DNA of 64,000 bases from an uncultured virus (IMG/VR IMGVR_UViG_2663763475_000011) (taxonomy: Duplodnaviria > Heunggongvirae > Uroviricota > Caudoviricetes), in IMG/VR virus record IMGVR_UViG_2663763475_000011, one strand, 5' to 3'. Position 1 is the first letter of the stretch. Each line of letters opens with the position of its first letter. The position numbers and the translations under genes are program-made. Below the pieces are notes generated by a model. It did not search any database. It saw only the letters and a list, made by a program, of their open reading frames with translations, and was not told the origin of the DNA. This document shows, piece by piece, positions 1-64,000 of the stretch.

Positions 1-37
1 GTATCGGTTCGGTTCGCCGGGGCGAAGCGCGGCTCCT

Positions 38-652
38 TTAAATTAACGTCATCACCACGATGCCGGTGGGGGAAATCTCGTTCAGCGCGCACTCAAACTC
101 CGCGTCGCCGCCGCTGATTCTGACCCGCCCGCCAGGCAGGCGCGCGAGATTGCGCAGGCTGGCCATGCCCTCGATATCCAGCAGCCATTTGCCGTCCACC
201 ACCGCCTTAAAGCTGCGGTTAACGATGTACTGCTGCTCGCCTTCAATCACCGCCAGCAGATTGCTGTGAGGCGCCACCTTATCCAGGAACAGCTTGCTCT
301 CCAGAGTCACAAAATCGACAGGCGCCAGCTCACCATTTGTTAATTTCACTCGCTCAATATCGGTGAGGCTCTTCATCGGGTGACTTTCGCTGCCTTTTTC
401 CGCCGTCTGCGCCTGCACCGCGCTAGGGGGATTGCCCTGGCCATAGAGGATCCAGTTCAGTTCGGCATCGGTATCAATAAGGCACTGCACCACCAGATCA
501 GCCGGGAAAGCGTCTCTTTTATAACGCATTGCCAGGTTGCTCGAAGAAAGGCCGACATGCTCGGCATACTGCGACTTCTGTTTAAACCCATAGGCCTGAA
601 TCAGCCTGTCGAGGATAGCCCCGCCGCTCCCGTTAAAATTAGTGACTAACAT
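38..652 (-). CDS. cI: 186/HP1-type CI repressor
   Basis: ILDRLIQAYGF HTH, WILYGQG, C-terminal DGKWLLDIEG; homologous to 20151-20741. Confidence 0.9.
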   Translation of the reverse strand: MLVTNFNGSGGAILDRLIQAYGFKQKSQYAEHVGLSSSNLAMRYKRDAFPADLVVQCLIDTDAELNWILYGQGNPPSAVQAQTAEKGSESHPMKSLTDIERVKLTNGELAPVDFVTLESKLFLDKVAPHSNLLAVIEGEQQYIVNRSFKAVVDGKWLLDIEGMASLRNLARLPGGRVRISGGDAEFECALNEISPTGIVVMTLI

Positions 653-755
653 TTTTGAGCTTCCTCTTGTGTTACTAACATATTTGAATTAGCATCACTG
701 CGTTGTGAATGTTATCGCATATAACTGACATTACGTTAACTGGAGATGATGCCCT

Positions 756-974
756 ATGAGGCCTGATATTACAAATGCCATAGCTGCGCTCCTTTTATTA
801 CGGATCGGCGTAAAACGCCCCGTTTCAGCGCTTTTTATTCAGGCAGAGCGCCTCTTGCCTGTGTTTTGCGGCAGGCTCAGCACATCGGCTATAGCGACGC
901 GCGGCATGCAGAGCGCGCCAGCGCGGGCAACAAAAACGCCCTGTTCTTTTTCTGTTAACTTTCAGCCAGCCTGA
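756..974 (+). pseudogene. Probable degenerate cox/apl remnant
   Basis: Divergent from cI; upstream AACTGGAGATGATGCCCTATG resembles apl leader at 20851-20871; no recognisable HTH after the first residues. Confidence 0.4.
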
Positions 975-981
975 TTCACTT

Positions 982-1302
982 ATGATGAATAGCCATTCTG
1001 AACCTGCGGCGGCCATGAGCTTCGATGAGTTCCGCAAAAGCTGGCGGCGAATGCGGAGCGACAGCCGTAATCCGGCGCTGGTCGCCTTTAACCGACAGAG
1101 CGAGGAATTTAAGTTCTGCGTGCTGACGCTGGCGAACCGGGAAAAACCGGGGAGCTTCCGGCTACAGGAGGTCGGCGACGCCTTTGAATCCTTCGATGAG
1201 CCGCGCCGCGCGCTGATTATCGCCGCCATGAACAAACTGGTGCGCTGGGGCAGGCTGCTGCCGCGTCCCTTTTCCGACGCCGACCAGTATCTGTCTGAGT
1301 AA
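982..1302 (+). CDS. P2-like early hypothetical protein (dhr/B slot)
   Basis: Early operon position; C-terminal RRALIIAAMNKL resembles ERAALIRAMNHL of 21822-22163. Confidence 0.65.
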   Translation: MMNSHSEPAAAMSFDEFRKSWRRMRSDSRNPALVAFNRQSEEFKFCVLTLANREKPGSFRLQEVGDAFESFDEPRRALIIAAMNKLVRWGRLLPRPFSDADQYLSE

Positions 1303-1372
1303 CTGACCTTAACCGCAAATCGATGACGTCAACCCGTCGGGCTTCCCTTTGCCCGCATTCAGGAGAGATAAG

Positions 1373-1591
1373 ATGAAATACCCGAATCCTCACGCCGACA
1401 ACGACGCGCTGAACGTTCTGCTAACTGCCGCGCGCTGCGACGAACGCAGAGGCCGCGCGCAGGCGGTCGCCGATCGTCTGGCCGCGATGGCGACGCATAT
1501 CGGCCGCCAGGGACTGAGCGGCGTCGAGGCCGTCGAGCTGCTCCGCTATGAAGCGCAGCGCTACCGCGATGAATCGCAGGAGCTGCGCTAA
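1373..1591 (+). CDS. DUF2732-like early protein
   Basis: Homologous to 22233-22460 and 63626-63856; RBS AGGAG. Confidence 0.8.
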   Translation: MKYPNPHADNDALNVLLTAARCDERRGRAQAVADRLAAMATHIGRQGLSGVEAVELLRYEAQRYRDESQELR

Positions 1592-1815
1592 TGGTCGACA
1601 GCATGGACATTGAGCAGCAGCGTCAGGCGGAGCAGCTGGCGCTCGATATCGCCGCCGTGACGCAGCGGCCAAAAGGCGTCAGCGCCTTCTTCTGCGAGGA
1701 GTGCGACAGCGCGATCCCCGAGGCGCGTCGCCGCGCCATCGGCGGCGTCTCCCGCTGCGTCGCCTGTCAGGAGATTGCCGAGCTGCGTGGCCGTCACTAT
1801 CAGGGCGGCCGGTAA
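1591..1815 (+). CDS. TraR/DksA C4 zinc-finger protein (P2 Orf82-like)
   Basis: CEEC...IPEARR...CVAC. Confidence 0.9.
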   Translation: MVDSMDIEQQRQAEQLALDIAAVTQRPKGVSAFFCEECDSAIPEARRRAIGGVSRCVACQEIAELRGRHYQGGR

Positions 1816-3785
1816 TGCAGCGCGTCTTCTGGCCGTGGAACGCGCCGCGTCAGGCTATCGCCTCGCCATATCCCACGCACGCCGCGATGCAGCAGCGCAG
1901 TCGCGAGCTGGCGGCGTTGTCGCAGGCGTGGAGATCGCTGGAGCAACAGCCGGCGCTGGTGCAGCGCGCTATCAGGCTGCGTCACGGCCAGCTCACGCGC
2001 GAGCGCGGCCCGGCCCGCGCCGCATCTTATTTGACGACCACTTTTGCCGAGCGCCTGCTGCCGCGCGTGGAGCGGGTCAACGCGCAGTATCGGCTCGGCG
2101 CGATGCGTCGCGGCGTGGCCGCGCGGCTGAGCGGCCACGCCGCACAGGAAAAAGGCGCGGCAGAGACGGCAGGCGCGCTGTGGGAGCTGATGCGCCGCTT
2201 TAACCAACTGCCCGATATGGCGCGCGCCGATGTCGATCGGCTGGCGGGCGATATCGCCAGCTTTATCTTTGCTGAGCTGGTGCAGCTGCACGCGCAGAAT
2301 CGCGGCGAATCGGACTGGCGCTACAGCCACAGCCTCTATATGACCGCCGCGCTCCTGACCCGCGAATTCGGCCAGACGCCGCCGCTGTGGCAGAAGGTCA
2401 CCACGCGCCTCTTCGCGCCGGAAGAGGTAACGCCGGCGATTATGCGTATGCAGGGAGAGACGTGGTGGAAAGGGCGGCTGCGCCGCATCGCCGCCGAATG
2501 GCGCGAGCATCTGCAGATTGCGCTGGCGCAGGTCAGCAAAACGCGTTCGCCCTACGCCAGCCGCGCGACCATTGCCGAATGGCGCGATCAGAAGCGCCGC
2601 ACCCGCGACTTTTTACAGAGCATGGAGCTGGAGGACGAAGAGGGCAACCGCATCAGCCTGATCGACAAGCATGACGGCAGCGTCGCCAACCCGGCTATCC
2701 GCCGCTGCGAGCTGATGACGCGTATTCGCGGCTTTGAAACCATCTGCCATGAGATGGGTTACGTCGGCGAGTTCTGCACGCTGACCGCGCCGGCGCGCTA
2801 TCACGCCACGCTCGGCAGCGGCCAGCACAACCCGAAATGGCGCGGCGCCAGCCCGGCTGAGACGCAGCGCTACCTCTGTCAGCTCTGGCAAAAGGTGCGC
2901 GCCAGGCTACACCGCGAGCAGATCCGTCTGTTCGGCATTCGCGTTGCCGAACCCCACCATGACGGCACGCCGCACTGGCATCTGCTGCTGTTTATGCGCC
3001 CCCAACAGGCTGCGCAGGTGCGCCAGATCCTGACGGAGTACGCCTGCCAGCAGGAGAGCGAAGAGCTGACCAGCGAACAAGCGCGCAAGGCGCGCTTTCA
3101 CACCACCGCCATCGATCCGAAGAAGGGCAGCGCCACCGGCTACATCGCGAAATATATCGCCAAAAACATCGACGGCTACGCGCTCGACGGCGAGCGGGAC
3201 AGCGAGAGCGGCGAGCCGCTGCGCGACTGCGCCGCCGCGGTTTCCGCCTGGGCGGGTCGCTGGCATATCCGTCAGTTTCAGTTTGTCGGCGGCGCGCCGG
3301 TGACCGTCTGGCGCGAGCTGCGCCGTCTCACCGACGGCGAGGGGCTGCGCAGAATGAGTGACGAGCTGGCCGAAGCGCGCGCGGCGGCGGACAGCGGCGA
3401 CTGGGCCGCCTATGTCAACGCCCAGGGCGGCCCGTTCGTGCGACGCGATGCGCTGGCGGTGCGCGTCTGGTACCAGCAGGCCGAAGAGCGCAACAGCTGG
3501 GGCGAAGAGATCACGCGCATTAAAGGTGTCTACCTCAGCGCCACGGGCAGCGAGAAACCGCTGCTGACCCGACTGGTTAACTGGAAGCTGGTGCCGAAGC
3601 GTAAAGCGGAGGCTGAAAAGAGCGAGCAGGGCGCATCAGCTTGGAGTTCTGTCATTAACTGTACACGGATATCGCGCCCGCCAGGCGTATTAGCGCGGTT
3701 AAATCATTGGCCTGATCCGGCGGTGAAAAAAAGGACGAAACCGGCTGGCGATGGCGCTTTATACAGCCAAAATACGCCGCCCTGA
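1815..3785 (+). CDS. A: Rolling-circle replication endonuclease gpA (shorter C-terminus than the other two copies)
   Basis: EPHHDGTPHWH HUH motif, GYIAKYIAKNIDG tyrosines; ATG at 1815 overlaps upstream stop. Confidence 0.93.
   Translation: MQRVFWPWNAPRQAIASPYPTHAAMQQRSRELAALSQAWRSLEQQPALVQRAIRLRHGQLTRERGPARAASYLTTTFAERLLPRVERVNAQYRLGAMRRGVAARLSGHAAQEKGAAETAGALWELMRRFNQLPDMARADVDRLAGDIASFIFAELVQLHAQNRGESDWRYSHSLYMTAALLTREFGQTPPLWQKVTTRLFAPEEVTPAIMRMQGETWWKGRLRRIAAEWREHLQIALAQVSKTRSPYASRATIAEWRDQKRRTRDFLQSMELEDEEGNRISLIDKHDGSVANPAIRRCELMTRIRGFETICHEMGYVGEFCTLTAPARYHATLGSGQHNPKWRGASPAETQRYLCQLWQKVRARLHREQIRLFGIRVAEPHHDGTPHWHLLLFMRPQQAAQVRQILTEYACQQESEELTSEQARKARFHTTAIDPKKGSATGYIAKYIAKNIDGYALDGERDSESGEPLRDCAAAVSAWAGRWHIRQFQFVGGAPVTVWRELRRLTDGEGLRRMSDELAEARAAADSGDWAAYVNAQGGPFVRRDALAVRVWYQQAEERNSWGEEITRIKGVYLSATGSEKPLLTRLVNWKLVPKRKAEAEKSEQGASAWSSVINCTRISRPPGVLARLNHWPDPAVKKRTKPAGDGALYSQNTPP
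3640..3664 (+). other. P2-type replication origin inside gene A
   Basis: CTTGGAGTTCTGTCATTAACTGTAC, 2 differences from the copies at 25671 and 60684. Confidence 0.75.
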
Positions 3786-3914
3786 CGCGCTTTTTCCGCC
3801 TTTTTTACTAATTTGGCTTAGGGGTTATCACGCCAAAAAAGTTTCTATATCAATAGCCTAAAGGCAGGTCGTTCAGATCTTAATTTTCTTTATATCAGAT
3901 TGCATGCTGTGCTA

Positions 3915-3930
3915 CTGTATAGATATACAG
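3915..3930. promoter_or_regulatory. LexA (SOS) box
   Basis: CTGTATAGATATACAG fits CTGT-N8-ACAG, upstream of tum-like gene. Confidence 0.88.
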
Positions 3931-3951
3931 TTATAAAATGGGGGAGGGAAA

Positions 3952-4143
3952 GTGGATACTGATTTACAAGAACAGGTAATGCTTGAGCGCGTCGAGCTCA
4001 TTGCACGTCTGACCACTGAAGGAGTTTGCAGGGAACGCGACCGGGAAGTGGCCCTCGCTTTGATCGCCGAGATTGCCGGCGACATGATGATAAAAAACAA
4101 GGAATTTGCCGTTTCGTTCTCCGCGATACCCACCAATAAATAA
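3952..4143 (+). CDS. Tum-like antirepressor
   Basis: After gene A, behind SOS box as for 186 tum; homologous to 26278-26469. Confidence 0.7.
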   Translation: MDTDLQEQVMLERVELIARLTTEGVCRERDREVALALIAEIAGDMMIKNKEFAVSFSAIPTNK

Positions 4144-4252
4144 CAATGCAGGTATAGCGATGAGAGGCGATGGCTCGACGCATAATAAGCGGCAGATCCC
4201 ACACCTTTCCTTTGACGCTCGCGCCGTCTGACGACGGCTGAACGGAAGCAAT

Positions 4253-4281
4253 AACGGCACCCTCGGGTGCCGTTTTTTTTT
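4253..4281 (+). terminator. Rho-independent terminator
   Basis: AACGGCAC-CCTCGG-GTGCCGTT followed by T run. Confidence 0.85.
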
Positions 4282-4296
4282 GCGCCGCGATCTGGC

Positions 4297-4360
4297 TGTT
4301 TGCCCATATCCCAGCGGGCGGGCCGGCGTTGAGCCGTCGCCCCGCAGCGAGGAGACTGGC
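4297..4360 (+). promoter_or_regulatory. Putative Ogr-dependent late promoter homologous to the gene O promoter
   Basis: TGT-N12-CAG...CGTTGAG...GAGACTGGC aligns with 32262-32325. Confidence 0.6.
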
Positions 4361-4498
4361 TATGCCGGATAGCGCGCAAGCGCCGCCGCACTTAACGGCC
4401 CGAACCCGGGTCTGCCGACACCACCTCCAGCGGGGAACAACAACAGTGACGCACCATTTTAGCGTGCCCGTCCGCGGGTCCGATGGGGAGCTATCGCC

Positions 4499-4702
4499 AT
4501 GAATATCTACGCGCTCCAGGGCGATACGGTCGATGAGATCTGCTATCGCTACTACGGCCGCACGCAGCAGGCGGTCGAGCAGGTTTACGCCGCCAATCCT
4601 GGCCTCGCCGAGCGCGGCGTCGTCCTGCCGCACGGCTGTGCGCTGACGCTGCCCGAACTGCCAGACGCAGCCACCGGCGAAACCGTCAATCTGTGGGACT
4701 GA
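4499..4702 (+). CDS. X: Tail protein X
   Basis: QGDTVDEICYRYYGRT...VNLWD. Confidence 0.92.
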   Translation: MNIYALQGDTVDEICYRYYGRTQQAVEQVYAANPGLAERGVVLPHGCALTLPELPDAATGETVNLWD

Positions 4703-4704
4703 AG

Positions 4705-4914
4705 ATGGAGAAAACCAGCTCGCTGATTAACTACCTGGTCAGCCTGTTTCTGATGTGGCTCGGCCGCCACACCATTCAGGATATCGCGTTTCTGGTCGGC
4801 TCCGGCGTGGCGGTCATTACCCTGATCGTCAACGTAGCGACCTTTTTCATCAACTGGCACTACCGCCGCAAAACCTATGAGCTTCAGCGCCGGCGCGCAG
4901 GGAGGCTGTCGTGA
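4705..4914 (+). CDS. Holin (HP1-type)
   Basis: Hydrophobic helix then INWHYRRK; precedes lysozyme. Confidence 0.85.
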   Translation: MEKTSSLINYLVSLFLMWLGRHTIQDIAFLVGSGVAVITLIVNVATFFINWHYRRKTYELQRRRAGRLS

Positions 4915-5420
4915 GCCAGACCGCGAAGCGCTGCGCCGTGGTCGCCGTGCTGGCGATCGCCGCGCTGCTGCCGCAGTTTCAGACCCTGAAAATCTCCTCC
5001 GGCGGTTTGCAGCTGCTGGCCGACGCGGAGGGGTGCCGCACCTCGCCCTATCAGTGCAGCGCCGGCGTCTGGACCAACGGCATCGGCCATACCGCAGGGG
5101 TGACGCCGCAAAGCATCGTCAGCGAGCGCCAGGCGGCGGTCAATCTGGTCGACGACCTGATACGTGTCGAACGCCAGCTCTCTCTCTGCGTGCCGGTGGC
5201 GATGCCGCAGCCGGTCTGGGACGCGCTGGCGAGCTTCGCCTTCAACGTCGGCGCCGGCGCCGCCTGCCGCTCGACCCTGGCCAGCTATCTCAATCAGCAG
5301 CGCTGGCGCGCGGCGTGCGACCAGCTGCCGCGCTGGATCTACGTCAACGGCGTGAAAAGCGCCGGGCTGGCGCAGCGGCGCGAGCGGGAGCGCGCCTGGT
5401 GCCTGCGAGGCGTCCCATGA
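4911..5420 (+). CDS. SAR endolysin (GH24 lysozyme)
   Basis: EGCRTSPYQCSAGVWTNGIGHT, N-terminal hydrophobic anchor. Confidence 0.93.
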   Translation: MSQTAKRCAVVAVLAIAALLPQFQTLKISSGGLQLLADAEGCRTSPYQCSAGVWTNGIGHTAGVTPQSIVSERQAAVNLVDDLIRVERQLSLCVPVAMPQPVWDALASFAFNVGAGAACRSTLASYLNQQRWRAACDQLPRWIYVNGVKSAGLAQRRERERAWCLRGVP

Positions 5421-5866
5421 TGCGCCTCTGTCTTGCGCTGTTGGCGGCGCTGCTGCTGGCGCTCGCCTTCACCGGCTGGCGCGGCGCGCAGGTCGGTGCG
5501 CAGTTACGCGAGGCGCAGCGCGCCAGCGCCGCGCTCTCCGCCGATCTCGCCAGCCGTGACCAAACGATCGCCCGCCTCAATCAGGAGGCGCAGGCGAACA
5601 GCAAACGCGAGGCGGCGCTGCGTCAGCAGCAGAGTCAGGCCAGCCGCCTCGCTCTTAACCGCGAAGTGCAAATAGCGAGGGAAACCGATGCAAACCAGGC
5701 GTTACGCGAGTGGTCTGCTGCCGCTCTGCCTGACGATCTTATCCGGCTGCACAGCCGTCCCGCCTTCGACAACGCCCACGATTATCTGGGCTGGCTGTCC
5801 GCGCGTGAACAGCTGTCCAGTGCCGGGCAACAGCCTGCAGACGCAGGGCGATCTGGCGGCAGATAA
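5417..5866 (+). CDS. lysB: LysB i-spanin
   Basis: N-terminal TM, coiled coil, WSAAALPDDLIRL. Confidence 0.85.
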   Translation: MMRLCLALLAALLLALAFTGWRGAQVGAQLREAQRASAALSADLASRDQTIARLNQEAQANSKREAALRQQQSQASRLALNREVQIARETDANQALREWSAAALPDDLIRLHSRPAFDNAHDYLGWLSAREQLSSAGQQPADAGRSGGR

Positions 5867-6074
5867 CCGCCAGCTAGAGGCTGCGCTCGCGTCTTGCGGG
5901 CTGCAGATTGAAACCATTAAAGCGTGTCAGGAGCAACAGGATGCAGAAACCTCAACAGCTACGCGCGGCGCTGAGCCGCAGCGTGCCGCTGCTACAGCAA
6001 AACCCGGAGCGGCTGACCATGGCGATCGCCGCCGGAACGGTGGTGGCGACCAGCGCGCCGTCGCTCTCTTTTGA
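5688..6074 (+). CDS. lysC: LysC o-spanin lipoprotein
   Basis: LSGC lipobox, GCPRVNSC; overlaps lysB. Confidence 0.8.
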   Translation: MQTRRYASGLLPLCLTILSGCTAVPPSTTPTIIWAGCPRVNSCPVPGNSLQTQGDLAADNRQLEAALASCGLQIETIKACQEQQDAETSTATRGAEPQRAAATAKPGAADHGDRRRNGGGDQRAVALF

Positions 6075-6396
6075 GTATCGCTACCGGCTGGAATTGACCC
6101 TCGTCGACCTGCAGCAGGATATCGAGGCCGTTATCGTGCCGCTGCTCGCCTGGCTGCGCGATAACCAGCCGGAAATGATGGGCAACGCCGAGAAGCGACG
6201 CAGCGATTTTACCTTCGCCGTCGACGCCGCCGGCGCGCTCCGCATCGGCCTGCAGCTGACCGAGCGCGTGCTGGTCACGCAGCAGGATAGCGCGCTGCAG
6301 GTCACCTTTCCCGGCGAGCCGACGCCGCCCGCTAATGACGACGCGCCGCTGCAGCTCTGGGTGCACGGCGCGCTGGTCAGCGAGTGGCAGCGCTAA
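5941..6396 (+). CDS. R: Tail completion protein R
   Basis: KPQQLRAAL, SLSFEYRYRL, LQLTERV. Confidence 0.88.
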   Translation: MQKPQQLRAALSRSVPLLQQNPERLTMAIAAGTVVATSAPSLSFEYRYRLELTLVDLQQDIEAVIVPLLAWLRDNQPEMMGNAEKRRSDFTFAVDAAGALRIGLQLTERVLVTQQDSALQVTFPGEPTPPANDDAPLQLWVHGALVSEWQR

Positions 6397-6399
6397 AGC

Positions 6400-6417
6400 T
6401 GTTCTGTCATCTCTCAG
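6400..6417 (+). promoter_or_regulatory. Putative late activator site of gene V promoter
   Basis: TGT-TCTGTCATCTCT-CAG about 60 bp before V start. Confidence 0.55.
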
Positions 6418-6467
6418 CGGTCGGCGTCGCGTTGCTGGCCGCATGCACCGGAGGTAACACTAGCGAC

Positions 6468-7058
6468 ATGAACGAACATATCAGCGAAATCCTGCGCCTG
6501 CTGCGCAACCTTATCCGCATCGGCACCGTCTCGGCGGTGGATCCGCAGAGCGGGCGCTGCCGCGTACGCAGCGGCGACAATGAAACCGGCTGGCTGCCGT
6601 GGCTCAGCGCCCGCGCCGGACGCTCTCGCGCCTGGAGCGCGCCGTCAATCGGCGAGCAGGTGCTGGTGCTGAGCCTGGGCGGCGAGCTGAATACCGGCTT
6701 TATCCTGCCGGGTATTTTCTCCGACAGCCATCCTGCGCCTTCCGCCTCGGCTGATGCGCTGCACTGGGCGTTTCCCGACGGCGCGGTTATCGAGTATGAG
6801 CCGCAGAACGGCGCGCTCAGGGCGAGCGGCATTCAGACCGCTCGCCTGCAGGCGGCGACCAGCATCCTGCTCGACGCGCCGCTGGTGGAGTGCAGCGCAA
6901 AGCTGAAAACCGCCACGCTGGAGGTGACCGGCGGCGGCACGCTGCAGGGCAACGTGACCCACAGCGGCGGCAGCCTGAGCTCTAACGGCATCGTGGTGGA
7001 CGCCCATCAGCATGGCGGCGTGAAGTCGGGCGGCGATCTTTCTGGAGGACCGCAGTGA
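6468..7058 (+). CDS. V: Baseplate spike V
   Basis: NLIRIGTV, WSAPSIGEQV, C-terminal HQH. Confidence 0.93.
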   Translation: MNEHISEILRLLRNLIRIGTVSAVDPQSGRCRVRSGDNETGWLPWLSARAGRSRAWSAPSIGEQVLVLSLGGELNTGFILPGIFSDSHPAPSASADALHWAFPDGAVIEYEPQNGALRASGIQTARLQAATSILLDAPLVECSAKLKTATLEVTGGGTLQGNVTHSGGSLSSNGIVVDAHQHGGVKSGGDLSGGPQ

Positions 7059-7405
7059 TGGCCGAAAGATATATCGGTATGAACCGCGACAGCGGCGCGG
7101 CGCTGGCGGAGCTGGAGCATATCCGCCAGTCGGTGCGCGATATTTTGACCACGCCGCTCGGCTCCAGAGTCATGCGTCGCCGCTACGGCTCGCTGCTGTC
7201 GGCGCTGATCGACCAGCCGCAAAACCCGGCGCTGCGCCTGCAGATCATGTCCGCCTGTTATATGGCGCTGTTGCAGTGGGAGCCGCGCATTCAGCTGAGC
7301 GCTATCAGCTATGAGGCGTCGTATGACGGCGGCATGACGGTAGAGCTTACCGGCAGCCGCAGCGATACGGCGCAAGCATTTTCCCTGACCATTCCCGTGA
7401 GCTGA
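7058..7405 (+). CDS. W: Baseplate protein W
   Basis: HIRQSVRDILTTPLGSRVMRRRYGS, WEPRI. Confidence 0.93.
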   Translation: MAERYIGMNRDSGAALAELEHIRQSVRDILTTPLGSRVMRRRYGSLLSALIDQPQNPALRLQIMSACYMALLQWEPRIQLSAISYEASYDGGMTVELTGSRSDTAQAFSLTIPVS

Positions 7406-7409
7406 ACCT

Positions 7410-8318
7410 ATGGCAACCATTGACCTGAGCCAGCTGCCTGCGCCCGACGTGGTGGAGGCGCTGGATTATGAAACCCTGCTGGCCGAGCGTAAGGCGACGC
7501 TGATTTCCCTCTATCCGGCCGAGCAGCAGGCGGCGATAACCCGCACGCTGGCGCTGGAGTCGGAGCCGCTGGTGAAGCTGCTGCAGGAGAACGCCTATCG
7601 CGAGCTGATCCTGCGCCAGCGCATCAACGAGGCGGCGAAAGCCAATATGGTCGCCTGGGCGACCGGCGCCGATCTCGACCAGCTGGGCGCCAACAACGGC
7701 GTGACCCGACTGACGCTTAGAGCGGCGGACAACAGCACGCTGCCGCCGACCGCGGCGGTGATGGAGAGCGACGACAACTTCCGCATGCGCATCGCCGCCG
7801 CGTTCGAAGGACTGAGCGTGGCGGGGCCGAGCGGCGCCTACGAGTATCACGGCAAAAGCGCCGATGGACGCATAGCGGACGTTTCCGCCACCAGTCCGGC
7901 GCCGGCGGAGGTGGTGATCACCGTGCTGAGCCGCGAAGGCGACGGCACCGCGCCTGCCGATCTGCTGACCATCGTGGCGAACGCGCTCAACGATGAGGAT
8001 GTGCGTCCGGTGGCCGATCGCGTTCGGGTGCAGGCGGCCGCTATCGTCAGCTATCGCGTCGACGCGACGCTGTTTCTCTATCCTGGCCCGGAAGCGGAGC
8101 CGATCCGCGCCGCCGCCGAAGCGAAGCTGCTCGCCTTTATCAACGCCCAGTCGCGGCTGGGACGCGATATCCGCCAGTCGGCGCTCTACGCCGCGCTGCA
8201 TGTAGAAGGCGTGCAGCGCGTCGAGCTGGCGCAGCCGGCGGCCGATGTGGTGCTGGATAAAACTCAGGCTGCGTACTGCAGCGGCTACAGCATCACTGTA
8301 GGAGGTTCCGATGAGTGA
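7410..8318 (+). CDS. J: Baseplate protein J
   Basis: IDLSQLPAPDVVE, LSVAGP, VRPVADRV. Confidence 0.95.
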   Translation: MATIDLSQLPAPDVVEALDYETLLAERKATLISLYPAEQQAAITRTLALESEPLVKLLQENAYRELILRQRINEAAKANMVAWATGADLDQLGANNGVTRLTLRAADNSTLPPTAAVMESDDNFRMRIAAAFEGLSVAGPSGAYEYHGKSADGRIADVSATSPAPAEVVITVLSREGDGTAPADLLTIVANALNDEDVRPVADRVRVQAAAIVSYRVDATLFLYPGPEAEPIRAAAEAKLLAFINAQSRLGRDIRQSALYAALHVEGVQRVELAQPAADVVLDKTQAAYCSGYSITVGGSDE

Positions 8319-8919
8319 TCGGCTGCTGCCGACCGGCTCTTCGCCGCTTGAGGTCGCCGCCGCCAGGGCGTGCGCCGATATCGAGGCGATGCCGGTGCCG
8401 CTGCGCCAGTTATGGAACGCGCAGACCTGCCCGGTGGCGCTGCTGCCTTATCTCGCCTGGGCCTGGTCGGTTGACCGCTGGGACGCCGGGTGGAACGAGG
8501 CGACCAAACGCAACGTCGTGGCCGCCTCGGAGTACGTGCACCGGCATAAAGGCACCATCGGCTCGCTGCGGCGCATCGTCGAGCCGCTCGGCTATCTGAT
8601 CCGCATTATCGAGTGGTGGAAAACCGGCGACGCGCCGGGCACGTTTCGCCTTGACGTCGGCGTGCTCGATACCGGCATAACCGAGGAGATGTACAACGAG
8701 CTGGAGCGGCTGATCGCCGATGCGAAGCCGTGCAGCCGGCATCTGATCGGCCTTTCTATCAATCTCGATTCAAGCGGAACGCTGCCGGTAGCGGCCGCCA
8801 GCTACAGCGGCGACGAGCTAACGGTTTATCCCTACACCCCTGAAATCATCACCGTGAACGGGCCAGGCTACACCGGCTCAGCGGTACATTTAATTGACCT
8901 GACGGAAGTGCGCACATGA
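8311..8919 (+). CDS. I: Tail protein I
   Basis: LPYLAWAWSVDRWD, HKGT, AKPCSRH. Confidence 0.95.
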   Translation: MSDRLLPTGSSPLEVAAARACADIEAMPVPLRQLWNAQTCPVALLPYLAWAWSVDRWDAGWNEATKRNVVAASEYVHRHKGTIGSLRRIVEPLGYLIRIIEWWKTGDAPGTFRLDVGVLDTGITEEMYNELERLIADAKPCSRHLIGLSINLDSSGTLPVAAASYSGDELTVYPYTPEIITVNGPGYTGSAVHLIDLTEVRT

Positions 8920-10337
8920 CAACGAAATATTATGCCCTGCTGACCAATCAGGGCGCGGCCAAGCTGGCGAACGCCACGGCGCTCGGCACTAAGCTGCAGA
9001 TCACTGACATGGCGGTAGGCGACGGCGGCGGCGCGCTGCCGACGCCGGATGCCTCGCAGACGAAGCTTATCGGCGAGAAACGCCGCGCGGCGCTGAATTC
9101 ATTAAGCGTCGATGCGGCCAACAGCAGCCAGATTATCGCCGAGCAGATTATCCCCGAGAACGAAGGCGGCTTCTGGATCCGCGAAATCGGGCTGTTCGAC
9201 GCCGACGGCGTGATGATTGCCGTCGCCAACTGCGCCGAGACCTATAAGCCGCAGCTGCAGGAGGGCAGCGGCCGCACGCAGACGGTGCGCATGATTATCA
9301 TCGTCAACAGCGCCGCGTCAGTGACGCTGAAGATCGACCCGTCGGTGGTGCTGGCGACGCGCCAGTATGTGGATGATGCAGCGATCGAGGTGAAAGCTTA
9401 TGCGGATGACTTGATGGCAAAACACATTGCCGCAGCTGATCCGCACAAGCAGTATGCGCCAAAAGAGAGCCCGATTTTTACCGGCGCGCCTAAAGCGCCG
9501 ACGCCAGTCAGCGGCAATAGCACTACGCTGATTGCCACTACGGCATTTGTACAGGAAGCAATAGCGCGGCTAGTAGATTCCGCGCCAGCTGGGCTTGACA
9601 CGTTAAATGAACTGGCTAACGCGCTAGGTGATGATCCAGATTTTGCTACGACCATAACGAATCAGATCGCTTCACGAGCGCTAATCGCAGGGAATGTTAA
9701 TCAACAATTTTTTGTCAAAGATTCTACTGCTGACGGTCATGCGGTTAACCGTGGCCAAATGAATACAGCTCTGGCATTGCGGGCATTACTGACTGGTTCT
9801 GTGTCGCAGAAGTTCTGGGTAATGAGTGCACCGGCAGATAGCAATGCTGCCGTTCCGGTTTCATTACTCAACGATGGATTAAATAAAAAAGCCAATCTGA
9901 ATGGTAATGACCAGACAGATTTTTATGTACGTAATAATGGTGAAACAAATGCGGCAGTGAACAACGCGCGTCTGAATTTCGTGCTGGGAAACTATGCGTA
10001 CAAAGGCGGTGATGCAAACCAGGGATTTGCAGTGGCAGGGGGTAATAATACTTATAGCGCTGTGGCTTATGGGCAGTTTCAGTCAGGTGTAAACGGTAAC
10101 GGCGCATGGACTAAGTTGCCTGGCGGCGGGCAGTGGTGTCGTCAGAACCTTAACATCTCATCTAAAAGCAGCTTTAGCTGGACATTTCCGGCTGCTTTTG
10201 GCAGTACGCCTGCCGTCTTTATTTCTGCCATCAATGGTGATCCTGCTGTCTGGTGCGCAGGCGTCGGGGCACAGAGCGCGATTTTATATAACAACAACGA
10301 TACAACCCTGAACGTAAACGTTTTGGCTATCTGGTGA
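8916..10337 (+). CDS. H: Tail fibre H
   Basis: P2 H N-terminus (GGFWIREIGL, EGSGRTQT); lower-GC repetitive C-terminal half. Confidence 0.92.
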   Translation: MTTKYYALLTNQGAAKLANATALGTKLQITDMAVGDGGGALPTPDASQTKLIGEKRRAALNSLSVDAANSSQIIAEQIIPENEGGFWIREIGLFDADGVMIAVANCAETYKPQLQEGSGRTQTVRMIIIVNSAASVTLKIDPSVVLATRQYVDDAAIEVKAYADDLMAKHIAAADPHKQYAPKESPIFTGAPKAPTPVSGNSTTLIATTAFVQEAIARLVDSAPAGLDTLNELANALGDDPDFATTITNQIASRALIAGNVNQQFFVKDSTADGHAVNRGQMNTALALRALLTGSVSQKFWVMSAPADSNAAVPVSLLNDGLNKKANLNGNDQTDFYVRNNGETNAAVNNARLNFVLGNYAYKGGDANQGFAVAGGNNTYSAVAYGQFQSGVNGNGAWTKLPGGGQWCRQNLNISSKSSFSWTFPAAFGSTPAVFISAINGDPAVWCAGVGAQSAILYNNNDTTLNVNVLAIW

Positions 10338-10819
10338 TCAATATGAGCGAGCAGAAAAATATCACGTCTGAGCAGAGAGATACGGCCCCATTTGCGGCAT
10401 ATAAAAATCGTTATTTCGTCGCGATAAATAATGAAAATTATATTAATGGCATGCTGATTGCTTTTACCGAGGCGGAGGCACAAAACTATAAGTCGCAGAG
10501 CCTGTCTGAGGTGTCGCAAGAGCAGTTTGAATCCATCGGGCCAGATTACCAGCTTGTTGATGGCAAGATTGTAAAGGGAGAACCACTTATACCTGTACTA
10601 TCCAAAGAAGCTAATCAGGCGATACTATTTGCACGGATTCGAGATGCCAGTGAAAAAATACAAACGCTGGCTGATGCGCTTGATTTTGGGATGGGTCAAG
10701 AAGGCGATAATGAACGACTGACCGCCTGGAAAAAATATCGCGTTTTGTTGAGCCATGTTGATATATCTAAGCCATTGCCAGAATGGCCTACAGCTCCATT
10801 AGCAAGCACAGCAGCTTAA
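10334..10819 (+). CDS. G: Tail fibre assembly chaperone
   Basis: LTAWKKYRVLLSHVD...WPTAP; follows H. Confidence 0.85.
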   Translation: MINMSEQKNITSEQRDTAPFAAYKNRYFVAINNENYINGMLIAFTEAEAQNYKSQSLSEVSQEQFESIGPDYQLVDGKIVKGEPLIPVLSKEANQAILFARIRDASEKIQTLADALDFGMGQEGDNERLTAWKKYRVLLSHVDISKPLPEWPTAPLASTAA

Positions 10820-10824
10820 ACATG

Positions 10825-10849
10825 AGCCCCATGACTGGGGCTTTTTTTT
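10825..10849 (+). terminator. Rho-independent terminator
   Basis: AGCCCC-ATGACT-GGGGCT plus T run. Confidence 0.85.
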
Positions 10850-10877
10850 GCGTTTGCTCTAGAGTCATTTTTACCTT

Positions 10878-10936
10878 TGTTCACTCATCCTTCAGTAAAC
10901 TCTAACCGCATGATTTCTCTCACCTGACCTGACAAT
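10878..10936 (+). promoter_or_regulatory. Putative late promoter of F operon
   Basis: TGT-TCACTCATCCTT-CAG and -10-like GACAAT at 10931. Confidence 0.55.
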
Positions 10937-10967
10937 CTGAGCGCACCCTCAACACGGAGTGCATCAG

Positions 10968-12137
10968 ATGTCTGATTATCATCACGGTGTACGCGTTGTC
11001 GAAATTAATGACGGCACGCGCACCATTTCTACCGTATCCACCGCCGTAGTCGGCCTGGTCTGTACCGCAGACGACGCAGACGCCTCGGCTTTTCCGCTCA
11101 ACACCCCGGTGCTGCTGACCAACGTGCAGGCCGCTATCGCCAAAGCCGGCAGCAAAGGCACGCTGTCGGCGTCGCTGCAGGCGATTGCCGACCAGTCGAA
11201 ACCGGTTACCGTCGTGGTTCGCGTCGCCGAAGGGGCGACCGCCGCGGAAACGATCTCCAACCTTATCGGCACCACCGATGAAAACGGCCAGTACACCGGC
11301 ATGAAGGCGCTGCTCACCGCGCAGACGCAGCTCGACGTTAAGCCGCGCATTCTCGGCGTGCCGGGGCTCGATTCGCAGGAAGTGGCGACCGCGCTGGCAG
11401 GCATCGCGCAGCAGCTGCGCGCCTTCGCCTACGTCTCCGCCTGGAACTGCAAAACCATCAGCGAGGCGATGAACTACCGCAAAAACTTCAGCCAGCGCGA
11501 GCTGATGGTGATCTGGCCCGACTTCGTCGCCTGGAACACCGCGACCAACGCCGCCGAAACCGCCTTTGCGACGGCGCGCGCGCTCGGCCTGCGCGCCAAA
11601 ATCGACAACGACACCGGCTGGCATAAAACCCTGTCGAACGTCGGCGTCAACGGCGTGACCGGCATCTCCTCATCGGTCTTCTGGGATCTGCAGCAGAGCG
11701 GCACCGACGCCGACCTGCTGAATGAAGCCTGCGTCACCACGCTGATCCGCAAAGATGGCTTCCGCTTCTGGGGCAACCGTACCTGCAGCGACGATCCGCT
11801 CTTTGTCTTTGAAAACTACACCCGCACCGCGCAGGTGCTGGCCGACACTATGGCCGAAGCGCACATGTGGGCCAACGACAAGCCGCTGACGCCGGTGCTG
11901 GTGCGCGAAATCGTGGCGGGCATCAACGCCAAATTCCGCGAGCTGGTTAACGCCGGCTACCTGCTGGGCGCCTCCTGCTGGTATGACGAAAGCGCTAACG
12001 ACGCCGCTACCCTGAAGGCGGGCAAACTCTTTATCGACTACGACTACACGCCGGTACCGCCGCTGGAAGATCTGACGCTGCGCCAGCGCATCACCGACAC
12101 CTATCTGGCGAACTTCGCCGCATCCGTTAACAGCTGA
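10968..12137 (+). CDS. FI: Tail sheath FI
   Basis: [33 protein letters not shown]. Confidence 0.96.
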
Positions 12138-12149
12138 GGAGCCGGATAA

Positions 12150-12659
12150 ATGGCACTACCCCGCAAACTGAAAGGGTTGAACCTTTTCAACGATTCAAAC
12201 AGCTATCAGGGCGTTGTCTCTTCCGTCACCCTGCCAAAACTCTCCCGCAAGCTGGACGCCTATCGCGGCGGCGGCATGAATGGCGCCGCCTTTATCGATA
12301 ACGGTCTGGACGACGACGCGCTCGATATGGAGTGGACCATCGCCGGTATGGACGACCTGGTGCTGACGCAGTGGGGCGGTTCCGCCGTACCGCTGCGCTT
12401 CACCGGCTCCTACCAGCGTGACGACACCGGCGAAGAGATCGCGGTGGAGATTGAGGTGCGCGGCCGTCATCAGGCGTTCGACTTCGGCAAAGCCAAACAG
12501 GGCGAAGATACTGAAACCAAAATCACCACCAAAAACACCTACTTCAAACTCACCTGGAACGGTAAAGAGCTGATCGAGATCGACACCGTCAACATGGTCG
12601 AGAAGGTCAATGGCGACGATCGCCTTGCCCAGCGCCGTAAAAACCTCGGCCTGGCTTAA
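12150..12659 (+). CDS. FII: Tail tube FII
   Basis: MALPRKLK, YRGGGM, YQRDDTG. Confidence 0.96.
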   Translation: MALPRKLKGLNLFNDSNSYQGVVSSVTLPKLSRKLDAYRGGGMNGAAFIDNGLDDDALDMEWTIAGMDDLVLTQWGGSAVPLRFTGSYQRDDTGEEIAVEIEVRGRHQAFDFGKAKQGEDTETKITTKNTYFKLTWNGKELIEIDTVNMVEKVNGDDRLAQRRKNLGLA

Positions 12660-12710
12660 CCCTGACGCCAGCGCCTGGCGCTGGCTTTTTCACCTGTATG
12701 AGAGAGAAAC

Positions 12711-13007
12711 ATGGAACAGCAAGAGAATATGGTTGAGCTGGAAACCCCGCTGAAACGCGGCGATGCCACGATCGCGCAGGTTGAGCTGATTAGGCCGAGC
12801 GCCGGCTCGCTGCGCGGCGTGCGCCTTGCCGATCTCGCATCAAGCGACGTCGATGCGCTGCTGACGGTGCTGCCGCGCATCACGCTGCCTGCGCTGACCA
12901 AAGCGGAGTGCAACAGCCTTGACCCGGTAGATCTCATCGCGCTCGGCGGCAAGGTGATTGGTTTTTTGCAAGCGAAGTCGGCAGCGTCGACTGGCCCGGC
13001 GGACTGA
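12711..13007 (+). CDS. E: Tail assembly chaperone E
   Basis: LETPLKRG, GSLRGV, LPRIT. Confidence 0.9.
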   Translation: MEQQENMVELETPLKRGDATIAQVELIRPSAGSLRGVRLADLASSDVDALLTVLPRITLPALTKAECNSLDPVDLIALGGKVIGFLQAKSAASTGPAD

Positions 13008-13144
13008 CGGTCAACGATCTGATGGCTGATATCGCCGCCATTTTTCACTGGCCCCTTTCTGAAATGAACGATCTGCCGCTGGCCGAGCTGCTCGACTGGC
13101 GGCATAAAGCCCTGATCCGCAGCGGAGCAAATACGGATGAGTGA
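12961..13144 (+). CDS. E' extension reached by -1 frameshift (gpE+E')
   Basis: GTTTTTTG at 12961-12968; -1 frame reads LMADIAAIFHWPLSEM...LLDWRHKA, stop 13142-13144. Confidence 0.85.
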
Positions 13145-15602
13145 AGACCTCAAACTGCAGGCGCTGCTGAAGGCGGTTAATCAGGCACTGCGCCCGCTAC
13201 AGAGCCTCCAGAACGAAACGCAAAACGTCGCCAGTTCGATTGCCGATACGCAACAGAGCCTGGCGGCGCTGCAGGCGCAGTCGGCGAAAATCGATGGCTT
13301 TCGCGCCGCCAGCCGCCAGCTGAGCGACACGCAGCAGCAGCTTAAACAGGCGAAGGCGGAAACGGCGGCGCTGGCGCTGGCGCTGGCGATGCGCGCCAGC
13401 GGTCAACCTGCGGAGCAGCAGAGCCGCGCGCTGGAAAAGGCGCGTCAGCATACCGCCGCGCTGCAAAGCCAGGCGCAGAGCCTGCGTCTGGCCGTGCAGC
13501 AGCAGCGCGCGAGCCTGAACGACGCGGGCATCTCCACGCGCAGCCTGAGCAGCGAGCAGCTGCGGCTGAAAGCGGCCGCGGCGCAGGCCAACCAGCACCT
13601 TAACGGTCAGCAGCAGCAGCTTCAGCGGCTGAACCATCAGCAGGAGCGCCAGAACCAGACGGCGGAGCGCTACCGTAAAGGGCAGGCGCTGGCGGGCCAG
13701 ATCCGCAGCGCCAGTGCTGCGGGCATTGGCCTGGCGAAAACGGGTTTTACTGCCGGCGCCGCGCTGCTGCGTCCCGGCTACGAGCTGGCGCGCGCCGATG
13801 CCGCACTACAGGCCAAAACCGGCCTGCAGAAAGGATCGCCGCAGGCCGTCGCACTGGATAAACAGGCGCGCAGCCTCAGCGTGCAGACCGGCGTTCCGGC
13901 GCAGGCGGTGGCGCAGACCCAGCTCGATATCGCCCAGGCGGGCGGCTCGGTCGATGACATCGCCTCCGCGACGCCGGTGGCGCTGAACATGGCGCAGGTC
14001 AACAGCCACTCGGCGGCGGACAACGCCGGTCTGCTGATGGACGCGAAAAGCGCGTTCGGCCTCGACAGCGGCGATATCGCCCACCTTGGCGATGTGCTTA
14101 ACTCCACCCTCGACCAGACCGGCATGAAGTTTGAAGATCTGAGCAGCGCGCTGAGCAGCGTCGCGCCGGTGGCGAAAAGCGCCGGCGTCGGCGTTGAGCA
14201 GACCTCCGCCATGCTGGGACTGCTGGCGCAAAATCATATTACCGGCGCGGCGGCGGGCGAAGAGGTTAGCGCGATCCTGACGCGGCTGCAGACACGCGAC
14301 GGCAAGGGCGCTATCGCCGCGCTTGGCGTGTCCACTCGCGACGAAAACGGCGACACACGGCAGATCCTGCCGCTGCTGAAAGATATTCAGGCCGCGTTCG
14401 CCAGTAAGGGGATGGATGCGGCGCAGCAGGCGGACGCGCTGAAGAGCATCGTCGGCGCGAAGGCAGCCTCGTCAGCCTCGCTGCTGACGCGGGGCGCTGC
14501 CAGCGGCGAACTGGAAACGCTCACCGCCTCGGTACAACACGCCGACGGCGGGACGGCGCGCATGGCGCAGGCGCAGCAGGACAGCCTCGGCGGGGATCTG
14601 CAAAAGCTGGACGCCTCGAAGGCGGCTATCGGCGTTGACCTCTTTGCACCACTTGAAGGCCCGCTGCGCACGCTGACGCAGGAGGCGACACAGTTCCTGC
14701 AGACCATTGACCAGTGGCTGCAGGATAACCCGACGCTGGCGAGCGGCATCGCAACGGCGGCGGCGGTGGCGCTGACCTTTGTCGGCGCGCTGGGCGCTAT
14801 CGGCATGGCGGTCTGGCCGGTGGTCAGCGGCGTCGGCGCCATCATGGCCGGGGTCGAGATCCTCGGCGGCCTGTTCACCGTGGTGGGCGGCGCTATCGTC
14901 ACCGCCATCGGTGCCATCACCTTGCCGGTAGTCGCTATCGTTGCGGCCATTGTCGGCGGCGCGCTGCTGATCCGTCAGTACTGGGAGCCCATCAGCGCCT
15001 TTATCAGCGGCGTCGCACAGGGTTTCTCCGCGGCGATGGGGCCGATCGGCGACGCCTTTGCGCCGCTGCAGCCAGTATTTGCCTGGGTGACGGATAAGAT
15101 TAAGTCGGTGTGGAACGGCTTTACGCAGCTGCTGGAGCCGGTGAAAGCGACGCAGGAGCAGCTGGCCGCCGCCGGCGATATGGGGAAAAGCTTTGGCAAT
15201 ATGCTCGCCGAGGCGCTAAAGATCCCCGGCCACGCGCTGGACCAGCTCACCAGCGGTATCGACTGGGTGCTGAACAAGCTCGGTATCGCCAGCAGTAAAA
15301 GCAAAGCGCTAAAGGCGGATCTGCCGCCAGACGCGGCGGCCCCTGAGAGCAGCGCCGCGCCCGCCGCCAGCGGGCTGCAAAGTAACCTGCTGACCAGCGG
15401 TCCGACCTACCGGCCGGTAGTGGCGCCCGCCGCGGGCAGCATGACGCAGCAGAACGCTTACACCAGCAATATTACGGTCAATGCGCCAGCTGGCATGGAT
15501 GCTCATGAGATTGGACGGGTTGTGCAGCAGCATTTAGATCAACAGCAGTTTGAGCAGCAAAACCGGCAGCGCAGCGCCATGACAGGAGGATTCTATCCAT
15601 GA
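13137..15602 (+). CDS. T: Tape measure protein T
   Basis: 821 aa Ala/Gln-rich, follows E/E'. Confidence 0.92.
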   Translation: MSEDLKLQALLKAVNQALRPLQSLQNETQNVASSIADTQQSLAALQAQSAKIDGFRAASRQLSDTQQQLKQAKAETAALALALAMRASGQPAEQQSRALEKARQHTAALQSQAQSLRLAVQQQRASLNDAGISTRSLSSEQLRLKAAAAQANQHLNGQQQQLQRLNHQQERQNQTAERYRKGQALAGQIRSASAAGIGLAKTGFTAGAALLRPGYELARADAALQAKTGLQKGSPQAVALDKQARSLSVQTGVPAQAVAQTQLDIAQAGGSVDDIASATPVALNMAQVNSHSAADNAGLLMDAKSAFGLDSGDIAHLGDVLNSTLDQTGMKFEDLSSALSSVAPVAKSAGVGVEQTSAMLGLLAQNHITGAAAGEEVSAILTRLQTRDGKGAIAALGVSTRDENGDTRQILPLLKDIQAAFASKGMDAAQQADALKSIVGAKAASSASLLTRGAASGELETLTASVQHADGGTARMAQAQQDSLGGDLQKLDASKAAIGVDLFAPLEGPLRTLTQEATQFLQTIDQWLQDNPTLASGIATAAAVALTFVGALGAIGMAVWPVVSGVGAIMAGVEILGGLFTVVGGAIVTAIGAITLPVVAIVAAIVGGALLIRQYWEPISAFISGVAQGFSAAMGPIGDAFAPLQPVFAWVTDKIKSVWNGFTQLLEPVKATQEQLAAAGDMGKSFGNMLAEALKIPGHALDQLTSGIDWVLNKLGIASSKSKALKADLPPDAAAPESSAAPAASGLQSNLLTSGPTYRPVVAPAAGSMTQQNAYTSNITVNAPAGMDAHEIGRVVQQHLDQQQFEQQNRQRSAMTGGFYP

Positions 15603-16090
15603 TGATGATCTACGGCATGCTGCCCTTTATGCGGCAGACACTGCCCTATAACCAGCTGATACACAGCAGCGGCTGGAACTGGACCAGCAACAGCCGCGTC
15701 GGCAGGCGCCCTGCAGCGCAGTTTACCGGCAAAGACAGCGACAAAATCTCTCTGAGCGGCGAGCTGCGCCCGGAGCTGACCGGCGGTCCGGTTAAGGCGC
15801 AGGCGTTTCAGCTGCTGGCTGACGAAGGGCGCGCCTGGCCGCTGATCGGCGGCGACGGCACCATCTACGGCATGTATGTCATCGAGAGCTTTAAGACCAC
15901 GCACAGCGACTTCTACGCCGACGGCAGCGCGCGCGTGATTGCCTTTACCCTCGACCTGATGCGCGTCGACGAGTCGCTGGTCTCGATGTTCGGCGACCTG
16001 AAAGCGCAGGGCAGCGCGCTGTGGGCGAAGGCGGAAGCGGCGGCGGGCAATCTCTCTTCAGGCATTGCGGCGGGAGGCTTCTCACTGTGA
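15599..16090 (+). CDS. U: Tail protein U
   Basis: LSGELRPELTGG, GRAWPLIGGDG. Confidence 0.92.
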   Translation: MMMIYGMLPFMRQTLPYNQLIHSSGWNWTSNSRVGRRPAAQFTGKDSDKISLSGELRPELTGGPVKAQAFQLLADEGRAWPLIGGDGTIYGMYVIESFKTTHSDFYADGSARVIAFTLDLMRVDESLVSMFGDLKAQGSALWAKAEAAAGNLSSGIAAGGFSL

Positions 16091-17229
16091 GTGAACTCGG
16101 CGCGATGGCGATTAAGGCGGGCAGCCGGCCGGCGCCCGATTTTATGCTGTGGATCGGCAGCAAAGATGTAACGCCCAATCTGCGCGATCGGCTGATCTCG
16201 CTGACGCTTACCGATAATCGCGGCTTCGAAGCGGATACGCTGAACCTTGCTCTGGACGACAGCGACGGCCTGCTGCAGCTGCCGCAGCGCGGCACGGTCG
16301 TATCGCTGTTCCTGGGCTGGGTTGGCCAGCTGCACAATAAGGGCGACTATACGGTCGATCAGGTGAGCCATGGCGGCGCGCCCGATGTGCTGACCATTGT
16401 GGCGCGCAGCGTCGATTTTCGCGGGGAGCTGGGCAAGGCGCGTGACCTCTCTTATCACGACGCCACGCTTGGCAGCATCGTGACGCAGATAGCCCAGCGC
16501 TGCGGATTGATTTTGCAGATGGCGGAAGGGTTTGCCGGGATCAAGATCGATCATATCGATCAGACCCACGAAACCGATCCCAGCTTTGTCACTCGCCTGG
16601 CGCAACGCTATGGCGCGGTCGCGGTTATTAAAGCGGGGCGGCTGCTTTTTTTGCGGCCCGGCAGCGGCCAGTTAGCCAGCGGCGGCGCGATACCCACGGT
16701 GACGCTGACGCGCCAGGATGGCGATAAACACAATTTCATCATCGCCGATCGCACCACTTATAGCGGCGTGCAGGCGCGATGGCTCTCAACAAAAGAGGCG
16801 AAAACGCATGTGGTGCAGATGCAGCGCAAGGCAAAGGCCACGAACGAGGCTGCGGTTGCCCATCCCGATGCGCAAAGCGCGCCGCAGTTAACGGGTAAGC
16901 AGGAAGGGGATTATCTTTCCGGCGCGAAAGAGAGCCTGCTGGTGCTGCCGGACGTTTTTAGCAGCGAAGAGGCGGCGATGCAGGCAGCGCAGGCGAAGTG
17001 GAACGAGATTCAACGCGGCGCGGCTCACTTTACCTTTCAGCTGGCAAGCGGACGCGCGGATCTCTATCCTGAAACGCCGGTCAGGGTCAGCGGCTTTAAA
17101 GCGGTGATTGATGCCAGCGCCTGGGTGATCAGCAAGGTGACGCACAATCTGACCGTTAACAACGGTTTTACCACCACGCTGGAGCTGGAGAACGACATCA
17201 CGGATGTGGAATATGAGAGAATTAACTAA
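16087..17229 (+). CDS. D: Baseplate hub / late control protein D
   Basis: RLISLTLTDNRGFEAD, HIDQTHE; GTG start overlapping U stop. Confidence 0.92.
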   Translation: MSELGAMAIKAGSRPAPDFMLWIGSKDVTPNLRDRLISLTLTDNRGFEADTLNLALDDSDGLLQLPQRGTVVSLFLGWVGQLHNKGDYTVDQVSHGGAPDVLTIVARSVDFRGELGKARDLSYHDATLGSIVTQIAQRCGLILQMAEGFAGIKIDHIDQTHETDPSFVTRLAQRYGAVAVIKAGRLLFLRPGSGQLASGGAIPTVTLTRQDGDKHNFIIADRTTYSGVQARWLSTKEAKTHVVQMQRKAKATNEAAVAHPDAQSAPQLTGKQEGDYLSGAKESLLVLPDVFSSEEAAMQAAQAKWNEIQRGAAHFTFQLASGRADLYPETPVRVSGFKAVIDASAWVISKVTHNLTVNNGFTTTLELENDITDVEYERIN

Positions 17230-17304
17230 CTAATAGTTAATTAATTTGCTTTTTGTGAGTTATTTGAGTGATAATGACCGCGTCAACTACTGAGGAACTC
17301 ACAA

Positions 17305-17514
17305 ATGATGCATTGTCCGCTGTGTCAGAGCGCTGCCCACACGCGCAGTAGCCGTTACATCTCTAACGAGACCAAAGAGCGCTATAACCAGTGCCAGAAC
17401 ATCAACTGCAGCTGCACCTTTAAAACGCATGAGAGCGTGACCGGCATGATTGTGACGCCGGGTAAAATCGAAAAGGTGGCGATAGCGAAGAAGCAGCCTG
17501 AGGTTCGAGCCTGA
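17305..17514 (+). CDS. ogr: Ogr/Delta late activator
   Basis: CPLC...AHTRSSRY...CQNINCSCTF. Confidence 0.95.
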   Translation: MMHCPLCQSAAHTRSSRYISNETKERYNQCQNINCSCTFKTHESVTGMIVTPGKIEKVAIAKKQPEVRA

Positions 17515-17535
17515 GCGTTTGAGTGTTTGAAAAGC

Positions 17536-17560
17536 AAAGCCCGCGTAAGCGGGTTTTTTT
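17536..17560 (+). terminator. Rho-independent terminator after ogr
   Basis: CCCGC-GTAA-GCGGG plus T run. Confidence 0.85.
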
Positions 17561-17692
17561 ATGGCGGCAGCGCCGCCTCTTGGAGTTCTGGCGATAAGTG
17601 TATGGGGGGCAGGGAGCTTGCCGCGTTAGCAATAACTATTACCGATAAAACTCTGGCTAACACAAACCTTCTGAGAAGGTGGTTTGTGTTTA

Positions 17693-17917
17693 TTACCAGC
17701 TAAGTTCTTGTTTGGTGGCTTTGGCGTTCTGTTTGTACATCATTTCAAGCGTTGTGTAGGTGCACATATCCAGCGTTCCCTGACAGTAATCTTTGATGAC
17801 GCGATCTAATACGGTCCTGTCGCTCACTTTTGTGAGTTTTTTAAATGCAGTCAGGTTCTGCTTTTCCATCATGCGTAAGGTGGTCGGCTGGCACATATCT
17901 AGCTGACCGTCGTATTG
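17693..17917 (-). pseudogene. Probable 5'-truncated gene with internal LDMC repeat
   Basis: DGQLDMCQPTTLRMMEKQN / QGTLDMCTYTTLEMMYKQN; first repeat begins before the ATG, in-frame stop just upstream. Confidence 0.5.
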
Positions 17918-18133
17918 TTATTCCCTTACTGCGAAAAGTGGAGGAATAGGTGCGGGCGTTAACGCTTCCGCCCCCGATTTTCCCTGTATATACTACAGAA
18001 AGTGGGAAGTAGTAAGACCTGTTAGGTGCTTATTCATACTTTCCCGGTGTCACTAGTCACTTAGTAAAATCCATACTGATATTTCGCTTTTTTCCTGAAG
18101 CGAATGCCCAATTAGAAGTAGAATACAGCACTT

Positions 18134-18676
18134 TCATATGACTTGACCATAATACCAACGCTCTTCGGTATACCATTCATCACGATCCTCACTCCCGTAG
18201 TATTCGAGTGTAATACCAAGTTCTTGCACATTAGCTGGAAGAATCAGACCCCACTCAGTAGCAAGGCTGCGTTCTTTAATCAAAGTAGAGGCACCATTTT
18301 CAGAACGGTCTTCAGTAATAAAACTTTGGTAATAGTCTTCTGAATGATACAGACAGATTTCGCTTGCAAACATATCAGGAAGGCATATAGCAGCTGTAAT
18401 ACGAGGACGTAAATCCATATCTGCAGTTACCGCTATAAGATTTGAACAGGCGTTAATCATGGCTTGCGCGCAAGCTGCCTTATTTTCAAGCGTACTATAC
18501 TTTCCCTGAACAAGATTGACATCCACAGGGATTTTGAAATTCCAGTAATGCTCATTTTCAGGAAACAGGGCTCGCTCAGGGCAGTTAAAAGTATTAGCCC
18601 AACGGTTAAGAGCTTTCAAGCGGCGTGGAATGTTTCTAATTTTGGTTCGGTGATCTCTGTTAAGCCGCCTGCTCAT
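18134..18676 (-). CDS. DUF3916-like hypothetical protein
   Basis: IPRRLKAL, YWNFKIPV, LPDMFASEIC; AT-rich. Confidence 0.7.
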   Translation of the reverse strand: MSRRLNRDHRTKIRNIPRRLKALNRWANTFNCPERALFPENEHYWNFKIPVDVNLVQGKYSTLENKAACAQAMINACSNLIAVTADMDLRPRITAAICLPDMFASEICLYHSEDYYQSFITEDRSENGASTLIKERSLATEWGLILPANVQELGITLEYYGSEDRDEWYTEERWYYGQVI

Positions 18677-19006
18677 AGATATTTTATATTTTAACCTGTT
18701 CAAATGGTTTAGGCTGTAATGCAGCACAAAATCATAGTGTGCTCAAATTCCAGCTAATTGTACATATTAATGTAACTCATTTGCCTAAATTTGAAATCTC
18801 TTATGTCTGCTTTCCGCTCAAAGCGGATATTACATTGCTGAGCAGCTTCATGTCACAGGTGACCTAATCGTTACGTAGCCTTAGGGTTATATCAGCTTAA
18901 AGCAATGAGATTGCCTGATGTTGGGGGGAAGAGCGACTTTGAACTACTTCAGGCTGGTCTCCTATGAGTATTCTGGAAACCAACTTTATGTAAGTCTTTA
19001 ATAATT

Positions 19007-19051
19007 TGGTGGCCCCTGCTGGGTTTGAACCAGCGACCAAGCGATTATGAG
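19007..19051 (-). other. att core: 3' half of tRNA-Ile(CAU), not a complete tRNA
   Basis: Reverse complement CTCATAATCGCTTGGTCGCTGGTTCAAACCCAGCAGGGGCCACCA; no 5' half; adjacent to int. Confidence 0.9.
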
Positions 19052-19122
19052 AACTATGCGCAGCAACGGAAAAACAATAGTTTGCGTTTAAAATCAGGAA
19101 CATATTGTGACAATGATAGCCT

Positions 19123-20151
19123 CTATTTGCCATCATTAACCATCTCTACCGCCACTTTACCGCCACTTGTAGCCAGCGGGTTTAGCTTTGCAGCCTCTTC
19201 TAAATGGTCTGGCGCGAAGTGGGCATAGTGCATTGTCATTTTGATATCTGTATGCCCTAAAACGCGCTGTAAAACTAAAAGATTTCCGCCGTTCATCATA
19301 AAGTGACTTGCAAAAGTATGGCGTAAAACATGCGTAAGCTGGCCTGCAGGTAACTCAATTCCCGTTCTTTCTAATGCTGAGCGAAATGCGCCGTAACAAT
19401 CTGAGAATATTCTGCCGGTCTTATTATCAGGGATGATTTTATAAATATCCTCAGTGATGGGGACTGTCCTGTTTTTTCGGCCCTTAGTTTTTGTAAAGGT
19501 GATTTTGTATTTAGTGATCTGACTTCTTCTCAGACCCTCGGCTTCTGACCAGCGCGCGCCAGTTGCAAGGCAAATTTTTACCAAAGCTTCTAATTCTTTG
19601 TATTCACTCTTTTTGCATTCAGACAACAAGCAATTAATCTGCTCATGAGTGAGCCAGGCCATTTCGGATTCTTCGGTGCGGAATGGCCGTACGTGTTTTA
19701 GAGGATTATCACCTTTCCATTCACCTAATCGGCTTAGCTCGTTAAACACGGCGCGGAAATAGGCAAGCTCTAAATTAAGCGTGCGCGGCGAAACTTCGGT
19801 TACACGATTTGAGCGAGCAAAATCACCTTTCAATCTGCGCTCACGATAGCGAGAAAACATCTGCGCATCGAAATCTTTAGCCAGCGGTTCCCCCATACAT
19901 TCAAAGGCATGATTCATGGCTTTCTGTCGCTTTTCACCATCCTTTAAGGTGATCCCGTGCGCGCCATACCAAGAGGTTATCAAGTCCTTCAGTGTGCGAC
20001 GGTCTTCTTTTTCCTCATGCCAGGGCTGTTGAACCTTATGCTGCTCGTAGGCGATTGCCTCACCTTTGGTGGCGAATTTGGTGCGAGTGCGCTTGCCGTT
20101 GTGATAAATCTCACAGAGCCAGCCGCCAGAGGGCAATTTCCTTACTGACAT
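19123..20151 (-). CDS. int: Tyrosine integrase
   Basis: TGARWSEA, HVLRHTFASHF, LGH, YAH. Confidence 0.96.
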   Translation of the reverse strand: MSVRKLPSGGWLCEIYHNGKRTRTKFATKGEAIAYEQHKVQQPWHEEKEDRRTLKDLITSWYGAHGITLKDGEKRQKAMNHAFECMGEPLAKDFDAQMFSRYRERRLKGDFARSNRVTEVSPRTLNLELAYFRAVFNELSRLGEWKGDNPLKHVRPFRTEESEMAWLTHEQINCLLSECKKSEYKELEALVKICLATGARWSEAEGLRRSQITKYKITFTKTKGRKNRTVPITEDIYKIIPDNKTGRIFSDCYGAFRSALERTGIELPAGQLTHVLRHTFASHFMMNGGNLLVLQRVLGHTDIKMTMHYAHFAPDHLEEAAKLNPLATSGGKVAVEMVNDGK

Positions 20152-20741
20152 TAAGCAACCTCTTTGAAAATACCAACGACACGCCCTAAAACCTTGATCT
20201 CATCCATCCCACATTCGAAAGAAACTTTCCCGCCAGCAACATGCAATTTCTTACCGGGAAGAACAGTAAGTTCTCGTACGCTGACTACTCCATCCACATC
20301 AATAAGCTTAAGGCCATCGGTGACGGTCGGGCTCTCATCGACAAAGTAAAGGGAGGATTCGGCCGCAATACACCTGAGATTTTCCAGATCATAAGAAGAG
20401 TGGCGAGTGTCTAATTTGTAGTCACCAGAAGCCTGTAATTTGCCTTCACTCAATGTGAATTTTTTAAGCGAAGCAATACCATTTTTCGGTAGTCCGCCGG
20501 GCGAGTTGGCTTCGGGCTTCTCGCCTTCCCCTGTCAGAATCCAGTGAAGATCTACGCCCGTTTCAAGAGCGCAAATCGCCGCAAAATCATATGAAACGCT
20601 ATCTCGTGAATAGCGATTTGATAAAGAACTAGCTGCAATATCGAAGTGGCTCGCCAGCTGGATTTTTTGGGTAAAGCCATAGACAGAGCAGATTCTGTCA
20701 AGGATTTGCACGTTGTCTAACTTCGATACATCGAATTTCAT
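20151..20741 (-). CDS. cI: 186-type CI repressor
   Basis: ILDRICSVYGFTQKIQLA, WILTGEG. Confidence 0.92.
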   Translation of the reverse strand: MKFDVSKLDNVQILDRICSVYGFTQKIQLASHFDIAASSLSNRYSRDSVSYDFAAICALETGVDLHWILTGEGEKPEANSPGGLPKNGIASLKKFTLSEGKLQASGDYKLDTRHSSYDLENLRCIAAESSLYFVDESPTVTDGLKLIDVDGVVSVRELTVLPGKKLHVAGGKVSFECGMDEIKVLGRVVGIFKEVA

Positions 20742-20754
20742 TTGTTTATCCGTA

Positions 20755-20783
20755 TTGACCGATTAGCTAATCGGTAGTAAATT
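20755..20783 (+). promoter_or_regulatory. Lytic promoter pR with overlapping palindromic operator
   Basis: TTGACC-17-TAAATT; perfect palindrome ACCGATTAGCTAATCGGT at 20758-20775. Confidence 0.75.
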
Positions 20784-20805
20784 TCGGTTTATCGAAACGC
20801 ACTGA

Positions 20806-20851
20806 TGGCAAACGTTGGCAAAACTAGGCAATCAGTGACAATCATTGGCTA
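20806..20851 (+). promoter_or_regulatory. Apl/Cox binding direct repeats
   Basis: TGGCAA, TGGCAA, AGGCAA, TGACAA, TGGCTA at 10-bp spacing; similar repeats near att (19127-19175). Confidence 0.7.
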
Positions 20852-20868
20852 ACTGGGAATGATGCAAT

Positions 20869-21132
20869 ATGGCTTCTGAAATCGCAATCATCAAAGTGCC
20901 AGCGCCTGTCGTAACTGCTGAGCAGTTCGCAGAGCTGGAAGGTGTTTCCCGTCGTACCGTTTATCGCTGGACTACCGGCGACAACCCGAAACTGCCAATC
21001 GAGCCGCGCACCATCCGCAAAGGCTGCAAGAAGGCGGGCGGGCCGATCCGTATCTACTACGCACGCTGGAAAGAAGAGCAGTTGCGTAAAGCGTTCGGGC
21101 ATTCCCGTTTCCAGCTCATTATTGGCGGCTAA
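20869..21132 (+). CDS. apl: Apl excisionase/repressor
   Basis: MASEIAIIKVP, GVSRRTVYRW HTH. Confidence 0.9.
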   Translation: MASEIAIIKVPAPVVTAEQFAELEGVSRRTVYRWTTGDNPKLPIEPRTIRKGCKKAGGPIRIYYARWKEEQLRKAFGHSRFQLIIGG

Positions 21133-21162
21133 TTCACATTAAGTGAATAGGGAGATTCGCAC

Positions 21163-21672
21163 ATGTTTGATTTTAAGACTTCCACCCATAACCACTATGA
21201 CGACGCCTGCCGCAAGTTTGCGCTCACGCACAACATGGCAGAACTGGCGCAGCGAGCAGGTATGAAAGTGCAGACCCTGCGCAACAAGCTTAACCCGGAG
21301 CAGGTGCATCAGCTGACCGTTCCAGAAGTGCTGTTGCTTACCGACCTGACCGAAGACGCCACGCTGATGGACGGCATGCTGGCGCAGCTGCAATGTCTGC
21401 CGTGTGTACCGGTTAACGAGCTGGCAAAAGAGAAGTTTCCGACGTACGTGCTTAAGGCGACCGCCGAAGTCGGGCATATGGCCGCTAACGCCGCGAACCC
21501 GGAACGCATTACAGCAACCTGTCGTCGCGGCATTCTTGAAGCGGCCAATACCGGGATCCGCTGCATGATGCTGGCCGCGCTCGCCGTGCAGAATCGCGTT
21601 CACTCCAACCCAACTTTAGCCTCAACCGTTGACGCTATCAGCGGGCTGGGTGCTTCGATTGGCATCAGCTGA
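21163..21672 (+). CDS. cII: CII activator
   Basis: QTLRNKLNPEQVHQLT, LPCVPVNE. Confidence 0.92.
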   Translation: MFDFKTSTHNHYDDACRKFALTHNMAELAQRAGMKVQTLRNKLNPEQVHQLTVPEVLLLTDLTEDATLMDGMLAQLQCLPCVPVNELAKEKFPTYVLKATAEVGHMAANAANPERITATCRRGILEAANTGIRCMMLAALAVQNRVHSNPTLASTVDAISGLGASIGIS

Positions 21673-21681
21673 GGGCGCACG

Positions 21682-21885
21682 ATGATTTCATTTGCGGCAC
21701 GCCTCAAGCGTCAGAGTCCGTCAATGTCATACGGGCATGGCTGGATTATGGGCGAGAACGGCAAGCGCTGGCATCCGGTACTGAGCCAGCAGGTACAGGT
21801 AAAAGAGCAAAGAGGTAAAGCATGGCTATCGAGGGCGATTCAATGCTGGTTGAGCTTTCTGCCGGCCAACGGGTTTCGGCGCTGA
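21682..21885 (+). CDS. Fil-like early protein
   Basis: LKRQSPSMSYGHGWIMGENGKRWHP. Confidence 0.75.
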   Translation: MISFAARLKRQSPSMSYGHGWIMGENGKRWHPVLSQQVQVKEQRGKAWLSRAIQCWLSFLPANGFRR

Positions 21886-22163
21886 ATCACGTTGCCTTAA
21901 TCCGCGCGCAGCTGATGGGCGGCAACTGTGAAAAAGATATGACCCGTTTTTTCTCTGAAATGCGCGATGTGACAGACAGTAATTATCAGGACAACAAGCG
22001 CGCACTGAGCGCGATTCTCTTCCTGGCAAACATCGGTAAAGACAGGCACGAGGCTGAATTTAGTGAACTGACTACTGATGAAAGAGCGGCGCTTATTCGT
22101 GCAATGAATCATCTAAAAGCAGTCGTGAGTTTATTTCCGAAGCGAATGGCTCTGCCTAATTAA
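21822..22163 (+). CDS. Dhr/DUF5347-like early protein
   Basis: Position after fil; LIRAMNHLKAVVSLFP. Confidence 0.75.
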   Translation: MAIEGDSMLVELSAGQRVSALNHVALIRAQLMGGNCEKDMTRFFSEMRDVTDSNYQDNKRALSAILFLANIGKDRHEAEFSELTTDERAALIRAMNHLKAVVSLFPKRMALPN

Positions 22164-22232
22164 ATAACCCCAAGCAAATAAATGGCGTACACCCGCCGGG
22201 CATTCTTTTGCCCAAATTCTGGAGAAAGTGAA

Positions 22233-22460
22233 ATGCGAAATATCGAGAAATTTAATTTTGACGCTGACACCGAGGCGCTGGCCGCAGTTATCACCAAGGC
22301 GCGCATTGAGGAGCGCAAAGACCGCGCGCTGGCCGTGTCTGAGCGCCTTGTTGAGCTGGCCGTGCACGTACATCAGCGAGGGCTTTCCGGCATCGAAGCT
22401 GCTGACCTGATCCGCCGCGAGGCAGAGCGCTATCAGAACGAATCACAGGAGCTGCACTAA
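22233..22460 (+). CDS. DUF2732-like early protein
   Basis: ARIEERKDRA...EAADLIRREAE. Confidence 0.8.
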   Translation: MRNIEKFNFDADTEALAAVITKARIEERKDRALAVSERLVELAVHVHQRGLSGIEAADLIRREAERYQNESQELH

Positions 22461-22687
22461 TGGCCGACTCAATGGACATGGCGCAAGCGCGCGCTGAAGA
22501 GCTGCTGGCGCGCAACATCGCCAGCGTGGTTAATCGTCCGGTCAGCGTTGGGGCTTCATTCTGTGAAGACTGCGACGCCCCGATCCCGGAACAGCGCCGC
22601 CGCGCCGTGCGTGGCGTAACTCGCTGTGTCAGCTGTCAGGACATGGCCGAACGGTACGCGAAAGTTTTAAAAGGTGGTGCAGCATGA
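22460..22687 (+). CDS. TraR/DksA C4 zinc-finger protein
   Basis: CEDC...CVSC. Confidence 0.9.
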   Translation: MADSMDMAQARAEELLARNIASVVNRPVSVGASFCEDCDAPIPEQRRRAVRGVTRCVSCQDMAERYAKVLKGGAA

Positions 22688-22980
22688 GCGCAATTCATGA
22701 TTTGAAAATTGGGCCTTTGTATTTCGAGGCGGTATCAAGCGGCAATAAAAAAGCTGAATTAAGAAATAATGACCGAGATTTTAAATGCGGTGATTATCTG
22801 CTTCTACGTGAATGGGAAGGGGAATATACAGGGCAGAAATTATTAGTGGTTGTTACTCATATTCTGCCAGTTGAAAACCTGATCCCCGGCGCAGGGAGTT
22901 GGGTAATCCTTTCTTTTAGGAGTATTGATGAAAACGATACTTTTAAAATCTTGTCCGCTAATTTTGGAGGCGCTGTATGA
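22684..22980 (+). CDS. ASCH/DUF3850 PUA-like protein
   Basis: HDLKI..YFEAV.SG.KKAELRNNDRDFKCGDYL.LREW; AT-rich. Confidence 0.82.
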   Translation: MSAIHDLKIGPLYFEAVSSGNKKAELRNNDRDFKCGDYLLLREWEGEYTGQKLLVVVTHILPVENLIPGAGSWVILSFRSIDENDTFKILSANFGGAV

Positions 22981-23840
22981 GCACCATCCTGAAATGGGCG
23001 GGCGGCAAGACCCGCGTAATGCCGAAGCTGCTTACGCACCTGCCAGCAGGTGATCGCCTGGTCGAGCCCTTCGCCGGTTCCTGCGCGGTGATGATGAGCA
23101 CCGATTACCCTTCCTATCTGGTTGCGGATATTAATCCCGACCTGATCAACCTGTACCGCCAGATAAAGGAGCACACCCGCCCCTTTATCGTTGTGGCGGC
23201 CAGCCTGTTCAATCAGAACACAACCGGGGAAAGCTATTACGCTGTCCGGGAGGCGTTTAATCACAACCCGGCGCTGCCCCTGCTGGAGCGCGCCGCGCAC
23301 TTCCTGTACCTGAACCGCAACGGCTATCGCGGCCTTTGCCGCTATAACCGTCGCGGCGAGTTCAATATCCCTTTTGGTAATTACTCAAAACCCTATTTCC
23401 CGCTGGCAGAAATTGAGGCATTCGCGGAAAAGGCGCAGCGTGCGACGTTTATCTGCGCCGACTTCCGCGAGACGCTGCGCCTGACTAAAGCTGGCGATGT
23501 GGTGTACTGCGATCCGCCATATGACGGGACGTTTTCGGACTACCACTCAGCGGGCTTTAACAAGGATGAGCATCACGATCTGGTCAGCATGCTGATGGAC
23601 GTCTCCGAGCGCTGCCCGGTTGTCGTTTCAAACAGCGACACCCTCTACACCCGCAGCATTTTTCGCGCATTTGACATTACCAAAATCAGCGTAGCCCGCT
23701 CGGTTGGCGTTGCCGCCGGTGAGGGCAAGCGCGCCTCGGAAATCATCGCCGTGCGCCGTCCACAGGGGAGCGCAGTTTTTGTCGGCGTTGATCCGGCGGC
23801 AGGCGCTGGCTGGTCTGCAGAAGTGCAGGCGGTTCAATGA
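22977..23840 (+). CDS. dam: DNA adenine methyltransferase
   Basis: KWAGGK, EPFAGS, YCDPPY. Confidence 0.95.
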   Translation: MSTILKWAGGKTRVMPKLLTHLPAGDRLVEPFAGSCAVMMSTDYPSYLVADINPDLINLYRQIKEHTRPFIVVAASLFNQNTTGESYYAVREAFNHNPALPLLERAAHFLYLNRNGYRGLCRYNRRGEFNIPFGNYSKPYFPLAEIEAFAEKAQRATFICADFRETLRLTKAGDVVYCDPPYDGTFSDYHSAGFNKDEHHDLVSMLMDVSERCPVVVSNSDTLYTRSIFRAFDITKISVARSVGVAAGEGKRASEIIAVRRPQGSAVFVGVDPAAGAGWSAEVQAVQ

Positions 23841-26083
23841 TTCAGGAATACGCTTACCCGTGGAATGCTCCACGGGAAGCCATCGCCAGCCCGTACCCCA
23901 CCTATGAGGAGGTGCACAGCCGCAATCAGATGAATGCGGCTTTGGCGCGTGCGCAGGAGCTACTCGAAAAGCAGCCGACGCTGATCCAGCTCGACGTCAG
24001 GCGTCGCGTCAGCGAGCTTGAAAAGACCCAGGGCATTGCCCGTGCCAATGCGTACTTAGCAAAGACATTTGTTGAGCGCACATTGCCACGCGTTGAATGC
24101 GTCAGTGAGCAGTACCGCCTCGAGGAAATGAGCAGCGGCACGTTTAACCTGCTGGCAGGCAACGCCGTTCAACAGGCTGGCGCGGCCAGCGCGGCCGGTA
24201 CGCTGTGGGAACTGATGCGCCGCTTCAACCGCCTGCCGGATATGGCGCGCGCCGACGTCGATCTGCTGGCCGGGGATGTGGCTAATTTCATCCTCGCCGA
24301 GCTGGTACAGGCGCACGCGCAGGCCAGCGACGAGTCGGATTACCGTTACACACACCGCGTTTACATGACCGCCGCCACTATCACCCGTGAACTGAGCCAG
24401 ACGCCGCCGCTGTGGGAAAAGGTCACGTCCCGCCTGTTCGACCCGGAGGAAGTGACCCCGGCGATCATGCGTATGCAGACCGAAAAGTGGTGGAAGGGCC
24501 GCCTTCGCCGCGTCGCCGCGTCTTGGCGCGAGCACCTGCAGATTGCCCTGGCTAACGTCAGCAAAAAACATACCCCCTACGCCAGCAGCATGACCGTCTC
24601 AGAGTGGCGCGAGCAGAAGCGCCGCACCCGTGAGTTTCTGAAGGGCATGGAGCTGGAAGACGAGGAAGGCAACCGCATCAGCCTGATCGAAAAGTACGAC
24701 GGCAGCGTAGCCAACCCGGCGATCCGCCGCTGCGAGCTGATGACCCGCATTCGCGGCTTCGAAAACATCTGCAACGAGATGGGCTTTATCGGCGAGTTCT
24801 ACACGCTGACCGCCCCGGCGCGCTATCACGCCACAATCAAGACCGGCCATCGCAATCGCAAGTGGAATGGCGCCAGCCCGGCCGACACCCAGCGCTACCT
24901 CTGCGGCGTCTGGCAAAAAATCCGCGCCAAACTGCACCGCGAAGAAATCCGCATCTTCGGGATCCGCGTTGCCGAGCCTCATCACGACGCGACCCCGCAC
25001 TGGCACATGCTGATGTTTATGCGTCCCGAACAGGTTGAGCGCGTGCGCGAGATTATGCGCGACTACGCCTGGCAGGAAGACAGCGGCGAGCTGAAGACCG
25101 ACAAGGCCCGCAAGGCCCGCTTTCACGCGGAGGCTATCGACCCGGAGAAGGGCAGCGCGACGGGCTACGTTGCTAAGTACATTTCCAAGAATATCGACGG
25201 CTACGCGCTGGACGGCGAGACGGACGACGAAAGCGGCAAAGACCTGAAGGAAACCGCCTCGGCCGTTTCCGCCTGGGCGGCCCGCTGGCACATCCGACAA
25301 TTCCAGTTTGTGGGCGGCGCGCCGGTGACGGTTTACCGCGAGCTGCGCCGCATGGCTGACAGCGACACCGCGCACGGCCTCAGCGTTGAGTTTGCGGCCG
25401 CGCATGACGCTGCCGATGCGGGAGACTGGGCAGGATACGTCAATGCACAGGGCGGCCCGTTCGTTCGCCGCGACGAGCTGGCCGTGCGCACCTGGTATCA
25501 GGCCAGCGATGACGTGAACGAATACGGCGAGGAAACCGTGCGCATAAAGGGCGTTTATGCAACTGAAGTTGGCGAAGATACGCCGATCCTCACCCGTCTC
25601 GCGCAGTGGAAGATTGTGCCGAAACGTGCCGTTGATTTGGGTTTTGAATTTAAGGACGCGTCCGCGTCCTCTCGGAGTTCTGTCAATAACTGTACGGGAG
25701 GTTTGAGATCTGAGGATCCGAACCCGCCGGAAAGTTTCGACAATATCGACCTGGACGGCATGAGCAGACGAGAAAGACGGCAGCTGCTGAGCCGGATCAG
25801 GGCACAGGAGCCAGAGAAAAGACATCGGCAGCTGAGGCGGTCGGACAAAATCGAGGCCGCATGCGACAACGTGATAGGCCAGGTGAAGGAATTATGCGGT
25901 GAAACCATCAGCCGCGGTCTGGCCGTGCGCCTGATTGGCGGCACGCAGACCAAGATCGCCGGCCGCCTGTTCCGCAGCTCGGCTTATGGCGATCTGTTCC
26001 GGCCAAAAGTTGAGGCCGATAAAGCAGGAATATTAGAAAGATTTAACAGACTCGCTGAATTGGCCAGGTCTAACAAAGCCTGA
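23837..26083 (+). CDS. A: Replication endonuclease gpA
   Basis: EPHHDATPHWH, GYVAKYISKNIDG. Confidence 0.96.
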   Translation: MIQEYAYPWNAPREAIASPYPTYEEVHSRNQMNAALARAQELLEKQPTLIQLDVRRRVSELEKTQGIARANAYLAKTFVERTLPRVECVSEQYRLEEMSSGTFNLLAGNAVQQAGAASAAGTLWELMRRFNRLPDMARADVDLLAGDVANFILAELVQAHAQASDESDYRYTHRVYMTAATITRELSQTPPLWEKVTSRLFDPEEVTPAIMRMQTEKWWKGRLRRVAASWREHLQIALANVSKKHTPYASSMTVSEWREQKRRTREFLKGMELEDEEGNRISLIEKYDGSVANPAIRRCELMTRIRGFENICNEMGFIGEFYTLTAPARYHATIKTGHRNRKWNGASPADTQRYLCGVWQKIRAKLHREEIRIFGIRVAEPHHDATPHWHMLMFMRPEQVERVREIMRDYAWQEDSGELKTDKARKARFHAEAIDPEKGSATGYVAKYISKNIDGYALDGETDDESGKDLKETASAVSAWAARWHIRQFQFVGGAPVTVYRELRRMADSDTAHGLSVEFAAAHDAADAGDWAGYVNAQGGPFVRRDELAVRTWYQASDDVNEYGEETVRIKGVYATEVGEDTPILTRLAQWKIVPKRAVDLGFEFKDASASSRSSVNNCTGGLRSEDPNPPESFDNIDLDGMSRRERRQLLSRIRAQEPEKRHRQLRRSDKIEAACDNVIGQVKELCGETISRGLAVRLIGGTQTKIAGRLFRSSAYGDLFRPKVEADKAGILERFNRLAELARSNKA
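25671..25695 (+). other. Replication origin in gene A
   Basis: CTCGGAGTTCTGTCAATAACTGTAC. Confidence 0.8.
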
Positions 26084-26240
26084 TTGATGGGCCGTTTTGG
26101 TAAAGCATTGACAAAAAATTGATGTAGATACGGTTTTGGGCGATAGGGGTGCGATGTAAATAAAACGCATCTATATCAGGTAGATAAAAAGTGCTTTTTG
26201 GTGAGACATTTTTCTTTCGAAGATTCTGGAGCCTGTGCTA

Positions 26241-26256
26241 CTGTATAAATAGACAG
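26241..26256. promoter_or_regulatory. LexA box
   Basis: CTGTATAAATAGACAG. Confidence 0.85.
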
Positions 26257-26277
26257 TATATTTATTGGGGAGGGCGC

Positions 26278-26469
26278 ATGGATAACGTTTTGAAAGAGCG
26301 GGTAATGCTTGAGCGGGTAGAGCTGATAGCGAGACTTACATCAGAAGGGATCTGCAGAGAGCGGGATAGGGTGATTGCTTTAAATCTCATTGCTGAGATA
26401 GCGCGTAACACCTCGATAACCAACAAGCAGTTTTCGGTCGTGTTTTCGGCCGTGCCGTTTGAAGAATAA
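26278..26469 (+). CDS. Tum-like antirepressor
   Basis: Behind SOS box, RBS GGAGG; homologous to 3952-4143. Confidence 0.7.
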   Translation: MDNVLKERVMLERVELIARLTSEGICRERDRVIALNLIAEIARNTSITNKQFSVVFSAVPFEE

Positions 26470-26488
26470 CGAGCGAGGTTACGACTGT

Positions 26489-26749
26489 ATGCGAATAGAA
26501 ATCATGCTCGATAAAAATCAAAAGATAAGCCAGCCAGTTATAGATGCTTTTGATGCCGAGGTTAGCCGCCGCGTTTGCGCTCTTTTCCCCGACGCCGAGG
26601 TGCAGGTGCGCCAGGGTAATCATACAAGAATAGAAATGCCGGGCTTAAAGCTCGATGAGGACAGAAGCCGCGTGAACGAGCTGCTGCAGAACGTGTGGGA
26701 AGATGAGAGCTGGCTGATCGAGGTAACGCTGCCAACGTCAAAAGCTTGA
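26489..26749 (+). CDS. DinI-like protein
   Basis: MRIEIMLDK...LLQNVWEDESWL. Confidence 0.85.
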   Translation: MRIEIMLDKNQKISQPVIDAFDAEVSRRVCALFPDAEVQVRQGNHTRIEMPGLKLDEDRSRVNELLQNVWEDESWLIEVTLPTSKA

Positions 26750-26797
26750 TTTTGGCGGCGGCGGAGTTGAACAACGAGCATTGCGAGGCGTTAGGCT

Positions 26798-27055
26798 ATG
26801 GCTAAGAGTGCAGATAAATTCAAAATCGTGCATCGTGGCGAGTCGCTAACTTACTACACGCCGGGCGAATGGGTCTTTTTTCAAAGATCCAAAGAAAGCG
26901 GTGGCGGGTACTGGCTCGGCAGGACATACGATTTTGTTTTCATCATTGAGTTGCCTCAGCCCGTTTCGCTTCATCAGGGTATCCTTTTTCTTAACAGCCT
27001 GGAGCCGCAAAGCACCTTTAAGCTGGAGTCAGCAGACAATTTTAAGCTGCAGTGA
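26798..27055 (+). CDS. Conserved hypothetical phage protein
   Basis: Homologous to 59396-59659 (RGE.L.Y..PG.WV.FQRS.E.GGG.WLG). Confidence 0.75.
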   Translation: MAKSADKFKIVHRGESLTYYTPGEWVFFQRSKESGGGYWLGRTYDFVFIIELPQPVSLHQGILFLNSLEPQSTFKLESADNFKLQ

Positions 27056-27183
27056 GCTATGCATGCATAACGTGCATGGATCTGCATGCGATTACCACAG
27101 CTGAAAACATGCGACGAGGCCAGTGCTGGCCTCGTTTTTTCTGTCTGATGCAACTGCATCAAAAGCGATGCACAAAGCGGGCA

Positions 27184-27202
27184 GGCGTGGCGGGGATAGC
27201 AT
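27184..27202 (+). other. cos cohesive-end site
   Basis: GGCGTGGCGGGGATAGCAT, 19-nt P2/186-type, preceded by AAAGCGGGCA. Confidence 0.88.
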
Positions 27203-27316
27203 TGCGCGCGGCGTACAGACGCTACATTCTTTATATGCGCCTTCCAGCTTAACTTTACATGCCAACAACCCTGTTGTACGTTAACTCATCAAAAAAATAT
27301 TTGGGCCGCTCATCAA

Positions 27317-29377
27317 ATGAAAGGAAACTCTCTAGGTGATATAAGAGCAGAATCTGATACCAACATGCTCGAAAAAGCTTTTTGGGAAACAGCTGACTAC
27401 AAATCCATATTAGAATCAAGCGATCGCTGTATTATTGTTGGCAGACGCGGCACAGGAAAAAGCGCCCTGGTACATATGCTTTCAAAAAAATGGAAAGCTA
27501 AACCTAAAACAGCAGTTATAACCATTGCCCCTGAAGAAGAGCAAATAATTGGTTTGAGGGATGTTTTTTCTATATTTGGAACTAATTACTCTCAGATAAA
27601 AGCTGGTATAAAACTTTCTTGGCGTTACGCTCTTTACATGGAAGTAATTACAGAAATAGCCAATCATTATAAATTAAAAAATGATTTGGATGTATTGTCT
27701 ATACAAAGTCATATCCAAGGGTGGGGGGCTCGTCGACAAGCTATTGCTACAAAAATAAGGAAGAAGCTCAATACGATTATAGATAAAAATAAAACCCCTG
27801 CATCATTAATAGCTGACCTATCTGATATATTTGAATTTGACTTGCTTGAAGAAGTTATTTTAGAAGCCCTTGAGAAATCAGACTATCAAATGATCATTCT
27901 TGCCGATCGATTAGACGAAGGTTATAGCCCTGATGATTTGGGTGTAGCAATTGTTGATGGCTTTGCTCAAACGGTAATTGACTTAAAAGCTAGAACTAAA
28001 GAAAGGATAATCTCATATGCTTTTATAAGAGACAATATATATCGTTCCATATCAAAGATGGATCCTGACTTTACCCGTAATATAGAGGGTCAAACTTTAA
28101 GACTTCACTGGGATGAATATAATTTGTTCAATGTGGTTTGTAATCGACTTAGAGTTGCCTTTGATGTCCAGAAAGAAAATAATTTAAAAACTTGGAATCA
28201 ATTTGCCGCCAGAGAGCTAAAAGGCATGGAAGGGTTTAGAACCGCATTGAAGTTAACGTTATATAGGCCAAGAGATATTCTAGTGCTGTTAAACGATGCC
28301 TTTTTACGTGCTGGCTCGAACGATCGAAATACTATAATACTGGATGATATTGACTCAACTGCAAAGTCAATCTCGATAAACAGGCTTAACGATTTACATA
28401 AAGAATACGATACAATTTTCCCTGCACTCGAAGAGTTTACTAGAAAGTTTAATGGGCATGATCCTGAAATGTCTTTAGGAAGCGCTTCAATAATATTAAA
28501 AGAAGTTTTAGATAATGACGATTTGCCTAGGGATAAACTTCAAGATATATTGCTTTTCGACGGGCCGATACAGGTTATTCAAAGGTTATATAGCGTAGGT
28601 TTTATAGGTTTATATAATGATCAAACGTCATCATTCGTTTTCTGTCACGATGGAAAAGATCCAGATCGAGATTTCAAACATGAAAGCAGAATACTCATTC
28701 ACCCTTGCTATTGGTTGGCATTAGGGCTTTCTCGAAGTGAAATCAAGCTTAGTGAGGCTGAAGATATACATGATGAATATGATATTGAGGTTAGCTCTAT
28801 ATCAACCGAACAGCGTAAACAAAAAATAGGGGCTTTGCTCAGCGAGCTAAATTCAATAGATTCTGGTGTGGCGGGTGCTCACGACTTTGAATCGTGGTGT
28901 TTAAAAACCTTGAGGATACTTTTCGCTGGGGATTTACATAACATAGAGTTGCACAGTAATAAGAATGGCATTCAACAACGAGACATTATAGCAACTAATT
29001 CTGGTGAGCGTTCAGTATGGAAAAGGATTATTGAAGACTATCAATCAAGAATGGTTATCTTTGAGATAAAGAATTATGTTGAACTTCGCCAAGCAGACTA
29101 CAGGCAAGTTAATAGCTATCTAAGCAATGAATATGGGAAAATTGCATTTATTATAACTAGGGATCATAAAAATGAACTTGATAAACACAAGGAGTTGGCG
29201 TGGGCGCAAGAAATATATCATACGCACAAAAAGTTAATTATTAAGCTTTCTTATAAATTTATTGAAAAGCACTTATCTAAAGCTAGAAACCCTCAGAAAC
29301 ACGACGCAATCAACACTGAGGTTAACAAGCTTCTTGATACTTACATTAGACAATACTTACAAATAAAAAGTAGATGA
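27317..29377 (+). CDS. P-loop ATPase with C-terminal restriction-endonuclease-like domain; candidate anti-phage protein
   Basis: Walker A GRRGTGKS, Walker B ILADRLDE, YRPRD; C-terminal FE...QRDII...IFEIKN; AT-rich. Confidence 0.8.
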   Translation: MKGNSLGDIRAESDTNMLEKAFWETADYKSILESSDRCIIVGRRGTGKSALVHMLSKKWKAKPKTAVITIAPEEEQIIGLRDVFSIFGTNYSQIKAGIKLSWRYALYMEVITEIANHYKLKNDLDVLSIQSHIQGWGARRQAIATKIRKKLNTIIDKNKTPASLIADLSDIFEFDLLEEVILEALEKSDYQMIILADRLDEGYSPDDLGVAIVDGFAQTVIDLKARTKERIISYAFIRDNIYRSISKMDPDFTRNIEGQTLRLHWDEYNLFNVVCNRLRVAFDVQKENNLKTWNQFAARELKGMEGFRTALKLTLYRPRDILVLLNDAFLRAGSNDRNTIILDDIDSTAKSISINRLNDLHKEYDTIFPALEEFTRKFNGHDPEMSLGSASIILKEVLDNDDLPRDKLQDILLFDGPIQVIQRLYSVGFIGLYNDQTSSFVFCHDGKDPDRDFKHESRILIHPCYWLALGLSRSEIKLSEAEDIHDEYDIEVSSISTEQRKQKIGALLSELNSIDSGVAGAHDFESWCLKTLRILFAGDLHNIELHSNKNGIQQRDIIATNSGERSVWKRIIEDYQSRMVIFEIKNYVELRQADYRQVNSYLSNEYGKIAFIITRDHKNELDKHKELAWAQEIYHTHKKLIIKLSYKFIEKHLSKARNPQKHDAINTEVNKLLDTYIRQYLQIKSR

Positions 29378-29390
29378 TATTATTGTTGGT

Positions 29391-29415
29391 GCGGCTCTTA
29401 ACGAGCCGCTTTTTT
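29391..29415 (+). terminator. Terminator between cargo and portal
   Basis: GCGGCTC-TTAAC-GAGCCGC plus T run. Confidence 0.8.
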
Positions 29416-29419
29416 GGGG

Positions 29420-30454
29420 CTAACTCTCCAGTATGTAAGGGCTAAATTTAATCACTTCATCTTCGAGCCAGAAATTAATCTCTTTCATCCTTTCCTGTAA
29501 TGGTATTAATTCGTTACGCACGAACACCTGAGACGCCTTCACCGCGTCGCCGAACCCGCCGGAGTTATCCGGGATAATTCCCATCATCTGCGGCGGCACG
29601 CGGTGCGCGCTGAGCAGATCGTCACGGCTGGCTTTCTTGATGTTAAAAAAATCGTCTTTCGTCGCGACTTCGCTGAGAGGCAAGATCTTGATACCGTCCG
29701 GCTTGCCGTTCGGAGCGTACATGAACAGGTTACGGAAATTCCCCAGTCCTTTGGTGTCGCGCATTGCCTGACGCATCCGATCGATATCGCTGCTGCTCTG
29801 CGCCGCGTCGGTCATGTAGAGGATGTACCCGGCGTGGGCGCCGTTCTGGTAATACTTGCGGCGGAACAGTGTCGCCGCCTCATTCAGCCAGGCGGAGTTA
29901 AGCGCGCTGAGATATTCCGGCAGGCCGTACAGCTCCTGATTGATATCCGGCTCCAGCAGATGAAACACGCTGCCCGCCGTAAACTCATGCGGCTCTTTCC
30001 AGTCGTTTACAAACCAATAGACGCCTTCCCCAATGCCCTTGCGAGTGAATTTTGCCGGTGAGGTTTCAAGGCGGAGCGGCTTGCCCAGGCTGTTGCGGCG
30101 CAGCTCGGCAAAAGCGTTACCGAAAACCAGATAGTCCAGGGCGAACTTGCTGAATTCCTGTTGACTCATCATCGGGTGTGGAATGAAGGTTGAGGCCAGT
30201 ATGTTGCGCTTCACGTAAATCGGCGAGCTGTGATGCACGGCCGCGCGCAGGCTTTTCGCTAATCCGTGAAAGCTGACCGGTGGCTCATACCAGCGCCCGT
30301 TACCGATGCACTCTGCGTAATCCAGAATATCGCGCTTGTCCATCACGGGCGTGGGCTCGCCGAAGGTGAACGCCTCGGCGTGCTGCTGAGGTGCGGTTGC
30401 CTGTACCGGTTGCGCGGTGGCGGAATGGGCCTTGCGGCCCCTGCGTTTGCTCAT
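29420..30454 (-). CDS. Q: Portal protein Q
   Basis: AFTFGEP, HHSSPIYVKRN, AHRVPPQMMG. Confidence 0.96.
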   Translation of the reverse strand: MSKRRGRKAHSATAQPVQATAPQQHAEAFTFGEPTPVMDKRDILDYAECIGNGRWYEPPVSFHGLAKSLRAAVHHSSPIYVKRNILASTFIPHPMMSQQEFSKFALDYLVFGNAFAELRRNSLGKPLRLETSPAKFTRKGIGEGVYWFVNDWKEPHEFTAGSVFHLLEPDINQELYGLPEYLSALNSAWLNEAATLFRRKYYQNGAHAGYILYMTDAAQSSSDIDRMRQAMRDTKGLGNFRNLFMYAPNGKPDGIKILPLSEVATKDDFFNIKKASRDDLLSAHRVPPQMMGIIPDNSGGFGDAVKASQVFVRNELIPLQERMKEINFWLEDEVIKFSPYILES

Positions 30455-32217
30455 TAGTAAAACTCCAGAATTGAGGGGCTGGCGCCGCCGCTGGCTGCGG
30501 TAAGCGGTTCGTTTAAGAGAGCGTGCATAATCGCCCAGGCGACGTCCGCGTGGCTGGCTTCCTCGCTGCGGCTCGCCTCATAGGTTGAGCGGTTTCCGCT
30601 GGCCGTCATGGTTTTGCGGATCGCCATAAAGGATTGCGTGATATCCGTCGCCCCGGCGTCATACTCAAGGCGCCCGCTGCTGATGGTGTCTTTAGCCTTC
30701 AGCACCATTGCGGTTTTCACCTCCGGCGAGTATTTGATTTCGCGCGCCGCCGGGTAAAACTGGCGTACCAGCTGGAAGACGCCCTGCCCGATGCCGGTTG
30801 CATCAACGCCGATATATTCCACGGTGTACTTTTTCGTTAAGTCCTCAATGGATTTCGCCTGCGCAGCAAAATCCATGCCGCGCCACTGGTGGCGCTCCAG
30901 CACGCGAAACTTACCGCCCGCCACAACCGGCGGCGCGATGACGGCGCAGCCTGCACTGTCGCCGGTGTGCGACGGGTCATAGCCGATCCAGACCGGGCGG
31001 TAAGCAAACGGGCGCGGCAGGTACGGGTTAAAGTCTTCCCACTCCTCCAGGCTGTCGATCATGCAGGTCTGCAGCTCGGCGAACGGGAACACGCTCGCCT
31101 CATCATCGACAAACTCACACATCAGCAGGTTCTGATATTCCGCCGGGCTGTATTCAAGCTGCAGCTGGTCAATGTCGAACAGGTTGCAGCCGCCGGTCAG
31201 CGCGTCCTCAACCGTGACAATCTGGCGCCACTGGCCGTCACCGCACAGCGCGCCTTTCGCCAGGTGCGAATGCGAAAGGTCTATCTCGATGCGGTCATCT
31301 TTGCTGCGGCGTCCTTTGTTGAACAGCGCGCCCGACCAGAACGGATAGGCGCTGTGTGACAGGCTCGACGGTGTAGAAAAGTAGGTGGTGCGCCACTTCT
31401 TGTGCAGCGACATCCCGCTGGCAACCTTGCGCAGCTCCTGAAATTTCGGGATCCAGAAATATTCATCCAGGTACAGATTGCCGGTGTAGCTCTGCGCGGT
31501 GCGCACGTTCGTGCCGAGAAATATCAGGCGGGCGCCGTTCGGCAGCACGATGGGATCGCCTTTCAGGTCAACGTCTGCCTGCCGGGCAAAGTCGAGGATG
31601 TAGTTTTTAAAGACGTGCGCCTGCGCCTTGCTGGCCGACAGGAAAATCTGATTGCGGCCGGTGGTGAGCGCATCTATCAGCGCCTCGCGGGCAAAGTAGA
31701 ACGTCGCGCCAATCTGGCGAGACTTCAGAATGTTGCGGATGCGGTGAGTCAGCCCGGCCCGGTGCCAGTTGAGCTGATACTCAAAGCAGCCATCCATAAA
31801 CAGTTCGGTAAGTTTCTCCGTCTGTTCGTCGCTGAAAACGTTTTTAGCCGGCGGCTGGCGCTCGCCCTTATTGCGGTTGCGCACGTTCGGGTTTAAGTCC
31901 GCCTCGTTGCCGCTGCTGCGGTAACGCTCAACGCGGGCAAGGCGCTCTATCTGACGGCCGAGCGCATCTATCTCCTTGTAGTCACCATTCCCTTTGACCT
32001 CTTTCATGATGAGCTGAATCAACCGGGCTTCCATGCTGGATTCCACGCGACTGATGGGCGCAACGTCATCCCACGCGTCGCGCAGCTTCCAGCTCTGCAC
32101 GGTTGGCGTTTTCTGTTTGAGCGTCTCCGCTATCTGGCGCACGGAATAACCCTGCCAGTAAAGCAGCGCGGCCTGACGGCGCGGATCGCTGATGATGGTG
32201 GTCGGTGTCATGTTCAT
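30454..32217 (-). CDS. P: Terminase ATPase subunit P
   Basis: LKSRQIGAT, LYLDEYFW, SHADVAWA. Confidence 0.96.
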   Translation of the reverse strand: MNMTPTTIISDPRRQAALLYWQGYSVRQIAETLKQKTPTVQSWKLRDAWDDVAPISRVESSMEARLIQLIMKEVKGNGDYKEIDALGRQIERLARVERYRSSGNEADLNPNVRNRNKGERQPPAKNVFSDEQTEKLTELFMDGCFEYQLNWHRAGLTHRIRNILKSRQIGATFYFAREALIDALTTGRNQIFLSASKAQAHVFKNYILDFARQADVDLKGDPIVLPNGARLIFLGTNVRTAQSYTGNLYLDEYFWIPKFQELRKVASGMSLHKKWRTTYFSTPSSLSHSAYPFWSGALFNKGRRSKDDRIEIDLSHSHLAKGALCGDGQWRQIVTVEDALTGGCNLFDIDQLQLEYSPAEYQNLLMCEFVDDEASVFPFAELQTCMIDSLEEWEDFNPYLPRPFAYRPVWIGYDPSHTGDSAGCAVIAPPVVAGGKFRVLERHQWRGMDFAAQAKSIEDLTKKYTVEYIGVDATGIGQGVFQLVRQFYPAAREIKYSPEVKTAMVLKAKDTISSGRLEYDAGATDITQSFMAIRKTMTASGNRSTYEASRSEEASHADVAWAIMHALLNEPLTAASGGASPSILEFY

Positions 32218-32261
32218 GCAGCCAAGGCTACCGGCGCCGAAAATGGCGCGCCTGCTGTCTC

Positions 32262-32325
32262 TGTTTGCTGATGCATGAGCGGTCTGGCATTCGTTGAGGG
32301 ATTGTGTCGCGGCGGGGAAACTGGC
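32262..32325 (+). promoter_or_regulatory. Late promoter region between P and O
   Basis: TGT-N12-GAG...CGTTGAG...GAAACTGGC in divergent intergenic region. Confidence 0.55.
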
Positions 32326-32362
32326 CCCGAACCGACCCTACACCCTGACCGGAGCCTGATTA

Positions 32363-33208
32363 ATGGCAACTAAAGCAAAGCGTTTTCGCATCGCAGTTGA
32401 AGGCGCAACCACAGACGGCCGCAATATTTCCCGCGACTGGATTTCTCAGATGGCGAAAAACTACGACCCGACCGTGTATGGCGCCCGCATCAACATGGAA
32501 CACATCCGGGGTTATGCCGCTGACAGCACGTTCCGCCGTTTCGGCGACGTGACCGGCCTCGAGGCCGAAGAAATCGGCGACGGCCCGCTCACAGGCAAGC
32601 TGGCGCTTTATGGCTGGATTGATCCGACGTCGGAGCTGGTCGAGCTGACCAAAGCGCGACAGAAAATCTACACCTCTATCGAAGTTAACCCCGATTTTTC
32701 CGACACGGGCGAGGCGTATCTGGTCGGCCTGGCTGTGACCGACGACCCGGCGAGCCTCGGCACGGAAATCCTGAGCTTCAGCGCCACGGCCAAAGCTAAC
32801 CCGCTGGCGTCACGCAAGCAGGACAAAGGCAACCTGTTTACCGCCGCTGAAGAAACCGTGATCGAGTTTGAAGAGGTGGCTGACCCGTCCCCGTCCCTGA
32901 TGGCACGCATTTCCGCATTGTTCTCCGCCAAAAAGAAAACCGACGGCGAGCAGTTCGCCGACGTCGGCGCGGCGGTGACGGTCGTAGCCGAGCAGGTGCA
33001 GCTGAACGCGGAGAGTCAGACGCAGAAACTGTCGGCGCTGGAACAGTCCGTCAATGCGCGACTGGAGGCTATCGAGCAGCAGGCCGGGGAAGACCGTGCC
33101 GCTTTTGCTGGGCTGCAGGAGCAACTGTCGCAGACCGACGGCAGCTTTAACCGTCGTCCGGCGTCAACCGGCAGCGATCCAAAGTCCGGCGCCCAGACAG
33201 ACTGCTGA
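32363..33208 (+). CDS. O: Capsid scaffold/protease O
   Basis: EGATTDGR, GLAVTDDPASLGTE. Confidence 0.96.
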   Translation: MATKAKRFRIAVEGATTDGRNISRDWISQMAKNYDPTVYGARINMEHIRGYAADSTFRRFGDVTGLEAEEIGDGPLTGKLALYGWIDPTSELVELTKARQKIYTSIEVNPDFSDTGEAYLVGLAVTDDPASLGTEILSFSATAKANPLASRKQDKGNLFTAAEETVIEFEEVADPSPSLMARISALFSAKKKTDGEQFADVGAAVTVVAEQVQLNAESQTQKLSALEQSVNARLEAIEQQAGEDRAAFAGLQEQLSQTDGSFNRRPASTGSDPKSGAQTDC

Positions 33209-33260
33209 TCAGGCGTGGCCTGAACGACAAAACCCAACACAGAGATAAACAGGAACGCCA

Positions 33261-34334
33261 ATGCGCAAGAATACCCGCTTCAAGTTTAACCAGTTCATGA
33301 CCCGCCTCGCCGAGCTGAACGGCGTAGAAACCGACGACATGAACAAAAAATTCACCGTGGAGCCGTCAGTCACGCAGACCCTGATGACCCGCGTGCAGGA
33401 GTCGTCCGCCTTTCTGACCCGCGTCAACATCGTGCCGGTGTCCGAAATGAAGGGCGAGAAAGTCGGGATCGGCGTGTCCGGCTCGATTGCCAGCACGACC
33501 GACACGGCAGGCGGCGACGAGCGCGAAACCGCTGACTTTGCCGCGCTGGATAAGCAGGGTTATGAATGTGTGCAGGTCAACTACGACTTTCATATCCGCT
33601 ATAACACCCTCGACCTGTGGGCGCGCTATGAAGATTTTCAGGCCCGTCTGCGTGACGCCATCGTGAAGCGCCAGGCGCTCGACCGCATCATGATTGGCTT
33701 CAACGGCGTAGAGCGTGCCAAAACCTCTAACCGTGCGAAGTTCCCGATGCTGCAGGACGTGGCCGTAGGCTGGCTGCAGAAGTACCGCAACGATGCGCCT
33801 GAGCGCGTGATGAGCAAAATCACCGACGAAAGCGGCGCCGTAGTGTCTGCAAAAATCCGCGTCGGCAAAGGTGGCGACTACGCCAACCTCGACGCGTTGG
33901 TGATGGACGCAACCAACACCCTGATTGAGCCGTGGTATCAGGAAGACCCGGAGCTGGTTGTAATCGTGGGCCGTCAGTTGCTGGCCGACAAATACTTCCC
34001 GATCGTCAATCAGTCGCAGGCCAACACCGAGCAGCTGGCCGCCGATCTCATCGTCAGCCAGAAACGCATCGGCAACCTGCCAGCGGTGCGCGTGCCGTAT
34101 TTTCCGGCAAATGCGTTGATGATTACCCGCCCGGATAACCTGTCGATTTACTGGCAGGAAGGCACGCACCGCCGCCTGATTGACGAGGTGCCGAAGCGCG
34201 ACCGCATCGAAAACTACGAGTCCATCAACGAGGACTACGTGATTGAGGATTACGCGGCCGGTTGCCTGGTTGAAAACATCGAGGTCGGTGAGTTCAGCGC
34301 GGCTGCAGAAACCCCGGCAACACCGGAGGCGTAA
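33261..34334 (+). CDS. N: Major capsid protein N
   Basis: LDRIMIGFNG, LQDVAVGWLQK, NLSIYWQ. Confidence 0.96.
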   Translation: MRKNTRFKFNQFMTRLAELNGVETDDMNKKFTVEPSVTQTLMTRVQESSAFLTRVNIVPVSEMKGEKVGIGVSGSIASTTDTAGGDERETADFAALDKQGYECVQVNYDFHIRYNTLDLWARYEDFQARLRDAIVKRQALDRIMIGFNGVERAKTSNRAKFPMLQDVAVGWLQKYRNDAPERVMSKITDESGAVVSAKIRVGKGGDYANLDALVMDATNTLIEPWYQEDPELVVIVGRQLLADKYFPIVNQSQANTEQLAADLIVSQKRIGNLPAVRVPYFPANALMITRPDNLSIYWQEGTHRRLIDEVPKRDRIENYESINEDYVIEDYAAGCLVENIEVGEFSAAAETPATPEA

Positions 34335-34337
34335 CGC

Positions 34338-35006
34338 ATGTTAAGCCCTGCCCGACGTCACCGCATGCGCCAGGAGGCTATCGAAGCCTCGCAGAACGCC
34401 GACAACCCGCTGCGCCACGCCAGCGGCTATGAGCAGATGCTCATCAAGCTGAACGACGACAAGCGCCGCCTGAAGAAAGTGCACTCCAACGAGCGCAAGG
34501 CGGAAATGAAACGGCAGCTGCTGCCTGAGTACGTGCCGTGGGTATCCGGCGTGCTGGAGAAAGGCAAAGGCGCACAGGATGCCGTGCTGATGACCGTCAT
34601 GATCTGGCGGCTCGATGCGGGCGACGTGACCGGCGCGCTGGAAATCGCCCGGTACGCGCTGGCGCATGGTCTTGTCTCGCCTGACGGCTTCAAGCGCGCC
34701 AGCCTGCCGTATCTGCTGGCTGAGGAAGTCGCCAGCGCGGCAACGCGAGCCTGGACGGCAAAAGAGCCGGTCGATGTCTGCCCGCTGCTGGCGACTATTG
34801 CGATGACGGAATCCGAAGACATGCCCGATCAGGTGCGCGCCAAGCTGCACAAGATAACCGGGTATGTGCTTCGCGATGCGGGCAGGGCTTCGGAGGCGAT
34901 GACCCACCTTGTACGGGCGCAGCAGCTGCACGACGGCTGCGGCGTCAAAAAAGACATTGAGCGGCTGGGAACGGCGATGAAAAAGCAGGCCATCGCCAGC
35001 CGCTGA
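34338..35006 (+). CDS. M: Terminase small subunit M
   Basis: SPARRH, WRLDAGD, DMPDQVRAKLHK, GVKKDI. Confidence 0.94.
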   Translation: MLSPARRHRMRQEAIEASQNADNPLRHASGYEQMLIKLNDDKRRLKKVHSNERKAEMKRQLLPEYVPWVSGVLEKGKGAQDAVLMTVMIWRLDAGDVTGALEIARYALAHGLVSPDGFKRASLPYLLAEEVASAATRAWTAKEPVDVCPLLATIAMTESEDMPDQVRAKLHKITGYVLRDAGRASEAMTHLVRAQQLHDGCGVKKDIERLGTAMKKQAIASR

Positions 35007-35098
35007 CCGAACGCGACCCCGCGCACGGGCGGCAGGACGGCAACGCACTTTCAGTGTCTGCGCCGACCTCCACCGCCCACCTATTTTAAAGGCCGATT

Positions 35099-35569
35099 AT
35101 GCATAACACGGTTGTTATCCCCGCCCCGCGACCGGCAGAGACTGCCGAGCCGCCGGTGAAGAATACGTTTTTCTGGCCTGACGTTGACCTGCAGCAGCTG
35201 CGCGAGTCGCTGCGCTATGAGGGAACGGTCACGGCGCAGCGCCTGCGTCTGGCCGTGAAAACGGCGATCTCGGAAGTGAACGCCGAGCTGTACGACTGGC
35301 GCGCCACACAAATAGCCGCGGGCTTTAAGCTGCTTGCCGATGTACCGGCGGAATCGCTCGACGGCGAAAGCGAAAAGGTGACGGCGTACCTTGCCGCCGT
35401 CGGCGCCCTGACCGCTGCGACCATTGTCGAACGCTATCGCGGCTATGACGCCAGCGGCACAAAAAAGGCGGGCGAGATTGAGGCGAGCGCCGACGAATAC
35501 TGGCGCGACGCGCGATTCAATATCAGCCGCATCGCCGGGAAACCTGGCTGCATTGTGGATCTGCTGTGA
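35099..35569 (+). CDS. L: Head completion protein L
   Basis: NTFFWPD, EVNAEL, WRDAR. Confidence 0.92.
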   Translation: MHNTVVIPAPRPAETAEPPVKNTFFWPDVDLQQLRESLRYEGTVTAQRLRLAVKTAISEVNAELYDWRATQIAAGFKLLADVPAESLDGESEKVTAYLAAVGALTAATIVERYRGYDASGTKKAGEIEASADEYWRDARFNISRIAGKPGCIVDLL

Positions 35570-35772
35570 TGAACGTTTACGCGCAGCAGGGCGATACCGT
35601 TGACGAAATCTGCCAGCGCTATTACGGGCGAACGGGGCAGGCGGTCGAGCTGGTTTATGCGGCTAATCCGGGCCTTGCGGAAAGCGGGCCGGTGCTGCCG
35701 CACGGCTGCGAGGTAACGCTGCCCGATCTGCCGGACTCTTCAACGGGTGAAAGCGTCAACCTGTGGGACTAA
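35569..35772 (+). CDS. X: Tail protein X
   Basis: QGDTVDEIC...NLWD. Confidence 0.92.
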   Translation: MNVYAQQGDTVDEICQRYYGRTGQAVELVYAANPGLAESGPVLPHGCEVTLPDLPDSSTGESVNLWD

Positions 35773-35775
35773 AAA

Positions 35776-35997
35776 ATGGAAAAAATCAGCTCTGTGATCA
35801 ACTACCTGATTGGCCTCATCCTGATGTGGTTCGGCCGTCATACGCCACAGGATATCGCCTTTATGGTCGGTTCGGGCGTGGCCGTTATCACGGTTGTCAT
35901 TAACGTGGCGACGTTTTTTATTAACTGGCATTACCGCCGCAAAACCTACGAGCTGCAGCAGAGCATGCGGGGGGTGAGCCTTGAGCCAGACCGCTAA
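35776..35997 (+). CDS. Holin
   Basis: Close homologue of 4705-4914. Confidence 0.85.
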   Translation: MEKISSVINYLIGLILMWFGRHTPQDIAFMVGSGVAVITVVINVATFFINWHYRRKTYELQQSMRGVSLEPDR

Positions 35998-36490
35998 GCG
36001 CTGCGCCGTGGCGGCGGTGCTGGCTATCGCCGCGCTGCTGCCCCAGTTCAAAACCCTGCAAACCTCCGAGGCCGGGCTGGCGCTTATCGCCAACGCAGAA
36101 GGATGCCGCACGTCGCCTTACCAGTGCAGCGCCGGAGTCTGGACGAACGGCATTGGTCACACAGAAGGCGTTACGCCGCGCAGCCAGGTCAGCGAGCGGC
36201 AGGCTGCGGTTAATCTCGTTTATGACGTGATGCGCGTCGAGCGCGGGATCGGAGCCTGCATGCCGGTTGATATGCCGCAACCGGTTTACGACGTGACCAT
36301 ATCCTTTGCGTTCAACGTCGGCGTGCATGCGGCCTGCGGATCGACCTTTGCCCGGCATATCAGGGCGCAGCGCTGGGCTGATGCCTGCAACGAGCTGCCC
36401 CGCTGGGTATTCGTCAACGGCGCGCGCAATCGTGGGCTGGAAAACCGCCGCGCGGCGGAAAAGGCGTACTGCCTGCGGGGTGTGAAATGA
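35981..36490 (+). CDS. SAR endolysin
   Basis: EGCRTSPYQCSAGVWT. Confidence 0.93.
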   Translation: MSQTAKRCAVAAVLAIAALLPQFKTLQTSEAGLALIANAEGCRTSPYQCSAGVWTNGIGHTEGVTPRSQVSERQAAVNLVYDVMRVERGIGACMPVDMPQPVYDVTISFAFNVGVHAACGSTFARHIRAQRWADACNELPRWVFVNGARNRGLENRRAAEKAYCLRGVK

Positions 36491-36909
36491 CGCGCCTGAT
36501 AGCGGGACTACTGGCCGTAGCGCTGCTGGCGCTGGGACTGACCGGCTGGCAGTGGAAAGTCGCAAAAGATGATCTCAGCAGCGCGCAGCGCATCATCGGC
36601 ACGCTGTCGGCAGGTATCGATAGCCGCGACAAAGCGACAGCCAGGCTGGACGCGGATGCGAAGGCCAGCCAGAAACGCGAGGCTGAGCTGCGGCTGATGC
36701 AGGGGCGCGCCAGCACGGCCGCGCTGAACCGTGAAATGCACATACAGAGAGAAACCGATGCGAATCCGATATTGCGTAACTGGTCTGCTGCTGATCTGCC
36801 TGACGATGTTATCCGGCTGCACAGTCGCCCCGCCTTCGCCAGCGCCAGAGATTATCTGGATTGGGTGTCCGCGCGTGACAAGCTGCCCGGTGCCGGGAAA
36901 CAGCCTTAA
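36487..36909 (+). CDS. lysB: LysB i-spanin
   Basis: TM, coiled coil, LPDDVIRL. Confidence 0.87.
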   Translation: MTRLIAGLLAVALLALGLTGWQWKVAKDDLSSAQRIIGTLSAGIDSRDKATARLDADAKASQKREAELRLMQGRASTAALNREMHIQRETDANPILRNWSAADLPDDVIRLHSRPAFASARDYLDWVSARDKLPGAGKQP

Positions 36910-37078
36910 AACGGCCGGCGATCTGGCGGCGGATAATCGCCAGCTAGAGGCCGCACTCGCCGCCTGCGGGCTGCAGGTCGAAGTTATCAAAGACTGCCAG
37001 GAGCAACACGATGCTGAAACCGCAACAACTACGCCGGGCGCTGACCGACAGCGTGCCGGAGCTGCAGCGAAACCCTGA
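36758..37078 (+). CDS. lysC: LysC o-spanin
   Basis: LSGC lipobox, GCPRVTSC. Confidence 0.8.
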   Translation: MRIRYCVTGLLLICLTMLSGCTVAPPSPAPEIIWIGCPRVTSCPVPGNSLKTAGDLAADNRQLEAALAACGLQVEVIKDCQEQHDAETATTTPGADRQRAGAAAKP

Positions 37079-37478
37079 CGCGCTGAACGTCTTTATCGAC
37101 AGCGGGCGCATTGTCTCGACGCTTGCCAGCTCGCTGTCGTTTGAATATCAGTACCGGCTGAACATGGTGATTACGGATTACGCCGACAATATCGATCTGC
37201 TGATCGTGCCACTGCTTGAATGGCTGCGGACAAATGAGCCTGACATTATGGCAACCGAGGAAAAGCGCCGGACGGGCTTTACCTTCACAGCGGACGTGAT
37301 CAGCGACACGACCAGCGATATCAGCATAGAGCTACAGCTGAGCGAGCGCGTGATCGTGAAACAGGTAGACGGCGCGCTGCACGTCACGCACGTCGGCGAG
37401 AATCCGCTGCCGGATAACGACGCGCGGCCGTTGCAGCTGTACGCAGGCGGCAAGCTCATCAGCGAGTGGCAATCATGA
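37011..37478 (+). CDS. R: Tail completion protein R
   Basis: MLKPQQLR, SLSFEYQY. Confidence 0.92.
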   Translation: MLKPQQLRRALTDSVPELQRNPDALNVFIDSGRIVSTLASSLSFEYQYRLNMVITDYADNIDLLIVPLLEWLRTNEPDIMATEEKRRTGFTFTADVISDTTSDISIELQLSERVIVKQVDGALHVTHVGENPLPDNDARPLQLYAGGKLISEWQS

Positions 37479-37921
37479 GCGACCTGCAGCTGGTAAACGA
37501 CCGTCTGGAGGCACTCATCAGCAGCCTGTCAGCCCCGGCCCGCAAAGAGATGGCGCGCAGCATTGGGCGCAAGCTGCGCGCCCGTCAGCAGCAAAATATC
37601 AAGCGCCAGCAGGCGCCAGACGGCACGCCGTTCAAGCCCCGAAAAGCGCAGCCGGTGCGCAGCAAAAAGGGGCGCATCAAGCGCGAGATGTTCGCAAAGC
37701 TTCGCACAGCGAAATATATGAAGACCCAGGCCAGCGCCAGCGAAGCGGTGATCGAGTTTACAGGTAACGTGCAGCGCATGGCCCGCGTACACCATTACGG
37801 GCTGCGCGACCGGCCATCGCGGAAGGGTAAAAAGGTGCAGTATGAGTCACGCCTGCTATTAGGAATCAGCAAGCATGATATTGAGATGATTGATGAGCTA
37901 GTCATCAATCATCTATACTAA
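37475..37921 (+). CDS. S: Tail completion protein S
   Basis: QQAPDGTPFKPRK, MFAKLR, ARVHHYG. Confidence 0.92.
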   Translation: MSDLQLVNDRLEALISSLSAPARKEMARSIGRKLRARQQQNIKRQQAPDGTPFKPRKAQPVRSKKGRIKREMFAKLRTAKYMKTQASASEAVIEFTGNVQRMARVHHYGLRDRPSRKGKKVQYESRLLLGISKHDIEMIDELVINHLY

Positions 37922-40453
37922 TTATTTGCTACCTTTTATTACGCGCTCTGAATATTCGCTCAGTAAAGAAGTTATGTCCAGTTTGTGCGGCTTGAAGAAG
38001 TTGTGAACTGTTGCTTCGTCTAAAGAATGGATGTCGTAACTTTTAAGTTCCTTAAAAAAAGAACGTGTATTTTGTTTGAGATTTTTCAATTTCGCAGGCC
38101 TCATTACTTCAACCGGATAATTAAAGTCACCATAATAAGATAAGATTTTACTGCTAATCACCATTATATTCTTGCACGCTGCATCATTATATTCATCCCT
38201 GAACCAGCCACAGTGGTTGTTCATCTGACCTGCTTCGTGTTTATTAATTTCCTTGCGATCTTCTTTAACTTCATTTTTGCATTCTATGAGAAAATATTGT
38301 TTATCGACCCCTCCCCAAAGAGCATCGGGACCTTTCTTTATTTCTTTGTCTGGTCGCTGGCTAATAAAACCAAGCATTGTCCCAAGATCAGAGATAGCCT
38401 GCTCAAACTTTTCTGATTGAACACCAAATGATAGATTCTGAAGTATGCCATCAACCTCAATCATCATAGACTCATATGTTTCATGAGAATTAATCCAATT
38501 TATTACTCTCATTACTCGTGAAGAGTTAATGCTTTCAATTTTTTTATAGGTGACACCATCTCTTGGTTTTAGCAAGTTTATATTTTTCTGAAATGCAGAT
38601 TTTTGTATTCTGTCAGAATCTACCTTACTTGAAGTATAAGTAAATCTAGCTTGCAACTGGAGATACCATGCCTTTTCCATTTCATTATTTGTAAACTCAT
38701 CACTAATTCGCTGAATCAATTCACAAGCCTTTTTCACTTCTCCCTTTTGCAGTTCTTTCTCAGCTAAGTATTCAAGATTAATCAAGTCATACAAAGAATT
38801 TTGATAAGCAGGTAATGATACCTCGTTCATTGATTCTTGATAATACTCTTTCCATCCCTCGTCCCTTAGTAAGGATTTATTAATCAAATCTATAAAAATC
38901 TGCTTTGGTTTTGCACCTTTGCTTATATCTTCCTGAGTAAAAGATACTATTTGCTCACCTAGCTCAATTTGCATTTGAGTTTGTGGTGAAAAATATTTTT
39001 TTGTTAAAGGGCTTTTGAGGAACTGTACTAAATCTCCTCCGGTAATAACAATTACGCTATAATCTTTTTCACCCCTTACACTTCTACCCAAACCTTGCTC
39101 TACTTTTTGAGCAGTCAATATGTTAATTATATCACTGCTTGGGCGACATTCTTCTTCGTATCTTTCAGCAAGACTTTCTGAGTATGGCTTAGAATCTACT
39201 ATAAGGATACGGCATGAGCTATCAGGTAAGTCAATACCATCATACCTATTTGCAAATACCATTGAGTGACTAAAGTCACCTGCTTTTAATTTTTCTATAT
39301 TAGAAAATATAGTATCCGTTGTTGATACAATTGCTCCATATTTTTCATATTGTGCTTTGTTATTAAAACTAGGAGCAAGACAAACTGTGCCAAATCTTCT
39401 TTTGTCCCGGGGTTGCAATAACATACTTATGACTTTATCACGGTCTAGTGATTCATCTATAAGTGAAGGTATTAATACCATTTTCTCCCCTGACCAGATT
39501 AAATCAGGATTAATAAGAGGATCTCTAACTGAGTCAACATCAAATCTCAGGCCTTTTATAAAGAAAGAATCGTTTTGAGTTGTGGCAGACATAAGGAATC
39601 GATGTTTGGCTTGACTGAATGTACCAAATACATCAATTAAAGATACTATTGGTGAGATCTCTAACGATTCAGATGATATAAAAGCTTGGCAATTATGAAG
39701 GTTATCTTTAATAAGCGGCCAAGTATATTTTACATTCTTATCTGAAGCGTGCTGGATTAGGGTTTTTGCAACTACTTCTTTTTTGTCAATCCATGACCAA
39801 TAAGGAATCGGCAAAACTGAAGAGTGACCTATACCACTTTCGATTTCTAAAAAACTTCCTTCGCCTTGTTCTTTCAATTCATCTGCGAAAATGTTCATGA
39901 ATTGATTATATATTTCATGCTCTCTATTTATCTTAATTGTGAAGCAGTTTTTTATTGCATCGATACATGCCTGAGAGTCATCTAATATAATAGAGTTAGG
40001 TACGATTGATTTTGCACCTAATCCAAAGACAGTAACTCCGTTAAATATTTTTTGCACATGAGTTATGAGGATCTTTTTTCCTGCAAGGAAATCATCAGGA
40101 ATTTTTTTTGATGAATCAATTATGCAATAAGGTATGCCAAACTTTTCTGCATCTATTACAGCTTGTTTGGCTAGATAGATGTTGGGGCATACATATATAC
40201 AAGGTGCGCCAGTCTCATTCAATTTTGACTGTAATATTAACAGGCCAATAAGAGTTTTACCCTCTCCGGTATGTAATTTTATTATATTATCTCTTCGTTC
40301 TTTTTTTTCGCTAAACCACGAGTTAAGGATCTTAATTTGAGATGGCCTCAATGGCCCAGCATCACTTTTTCTATCCAATGTATCATAAATTTCAACCGGG
40401 TTAACTCTTTTAGGTAACTCTTTCTTTCTCAGTTTATTTTTAAAATCAACCAT
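37922..40453 (-). CDS. SF2 helicase with C-terminal PD-(D/E)XK nuclease (Hna-like defence protein)
   Basis: LHTGEGKT, ILDDSQ, MSAT, YDGIDLP, QGLGRSVR, GPDALW...LIECK; AT-rich, antisense in S-V gap. Confidence 0.8.
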   Translation of the reverse strand: MVDFKNKLRKKELPKRVNPVEIYDTLDRKSDAGPLRPSQIKILNSWFSEKKERRDNIIKLHTGEGKTLIGLLILQSKLNETGAPCIYVCPNIYLAKQAVIDAEKFGIPYCIIDSSKKIPDDFLAGKKILITHVQKIFNGVTVFGLGAKSIVPNSIILDDSQACIDAIKNCFTIKINREHEIYNQFMNIFADELKEQGEGSFLEIESGIGHSSVLPIPYWSWIDKKEVVAKTLIQHASDKNVKYTWPLIKDNLHNCQAFISSESLEISPIVSLIDVFGTFSQAKHRFLMSATTQNDSFFIKGLRFDVDSVRDPLINPDLIWSGEKMVLIPSLIDESLDRDKVISMLLQPRDKRRFGTVCLAPSFNNKAQYEKYGAIVSTTDTIFSNIEKLKAGDFSHSMVFANRYDGIDLPDSSCRILIVDSKPYSESLAERYEEECRPSSDIINILTAQKVEQGLGRSVRGEKDYSVIVITGGDLVQFLKSPLTKKYFSPQTQMQIELGEQIVSFTQEDISKGAKPKQIFIDLINKSLLRDEGWKEYYQESMNEVSLPAYQNSLYDLINLEYLAEKELQKGEVKKACELIQRISDEFTNNEMEKAWYLQLQARFTYTSSKVDSDRIQKSAFQKNINLLKPRDGVTYKKIESINSSRVMRVINWINSHETYESMMIEVDGILQNLSFGVQSEKFEQAISDLGTMLGFISQRPDKEIKKGPDALWGGVDKQYFLIECKNEVKEDRKEINKHEAGQMNNHCGWFRDEYNDAACKNIMVISSKILSYYGDFNYPVEVMRPAKLKNLKQNTRSFFKELKSYDIHSLDEATVHNFFKPHKLDITSLLSEYSERVIKGSK

Positions 40454-40586
40454 TTAAACTCTCCATTTTCTAGGTTAAGTCTTGTTGATTCAACAAGTAT
40501 TGTTAATGTATTCCTGGTTTGTACGTTGTTCAATAGCAGAACAGCTCTGTATTCAAATTTGATGATTTTACTTTCAAAGTAATGGC

Positions 40587-41183
40587 ATGAACTCAAATGA
40601 AAAAATCAATGAAATTCAGCGCCTGCTGCGCAACCTGATCCGTATCGGAACAGTGTCAGCCGTCAATCTAACCGACGGACTTTGCCGCGTCGATACGGGA
40701 AATAACACAACTAACTGGCTTCACTGGCTGAGCGCCCGCGCGGGTAAAACCCGTTCTTGGAATGCGCCGTCTGTGGGCGAGCAGGTGATCGTCTTATGCC
40801 TGGGCGGCGAACTCGATACCGGCTTTGTGATGCCGGGAATCTTCTCGGACGACAACCCGGCGCCGTCGGCGTCGGCGGATGCGCTGCACTGGTCATTTCC
40901 TGACGGCGCTGTGATCGAGTATGAGCCGGAAAGCGGCGCACTGACCGCAACGGGCATACAGACGGCAACCATTAAGGCGGCGGTAAAAATCCTGTTCGAT
41001 TCACCAGAGGTGGAGTGCACCAGGCTTCTGAAAACCGCGCAACTGGAAGTCACCCAGGGCGGCACGATGAAAGGAAACGTGTCGCACAGCGGCGGCAGCC
41101 TTAGCTCTAACGGTATCGTGGTCGATGCTCATCAGCATGGCGGCGTGAAGTCGGGCGACGATCTATCGGGAGGGCCGCAGTAA
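40587..41183 (+). CDS. V: Baseplate spike V
   Basis: NLIRIGTV, APSVGEQV, HQH. Confidence 0.93.
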   Translation: MNSNEKINEIQRLLRNLIRIGTVSAVNLTDGLCRVDTGNNTTNWLHWLSARAGKTRSWNAPSVGEQVIVLCLGGELDTGFVMPGIFSDDNPAPSASADALHWSFPDGAVIEYEPESGALTATGIQTATIKAAVKILFDSPEVECTRLLKTAQLEVTQGGTMKGNVSHSGGSLSSNGIVVDAHQHGGVKSGDDLSGGPQ

Positions 41184-41530
41184 TGGCAGAAAAATATATC
41201 GGTATGAACCGCGATAGCGGTAGCACCCTGACCGATCTCGATCACATCCGGCAGTCAGTGCGTGACATTCTGTTGACGCCGCTCGGCGCCAGGGTGATGC
41301 GCCGTCAGTATGGCTCGCTTCTTTCCGCACTGATTGACCAGCCGCAAAACGAGGCGCTGCGCCTGCAGATTATGTCGGCCTGCTATCTGGCGCTCCTGCA
41401 GTGGGAGCCGCGCATCAGGCTGACCGCCATCAGTTTTGAGACGGACTATAGCGGCGCAATGGTGGTCGAGCTGACGGGCAACCGCACCGACAACGCGCAG
41501 CCTCTTTCCTTAACCGTTCCTGTGAGCTGA
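41183..41530 (+). CDS. W: Baseplate protein W
   Basis: HIRQSVRDILLTP. Confidence 0.93.
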   Translation: MAEKYIGMNRDSGSTLTDLDHIRQSVRDILLTPLGARVMRRQYGSLLSALIDQPQNEALRLQIMSACYLALLQWEPRIRLTAISFETDYSGAMVVELTGNRTDNAQPLSLTVPVS

Positions 41531-41534
41531 GAAC

Positions 41535-42443
41535 ATGGCAACTATCGACCTGAGCCAGCTGCCCGCGCCTGACGTGGTGGAAGCGCTGGACTATGAATCC
41601 CTGCTGGCCGAGCGCAAGGCGACGCTGGTTTCCCTTTACCCGGCAGAACAGCAGGACGCTATCGCGCGCACGCTGGCGCTGGAGTCGGAACCTATCGTTA
41701 AGCTGCTGCAGGAAAACGCCTATCGTGAGCTGATCCTGCGCCAGCGTATCAACGAGGCGGCAAAGGCCAATATGGTGGCGTATGCGCTGGATGGCGACCT
41801 TGACCAGCTCGGCGCAAATAATGGCGTTTCTCGCCTGATTATTACCCCGGCCGACGATACGACCATTCCGCCGACGGCCGCCGTGATGGAAAGTAATGAC
41901 GATTTCCGGCTGCGCATCGCCGCCGCCTTTGAAGGGCTGAGCGTAGCCGGGCCGACCGGCGCCTATGAGTACCACGCCAAAAGCGCCGACGGCCGCGTGG
42001 CGGACGCCTCGGCCATCAGCCCGTCGCCTGCCGTCGTGACCGTGACCGTGCTCGCCCGCGAGGGCAACGGCGCCGCCGGTGACGACCTGCTGGCCGTAGT
42101 AAGCGCCGCGCTTAACGACGAGGACGTGCGCCCGGTCGCTGACCGGGTGAGCGTGCAGTCGGCGGAGATCGTGAACTATGAAATCGAAGCCGAGTTGTAT
42201 CTCTATCCGGGGCCGGAGGCAGAACCTATCCGCGCCGCCTCTGAGGCAAAGCTCGCCGCCTATGTCACCGCGCAGAAACGCCTCGGCCGGGATATTCGTT
42301 TGTCGGCGCTTTATGCCGCCATGCACGTTGAGGGCGTGCAGCGCGTCAACCTGATTAAGCCATCAGCCGACGTCGTGCTCGATAAAACGCAGGCGGCTTA
42401 CTGTACTGGCTACGTGCTGACCGTGGGAGGCTCGGATGAGTGA
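41535..42443 (+). CDS. J: Baseplate protein J
   Basis: IDLSQLPAP, LSVAGP. Confidence 0.95.
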   Translation: MATIDLSQLPAPDVVEALDYESLLAERKATLVSLYPAEQQDAIARTLALESEPIVKLLQENAYRELILRQRINEAAKANMVAYALDGDLDQLGANNGVSRLIITPADDTTIPPTAAVMESNDDFRLRIAAAFEGLSVAGPTGAYEYHAKSADGRVADASAISPSPAVVTVTVLAREGNGAAGDDLLAVVSAALNDEDVRPVADRVSVQSAEIVNYEIEAELYLYPGPEAEPIRAASEAKLAAYVTAQKRLGRDIRLSALYAAMHVEGVQRVNLIKPSADVVLDKTQAAYCTGYVLTVGGSDE

Positions 42444-43044
42444 TCGCCTGCTGCCGACCGGTTCATCAGCGCTTGAGGTTGCCGCTGCCGAGGCGCTGGC
42501 GAGCCTGGGCGCCATGAACGTGCCACTGCGTCAGCTGTGGAACCCGCAAACCTGTCCGGTTGTGCTGCTGCCTTATCTGGCGTGGGCGTGGTCGGTTGAT
42601 CGCTGGGATTCAGCCTGGAGCGAATCGACAAAGCGTAGCGTGGTTGTTGCCTCGCAGTTCGTGCACCGACACAAAGGCACAATTGGCGCTATCCGCCGTG
42701 TCGTTGAGCCTTTGGGGTATCTGATCAAGGTTATCGAGTGGTGGAAAACCAACGAGGCGCCAGGCACGTTCCGGCTAGATGTGGGCGTGTTGGATACCGG
42801 CATTACCGAAGAAATGTATAACGAGCTGGAGCGGCTGATAGCTGACGCGAAGCCTTGCAGCCGTCACCTTATCGGCCTATCCATCAATCTTGATGCGAAC
42901 GGTATTCTGCCGGTTGCCGTTGCCAGCTATAGCGGCGATGAGCTGACGATTTACCCTTACACCCCTGAACTTATCAGCGTCGGCGGGCCGGGTTATTCCG
43001 GCGCGGCCGTGCATCTTATTGACCTGACGGAAGTGAGCGCATGA
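42436..43044 (+). CDS. I: Tail protein I
   Basis: LAWAWSVDRWD. Confidence 0.95.
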   Translation: MSDRLLPTGSSALEVAAAEALASLGAMNVPLRQLWNPQTCPVVLLPYLAWAWSVDRWDSAWSESTKRSVVVASQFVHRHKGTIGAIRRVVEPLGYLIKVIEWWKTNEAPGTFRLDVGVLDTGITEEMYNELERLIADAKPCSRHLIGLSINLDANGILPVAVASYSGDELTIYPYTPELISVGGPGYSGAAVHLIDLTEVSA

Positions 43045-44036
43045 CGACTAAATATTTTGCCCTGCTGACCAATCAGGGCGCGGCTAAGCTGGCGAACGCC
43101 GCCGCACTCGGCACGAAAGTGAATATCACCTCTATGGGCGTCGGGGACGGTGGCGGCACGTTGCCGACGCCAGATCCAGCGCAGACGAAGCTCATCGCAG
43201 AGAAGCGACGCGCGCAGCTTAATTCCATGACTGTAGACGTGGCGAACAGCAGCCAGATTATCGCCGAGCAAATTATCCCCGAAAGTGAAGGAGGATTCTG
43301 GATCCGCGAGATTGGCCTGTATGACGCCGACGGCGTGCTGATTGCCGTGGCGAATTGCCCGGAAACCTACAAGCCGCAGCTGGCCGAAGGCAGCGGCAGA
43401 ACGCAAACCGTGCGCATGATTTTGATTGTGAACAGTACCAGCGCGGTAACGCTGAAGATAGACCCGGCTGTTGTGTTGGCGACCCGACAATATGTTGATA
43501 GCGCCGTGATTGAGGTGAATTCCTATGCTGACAGCCTGATGGCCGCGCATGTGAAGGCCGACAATCCGCATAGTCAGTATCCGCTGATCAAGAACGCGCT
43601 GAAGGAAATGGCTGATGCTGGTTTGCTGCCGGACGTTCTCAAAAACCTCGGTTTAGGCGAAGCCGCGAAACGCGCCGTCGGCGCTGGCGTAAACCAGATA
43701 CCGGACATGTCATTTTATGACCTGACTGTGAGCGGGGATTCCAGCTCAAGGAAGCTGACTGCGAAGTTACCCAACGGCTTTATTATCAAGGCCGTCTTAG
43801 GCTCGGCCGACCAGAACGGATGGTTTGATATTGCGTTTGATACGCCGTTTCCAACGGAGATTTTATTTGCATGGGGGGCTGAGCGTGCGCCTAACAGCAA
43901 CCTCAACCAGACCTCCACAGTGGCGGTCAATCTCAGCCTTTCGTCAGCAAAGCACATCGTCGGGCAGATGCGATCAATCACTTCGGGCGTCAGTTCTCTG
44001 GCGGGCGGTCTTTCAGCATTTGCATTAGGAAGGTAA
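43041..44036 (+). CDS. H: Tail fibre H (prophage 2)
   Basis: P2 H N-terminus, LKNLGLGEAAKR crossover region, variable tip. Confidence 0.92.
   Translation: MTTKYFALLTNQGAAKLANAAALGTKVNITSMGVGDGGGTLPTPDPAQTKLIAEKRRAQLNSMTVDVANSSQIIAEQIIPESEGGFWIREIGLYDADGVLIAVANCPETYKPQLAEGSGRTQTVRMILIVNSTSAVTLKIDPAVVLATRQYVDSAVIEVNSYADSLMAAHVKADNPHSQYPLIKNALKEMADAGLLPDVLKNLGLGEAAKRAVGAGVNQIPDMSFYDLTVSGDSSSRKLTAKLPNGFIIKAVLGSADQNGWFDIAFDTPFPTEILFAWGAERAPNSNLNQTSTVAVNLSLSSAKHIVGQMRSITSGVSSLAGGLSAFALGR
43626..43711 (+). repeat. 86-bp inverted repeat, left copy, with gix-like site at 43636-43661
   Basis: Exact reverse complement of 45143-45228; TTCTCAAAAACCTCGGTTTAGGCGAA. Confidence 0.92.
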
Positions 44037-44040
44037 CAGC

Positions 44041-44484
44041 ATGAATTACATTTTCTCAGCCGTTAACGATAAATACAGCCCTCCGGTGCTAAACGCTTTT
44101 TATCGTATCTCCGATAAAACAGATTATGAAAATGCTGGAACATGGCCGAAAAATTACACGGCAATCTCTGATGAAGTTTACGAAGAATTTAACCGGACAC
44201 CTCCTGCCGGTAAAACTGTAGGAGTATCCGACGGGCTGCCTGCATGGGTAGACATTCCGCCACCGTCACATGATGAAATGATCGCCACGGTACAGCAAAA
44301 AAAGCAGGCTCTGACAGATGCCGCCATGCTGTCAGTGAGCGTTATTCAGCTCAAACTGCAGGCCGGAAGAAAGCTCACCGAAACAGAAAGCGTAAAGCTC
44401 AATGCGGCCCTTGATTATATAGACGCAGTGGCAGCAATAAATCCTGAAGACGGGCCAGATATAGACTGGCCGGTACTTTCTTGA
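44041..44484 (+). CDS. G: Tail fibre assembly chaperone
   Basis: GTWP, PPAGK, GLPAWVDIPPP, IDWP. Confidence 0.88.
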   Translation: MNYIFSAVNDKYSPPVLNAFYRISDKTDYENAGTWPKNYTAISDEVYEEFNRTPPAGKTVGVSDGLPAWVDIPPPSHDEMIATVQQKKQALTDAAMLSVSVIQLKLQAGRKLTETESVKLNAALDYIDAVAAINPEDGPDIDWPVLS

Positions 44485-44525
44485 TTGCAGTCTGCAAGAT
44501 GGCTTGAATTTATTTCCCCTTAGAA

Positions 44526-44768
44526 TTAAGTGGTTTGCGTCTCCGGGTATTGCGTAGGCGCATTGTTATCTGTGGCGTATTCCTTCAGGTGAGCGGGATA
44601 TGCCACAGATACAGATCGCCCTGAAAAATGAAACTCTTCCGCGCCCCATATAATTGCCTGCCGTAAAAACGCCTCTACCGCAGCCGATACTTCAACAGCA
44701 TCAGCTGGGGCGTTCATGTCTTGAAGGAAAAAACCAACCGCGCCCGGACTAAAAAGCATGTTTTTCAT
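44526..44768 (-). CDS. Short tail fibre assembly-like protein
   Basis: FSPGAVGFF...PADAVEVS; directly after fibre gene. Confidence 0.7.
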   Translation of the reverse strand: MKNMLFSPGAVGFFLQDMNAPADAVEVSAAVEAFLRQAIIWGAEEFHFSGRSVSVAYPAHLKEYATDNNAPTQYPETQTT

Positions 44769-44769
44769 A

Positions 44770-45813
44770 TCAGTACCCTATTGATTCAAAATGAACGGTC
44801 GGCGCTTCGCCGAGAACGGACGTTGTGTACGCCACGGTAAATCGCGTTTTTGACACGTCGCTACCGGTATCGGTATCACGATGAATAGCCAGCGTTCGAC
44901 CTGCCATTGACCCCTGCACCGTGTAGGCCGGGCTGGCAAGCGTGGCATTCGTGGAAACCTGCGCATTCAGGTACTGCCTCGGAAAAGCGACGCGGTAATA
45001 GTGGGTGTAATAATCAACGCCGCCAATCGTCTGCTTATTAAAGTTGCCCACGGGGGCCAGCGTCGCTGTTCCAAACTGCCTGATCATACCGTTGGGTAAC
45101 GCATCCCAGCCGTTTTGCCCGTTTCGGGAAAAGGTGAAAGTGGACATGTCCGGTATCTGGTTTACGCCAGCGCCGACGGCGCGTTTCGCGGCTTCGCCTA
45201 AACCGAGGTTTTTGAGAACGTCCGGCAGTAAACCGGCATCAGCCATTTCCTTCAGGGCGTTCTTGATTAACGGATACTGATTATGCGGATTGGCAGCTGC
45301 TACATGGTCTGCCAGAAGCTGATCCGCGTACTGCCTGACCGTCAGAATGTTGTCATCAACATATTTACGGGTAGCCAGCACCACGGAGGGGTCAATCTTC
45401 AGGGTGATGGCGTCGGTGCTGTTGACGATGATGAGCATCCGCACGGTCTGCGTGCGTCCGCTGCCCTCCTGCAGGGCGGGCTTGTAGGTTTCCGGCGTAT
45501 TACAGACCGCTATCAGCGTTCCGTCGGCATCAAACAGGCCCATTTCCCGGATCCAGAATCCGCCCTCCGTTTCGGGGATCACCTGCTCGGCTATCACCTG
45601 GCTGGCGTTGGCCGGATCGATGCTCAGCGTGTTGATGGCTGCCCGGCGCACCTCGTTTACCAGCTTTGTCTGGCTGGCGTTCGGCGTGGGCAGCGTGCCG
45701 CCGCCGTCGCCCACGGCCATCTGCGTGATATTCAGCTTTGTGCCGAGCGCGGCGGCGTTGGCAATTTTGGCTGCGCCGAGGTTGGTCACGATTGCATAAA
45801 ATTTTTGTGTCAT
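44770..45813 (-). CDS. H: Tail fibre H (prophage 3)
   Basis: Full H N-terminus, same crossover region, different tip. Confidence 0.92.
   Translation of the reverse strand: MTQKFYAIVTNLGAAKIANAAALGTKLNITQMAVGDGGGTLPTPNASQTKLVNEVRRAAINTLSIDPANASQVIAEQVIPETEGGFWIREMGLFDADGTLIAVCNTPETYKPALQEGSGRTQTVRMLIIVNSTDAITLKIDPSVVLATRKYVDDNILTVRQYADQLLADHVAAANPHNQYPLIKNALKEMADAGLLPDVLKNLGLGEAAKRAVGAGVNQIPDMSTFTFSRNGQNGWDALPNGMIRQFGTATLAPVGNFNKQTIGGVDYYTHYYRVAFPRQYLNAQVSTNATLASPAYTVQGSMAGRTLAIHRDTDTGSDVSKTRFTVAYTTSVLGEAPTVHFESIGY
45143..45228 (-). repeat. 86-bp inverted repeat, right copy, with gix-like site at 45193-45218
   Basis: TTCGCCTAAACCGAGGTTTTTGAGAA on + strand. Confidence 0.92.
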
Positions 45814-46421
45814 TGTCCGACTTCCATCAGGTCGATAACGTGAACCGCCGCGCCCGCATACGTCGGGCCGCTGACGGAAAGAATTTCCGGGGTGTACGGG
45901 TAAATCGAGAGATCGTCACCGTCATAGCTCGCGGCGGCTATACGCGTTTCGCCGCTCACCTGCAGGTTGATAGACATGCCCAGCAGGTGACGGCTGCAGG
46001 GTTTGGCGTCACTGATGAGCCGCTCCAGCTCGTGATAGGTTTCTTCCGTAATGCCCTGGTCCTGCACGCCGATGTCCAGGCGAAACGTGCCGGGCGCTTC
46101 GCCGGTTTTCCACCACTCAATAACGCGGATCAGGAACCCGAACGGCTCCACCACGCGCCGGATAGCGCTGATGGTTCCCTTGTGCTGATGAATATAAAAC
46201 GCATCGAGCACCACCTGTCGCTTGACACTTTCCGCCCAGCCTTCGTCCCATCGGTCCACCGAAAACGCCCAGGCGAGATACGGCAGAAAGCTGACCGGGC
46301 AGGTTGCCGGGTTCCACAGGTCGCGCAGGGGCACGTTCAGGCCGGTAATGCCGCTGCAGGCTTCCGCCAGGCGGCGCTCCAGCGCGGACGAGCCGGACGG
46401 CATCAGGCTGCTGTTGCTCAT
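45810..46421 (-). CDS. I: Tail protein I
   Basis: LAWAFSVDRWD, AKPCSRH. Confidence 0.95.
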   Translation of the reverse strand: MSNSSLMPSGSSALERRLAEACSGITGLNVPLRDLWNPATCPVSFLPYLAWAFSVDRWDEGWAESVKRQVVLDAFYIHQHKGTISAIRRVVEPFGFLIRVIEWWKTGEAPGTFRLDIGVQDQGITEETYHELERLISDAKPCSRHLLGMSINLQVSGETRIAAASYDGDDLSIYPYTPEILSVSGPTYAGAAVHVIDLMEVGQ

Positions 46422-47332
46422 GTCAGCACCTCGTCAGCCGCCACCGAAATGTCCGTGCCGGTGCAGTTACCCGCCGCCGTACGGTCCAGGATGATGTCCG
46501 CAGCCGGTTCGATCATTTCCACCCAGTCCACGCCGGGCACGCGCAGCACCGCCCCGTAGGACTCGCGGCGCACGCTGCGGCCCAGCTTTTTCTGCTCGGT
46601 GAGGTAAGCGGCCAGCTGCGCGTTTGCCGCCTCCAGGCAGGGGCCAGCCGCCACGCCATCAAACAGGTGCAGCTTTGCCTTCACGCTGTAGTCATGAATG
46701 GTCGCGCCCTGCACGGTGACGCGGTCCGCTACGGGCCGCACCGTTTCCGCGTTCAGCGCGGTGTTCACTGTAGCCAGCAAATCCGCCGGCGCTTCGCCAT
46801 TGCCTTCGCGGCTCAGGACGGTTATCAGCACGCTGGCCGGTGACGGGCTGGTTGCCGATACGTCCTGGACGCGGCCGTCCGCGCTCTTTGCGTGAAACTC
46901 ATAGGCCGCCGTCGGCCCGGCCACGCTCAGCCCCTCAAACGCCTCCGGCACGCGCACGCGCAGGGCATCGTCGGTTTCCATCACGGCATCGACCGGCGGC
47001 ACCGCGTCAGGGTCAGCCGGGGTCACGGTCAGGCGCTGCACGTTATGGTTTGCGGCCAGCTGGTCCAGATCGCTGCCGAGCGCGTACGCCACCATGACCG
47101 CCTGCGCCGCCTCGTTGATGCGCTGGCGCAGCAGGATTTCCCGGTAGGTGCTTTCCTGTAGCGTCTTCACCATCGGATCGGACTCCAGTGCCAGCACGCG
47201 GCGCACCGCCGCCTGCTCCTCCGTCGGGTAGAGCGCGATCAGCGCCTCTTTGCGCTCGGCCAGCAGGGTTTCAAAGTCCGGCACCTCAATCACTTCAGGC
47301 GCGGGCAGCTGGGAAAGGTCAATTACTGCCAC
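46418..47332 (-). CDS. J: Baseplate protein J
   Basis: IDLSQLPAP, LSVAGP. Confidence 0.95.
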   Translation of the reverse strand: MAVIDLSQLPAPEVIEVPDFETLLAERKEALIALYPTEEQAAVRRVLALESDPMVKTLQESTYREILLRQRINEAAQAVMVAYALGSDLDQLAANHNVQRLTVTPADPDAVPPVDAVMETDDALRVRVPEAFEGLSVAGPTAAYEFHAKSADGRVQDVSATSPSPASVLITVLSREGNGEAPADLLATVNTALNAETVRPVADRVTVQGATIHDYSVKAKLHLFDGVAAGPCLEAANAQLAAYLTEQKKLGRSVRRESYGAVLRVPGVDWVEMIEPAADIILDRTAAGNCTGTDISVAADEVLT

Positions 47333-47675
47333 TGTTCACCCCCGTTGAAACAGACATGGCAACCGGCGAGCCGTCATCCCGCTGGCCGGTCAGTTCAACC
47401 ACCATTGAGCCGTCGAAGGCGCTGGTAATGTTGACGGTGTTCAGCCTGATACGCGGCTCCCAGCGGCTGAGCGCGGTATACACCGCCGCCATCACCTGCA
47501 GGCGGATCACGTCGTTTTGTGGCTGGTCAATCAGCACCGACAGCAGCGAGCCGTATTCCCGGCGCTGCAGTCGGCTGCCTTCTGGCGTCATCAGGATGTC
47601 GCGCACGCTCTGGCGGATATGGTCGATGTCGGTGATCGCCTCGCCGGTGTCGCGGTTCATGCCGAGATACATCAT
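47319..47675 (-). CDS. W: Baseplate protein W
   Basis: HIRQSVRDIL, WEPRI. Confidence 0.93.
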   Translation of the reverse strand: MMYLGMNRDTGEAITDIDHIRQSVRDILMTPEGSRLQRREYGSLLSVLIDQPQNDVIRLQVMAAVYTALSRWEPRIRLNTVNITSAFDGSMVVELTGQRDDGSPVAMSVSTGVNSGSN

Positions 47676-48250
47676 TGCGGCCCTCCTGACATATCGCTGC
47701 CGGACTTCACGCCGCCGTGCTGATGGGCATCCACCACGACGCCGTTTGAACTCATGCCGCCGCCGCCCTGCGTCACCGCACCGTTCATCACGGTTTCGCT
47801 GTTGATCCGGGTCTGGTCAGCGTCCACGCCAAACTGCTCAGTGATGAGCTGGATCCCGTCGGCCGCCTCTATGCGCATGCTTTTGATGTTCTTTATCAGC
47901 AGCTGGCCGGTTTCCGGCTCGTACTGAAACCAGCCGCCGTCCTGAAACACGGTTGTCGCGCCGTTTTCTGAGTAGTCCGGCGGCGGAAAGGCGTCGGAAT
48001 AGATGGCGGGCAGCGCAAACGCGGTTTCGAGGTTGCCGCCCAGGCTCAGCAGCACAACCTGCTCGCCGACGGTGGGTTTCCACCATGTGCGGGTGTTACC
48101 GGCGCGCGTGGTGAGCCAGTTAATCCAGTTGGTTTCGATGTCGCCCGTTTTCACCCGGCACAGCCAGTTCACCGGGTCCACCTCGGACACGGTGCCGGTG
48201 CGGATCAGGTTGGTGATAAGGCGCATGATTTCGGTCAGTTTTTCGTTCAT
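47672..48250 (-). CDS. V: Baseplate spike V
   Basis: NLIRTGTV, PTVGEQV, HQH. Confidence 0.93.
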   Translation of the reverse strand: MNEKLTEIMRLITNLIRTGTVSEVDPVNWLCRVKTGDIETNWINWLTTRAGNTRTWWKPTVGEQVVLLSLGGNLETAFALPAIYSDAFPPPDYSENGATTVFQDGGWFQYEPETGQLLIKNIKSMRIEAADGIQLITEQFGVDADQTRINSETVMNGAVTQGGGGMSSNGVVVDAHQHGGVKSGSDMSGGPQ

Positions 48251-48296
48251 GGTCTGAGAGTGTCACTAAGGCAGGGGCCGGGCATCTGCCCGGCAT

Positions 48297-48314
48297 TGTC
48301 TGAGGTATGGCACA
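48297..48314. promoter_or_regulatory. Canonical Ogr site of V promoter
   Basis: TGT-CTGAGGTATGGC-ACA. Confidence 0.75.
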
Positions 48315-48325
48315 ACGACGGGCGG

Positions 48326-48772
48326 CTACTCTGTCAGCCAGCGCAGCAGGGTGTCGCGCACTGAGCTTTCAACCTCGTCATTTACGCCCAGCAGCGGGCG
48401 CTCCGCATATTTAACCATCGTGCCGCGCCGGTTTACCCGGTCGCGAAGGCCGTAGTGATGCACGCGGGCCAGCTTCTGCACGGCAGGCGCAAAGGCTATT
48501 TCGGCCTGATCGGCGCTGGCCTGCGCCTTCAGGTATTTTGTGGTTTTGAGCTTCGCAAACATCTTGCGCCGGATCCGGCCCGGCTTCGTGCGGGCCGTGG
48601 CGCGGCGGGGTTCCCATGCGGTGCCGTCCGGGGCGCGCTGCGCTGTGATGTTCGCCTGCTGAATGCGGCGCACGTCGCGCGCGACCTCGCGCAGCATCCT
48701 TTTTCTGGCCGACGGTTCAAGCTGCGCCAGCAGCGAATCCAGCCAGGCGTCAACCTCATGCAGTTCAGCCAT
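48326..48772 (-). CDS. S: Tail completion protein S
   Basis: QRAPDGTAWEPR, ARVHHYGL. Confidence 0.92.
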   Translation of the reverse strand: MAELHEVDAWLDSLLAQLEPSARKRMLREVARDVRRIQQANITAQRAPDGTAWEPRRATARTKPGRIRRKMFAKLKTTKYLKAQASADQAEIAFAPAVQKLARVHHYGLRDRVNRRGTMVKYAERPLLGVNDEVESSVRDTLLRWLTE

Positions 48773-49196
48773 GGCGCGTCGTCCAGAACTCCTCCGGCAC
48801 GTCCGGCTCCGGCACGGCCTCAATGGTCATTTTCCCGTCCACCTCCCGCGCCAGCACCCGCTCGGTCAGCTTCAGGTTCATGCTGATGTCGCAACGGTCA
48901 TTGCCGAGGATGTCGGCCTCAAAGGTAAAGAGCTTTTCCCGCTCGCCGGGGTTCTGCAGGGCGTCCGGCTGATTTTCCCGCAGCCAGAACATTACCGGGG
49001 CCATCAGCAGGTTCTGGTCGCCGGTAAAGTCGGTAATCACCACGTTCAGGGTGTAGCGGTATTCCCATGAAATCGACGCGGCGGACGTGGCAACCAGCGC
49101 ACCGTTATCCACGAACAGGTGCAGCCGGTCGGGATTGTCCGCCACGTAGGGCACGGCTTTATTCAGGGCGTTTCGCAAGGACTGCGGCTTGTTCAT
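48765..49196 (-). CDS. R: Tail completion protein R
   Basis: MNKPQSLR, WEYRYTL, LKLTERV. Confidence 0.92.
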   Translation of the reverse strand: MNKPQSLRNALNKAVPYVADNPDRLHLFVDNGALVATSAASISWEYRYTLNVVITDFTGDQNLLMAPVMFWLRENQPDALQNPGEREKLFTFEADILGNDRCDISMNLKLTERVLAREVDGKMTIEAVPEPDVPEEFWTTRHG

Positions 49197-49443
49197 CGTC
49201 TTTTTCCTGACAGCTGATGATGGTATCGACCTTATCCGCGCACGCCGCCCAGGCGGCCTCGGTTTCATCCAGCAGGGCGTTCAGATCGCCGTTACTGCGC
49301 GGCGCGGCCGGGTCCAGCTGGCAGCGGGTGATTTTGGGACAGCCACTCACGGTAAGATTCACCTCCGGTGAGGGCCGGTCGCTGGCGCAGCCGGACAACA
49401 GGATCAGGCAGAGGGGAATCAGCCCAGCGGCGCAGGTCTTCAT
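49159..49443 (-). CDS. lysC: LysC o-spanin
   Basis: LSGC lipobox, GCPKITRC. Confidence 0.8.
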   Translation of the reverse strand: MKTCAAGLIPLCLILLSGCASDRPSPEVNLTVSGCPKITRCQLDPAAPRSNGDLNALLDETEAAWAACADKVDTIISCQEKDDEQAAVLAKRPE

Positions 49444-49726
49444 TTTCACGTTTAAGCTCCTCAATGGTGCGTTGCCGGTCGCGCAGCAGTCTGCCGTTTT
49501 GCTCGGCGGCGGCATAAAGCTGCGTCTGCGCCTGGCTGTTCGTCTGCGTAAGAATGTTCAGGGCGATCAGCTGGCCGTTCTTCTGCGACAGCTTTTTGCC
49601 CTGTTCCGCAATCGCCGCCTGCTGCGTGCTGATGGTGTGGTGCGCATTGCTGAGCCGCCATGACTGCACGCCGAGCGCGGCCAGCATGAGAAGGGCAAGC
49701 GCTGCTGCCAGCAGCACCCGCCTCAT
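49292..49726 (-). CDS. lysB: LysB i-spanin
   Basis: TM, LKRENEDLRRWADSPLP. Confidence 0.87.
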   Translation of the reverse strand: MRRVLLAAALALLMLAALGVQSWRLSNAHHTISTQQAAIAEQGKKLSQKNGQLIALNILTQTNSQAQTQLYAAAEQNGRLLRDRQRTIEELKRENEDLRRWADSPLPDPVVRLRQRPALTGGESYREWLSQNHPLPAGPGRAAQ

Positions 49727-50238
49727 GCGCCCGCGCCCCTGAGACACCACGCCATTTCACGCTGGCGGCGGTTCTCCAGCCCCTGATTAAATACGCCTTT
49801 GACGTAAACCCAGCGCGGCAGCTGTCCGCAGGCCTCACGCCATCGCCCCTGTTTCAGCAGCGCTACCATGGTCGAGCCGCAGGCGTTGCCGGTGCCGACG
49901 TTGAACGCCAGCGACACCAGCGCGTCATAAACCTGCTGCGGCATTGATACCTCCACGCAGCGCGCCAGTGCCGCCTCGACGCGTAACACGTTTGTGATGA
50001 AGTTGCCCGCCGCCTGCCGCTCGGTGATGGTTTTCCCCGGCACCACGCCGCGCGTGTTGCCGATCCCGTCGGTCCAGACGCCGGCGCTGCACTGGTACGG
50101 CTGCAGGCGGCAGCCCTCATAGTCCGCGATGAGCTTCAGCCCCTCCACGGAGGTGTGCAGCTGCTGAAAGCCGGGCAGCGTGGCGGCCAGCGCCAGTACC
50201 ACGCCCACGGCGCAGCGCTTAACGGTTTGCAGATTCAT
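49723..50238 (-). CDS. SAR endolysin
   Basis: EGCRLQPYQCSAGVWT. Confidence 0.93.
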   Translation of the reverse strand: MNLQTVKRCAVGVVLALAATLPGFQQLHTSVEGLKLIADYEGCRLQPYQCSAGVWTDGIGNTRGVVPGKTITERQAAGNFITNVLRVEAALARCVEVSMPQQVYDALVSLAFNVGTGNACGSTMVALLKQGRWREACGQLPRWVYVKGVFNQGLENRRQREMAWCLRGAGA

Positions 50239-50431
50239 ATTCCTCCCGCGTGATGCGCCCGCTTGCCAGCAACAGATAGGTTTTGCGTTTGTAGTACCAG
50301 CTGATCACCGCCATCAGAATGCCGATAAGCAGGCCAGCCACGGTTGAAATGTCTTTCAGCGACATGTCGCCCAGCCACGCCATACCCACGGCGATAAACC
50401 AGACGATCCCGGCGCGAATGCGTTCCCACAT
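50219..50431 (-). CDS. Holin
   Basis: Hydrophobic helices, SWYYKRK. Confidence 0.85.
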   Translation of the reverse strand: MWERIRAGIVWFIAVGMAWLGDMSLKDISTVAGLLIGILMAVISWYYKRKTYLLLASGRITREEYESANR

Positions 50432-50434
50432 AGT

Positions 50435-50638
50435 TCAGTCCCAAAGCTGGACGGCCTGCACGGTTGCCGTCGTCGTCACGTCCGGCAATTCCAGTTCCAG
50501 CCCGTGCGGCAGGATGGGGCCATGCTCAGACAGCCCCGGATTCGCCCGTATAACCTGCTCGGTCATGCCCTGCGTGCGCCCGTAGTGACGCCAGCAGATC
50601 GCGTCTACCGTGTCGTACTGCTGCGCACGCACTTTCAT
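50435..50638 (-). CDS. X: Tail protein X
   Basis: DTVDAICWRHYGRT...QLWD. Confidence 0.92.
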   Translation of the reverse strand: MKVRAQQYDTVDAICWRHYGRTQGMTEQVIRANPGLSEHGPILPHGLELELPDVTTTATVQAVQLWD

Positions 50639-51102
50639 CAGATAAGCTCCACGGTGCTGTGCGGCAGGCTCTGCACGCGGCTGATGGCCCAGCGCGCGTC
50701 CCGCCACAGGTCGCCGGTCGTGTCGGCCAGCTCTTCGCCGCGCTTCGCCGCAGCGGCGGTCGCGTCAAAGTCCTGATAGCGCTCGTTAAGCACCGCACGG
50801 GTCCAGCACCACACCGCGTTAACGTAGTGATGCAGTCGCACGCTCTCACCGGCCAGCTTCTCCGCTGGCACGTCGGCCAGGGTGTTAAACCCGCGCAGCT
50901 CCTGCCGCTCCCGCCATGAATAAAGCTCGGTATTGACCTCCGCCATCGCGGTGAGCACCACCTGCTTTAAGCGCTCCGGCGTAACGGTGCCGTCTACGCG
51001 CATTACGCTGCGAAACTGCGCCAGATCGACGTCCGGCCAGAACGAGTTGTTAGGGATAATTTCCGGCGTTCCCGTCGCCTTCTGCGGCGCTACGAATTCC
51101 AT
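50638..51102 (-). CDS. L: Head completion protein L
   Basis: NSFWPD, LWRDARWAI. Confidence 0.92.
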   Translation of the reverse strand: MEFVAPQKATGTPEIIPNNSFWPDVDLAQFRSVMRVDGTVTPERLKQVVLTAMAEVNTELYSWRERQELRGFNTLADVPAEKLAGESVRLHHYVNAVWCWTRAVLNERYQDFDATAAAAKRGEELADTTGDLWRDARWAISRVQSLPHSTVELI

Positions 51103-51202
51103 AGCCTTGATACTCCTGAAAAGGTTGGGCGGTGGACGGGGTTTTGATTAGGCTCAGCCTGTCGCCACCCCGTGCCGCCCCGCGCGTGGGCACGTCCGGT
51201 TA

Positions 51203-51853
51203 TCAGCTGGCGTTGCGGATTTTCCGCTCCAGCTGCTCAATGTCTTTTTTCACGCCGCAGCGCTCGTCGAGCTGCAGCGCCTGCTTAAGGTGATTCAGGG
51301 CCATCTGGGGCTGGCTGCCGGTGAGCACGTAGCCGATGGACTTGTGCAGGCGGGCGCGCGACTGGTCCGGCATATCCAGCCCGTCGGTTGCCTCCAGCGT
51401 CTGCATCAGCAGGGCAGGATCAAAGTCGCTTTCTGCCATCAGGGCATTTTTAGCGGCGTCGGCCATCTCTTCAGCCAGCAGGGTCTGCACGTTGCGGTTA
51501 AACCCCTGCGGCATAGACCAGCCGTGCTTAAGTGCATGGCGGCCAACGGCCAGCGCCCCGGCATAATCCCCGGCGTCAATGCGCCACAGCATCGCGTACA
51601 TCAGCACGTCATCCTGCTGCGCGCCGTCGGCGGCCAGCACGCCGTCTACCCAGGCGGCATATTTCGGCAGCACTTCCACCTTGATTTCGGCTTTTTTTAC
51701 GTTGGACTGAATGCCTTTGAGGCGGCGGCGGTCTTCACCCAGCTGCATTAGCATCAGCTCGTAGCCGTTCGCGTGCCGGGCAGAGCCGCCCGTACGGGCG
51801 GCCTGCTCAGCCTGAACGCGCAGGCGGTGCTGCCGTGCGGGACTCAGGCTCAT
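51203..51853 (-). CDS. M: Terminase small subunit M
   Basis: SPARQHR, WRIDAGD, GVKKDI. Confidence 0.94.
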   Translation of the reverse strand: MSLSPARQHRLRVQAEQAARTGGSARHANGYELMLMQLGEDRRRLKGIQSNVKKAEIKVEVLPKYAAWVDGVLAADGAQQDDVLMYAMLWRIDAGDYAGALAVGRHALKHGWSMPQGFNRNVQTLLAEEMADAAKNALMAESDFDPALLMQTLEATDGLDMPDQSRARLHKSIGYVLTGSQPQMALNHLKQALQLDERCGVKKDIEQLERKIRNAS

Positions 51854-51856
51854 GGT

Positions 51857-52918
51857 TTACGCTCCGGCACCGGCATCAGCTGGCGCGCTAAAGTCGCCGA
51901 TGGTGATGTTTTCGATCAGCGCGGCGCAGCGGTAGTCCTCCACCACGTACGCTTCGTTAACCGACTCGTAGTTCTCGATGCGGTCGCGCTTCGGATTGTC
52001 GATAACCGAGCGGCGGCGGGTGTCCTCCTGCCAGTAAATCGACAGGTTATCCAGACGGGTGATCAGCAGGGCGTTCGCCGGGAAGTACGGCGCGCGCACC
52101 GCCTGCAGGCCGCCCATGCGTTTCTGGCTGATGATGAGATCGGCGGCCAGCTTTTCGGTGTTGGCCTGCTCACTGTTGACCAGCGGGAAATACTTGTCAG
52201 ACAGCAGCTCACGCCCACAGATAACCACCATTTCGTCATCGTCCTGGAAGATGGGATCGATAAGCTCGTTAACCGTATCCATGACCAGCGCGTCCAGGTT
52301 GAGATATTCGCCGCCTTTGCCGACCTTCACCGATCCGGCGGTGGTTTCGCCGTCTTTAGTCGTGCTACCCATCACGTTGTCCGGGGCGTCTTCGCGCAGC
52401 TTCTGCAGCCAGCCTTTGTTGACGTCCTGCAGCAGCGGGTTCTCTGCGCGGTTAGAGGTTTTGGCACGCTTCACGCCGTTGAAGCCGATCATGATGCGGT
52501 CCAGCGCCTGGCGCTTCACGATGGCGTCGCGGATGCGGGTCTGGAAGTCCTGAAACTTCGCCCACATGTCCAGCTTCGCGTAGGTAATGGCCGTGTCGAA
52601 GTTGGTCTGCTCGCACTTGTACTCGGTGTCGGTCATCGCCGTTGGATCGGTCGGCTCGCGGTCCTTAGAGCTGGTATCGGTAGTGCCTGCAATGGTGCTG
52701 CCGACGCCGAGGCCCAGCAGCTGGCCGGACTGCTCGGATACGGCGATAACGTTAACCAGCGTCAGAAACGCGGTGCTCTGCTGGATGGTGTCCTCCAGCG
52801 TCTGCGCCACGGACGGCTCCACGCTGAACTTGCTGGAAAGCTCCGCAATCTCTACGGAATAGATGCGCGCCAGCTGGCTCAGGTAGGCGTTAAAGGCGAA
52901 ACGGGTCTGTTTTTTCAT
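51857..52918 (-). CDS. N: Major capsid protein N
   Basis: LDRIMIGFNG, LDNLSIYWQ. Confidence 0.96.
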   Translation of the reverse strand: MKKQTRFAFNAYLSQLARIYSVEIAELSSKFSVEPSVAQTLEDTIQQSTAFLTLVNVIAVSEQSGQLLGLGVGSTIAGTTDTSSKDREPTDPTAMTDTEYKCEQTNFDTAITYAKLDMWAKFQDFQTRIRDAIVKRQALDRIMIGFNGVKRAKTSNRAENPLLQDVNKGWLQKLREDAPDNVMGSTTKDGETTAGSVKVGKGGEYLNLDALVMDTVNELIDPIFQDDDEMVVICGRELLSDKYFPLVNSEQANTEKLAADLIISQKRMGGLQAVRAPYFPANALLITRLDNLSIYWQEDTRRRSVIDNPKRDRIENYESVNEAYVVEDYRCAALIENITIGDFSAPADAGAGA

Positions 52919-52933
52919 GGGGTCTACTGCTCC

Positions 52934-53788
52934 TTAGCAGTTGGTCAGGTGAGCGGCCGGCGCATCGCCGCCCGGTGCGCGCTGGCGGTAGTCGGGGCGG
53001 CTGTCTGCGCGCTCCAGCTGCTCTTTAAGTTCGTTAAAGGCTTCCTTCTGCGCCGACAGATCATCCAGCTGCGACTGCAGGCTGCTTTCCAGCTGGCTCA
53101 GGCGCTCGGCCTGCTCGCCCAGCGTCCTGTCGGTGCGGGTGCCATAGTTCTGCTGCTCGCTGGCAATCAGCTCGACCGCCTGATGCACGTCGCTGAAACG
53201 GTCATCGTCGGTCTGCTTTTGTTTGGCAAACATCGCCTTGATGCGGGTAAACAGGGCGGGCTTTTCCTCCGGCACCTCTTCCAGCTCGATCACGGTTTCG
53301 GTGGCGGCGGTAAAAAGGTTGTCCGGGTGCTGTTTGCGGTTTGCCAGCGGGTTCTTTTCCGCCGACGCGCTGAACGCCAGCATTTCGGTGCCGAGGCTCG
53401 CCGGATCGTCCGTGGCAGCCAGGCCGACCAGGTAGGCTTTGCCGGTGTCGGCAAATTTGGTGCTGACCTCCATGGAGGTGAAAAGCTTCTGGCCCTTTTT
53501 GACCAGCTCGACGAGCGAATCCGTTGGCAGGATGTCGGCGTAGAGCGCCATTTTCCCGGCCAGCGGTCCGTCGGTGATTTCCTCCGCAACCAGCGCGCTC
53601 ACCGAGCCGTAGCGGTTAAAGGTGCTGTCCGGGGCGTAAGACTTGATGTGCTCCAGATTAATCAGCGCGGTGTAGACCTGCGGGTTGTACGCGGCGGCCA
53701 TCTGCACGAGCCACTCGCGGGAAATTTCGCGCCCGTCCGTGGTGGCACCTTCCACCCCGATCCGAAAACGCTTTGCAGTTACTGTCAT
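52934..53788 (-). CDS. O: Capsid scaffold/protease O
   Basis: EGATTDGR, TDDPASLGTE. Confidence 0.96.
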   Translation of the reverse strand: MTVTAKRFRIGVEGATTDGREISREWLVQMAAAYNPQVYTALINLEHIKSYAPDSTFNRYGSVSALVAEEITDGPLAGKMALYADILPTDSLVELVKKGQKLFTSMEVSTKFADTGKAYLVGLAATDDPASLGTEMLAFSASAEKNPLANRKQHPDNLFTAATETVIELEEVPEEKPALFTRIKAMFAKQKQTDDDRFSDVHQAVELIASEQQNYGTRTDRTLGEQAERLSQLESSLQSQLDDLSAQKEAFNELKEQLERADSRPDYRQRAPGGDAPAAHLTNC

Positions 53789-53867
53789 GAGCCAGGCTCC
53801 GTTGTGAAAAATCGCTTTGAGGCTCTATGTTTGCGGCGGGAGGGGTATCGAAACAACGCGGGGCCAT

Positions 53868-53885
53868 TGTGCGGAAAACCATACA
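53868..53885. promoter_or_regulatory. Canonical Ogr site between O and P
   Basis: TGT-GCGGAAAACCAT-ACA. Confidence 0.75.
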
Positions 53886-53931
53886 ATAAGGGGCGGCGGA
53901 AAAGGGGCCGCCGGGGCCGTATTTTGGGGCC

Positions 53932-55698
53932 ATGACAACGACACTCGCCCCCGAAGACCTCGATCCCCGCAGGCAGGCCTTGCTCCTGTACTTTCAGGGA
54001 TACCGTATCGCCCGCATTGCTGAAATGCTGGGAGAGAAACCCGCAACCGTTCACAGCTGGAAGAAGCGCGACAAGTGGAACGACTACGGCCCGCTTGACC
54101 AGATGCAGCTCACTACCGCCGCGCGCTACTGTCAGCTGGTTATGAAGGAGACGAAAGAAGGGAAGGACTACAAGGAAATTGACCTGCTGGCGCGCCAGTC
54201 CGAGCGCCACGCCCGCATCGGCAAGTTCAGCAACGGCGGGAACGAGGCGGACCTTAACCCGAAGGTGGCAAACCGAAACAGCGGCCCCCGTAAGCCACCG
54301 GAAAAAAACGTATTCAGCGACGAACAGATCGAGAAGCTGCAGGAGATTTTCCACGGCTCGATGTTCGGCTATCAGCGCCAGTGGTGGGATGCGGGCAACA
54401 AGCACCGCATCCGCAACGTGCTTAAATCCCGTCAGATCGGCGCGACGTTTTATTTTGCCCGCGAGGCGCTGATCGATGCCCTGACCACCGGGCGCAACCA
54501 GATTTTTCTCTCAGCCAGCAAGGCGCAGGCGCACGTCTTCAAGCAGTACATCATGGAGTTCGCCAAAGAGGTGGATGTAGAGCTGAAAGGCGACCCGATG
54601 ACGCTCAGCAACGGCGCATGCCTGTACTTTCTCGGCACCAATGCTCGCACCGCGCAGAGCTACCACGGCAATCTCTACCTGGATGAATATTTCTGGATCC
54701 CGAAGTTTCAGGAGCTGCGCAAGGTAGCGTCCGGCATGGCCCTGCACAAAAAATGGCGGCAGACCTACTTTTCCACCCCGTCCAGCCTGACGCACAGCGC
54801 CTATCCGTTCTGGTCCGGCGCGCTCTTCAACCGTGGGCGCGCTAAGGCGGACCGCGTGGACATCGACCTGACCCACGGCAACCTGTCGCCGGGCCGCTTC
54901 TGCGATGATGGCCAGTTCCGCCAGATTGTCACGGTTGAGGACGCCGTGCGCGGCGGTTGTAACCTGTTCGACCTCGAGCAGCTGCGCCTGGAGTACAGCC
55001 CGCCGGAATATCAGAACCTGCTGATGTGCGAATTCGTGGACGACCTGGCGTCCGTGTTCCCGCTGCAGCTGCTGCAGAAGTGCATGGTAGACAGCTGGGA
55101 AGTCTGGAACGACTTCGAGGCGCTGGCGCTGCGCCCGTTCGGCTGGCGCGAAGTCTGGATCGGCTATGACCCGGCGAAGGGCACGCAGAACGGCGACAGC
55201 GCCGGATGCGTGGTTATCGCGCCGCCCGCCGTGCCGGGCGGTAAGTTCCGCATTCTGGAACGGCACCAGTGGCGGGGCATGGACTTTCGCGCGCAGGCCG
55301 AGTCCATCAAAAAGCTGACGCAGCAGTATAACGTCACCTATATCGGCATCGACTCCACGGGCGTCGGCCTCGGTGTCTATGAAAACGTGAAGATGTTTTT
55401 CCCGGCGGTGAAAGAATTTGTCTACAACCCGAACGTGAAAAACGCCCTGGTGCTGAAGGCGTACGACATCATCAGCAGCGGCCGTCTGGAGTTCGACGCC
55501 GGGCACCTCGACATCGCGCAGTCATTCATGGCCATCCGCCGCGCCACCACGGCCAGCGGCAACCGCCCGACCTACGAAGCCAGCCGCAGCGAAGAGGCAA
55601 GCCACGCCGATCTCGCCTGGGCGACGATGCACGCGCTGGCAAACGAACCGCTGCAGGGCGAAGCCGCCCACAGCCGCAACATTATGGAGATTTACTGA
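53932..55698 (+). CDS. P: Terminase ATPase subunit P
   Basis: LKSRQIGAT, LYLDEYFW. Confidence 0.96.
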   Translation: MTTTLAPEDLDPRRQALLLYFQGYRIARIAEMLGEKPATVHSWKKRDKWNDYGPLDQMQLTTAARYCQLVMKETKEGKDYKEIDLLARQSERHARIGKFSNGGNEADLNPKVANRNSGPRKPPEKNVFSDEQIEKLQEIFHGSMFGYQRQWWDAGNKHRIRNVLKSRQIGATFYFAREALIDALTTGRNQIFLSASKAQAHVFKQYIMEFAKEVDVELKGDPMTLSNGACLYFLGTNARTAQSYHGNLYLDEYFWIPKFQELRKVASGMALHKKWRQTYFSTPSSLTHSAYPFWSGALFNRGRAKADRVDIDLTHGNLSPGRFCDDGQFRQIVTVEDAVRGGCNLFDLEQLRLEYSPPEYQNLLMCEFVDDLASVFPLQLLQKCMVDSWEVWNDFEALALRPFGWREVWIGYDPAKGTQNGDSAGCVVIAPPAVPGGKFRILERHQWRGMDFRAQAESIKKLTQQYNVTYIGIDSTGVGLGVYENVKMFFPAVKEFVYNPNVKNALVLKAYDIISSGRLEFDAGHLDIAQSFMAIRRATTASGNRPTYEASRSEEASHADLAWATMHALANEPLQGEAAHSRNIMEIY

Positions 55699-56732
55699 TG
55701 AGCAAACGCAGGAACCGTACGCGCACCCAGCCTGTGCAGCAGCAGATGACCGGCGGCGCGGCGGCAGAAGCTTTTACCTTCGGCGACCCGGTGCCGGTAC
55801 TGGACCGCCGCGAGCTGCTCGACTACGTAGAGTGCGTCATAAACGATCGCTGGTATGAACCGCCGGTGAGCTTTGACGGGCTGGCGCGCACGTTCCGCGC
55901 GGCCGTGCATCACAGCTCGCCGATCAACGTGAAGCGCAACATCCTGACCAGCTCGTTTATCCCGCACCCGTTACTGAGCCAGCAGGCTTTTAGCCGGTTT
56001 GTGCAGGACTATCTGGTGTTCGGCAATACGTATCTGGAGAAGCGTACCAACCGCCTCGGCGGGGTGATTGGGCTGGAGCCTGCCCTGGCGAAGTTTACGC
56101 GGCGCGGAACCGATCTCGACACCTACTGGTTTGTGCAGTACGGCCTGAACACGCAACCTTATAAGTTCACGCCGGGCAACGTGTTCCACCTGATGGAGCC
56201 GGATCTGAATCAGGAGGTTTACGGCCTGCCGGAATATCTTTCGGCCATCCCGTCTACGCTGCTGAACGAGTCGGCGACGCTGTTCCGCCGCAAGTATTAC
56301 CTCAACGGCAGCCACGCGGGTTACATCATGTACGTTACTGACCCCGCGCAGAATCAGGAAGATGTGGACGCCATGCGCAAAGCCATGAAAAGCACGAAGG
56401 GCCCTGGCAATTTCCGCAACCTGTTCATGTATTCGCCGAGCGGTAAAAAGGACGGTATTCAGATCATCCCGCTGTCAGAGGTAGCGGCTAAAGACGAGTT
56501 TTTGAATATCAAGAATGTGAGCCGGGATGACATGCTGGCCGCGCACAGGGTGCCGCCGCAGATGATGGGCATTATCCCGAACAACACCGGCGGGTTCGGT
56601 GACGTGGAGAAAGCCAGCAAAGTGTTTGTGCGAAACGAACTGATGCCGTTGCAAAAGCGATTTGAAGAACTGAACAGCTGGCTGGGTGAAGAGGTAGTTC
56701 GTTTTGAACCTTATAATCTAGAGGCTGGTTAA
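55698..56732 (+). CDS. Q: Portal protein Q
   Basis: AFTFGDP, AHRVPPQMMG. Confidence 0.96.
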   Translation: MSKRRNRTRTQPVQQQMTGGAAAEAFTFGDPVPVLDRRELLDYVECVINDRWYEPPVSFDGLARTFRAAVHHSSPINVKRNILTSSFIPHPLLSQQAFSRFVQDYLVFGNTYLEKRTNRLGGVIGLEPALAKFTRRGTDLDTYWFVQYGLNTQPYKFTPGNVFHLMEPDLNQEVYGLPEYLSAIPSTLLNESATLFRRKYYLNGSHAGYIMYVTDPAQNQEDVDAMRKAMKSTKGPGNFRNLFMYSPSGKKDGIQIIPLSEVAAKDEFLNIKNVSRDDMLAAHRVPPQMMGIIPNNTGGFGDVEKASKVFVRNELMPLQKRFEELNSWLGEEVVRFEPYNLEAG

Positions 56733-56737
56733 ATTTC

Positions 56738-56773
56738 ATGCACAGATTATTGATATGCAAATAATCTGTGCAT
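56738..56773. terminator. 14-bp stem hairpin between convergent portal and cargo operon
   Basis: ATGCACAGATTATT...AATAATCTGTGCAT. Confidence 0.7.
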
Positions 56774-56778
56774 CATTT

Positions 56779-57615
56779 TTATACTGCGGGGTTTAAATAA
56801 TCACCCACTTCGTCGGCCTGCAAGCTAATGTACTCTACTCGCCATTGGTCCATTCTTCTTAAGGCGTATAGATTAAACTCAATGTCTGGAACAGGGTTGC
56901 AAGACATAAGAGCAATGAGTTCACTTTGTGCCGGATCACCATGATAACCCATGAAAAGCTCTGTTATATGTGTAACAGCCTTTTCTGCTTCCTCTCTCGC
57001 TACCGGACCACTATCAATCGCATCATAAACCACATGAATGTTTAACTCATATGGTATACCTTCTTCCAAATCACTAAAGCGATCCTCACCCAAATCAAAA
57101 AACACGCCTAGCAAATAATCCGAATGTGCGGCAATGATTTTTGCCAGCTCTTTTTCAAATTTAAATTTCCCGCGATCAAAGGTACGAAGCCTACTCTCGA
57201 ATACATCGGGAAACGCCGGACGCCCATAGCGTGCCGCAAGCCATTGTTTCAGGGCTTGCTTTTCTTTAGGAGATATGGCGTAAAACTCATCGCACGCTGC
57301 GCTCGAAAGCTTTTCTTTTTCAATTTTAAACTTGTTAACTTGCTTGAGTTCTACAGCGCTCTGATTTACATCTAAAACCTGTTCAAAATTTAAATGCAGT
57401 ATTCGCGGATGCTTAGCGTGAGAGTAATTGCCAGCCCCTTTTATTAAGGGGCCAGCTATGAGTTCAACTTCTGGCTCAGAACTTTGTAAGTCGCAGTCAT
57501 GACTGATAACGACAACTTTAACGCCGGTTTGCTCTTCCGAAATTATACCTAAGGAAACAGCATCCTCATGCTTAAGAACGTGGCCTTGGCGCCATGTTGT
57601 ACCAGAGTCAACCAT
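56779..57615 (-). CDS. Hypothetical cargo protein (third gene of operon)
   Basis: 278 aa AT-rich ORF; WRQG, ISHDCDL, WLAARYGRPAFPD. Confidence 0.8.
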   Translation of the reverse strand: MVDSGTTWRQGHVLKHEDAVSLGIISEEQTGVKVVVISHDCDLQSSEPEVELIAGPLIKGAGNYSHAKHPRILHLNFEQVLDVNQSAVELKQVNKFKIEKEKLSSAACDEFYAISPKEKQALKQWLAARYGRPAFPDVFESRLRTFDRGKFKFEKELAKIIAAHSDYLLGVFFDLGEDRFSDLEEGIPYELNIHVVYDAIDSGPVAREEAEKAVTHITELFMGYHGDPAQSELIALMSCNPVPDIEFNLYALRRMDQWRVEYISLQADEVGDYLNPAV

Positions 57616-57625
57616 ATACGACTAT

Positions 57626-58276
57626 TTACTCCTTAAATCCTGACCCAGGGATAGAAACCGAAGACATCCAGCCATCGGTTGCCACTCCTTTACTACCTAC
57701 CAGATTTGCTTTGGTTCCAGCTTCTTTTAGAGTGCGAGCCTCTTCAATCAAGACATTAACTGATTGCTGCCAGTCATCGCCACGTTTTATCAAATCTATG
57801 ATAGAAAGACCTTCAAACGCTTTCATCTTCGACATCAGTTTAGCGTTTTCAATACCAGCCTCATTAAAGCGGTCAGAGACTCTGCTCAATTCAATGATAT
57901 AACTTGCTTTTTCTATGTCATCGGGTTGGCTTTCACCTGATAACCATTTATAAAGAGCCTGCCGAGTAATGCCTAAATCTTTTGCTAGTTCCGACATGGA
58001 CGGAGCAAGGGTATCTCGAACATTTTTCAGATGGTCAGATACAGTCCTAACATCTACCAATTCGTTCTCAATATCATTATCAAATTCAGCTTCAGATTTC
58101 ATCAATCCAAACTGAACCTTAGATTGCACGTAGCCACGCCACTGGTTCACATCTTTAACTGAGAAATTGGAACCGGTGCTGCTCAAAAATAAAGAGGATG
58201 CAACCATTAATGCTCCAGCGACTGTTGGAGCAAACCCGGGCGTTTCATAGAAACTTCCAGTCATAGATTGACGCAT
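57626..58276 (-). CDS. HTH-containing cargo protein (second gene)
   Basis: MSELAKDLGITRQALYKW; RBS GGAGGTG before ATG at 58276. Confidence 0.8.
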   Translation of the reverse strand: MRQSMTGSFYETPGFAPTVAGALMVASSLFLSSTGSNFSVKDVNQWRGYVQSKVQFGLMKSEAEFDNDIENELVDVRTVSDHLKNVRDTLAPSMSELAKDLGITRQALYKWLSGESQPDDIEKASYIIELSRVSDRFNEAGIENAKLMSKMKAFEGLSIIDLIKRGDDWQQSVNVLIEEARTLKEAGTKANLVGSKGVATDGWMSSVSIPGSGFKE

Positions 58277-58293
58277 ATCACACCTCCTCGGCG

Positions 58294-59100
58294 TTATGAC
58301 CACTTAGCAGTAGCGTACGGCGAAATCATCTTATTAAACGTACCTTTTATCACACTATGTAGGGAAGTGAATTGTTCCTCAACCAAATCGATGGATGGGG
58401 GCACATTTCCTTCAACATAATGATCAGTATCTATAATGCCATGCCACAAGGGGGTCGTAGTCTTGAATCGCTCAAGCATATCAACACCAATAGGCACCAT
58501 GTCAGGTGGAAACCCTAACTGACCATTCATTTTATGTAAGCGAGTAACTATAAAACCATTACTAATAACTGGACCAACATTTGTCTGAAAAACCATTTCG
58601 TTAACCGATTGAACTTGCTGCAATTTTAAGTCGAGGCCATGTAGCCCCTCACATAAATATTGTTCAATCGTTTCACCTGCTTCAGGTAAAACTGCATCTA
58701 AGTAACGAAGTCCTAGCCGAGTAATCAGGGCTGGCTTTGGATTGTTCATGACTACTGTAAGACCTTTCATCAACTCTTTAAGAAAAGGTTGGTGCGTTTC
58801 ATAATCCGTTGTGTGATACGTTATGAAATCGTTACCTAAAACAAAGCCTGAAGTCCTGTTCAGATCCGACATATACCATTGTTGAACCGTTTCAAAGGCA
58901 GGCTGTGCCGGCTCATTTGGAGCACTAAACTCAAATTTGATTTGGATAGATTCCCTACTCTCAAAAAGCGGGTAGCCTTGCAAGCGTAACGCGTCTTGTA
59001 TGTCATCAACATACTTTTTCATCGCCTTAACCGGCGTGAATTTTATTTGTGCAAGCACATAGTAAACGGGTGCATTGGACATACGTTTGTTGTCGCTCAT
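58294..59100 (-). CDS. TIGR04255-like protein (first gene of cargo operon)
   Basis: NAPVYYVLAQIKF, YHTTDY, RLGLRYLD, IIDTD. Confidence 0.75.
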   Translation of the reverse strand: MSDNKRMSNAPVYYVLAQIKFTPVKAMKKYVDDIQDALRLQGYPLFESRESIQIKFEFSAPNEPAQPAFETVQQWYMSDLNRTSGFVLGNDFITYHTTDYETHQPFLKELMKGLTVVMNNPKPALITRLGLRYLDAVLPEAGETIEQYLCEGLHGLDLKLQQVQSVNEMVFQTNVGPVISNGFIVTRLHKMNGQLGFPPDMVPIGVDMLERFKTTTPLWHGIIDTDHYVEGNVPPSIDLVEEQFTSLHSVIKGTFNKMISPYATAKWS

Positions 59101-59239
59101 GTCGCCCTCCTAATTTGTCATATCAAAAAAACATCTACCAACTACGTACAGTTTACATCTTGGTTGACACTTTAACCACCACTTAGTTTCAATCTGTTTC
59201 GATTCAAACCATATTCTTCTTTATCGTAGCTGGCGCGCG

Positions 59240-59258
59240 CTCGTACCCCCGCCACGCC
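59240..59258 (-). other. cos cohesive-end site
   Basis: Reverse complement GGCGTGGCGGGGGTACGAG, preceded by AAAGCGGGCA. Confidence 0.85.
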
Positions 59259-59395
59259 TGCCCGCTTTATGTAGTGGTTTTCATGCAGGTGCATGACATA
59301 AGCAAAAGCCCGCCATTACTGGCGGGCCGGGGCATAAACGATCCTTTCGGGATCATGCGAATTCATGCGGCATAGTCATGCAGTGCCGGGAAACA

Positions 59396-59659
59396 TTAAA
59401 ACAGGGGCAACTGGTCATCAGGCTCTGACTCTGGCACTTCAACTTTTCGCCTGGTGAAATCCATGACAAGCAGAAGAGCCTCCCGGTAAGTCAGGGGAAA
59501 CGGCCGGCCCAAGATAAACGCATTTTCGAAAGTCTGCCCCAGCCAGAAACCACCGCCACACTCGCGCGACCGTTGAAACATAACCCATCCACCTGGACGG
59601 AAATATGGGAGGGTTTCACCACGGAAAACAACCTGAAATTCAGAGTCTCGTCCCCCCAT
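59396..59659 (-). CDS. Conserved hypothetical phage protein
   Basis: Homologous to 26798-27055. Confidence 0.75.
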   Translation of the reverse strand: MGGRDSEFQVVFRGETLPYFRPGGWVMFQRSRECGGGFWLGQTFENAFILGRPFPLTYREALLLVMDFTRRKVEVPESEPDDQLPLF

Positions 59660-59732
59660 AACCTAACGCCTCGCTCGCTCGTTGTTCAACCCTGCCGCCG
59701 TCAAAATCAAGCTTTTGACGTCTGCACGGTTA

Positions 59733-59966
59733 TCAGTGTAGCCAGCTGTCATCTTCCCAGACGTTCTGAAGCAGATCATTTAGCCGCCGCCTGTCCTCGT
59801 CGAGTTTAAAGCCAGGCATTTCTATTCTTGTGTGGCTTCCCTGCCGTACCCGCACTACTGCTTCGGGGTAAAGCGCCACTACGCGCCTGTTTATCTCGTC
59901 ATGAAAAGCTTCAATCACTGACTGGCTTAGTTTTTGATTTTTATCAAGCATAATTTCAATGCGCAT
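59733..59966 (-). CDS. DinI-like protein
   Basis: MRIEIMLDK...VWEDDSWL. Confidence 0.87.
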   Translation of the reverse strand: MRIEIMLDKNQKLSQSVIEAFHDEINRRVVALYPEAVVRVRQGSHTRIEMPGFKLDEDRRRLNDLLQNVWEDDSWLH

Positions 59967-59980
59967 AGTCTCCCCCCTAA

Positions 59981-60169
59981 TTATTCAGATACTTGTATAG
60001 ATCGTGAATATTCGTGGCTTCTTACCTTACGCATCAGCTCATCAGTCAGCTCTGAAACCCACTGAATCGCGAGCTGTTTCTCATCTTCACTGCAATCACT
60101 TGCCGCAACAAGTTTCATAAATAAATCAATACGCTGGAGCTTCATTGACTCCAAAAAATAGTCTCGCAT
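59981..60169 (-). CDS. Tum-like antirepressor
   Basis: LQRIDLF...LAIQWVSELTD; behind SOS box. Confidence 0.72.
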   Translation of the reverse strand: MRDYFLESMKLQRIDLFMKLVAASDCSEDEKQLAIQWVSELTDELMRKVRSHEYSRSIQVSE

Positions 60170-60191
60170 AATCCCTCCGCACAATGAACAA

Positions 60192-60207
60192 CTGGTTATG
60201 CATACAG
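60192..60207. promoter_or_regulatory. LexA box
   Basis: Reverse complement CTGTATGCATAACCAG. Confidence 0.82.
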
Positions 60208-60289
60208 TATATTACGATTTTCCAAATGTGAAATGATTTTTTATGGTCAATAAGACTTTATCTGAAAGCAGGCTCTTGAAGTTAGGGCG

Positions 60290-62542
60290 TTAATTGGCTT
60301 CTTTCGTACCCTTAGAGGCACGAGCCAAGCGCCCTATTCGCTCCAGAATTTCATAATTTTTAAGTCCAGCACGAGGCCTCACTAACTCACCATATGCAGA
60401 GCTGCGAAACAGTCGGCCAGCAATTTTCGTCTGCGTGCCGCCAATCAGGCGCACGGCCAGTCCGCGGCTGATGGTTTCACCGCATAAATCCTTCACCTGG
60501 CCTATCACGTTATCGCACGCGGCCTCAATTTTGTCCGACCGCCTCAGCTGCAGGTGCCGCTTTTCTGGCTCCTGCGCCCTGATCCGGCTCAGCAGCTGTC
60601 GCCTTTCTCGCCTGCTCATGCCGTCCAGGTCGATATTGTCGAAACTTGCCGGCGGGTTCGAATCCTCAGATCTCAAACCTCCCGTACAGTTATTGACAGA
60701 ACTCCGAGAGGACGCGGACGCGTCCTTAAATTCAAAACCCAAATCAACGGCGCGTTTCGGCACAATCTTCCACTGCGCCAGACGGGTGAGGATCGGCGTG
60801 TCTTCACCCACTTCCGTTGCATAAACGCCCTTGATGCGTACGGTTTCCTCGCCATACTCGTTCACGTCTTCGCTGGCCTGATACCAGGTGCGCACGGCCA
60901 GCTCGTCGCGGCGCACGAACGGGCCGCCCTGTGCGTTAACGTATCCTGCCCAGTCTCCCGCATCGGCGGCGTCATGCGCGGCTGCAAACTCAACGCTGAG
61001 GCCGTGCGCGGTATCGCTGTCTGCCATGCGGCGCAGCTCGCGGTAAACCGTCACCGGCGCGCCGCCCACAAACTGGAATTGCCGGATGTGCCAGCGGGCC
61101 GCCCAGGCGGAAACGGCCGAGGCGGTTTCCTTCAGGTCTTTGCCGCTTTCGTCGTCCGTCTCGCCGTCCAGCGCGTAGCCGTCGATATTTTTGGAAATGT
61201 ACTTAGCGACGTAGCCCGTCGCGCTGCCCTTCTCCGGGTCGATAGCCTCCGCGTGAAAGCGGGCCTTGCGGGCCTTGTCGGTCGTCAGCTCGCTGCTGTC
61301 TTCCTGCCAGGCGTAGTCGCGCATAATCTCGCGCACGCGCTCAACCTGCTCGGGACGCATAAACATCAGCATGTGCCAGTGCGGGGTCGCGTCGTGGTGC
61401 GGCTCAGCGACACGGATCCCGAAAATGCGGATTTCTTCGCGGTGCAGCTTGGCGCGGATTTTTTGCCAGACGCCGCACAGATAGCGCTGGGTGTCGGCCG
61501 GGCTGGCGCCGTTCCATTTACGGTTGCGATGACCGGTTTTGATTGTGGCGTGATAGCGCGCCGGGGCGGTCAGCGTGTAGAACTCGCCGATAAAGCCCAT
61601 CTCGTTGCAGATGTTTTCGAAGCCGCGAATGCGGGTCATCAGCTCGCAGCGGCGGATCGCCGGGTTGGCCACGCTGCCGTCGTACTTTTCAATCAGGCTG
61701 ATGCGGTTGCCTTCCTCGTCTTCCAGCTCCATGCCCTTCAGGAACTCACGGGTGCGGCGCTTCTGCTCGCGCCACTCTGAGACGGTCATGCTGCTTGCGT
61801 AGGGGGTATGCTTTTTGCTGACGTTAGCCAGGGCAATCTGCAGGTGTTCACGCCATGACGCGGCGACGCGGCGCAGGCGGCCCTTCCACCACTTTTCGGT
61901 CTGCATGCGCATGATCGCCGGGGTCACTTCCTCCGGGTCGAACAGGCGGGACGTTACCTTTTCCCACAGCGGCGGCGTCTGACTCAGCTCGCGGGTGATG
62001 GTGGCGGCGGTCATGTAAACGCGGTGCGTGTATTTGTAATCCGACTCGTCGCAGGCCTGCGCGTGCGCCTGTACCAGCTCGGCGAGGATGAAATTAGCCA
62101 CATCCCCGGCCAGCAGATCGACGTCGGCGCGCGCCATGTCGGGCAGGCGGTTAAAGCGGCGCATCAGCTCCCACAGCGTGCCGGCCGCGCTGGCCGCGCC
62201 AGTCTGTTGAACGGCGTTACCTGCCAGCAGGTTAAACGTGCCGCTGCTCATTTCGCCGAGGCGGTACTGCTCACTGACGCATTCAACGCGTGGCAATGTG
62301 CGCTCAACAAAGGTTTTTGCTAAGTACGCATTGGCACGGGCAATGCCCTGGGTCTTTTCAAGCTCGCTGACGCGACGCCTGACGTCGAGCTGGATCAGCG
62401 TCGGCTGCTTTTCGAGTAGCTCCTGCGCACGCGCCAAAGCCGCATTCATCTGACTGCGGCTGTGCACCTCCTCATAGGTGGGGTACGGGCTGGCGATGGC
62501 TTCCCGTGGAGCATTCCACGGGTAAGCATATTCCTGAATCAT
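60290..62542 (-). CDS. A: Replication endonuclease gpA
   Basis: Near-identical to 23837-26083 except C-terminus; origin at 60684-60708. Confidence 0.96.
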   Translation of the reverse strand: MIQEYAYPWNAPREAIASPYPTYEEVHSRSQMNAALARAQELLEKQPTLIQLDVRRRVSELEKTQGIARANAYLAKTFVERTLPRVECVSEQYRLGEMSSGTFNLLAGNAVQQTGAASAAGTLWELMRRFNRLPDMARADVDLLAGDVANFILAELVQAHAQACDESDYKYTHRVYMTAATITRELSQTPPLWEKVTSRLFDPEEVTPAIMRMQTEKWWKGRLRRVAASWREHLQIALANVSKKHTPYASSMTVSEWREQKRRTREFLKGMELEDEEGNRISLIEKYDGSVANPAIRRCELMTRIRGFENICNEMGFIGEFYTLTAPARYHATIKTGHRNRKWNGASPADTQRYLCGVWQKIRAKLHREEIRIFGIRVAEPHHDATPHWHMLMFMRPEQVERVREIMRDYAWQEDSSELTTDKARKARFHAEAIDPEKGSATGYVAKYISKNIDGYALDGETDDESGKDLKETASAVSAWAARWHIRQFQFVGGAPVTVYRELRRMADSDTAHGLSVEFAAAHDAADAGDWAGYVNAQGGPFVRRDELAVRTWYQASEDVNEYGEETVRIKGVYATEVGEDTPILTRLAQWKIVPKRAVDLGFEFKDASASSRSSVNNCTGGLRSEDSNPPASFDNIDLDGMSRRERRQLLSRIRAQEPEKRHLQLRRSDKIEAACDNVIGQVKDLCGETISRGLAVRLIGGTQTKIAGRLFRSSAYGELVRPRAGLKNYEILERIGRLARASKGTKEAN

Positions 62543-63402
62543 TGAACCGCCTGCACTTCTGCAGACCAGCCAGCGCCTGCCGCCGGATCAACGCCGACAA
62601 ATACTGCGCTCTCCTGTGGACAGCGCACGGCGATGATTTCCGAGGCGCGCTTGCTCTCACCGGCGGCAACGCCAACCGAGCGGGCTACGCTGATTTTGGT
62701 GATGTCGAAAGCGCGAAGAATGCTGCGGGTGTAGAGGGTGTCGCTGTTTGAAATGACAACCGGGCAGCGCTCAGAGACGTCCATCAGGATGCTGACCAGA
62801 TCGTGATGCTCATCTTTGTCAAAGCCCGCTGAGTGATAGTCCGAAAACGTCCCGTCATATGGCGGATCGCAGTACACCACGTCGCCAGCTTTAGTCAGGC
62901 GCAGCGTCTCGCGGAAATCGGCGCAGATAAACGTCGTACGCTGCGCCTTTTCCGCGAATGCCTCAATTTCTGCCAGCGGGAAATAGGGTTTTGAGTAATT
63001 ACCAAAAGGGATATTGAACTCGCCGCGACGGTTATAGCGACAAAGGCCGCGATAGCCGTTGCGGTTCAGGTACAGGAAATGCGCGGCGCGCTCCAGCAGG
63101 GGTAACGCCGGGTTATGGTTGAACGCCTCACGGACAGAATAATAACTTTCGCCTGTGGTGTTCTGATTGAACAGGCTGGCCGCCACAACGATAAAGGGGC
63201 GGGTGTGCTCCTTTATCTGGCGGTACATGTTGATCAGGTCGGGGTTAATATCCGCTACCAGATAGGAAGGGTAATCGGTGCTCATCATCACCGCGCAGGA
63301 ACCTGCGAAGGGTTCGACCAGGCGATCACCTGCTGGCAGGTGCGCCAGCAGCTCCGGCATTACGCGGGACTTGCTGCCCGCCCATTTCAGAATGGTGCTC
63401 AT
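62539..63402 (-). CDS. dam: DNA adenine methyltransferase
   Basis: KWAGSK, EPFAGS, DPPY. Confidence 0.95.
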   Translation of the reverse strand: MSTILKWAGSKSRVMPELLAHLPAGDRLVEPFAGSCAVMMSTDYPSYLVADINPDLINMYRQIKEHTRPFIVVAASLFNQNTTGESYYSVREAFNHNPALPLLERAAHFLYLNRNGYRGLCRYNRRGEFNIPFGNYSKPYFPLAEIEAFAEKAQRTTFICADFRETLRLTKAGDVVYCDPPYDGTFSDYHSAGFDKDEHHDLVSILMDVSERCPVVISNSDTLYTRSILRAFDITKISVARSVGVAAGESKRASEIIAVRCPQESAVFVGVDPAAGAGWSAEVQAVQ

Positions 63403-63626
63403 GCCGCACCGCCTTTTGAAACTTTCGCGTACCGCTCAGCCATGTCCTGACAGCTGACACAACGAGTCACGCCACGCACGGCGCGGCGGCGCTGTTCCGG
63501 GATCGGTGCGTCGCAGTCTTCGCAGAATGAAGCCGCAACGCTGATCGGGCGATTAACCACGCTGGCGATGTTGCGCGCCAGCAGCTCATCGGCGCGCTGC
63601 TGCGCCATGTCCATTGAGTCAGCCAT
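63399..63626 (-). CDS. TraR/DksA C4 zinc-finger protein
   Basis: CEDC...CVSC. Confidence 0.9.
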   Translation of the reverse strand: MADSMDMAQQRADELLARNIASVVNRPISVAASFCEDCDAPIPEQRRRAVRGVTRCVSCQDMAERYAKVSKGGAA

Positions 63627-63856
63627 TAGCGCACCGCCTCACGAGCTTCGTTCTCATAGCGCTCTGCTTCAGCGCGGATTAACTCAATAGCCTCAAAGCG
63701 ACTCGAAGATTTACGCTCAATCTGATCGGCCAGCGCAACCAGGCGGCGCGCTACGAGCAATCCACGCTCTGCGCGCTCTTCCAAACGCGCAGCAGTGAGA
63801 AGCGTTGTCAGCTGCTCAACGTCAGCGTTAAAGGTTTTAATTTCGATATTTCGCAT
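63626..63856 (-). CDS. DUF2732-like early protein
   Basis: ARLEERAERG...EAIELIRAEAE. Confidence 0.8.
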   Translation of the reverse strand: MRNIEIKTFNADVEQLTTLLTAARLEERAERGLLVARRLVALADQIERKSSSRFEAIELIRAEAERYENEAREAVR

Positions 63857-63925
63857 TTCACTTTCTCCAGAATTTGGGCAAAAGAATGCCCGGCGGGTTT
63901 ACGCCATTTATTTGCTTGGGGTTAA

Positions 63926-64000
63926 TTAATTAGGCAGAGCCATTCGCTTCGGAAATAAACTCACGACTGCTTTTAGATGATTCATTGCACGAATAAGCGC
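63926..64000 (-). CDS. 3' end of Dhr/DUF5347-like gene (cut by window edge)
   Basis: Reverse complement matches end of 21822-22163. Confidence 0.85.
   Translation of the reverse strand, partial: ALIRAMNHLKAVVSLFPKRMALPN

Follow-up and report, generated by a model that had tools for sequence, protein, structure and literature searches.

A Gin-type tail-fiber cassette flanked by the fiber genes of two different P2/186-like prophages

In phage Mu, the invertase Gin acts on two inverted 26-bp cores, gixL and gixR, which lie at the constant/variable boundary of the tail-fiber gene and enclose the G segment, where two tip-plus-chaperone sets, S-U and S'-U', converge. Beyond the right site lies gin, and of the two tips one is silent. 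Gin-type invertases normally use sites separated by a few kb and an enhancer in cis, and the Fis-dependent enhancer of such switches sits within the 5' part of the invertase gene. The locus described below shares the inverted cores at the constant/variable boundary and the two convergent tip-plus-chaperone sets. Beyond its right site, however, where Mu has gin, comes the constant part of a fiber gene from a second phage, and both tips are carried on full N-termini.

Three other systems come close. PinQ, an invertase of prophage Qin, acts in trans to flip the 1.8-kb P segment of e14 (PMC12529663), a case akin to the one proposed here in that the invertase of one prophage acts on the crossover sites of another in the same cell; in the accessible part of that account, however, PinQ flips the other prophage's own segment, and recombination between sites of different prophages is not described. 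A P2-like prophage of EPEC has three inverted repeats that yield four variants (PMC4272514). It resembles our case in having more than two crossover sites, nested inversions and several C-termini for one fiber gene, but, as far as the available text goes, all the sites lie inside one prophage, over ~2 kb; the 700-kb "mega-inversion" reported there is between 1-kb repeats and is not linked to an invertase. In ST131 "Bone" isolates, tail-fiber inversions and a "translocation" involve three prophages with a common 70-bp repeat (bioRxiv 10.1101/2022.05.07.487787). There, as proposed here, homologous H/S fiber genes of different resident prophages, two of which have invertases, exchange at a short repeat; the part of the preprint available to us presents these events as fiber changes between isolates and not as prophages joined via one cassette. 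A literature search that left subscription-only papers aside found no account of two prophages joined via one invertible cassette.

The DNA analyzed here, a stretch of 64 kb that we call the window, contains three P2/186-like elements, C, A and B (Table 1). By Pfam, A and B both follow the P2/186-like gene order, int-cI-cII-...-A, Q P O N M L, lysis, R S V W J I H G, and within the window each ends after H and its chaperone; the FI, FII, E, T, U, D and ogr right arm and attR are absent from both over this span. The 49-bp att core at the left end of A is present as a single copy in the window, where no tRNA gene was found. B is cut by the window edge; its left arm outside the baseplate genes is 96% identical to a B-like prophage in the genus genome G001 and 97% identical to the IMG/VR locus L034. 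A and B have 3 kb in common at 95% identity, with exact runs of up to 138 bp. The two flanks of the cassette are 71-76% identical, and the differing sequence of B runs on for >18 kb. The right flank is thus a second phage, known separately, and not an inverted copy of A's own fiber shaft.

Table 1. Coordinates of the features discussed in the text.
Feature	Position	Strand	Remarks
Element C	1 to ~17.6 kb	+	Head genes absent; FI-ogr right arm present (Pfam)
Element A	attL at 19003 to end of gene G at 44484	+	
attL core of A	19003..19051		49-bp piece, 3' part of tRNA-Met gene
Integrase of A	19123..20151	-	Left end of A; PF24624 + PF00589
A baseplate V, W, J, I	40587..43044	+	Pfam Phage_base_V/Phage_spike, GPW_gp25, Baseplate_J, Tail_P2_I
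H of A, 331 aa	43041..44036	+	Constant part + tip 1; PF12571 residues 1-150; Gp53-like_C tip
Left arm of 86-bp repeat	43626..43711		10 nt of H constant part + 26-nt core + 50 nt of cassette interior
Left gix-like core	43636..43661	+	Same sequence as left-site core of the canonical switch in G015
Tip 1 tail-fiber assembly gene, 147 aa	44041..44484	+	PF02413 at 1.9e-20; phrog_188
Element B	44526 to beyond 64000	-	
80-aa ORF, chaperone position for tip 2	44526..44768	-	Intact; without family match
H of B, 347 aa	44770..45813	-	B constant part + tip 2 of A's cassette; PF12571
Right arm of 86-bp repeat	45143..45228		
Right gix-like core	45193..45218	-	Exact second copy; putative recombinant site joining A cassette to B
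B baseplate I, J, W, V	45810..48250	-	Pfam; 95% identity to G001 B-like prophage
Rest of B left arm: S, R, lysis, L, M, N, O, P, Q, cargo, gpA, dam	48326..64000	-	Pfam

The initial annotation held that each tip is joined to a complete N-terminus, and this stands: the PF12571 N-terminal domain is full in both H proteins (E 4e-63 and 3e-66), and both genes are complete, each after its own V-W-J-I. The constant part of the H of B is 97% identical to that of the B-type phage L034, and its tip matches A's cassette, as it occurs in two sequencing runs from other strains, X15 and X16, at 100% identity. Between the two H genes lies a 1.58-kb segment with two opposed tip-plus-chaperone sets, ordered gix, tip 1 and chaperone 1 and then, on the opposite strand, chaperone 2, tip 2 and gix, with both sites in frame at the constant/variable boundary of the fiber gene. 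In its sequence organization, the segment is a canonical Gin-type invertible cassette with two tips and two chaperones. The second chaperone position is filled by an 80-aa ORF with no Pfam, PHROG or PADLOC family match; a homologue, also of 80 aa, occupies the equivalent place in G060:C18 and in the IMG/VR locus L035, and the Atlas comparison gives a weak lead (0.90) to a cluster of tail-fiber assembly fragments.

As first annotated, the two H genes contain the same inverted repeat, exact over 86 bp and imperfect farther out. The arms extend to 172 nt at 91% identity; the match stops abruptly on the inner side and falls to ~73% farther outward. Each arm contains the core TTCTCAAAAACCTCGGTTTAGGCGAA, of which there are two copies in the 64 kb with up to 3 mismatches permitted, and any match at all was obtained in 0 of 100 shuffles. 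The Mu gix sequence given in the initial annotation proved correct, being present at both annotated G-segment boundaries of NC_000929, and it matches the window core at 21 of 26 positions, the central CCTCGG included (manual count). We also considered recent gene conversion as the source of the 64 bp at 91% outside the repeat. It was ruled out, as the copies differ at 6 positions (manual count) and B's allele occurs in a third run, X19, which has little of A.

Relatives with canonical switches show what lies beyond the right site there. Four of them (G015, G074, the C-like prophage of G001, and L035) have an identical or near-identical core and the order V-W-J-I-H-gix-cassette-gix; in these an invertase and then FI-FII follow the right site, whereas the window has B in reverse. 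In G015, an H with the identical core is followed by G, G', tip', the second core, an invertase (PF00239, 3.6e-49), FI and FII. L035 has the same cassette from core to core (1583 bp, 94%), adjoining an invertase, FI and FII, and its invertase is 85% identical in amino acid sequence to that of G015 and 69% to Mu Gin; the invertases of the canonical relatives are 69-71% identical to Gin. The serine invertase gene that adjoins the right site in G015, the G001 C-like prophage and L035 is absent from the window, and the cassette thus also lacks a neighboring copy of the enhancer that such genes contain. As the initial annotation had it, the window encodes no invertase: none of the 62 window ORFs scanned has a resolvase/invertase domain (PF00239), and the best hit in a tblastn search of the window with Mu Gin and a genus invertase had E = 1.6.

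The ownership of the cassette is clear from runs that carry A but not B. Of 24 listed sequencing runs, all represented by Logan contigs of other strains, four (X15, X16, X19 and X1) were aligned to the window; the highest share of the window's sampled words in any of the 24 was 0.64, which corresponds to A plus the cassette only. Over 38000-43672 in A and over 43682-45172 in the cassette interior, X15 and X16 match the window with 0 differences, whereas B is absent (depth ~0 over 45218 to 49200). Their contig continues beyond 45218 into sequence foreign to the window, the invertase-side flank, of which 24 of 30 letters match the gixR-invertase spacer of G074 (manual count). Because X15 and X16 carry A with the whole cassette and without B, and L035 has the cassette followed by invertase and FI, the cassette is, on these alignments, prophage A's own. 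The earlier view of one cassette common to two prophages therefore holds insofar as both tips are fused to full H genes, but not as joint evolution. A cassette half from A and half from B, joined at 44485-44525, was likewise ruled out, since in X15 and X16 the interior is one 1491-nt contig without B.

The initial annotation had further supposed that one flip would swap the tips. On paper this works: after inversion in silico both frames stay open, and the H lengths of 331 and 347 aa are exchanged. Live reciprocal tip-swapping between A and B is thus possible on paper.

The position of the junction can be narrowed by comparison with the separate phages. The window equals canonical A, as in X15 and X16, up to 45218 and differs just outside; it equals the B-like phage of X19 from 45202 outward and differs inside that position. 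The last 65 nt of B before the core agree with the X19 allele and not with that of L034. If the parental B was X19-like, the exchange would lie within 17 bp that include the central dinucleotide. If it was L034-like, the arms share 76 bp, and homologous and site-specific exchange are indistinguishable. No exact match to the 140-nt hybrid junction was found in either genome_contigs or metagenome_contigs, and among 75 genomes of the genus none of 45 H genes has a convergent partner within 5 kb; in G068 and G021, H genes are on opposite strands, but >300 kb apart. None of the genus genomes compared has A at >85% identity.

That the junction arose by recombination between prophages at these sites, through an inversion or a deletion, was already suggested in the initial annotation. 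Recombination remains the best explanation, and inversion is favored over deletion because of the att-site evidence: the attL of A is the 49-bp core used by B-type phages. In G001, the B-like prophage is bounded by this core, identical to A's attL, at 166887 and 198178, the latter copy within an intact tRNA-Met gene. Of 80 IMG/VR loci, the two above 90% identity (L034 and L035) were examined; L034 is 97% identical to the B of the window over 9.7 kb, then continues with G, FI, FII, T, U and D, and its right end is 99% identical to the G001 B-like prophage. Judged from L034 and G001, B-type phages are otherwise complete and integrate at the tRNA-Met site. The C-like and B-like prophages have the same orientation in G001, whereas the window has B running opposite to C.

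We therefore think it probable, if only just, that the A-B junction came from gix recombination between tandem lysogens, with ~30 kb inverted. A and B would once have formed a tandem pair of lysogens, equally oriented, at a single tRNA-Met attachment site; this arrangement is modeled on G001 and L034, because B's integrase and att lie beyond the window. In such an array, the right gix of A and the gix inside B's H would be in inverted orientation, and recombination between them would invert the ~30 kb between, made up of A's invertase and FI-ogr arm, the middle att, and the int-to-H arm of B. A single step would yield A's left arm, the cassette, a hybrid gix and the reversed left arm of B. The reciprocal junction is predicted ~11 kb past the right end of the window, in the order FI(A) reversed, invertase(A) reversed, gix, B's original tip and FI(B). 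The serine invertase of A is the probable enzyme, with cleavage at the core's central TC; alternatively, RecA may have acted on the <=76 bp common to both arms. For a Gin-type enzyme, a span of 30 kb would be unusual. Excision of A or B as a unit would be blocked until the large inversion was reversed, and a flip of the 1.58-kb cassette would give each late operon the other's tip.

A real junction would be a natural case in which a phage host-range invertase recombined sites of two different prophages resident together. In a single step both would be scrambled and interlocked, leaving neither with a contiguous genome or a usable att pair, and the same step would pass the receptor-binding tip of one phage to the other. 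It would then be a concrete route for the transfer of tail-fiber modules between phages, a way for polylysogens to become trapped or domesticated, and a source of inversions of tens of kb that need no long homology.

The most serious competitor, which we consider unlikely all the same, is an assembly artifact or a rare variant: the DNA would have contained an intact B and a canonical A, with the cassette of A present in both orientations in the culture, and the assembly path would have passed from the cassette, by way of the 76-86-bp repeat, into the H of B where it should have entered A's invertase, or would have picked up a rare recombinant. The repeat is indeed common to the H of A, the H of B and the invertase side of A's cassette, and in a graph with k <86 an exit toward the H of B uses each single-copy node once. 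The lack of matches to the 140-nt junction, and of convergent pairs among the 45 H genes, also speak for this reading. Against this, the flank is no mirror of A but a different phage, diverged as described above for >18 kb, and the contig correctly crosses longer exact A/B repeats, of 138, 131, 107 and 102 bp. A single 150-nt read can cross an 86-bp repeat. Moreover, an X19-like parental B would share only 17 bp with A's right arm, and this is too short to mislead an assembler. Were the junction an error after all, it would warn that cassettes common to several prophages can make assemblers join them.

A deletion would give the same junction, also in one step, and we regard it as distinctly unlikely. 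It supposes that A (+) and B (-) were convergent at nearby sites, that their directly repeated gix sites recombined, and that both right arms and the chromosome between them were lost. The A and B invertase and FI-ogr arms are absent from the window, as this requires, and convergent P2-like prophages do exist in one genome, as in the widely spaced pairs of G068 and G021. However, A has its attL at tRNA-Met, and the 49-bp core there also serves B-type phages, in a fixed orientation, so convergent copies would need two close and opposed tRNA-Met genes. Gin-family invertases disfavor deletion between direct sites, which also weighs against this history, and it would probably have been costly to lose the DNA that lay between the sites. 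That selection maintains one cassette for two prophages, each flip trading host range, is very improbable: the H genes and chaperone ORFs are all intact and the flipped frames stay open, but the arrangement is a single occurrence (the H-gene survey and junction search gave no second case), the 100% match of the cassette and A flank to the canonical A of X15 and X16 suggests that the event was very recent, neither prophage has sheath, tube, tape measure or ogr in cis, and the invertase is not adjacent.

Returning to the inversion between tandem prophages, we also entertain, as quite doubtful, an extension in which the three (or four) gix sites of the tandem pair act together as a single network of reversible inversions, driven by the resident invertase. 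In one state both prophages would be intact; in the other, that of the window, ~30 kb would be inverted and the prophages interlocked and unable to excise, with both tips of one cassette expressed together from two late operons. Small flips would then trade host-range tips between the two phages. If true, this would be a population-level switch that couples prophage lock-in with the exchange of receptor-binding modules.

The orientation of the cassette differs across relatives. The A-type H carries tip 2 in L035, where the cassette is inverted relative to the A-like H as compared with the window and H is 347 aa long, and tip 1 in the window. A separate observation concerns X1, in which a contig joins 43662 to 44536; it belongs to a related phage (~89%) with a different first half of the cassette and is not a variant of the window locus.

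Pfam annotation of the 62 ORFs in the window revealed three P2/186-like elements, designated C, A and B in the table. As the initial annotation stated, A and B are opposing prophages, and both end with the tail-fibre gene (H) and a gene in the chaperone position. Invertase, FI, FII, E, T, U, D and ogr genes are absent from both within the window. Indeed, the earlier claim that the window has no invertase was borne out throughout its length: Pfam detected no resolvase domain, and tblastn with Mu Gin and one invertase from the genus gave a best E value of 1.6.

Elements and features of the window (G, chaperone gene)
Feature	Coordinates	Strand	Content
Element C	1 to 17637 (~17.6 kb)	+	cI, gpA, R, V, W, J, I, H (473 aa), G, FI, FII, T, U, D
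Gap between C and attL	17664-19002 (~1.4 kb)		DUF3916 gene (18134-18727)
attL of A	19003-19051		49-bp tRNA-Met fragment
Element A	from 19003	+	int, cI, cII, dam, gpA, Q, P, O, N, M, L, lysis, R, S, 843-aa cargo, V, W, J, I, H (331 aa), G (147 aa)
dam-gpA region	22966-25992 (A); 60387-63413 (B)		
686-aa P-loop ATPase	27317-29377	+	cargo region of A, between gpA and Q
843-aa helicase-like gene	37922-40453	-	cargo of A, between S and V
Linkers preceding gix cores	43561-43625; 45229-45293		~65 nt
Inverted repeat	43626-43711; 45143-45228		86 bp
gix-like cores	43636-43661; 45193-45218	+; -	26 nt
80-aa ORF	44526-44768	-	chaperone position of tip 2
Element B	44526 to beyond 64000	-	gene order of A, dam/gpA down to V, W, J, I, H (347 aa), then 80-aa ORF

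The inverted 86-bp copies reported initially are exact reverse complements. Extended without gaps, the arms reach 172 nt at 91% identity, which ends sharply inward and drops outward to ~73%, the level typical for the homologous H genes of A and B. The 64 bp of imperfect repeat noted further outward proved to be the 65-nt linker preceding the gix core; its A and B copies differ at 6 positions (manual count), which rules out a fresh conversion. B-type H genes show a mosaic boundary at this linker, where the alleles of L034 (a B-type IMG/VR contig), of the same-genus genome G001 and of the window and public run X19 are mutually divergent. The core is present as two exact copies in the window, and 100 shuffles gave no match with up to three mismatches allowed. 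The Mu gix sequence quoted in the initial annotation is correct: NC_000929 carries it at each of its two annotated G-segment boundaries. It agrees with the window core at 21 of 26 positions (manual count).

By its sequence, the ~1.58-kb cassette between the cores is a canonical Gin-type invertible segment. In G015, of the same genus, an H gene with the identical core is followed by G, G', tip' and a second core; next come a 200-aa product carrying Resolvase and HTH_7 domains, FI and FII. G074 carries two cores ~2.1 kb apart, and in G001 two sites lie in the C-like element with an invertase adjoining them. Moreover, a 1,790-bp contig of G060 (C18) has a core at either end; between them, one tip with its chaperone is followed by an 80-aa ORF and a second tip with 89% identity to the right half of the window cassette. 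An in silico flip between the two central dinucleotides left both H frames open and exchanged their 331- and 347-aa lengths; reciprocal tip-swapping between A and B would be structurally possible. The 80-aa ORF matched no Pfam, PHROG or PADLOC family, but its position is conserved in both G060:C18 and the A-like IMG/VR contig L035. Because G060:C18 carries an intact, conserved counterpart, a truncated gene is ruled out; the product is possibly a small tail-fibre assembly factor that has yet to be described.

The cassette had been described as shared by two prophages. The H genes of A and B do both run into it; the cassette itself is A-type. Four of 24 listed public runs, none of the 24 being the source of the window, were compared, all as contigs. 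X15 and X16 show no differences from the window either in A (38000 to 43672) or in the cassette interior (43682-45172), and their depth is essentially nil from 45218 to ~49200; therefore B is absent from them. Beyond 45218, their contig continues for >1.6 kb unlike the window, and 24 of the 30 letters shown are those of the spacer between right site and invertase in G074 (manual count). L035 contains the complete cassette from one core to the other (1583 bp, 94%), with A-like V-W-J-I-H genes at 85% identity on one side and an invertase, FI and FII on the other. This invertase has 85% amino acid identity to that of G015 and 69% to Gin. The L035 cassette is oriented oppositely to the window's, giving an H of 347 aa, and both orientations are thus found among relatives. 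Both the cassette and its invertase are therefore assigned to A-type phages.

L034 is 97% identical to B over 9.7 kb, as far as the inner end of the repeat. Beyond the repeat it continues into a fixed tip-1-like sequence and chaperone (94-96%), then FI, FII, T, U and D, and at the right end it shares 99% identity with G001's B-like prophage; it has a single core, and no invertase was found in it. The B-like phage in X19 (95-99% identity) agrees with the window from 45202 outward and diverges inward. The last 65 nt of B's H before the core show many differences from L034 and lie within a stretch matched by X19 with 3 differences in 332 nt. The window itself is canonical A as far as 45218, the outer end of the core, and B-type from the repeat outward. 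For an X19-like parent B, exchange would have occurred within 45202-45218, 17 bp that include the central dinucleotide, which fits an invertase cut. With an L034-like parent, the arms share 76 bp and RecA-dependent exchange would be possible.

The initial annotation attributed the junction to inter-prophage recombination by a large inversion or a deletion. Recombination stands, and inversion is the favoured route, B's int and att lying beyond the window. The attL fragment of A is identical to both ends of the G001 B-like prophage, the right end of which lies inside an intact tRNA-Met. Since these 49 bp are the same, A and B-type phages use one att site, and tandem lysogens at a single site share orientation. 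In G001 the C-like and B-like elements are both on the plus strand, whereas B runs opposite to C in the window; the common site, the shared orientation and this reversal together favour inversion. A and B would have started as a tandem array at one tRNA-Met site, with A's right gix and B's gix as inverted repeats ~30 kb apart, and one inversion between those two sites would yield exactly the window's arrangement. Deletion between convergent A and B is less favoured, as convergent prophages would need two close, opposed tRNA-Met genes. The architecture is best explained as a by-product of a well-known switch acting between two neighbouring prophages. An assembly artefact or rare variant is unlikely: the junction is unique, with no exact match to the 140-nt hybrid sequence in genome_contigs and metagenome_contigs and no convergent H pair within 5 kb among the 45 H genes that 38 of the 75 genus genomes carry, but the flank is a different phage (71-76% identity) continuing for >18 kb, and the contig traverses longer exact A/B repeats of up to 138 bp. 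Two H genes occur in seven of the 75 genomes, the closest pair 44.5 kb apart on one strand.

The portions of published reports consulted describe P2-like prophage segments flipped by invertases, including a three-repeat variant (PMC4272514), the invertase of one prophage acting on a segment of another (PMC12529663), and, at a 70-bp repeat, "translocation" of fibre genes between three prophages (bioRxiv 10.1101/2022.05.07.487787). None of these describes a prophage pair joined by one cassette, and no such description was found in the literature searched.

Element C has DNA homology with the lysis region of A; neither the head genes Q-P-O-N-M-L nor S was found in it by Pfam. The same headless layout is kept in G001 at 91% identity, which suggests that C is a maintained tailocin-like element. 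In the G001 copy there is a gix pair along with an invertase that has 71% identity to Gin; H in the window's copy is fixed, and no invertase accompanies it. The 843-aa cargo gene of A gave a match (E = 0, 1034 bits) to PDC-S28, a candidate defence family of PADLOC, and B has no insert at the equivalent spot. The 686-aa ATPase gave weak AAA/nSTAND matches and a partial PADLOC match to PDC-M36A (2e-13). The dam-gpA regions of A and B are 95% identical, versus ~70% elsewhere, with exact runs of up to 138 bp; either exchanged recently or conserved as a replication module, they are also a second substrate for A-B recombination. The gap between C and attL corresponds to ~12 kb in G001 (C23, 154506-166886), which has only a 248-bp piece (92%) in common with the window.
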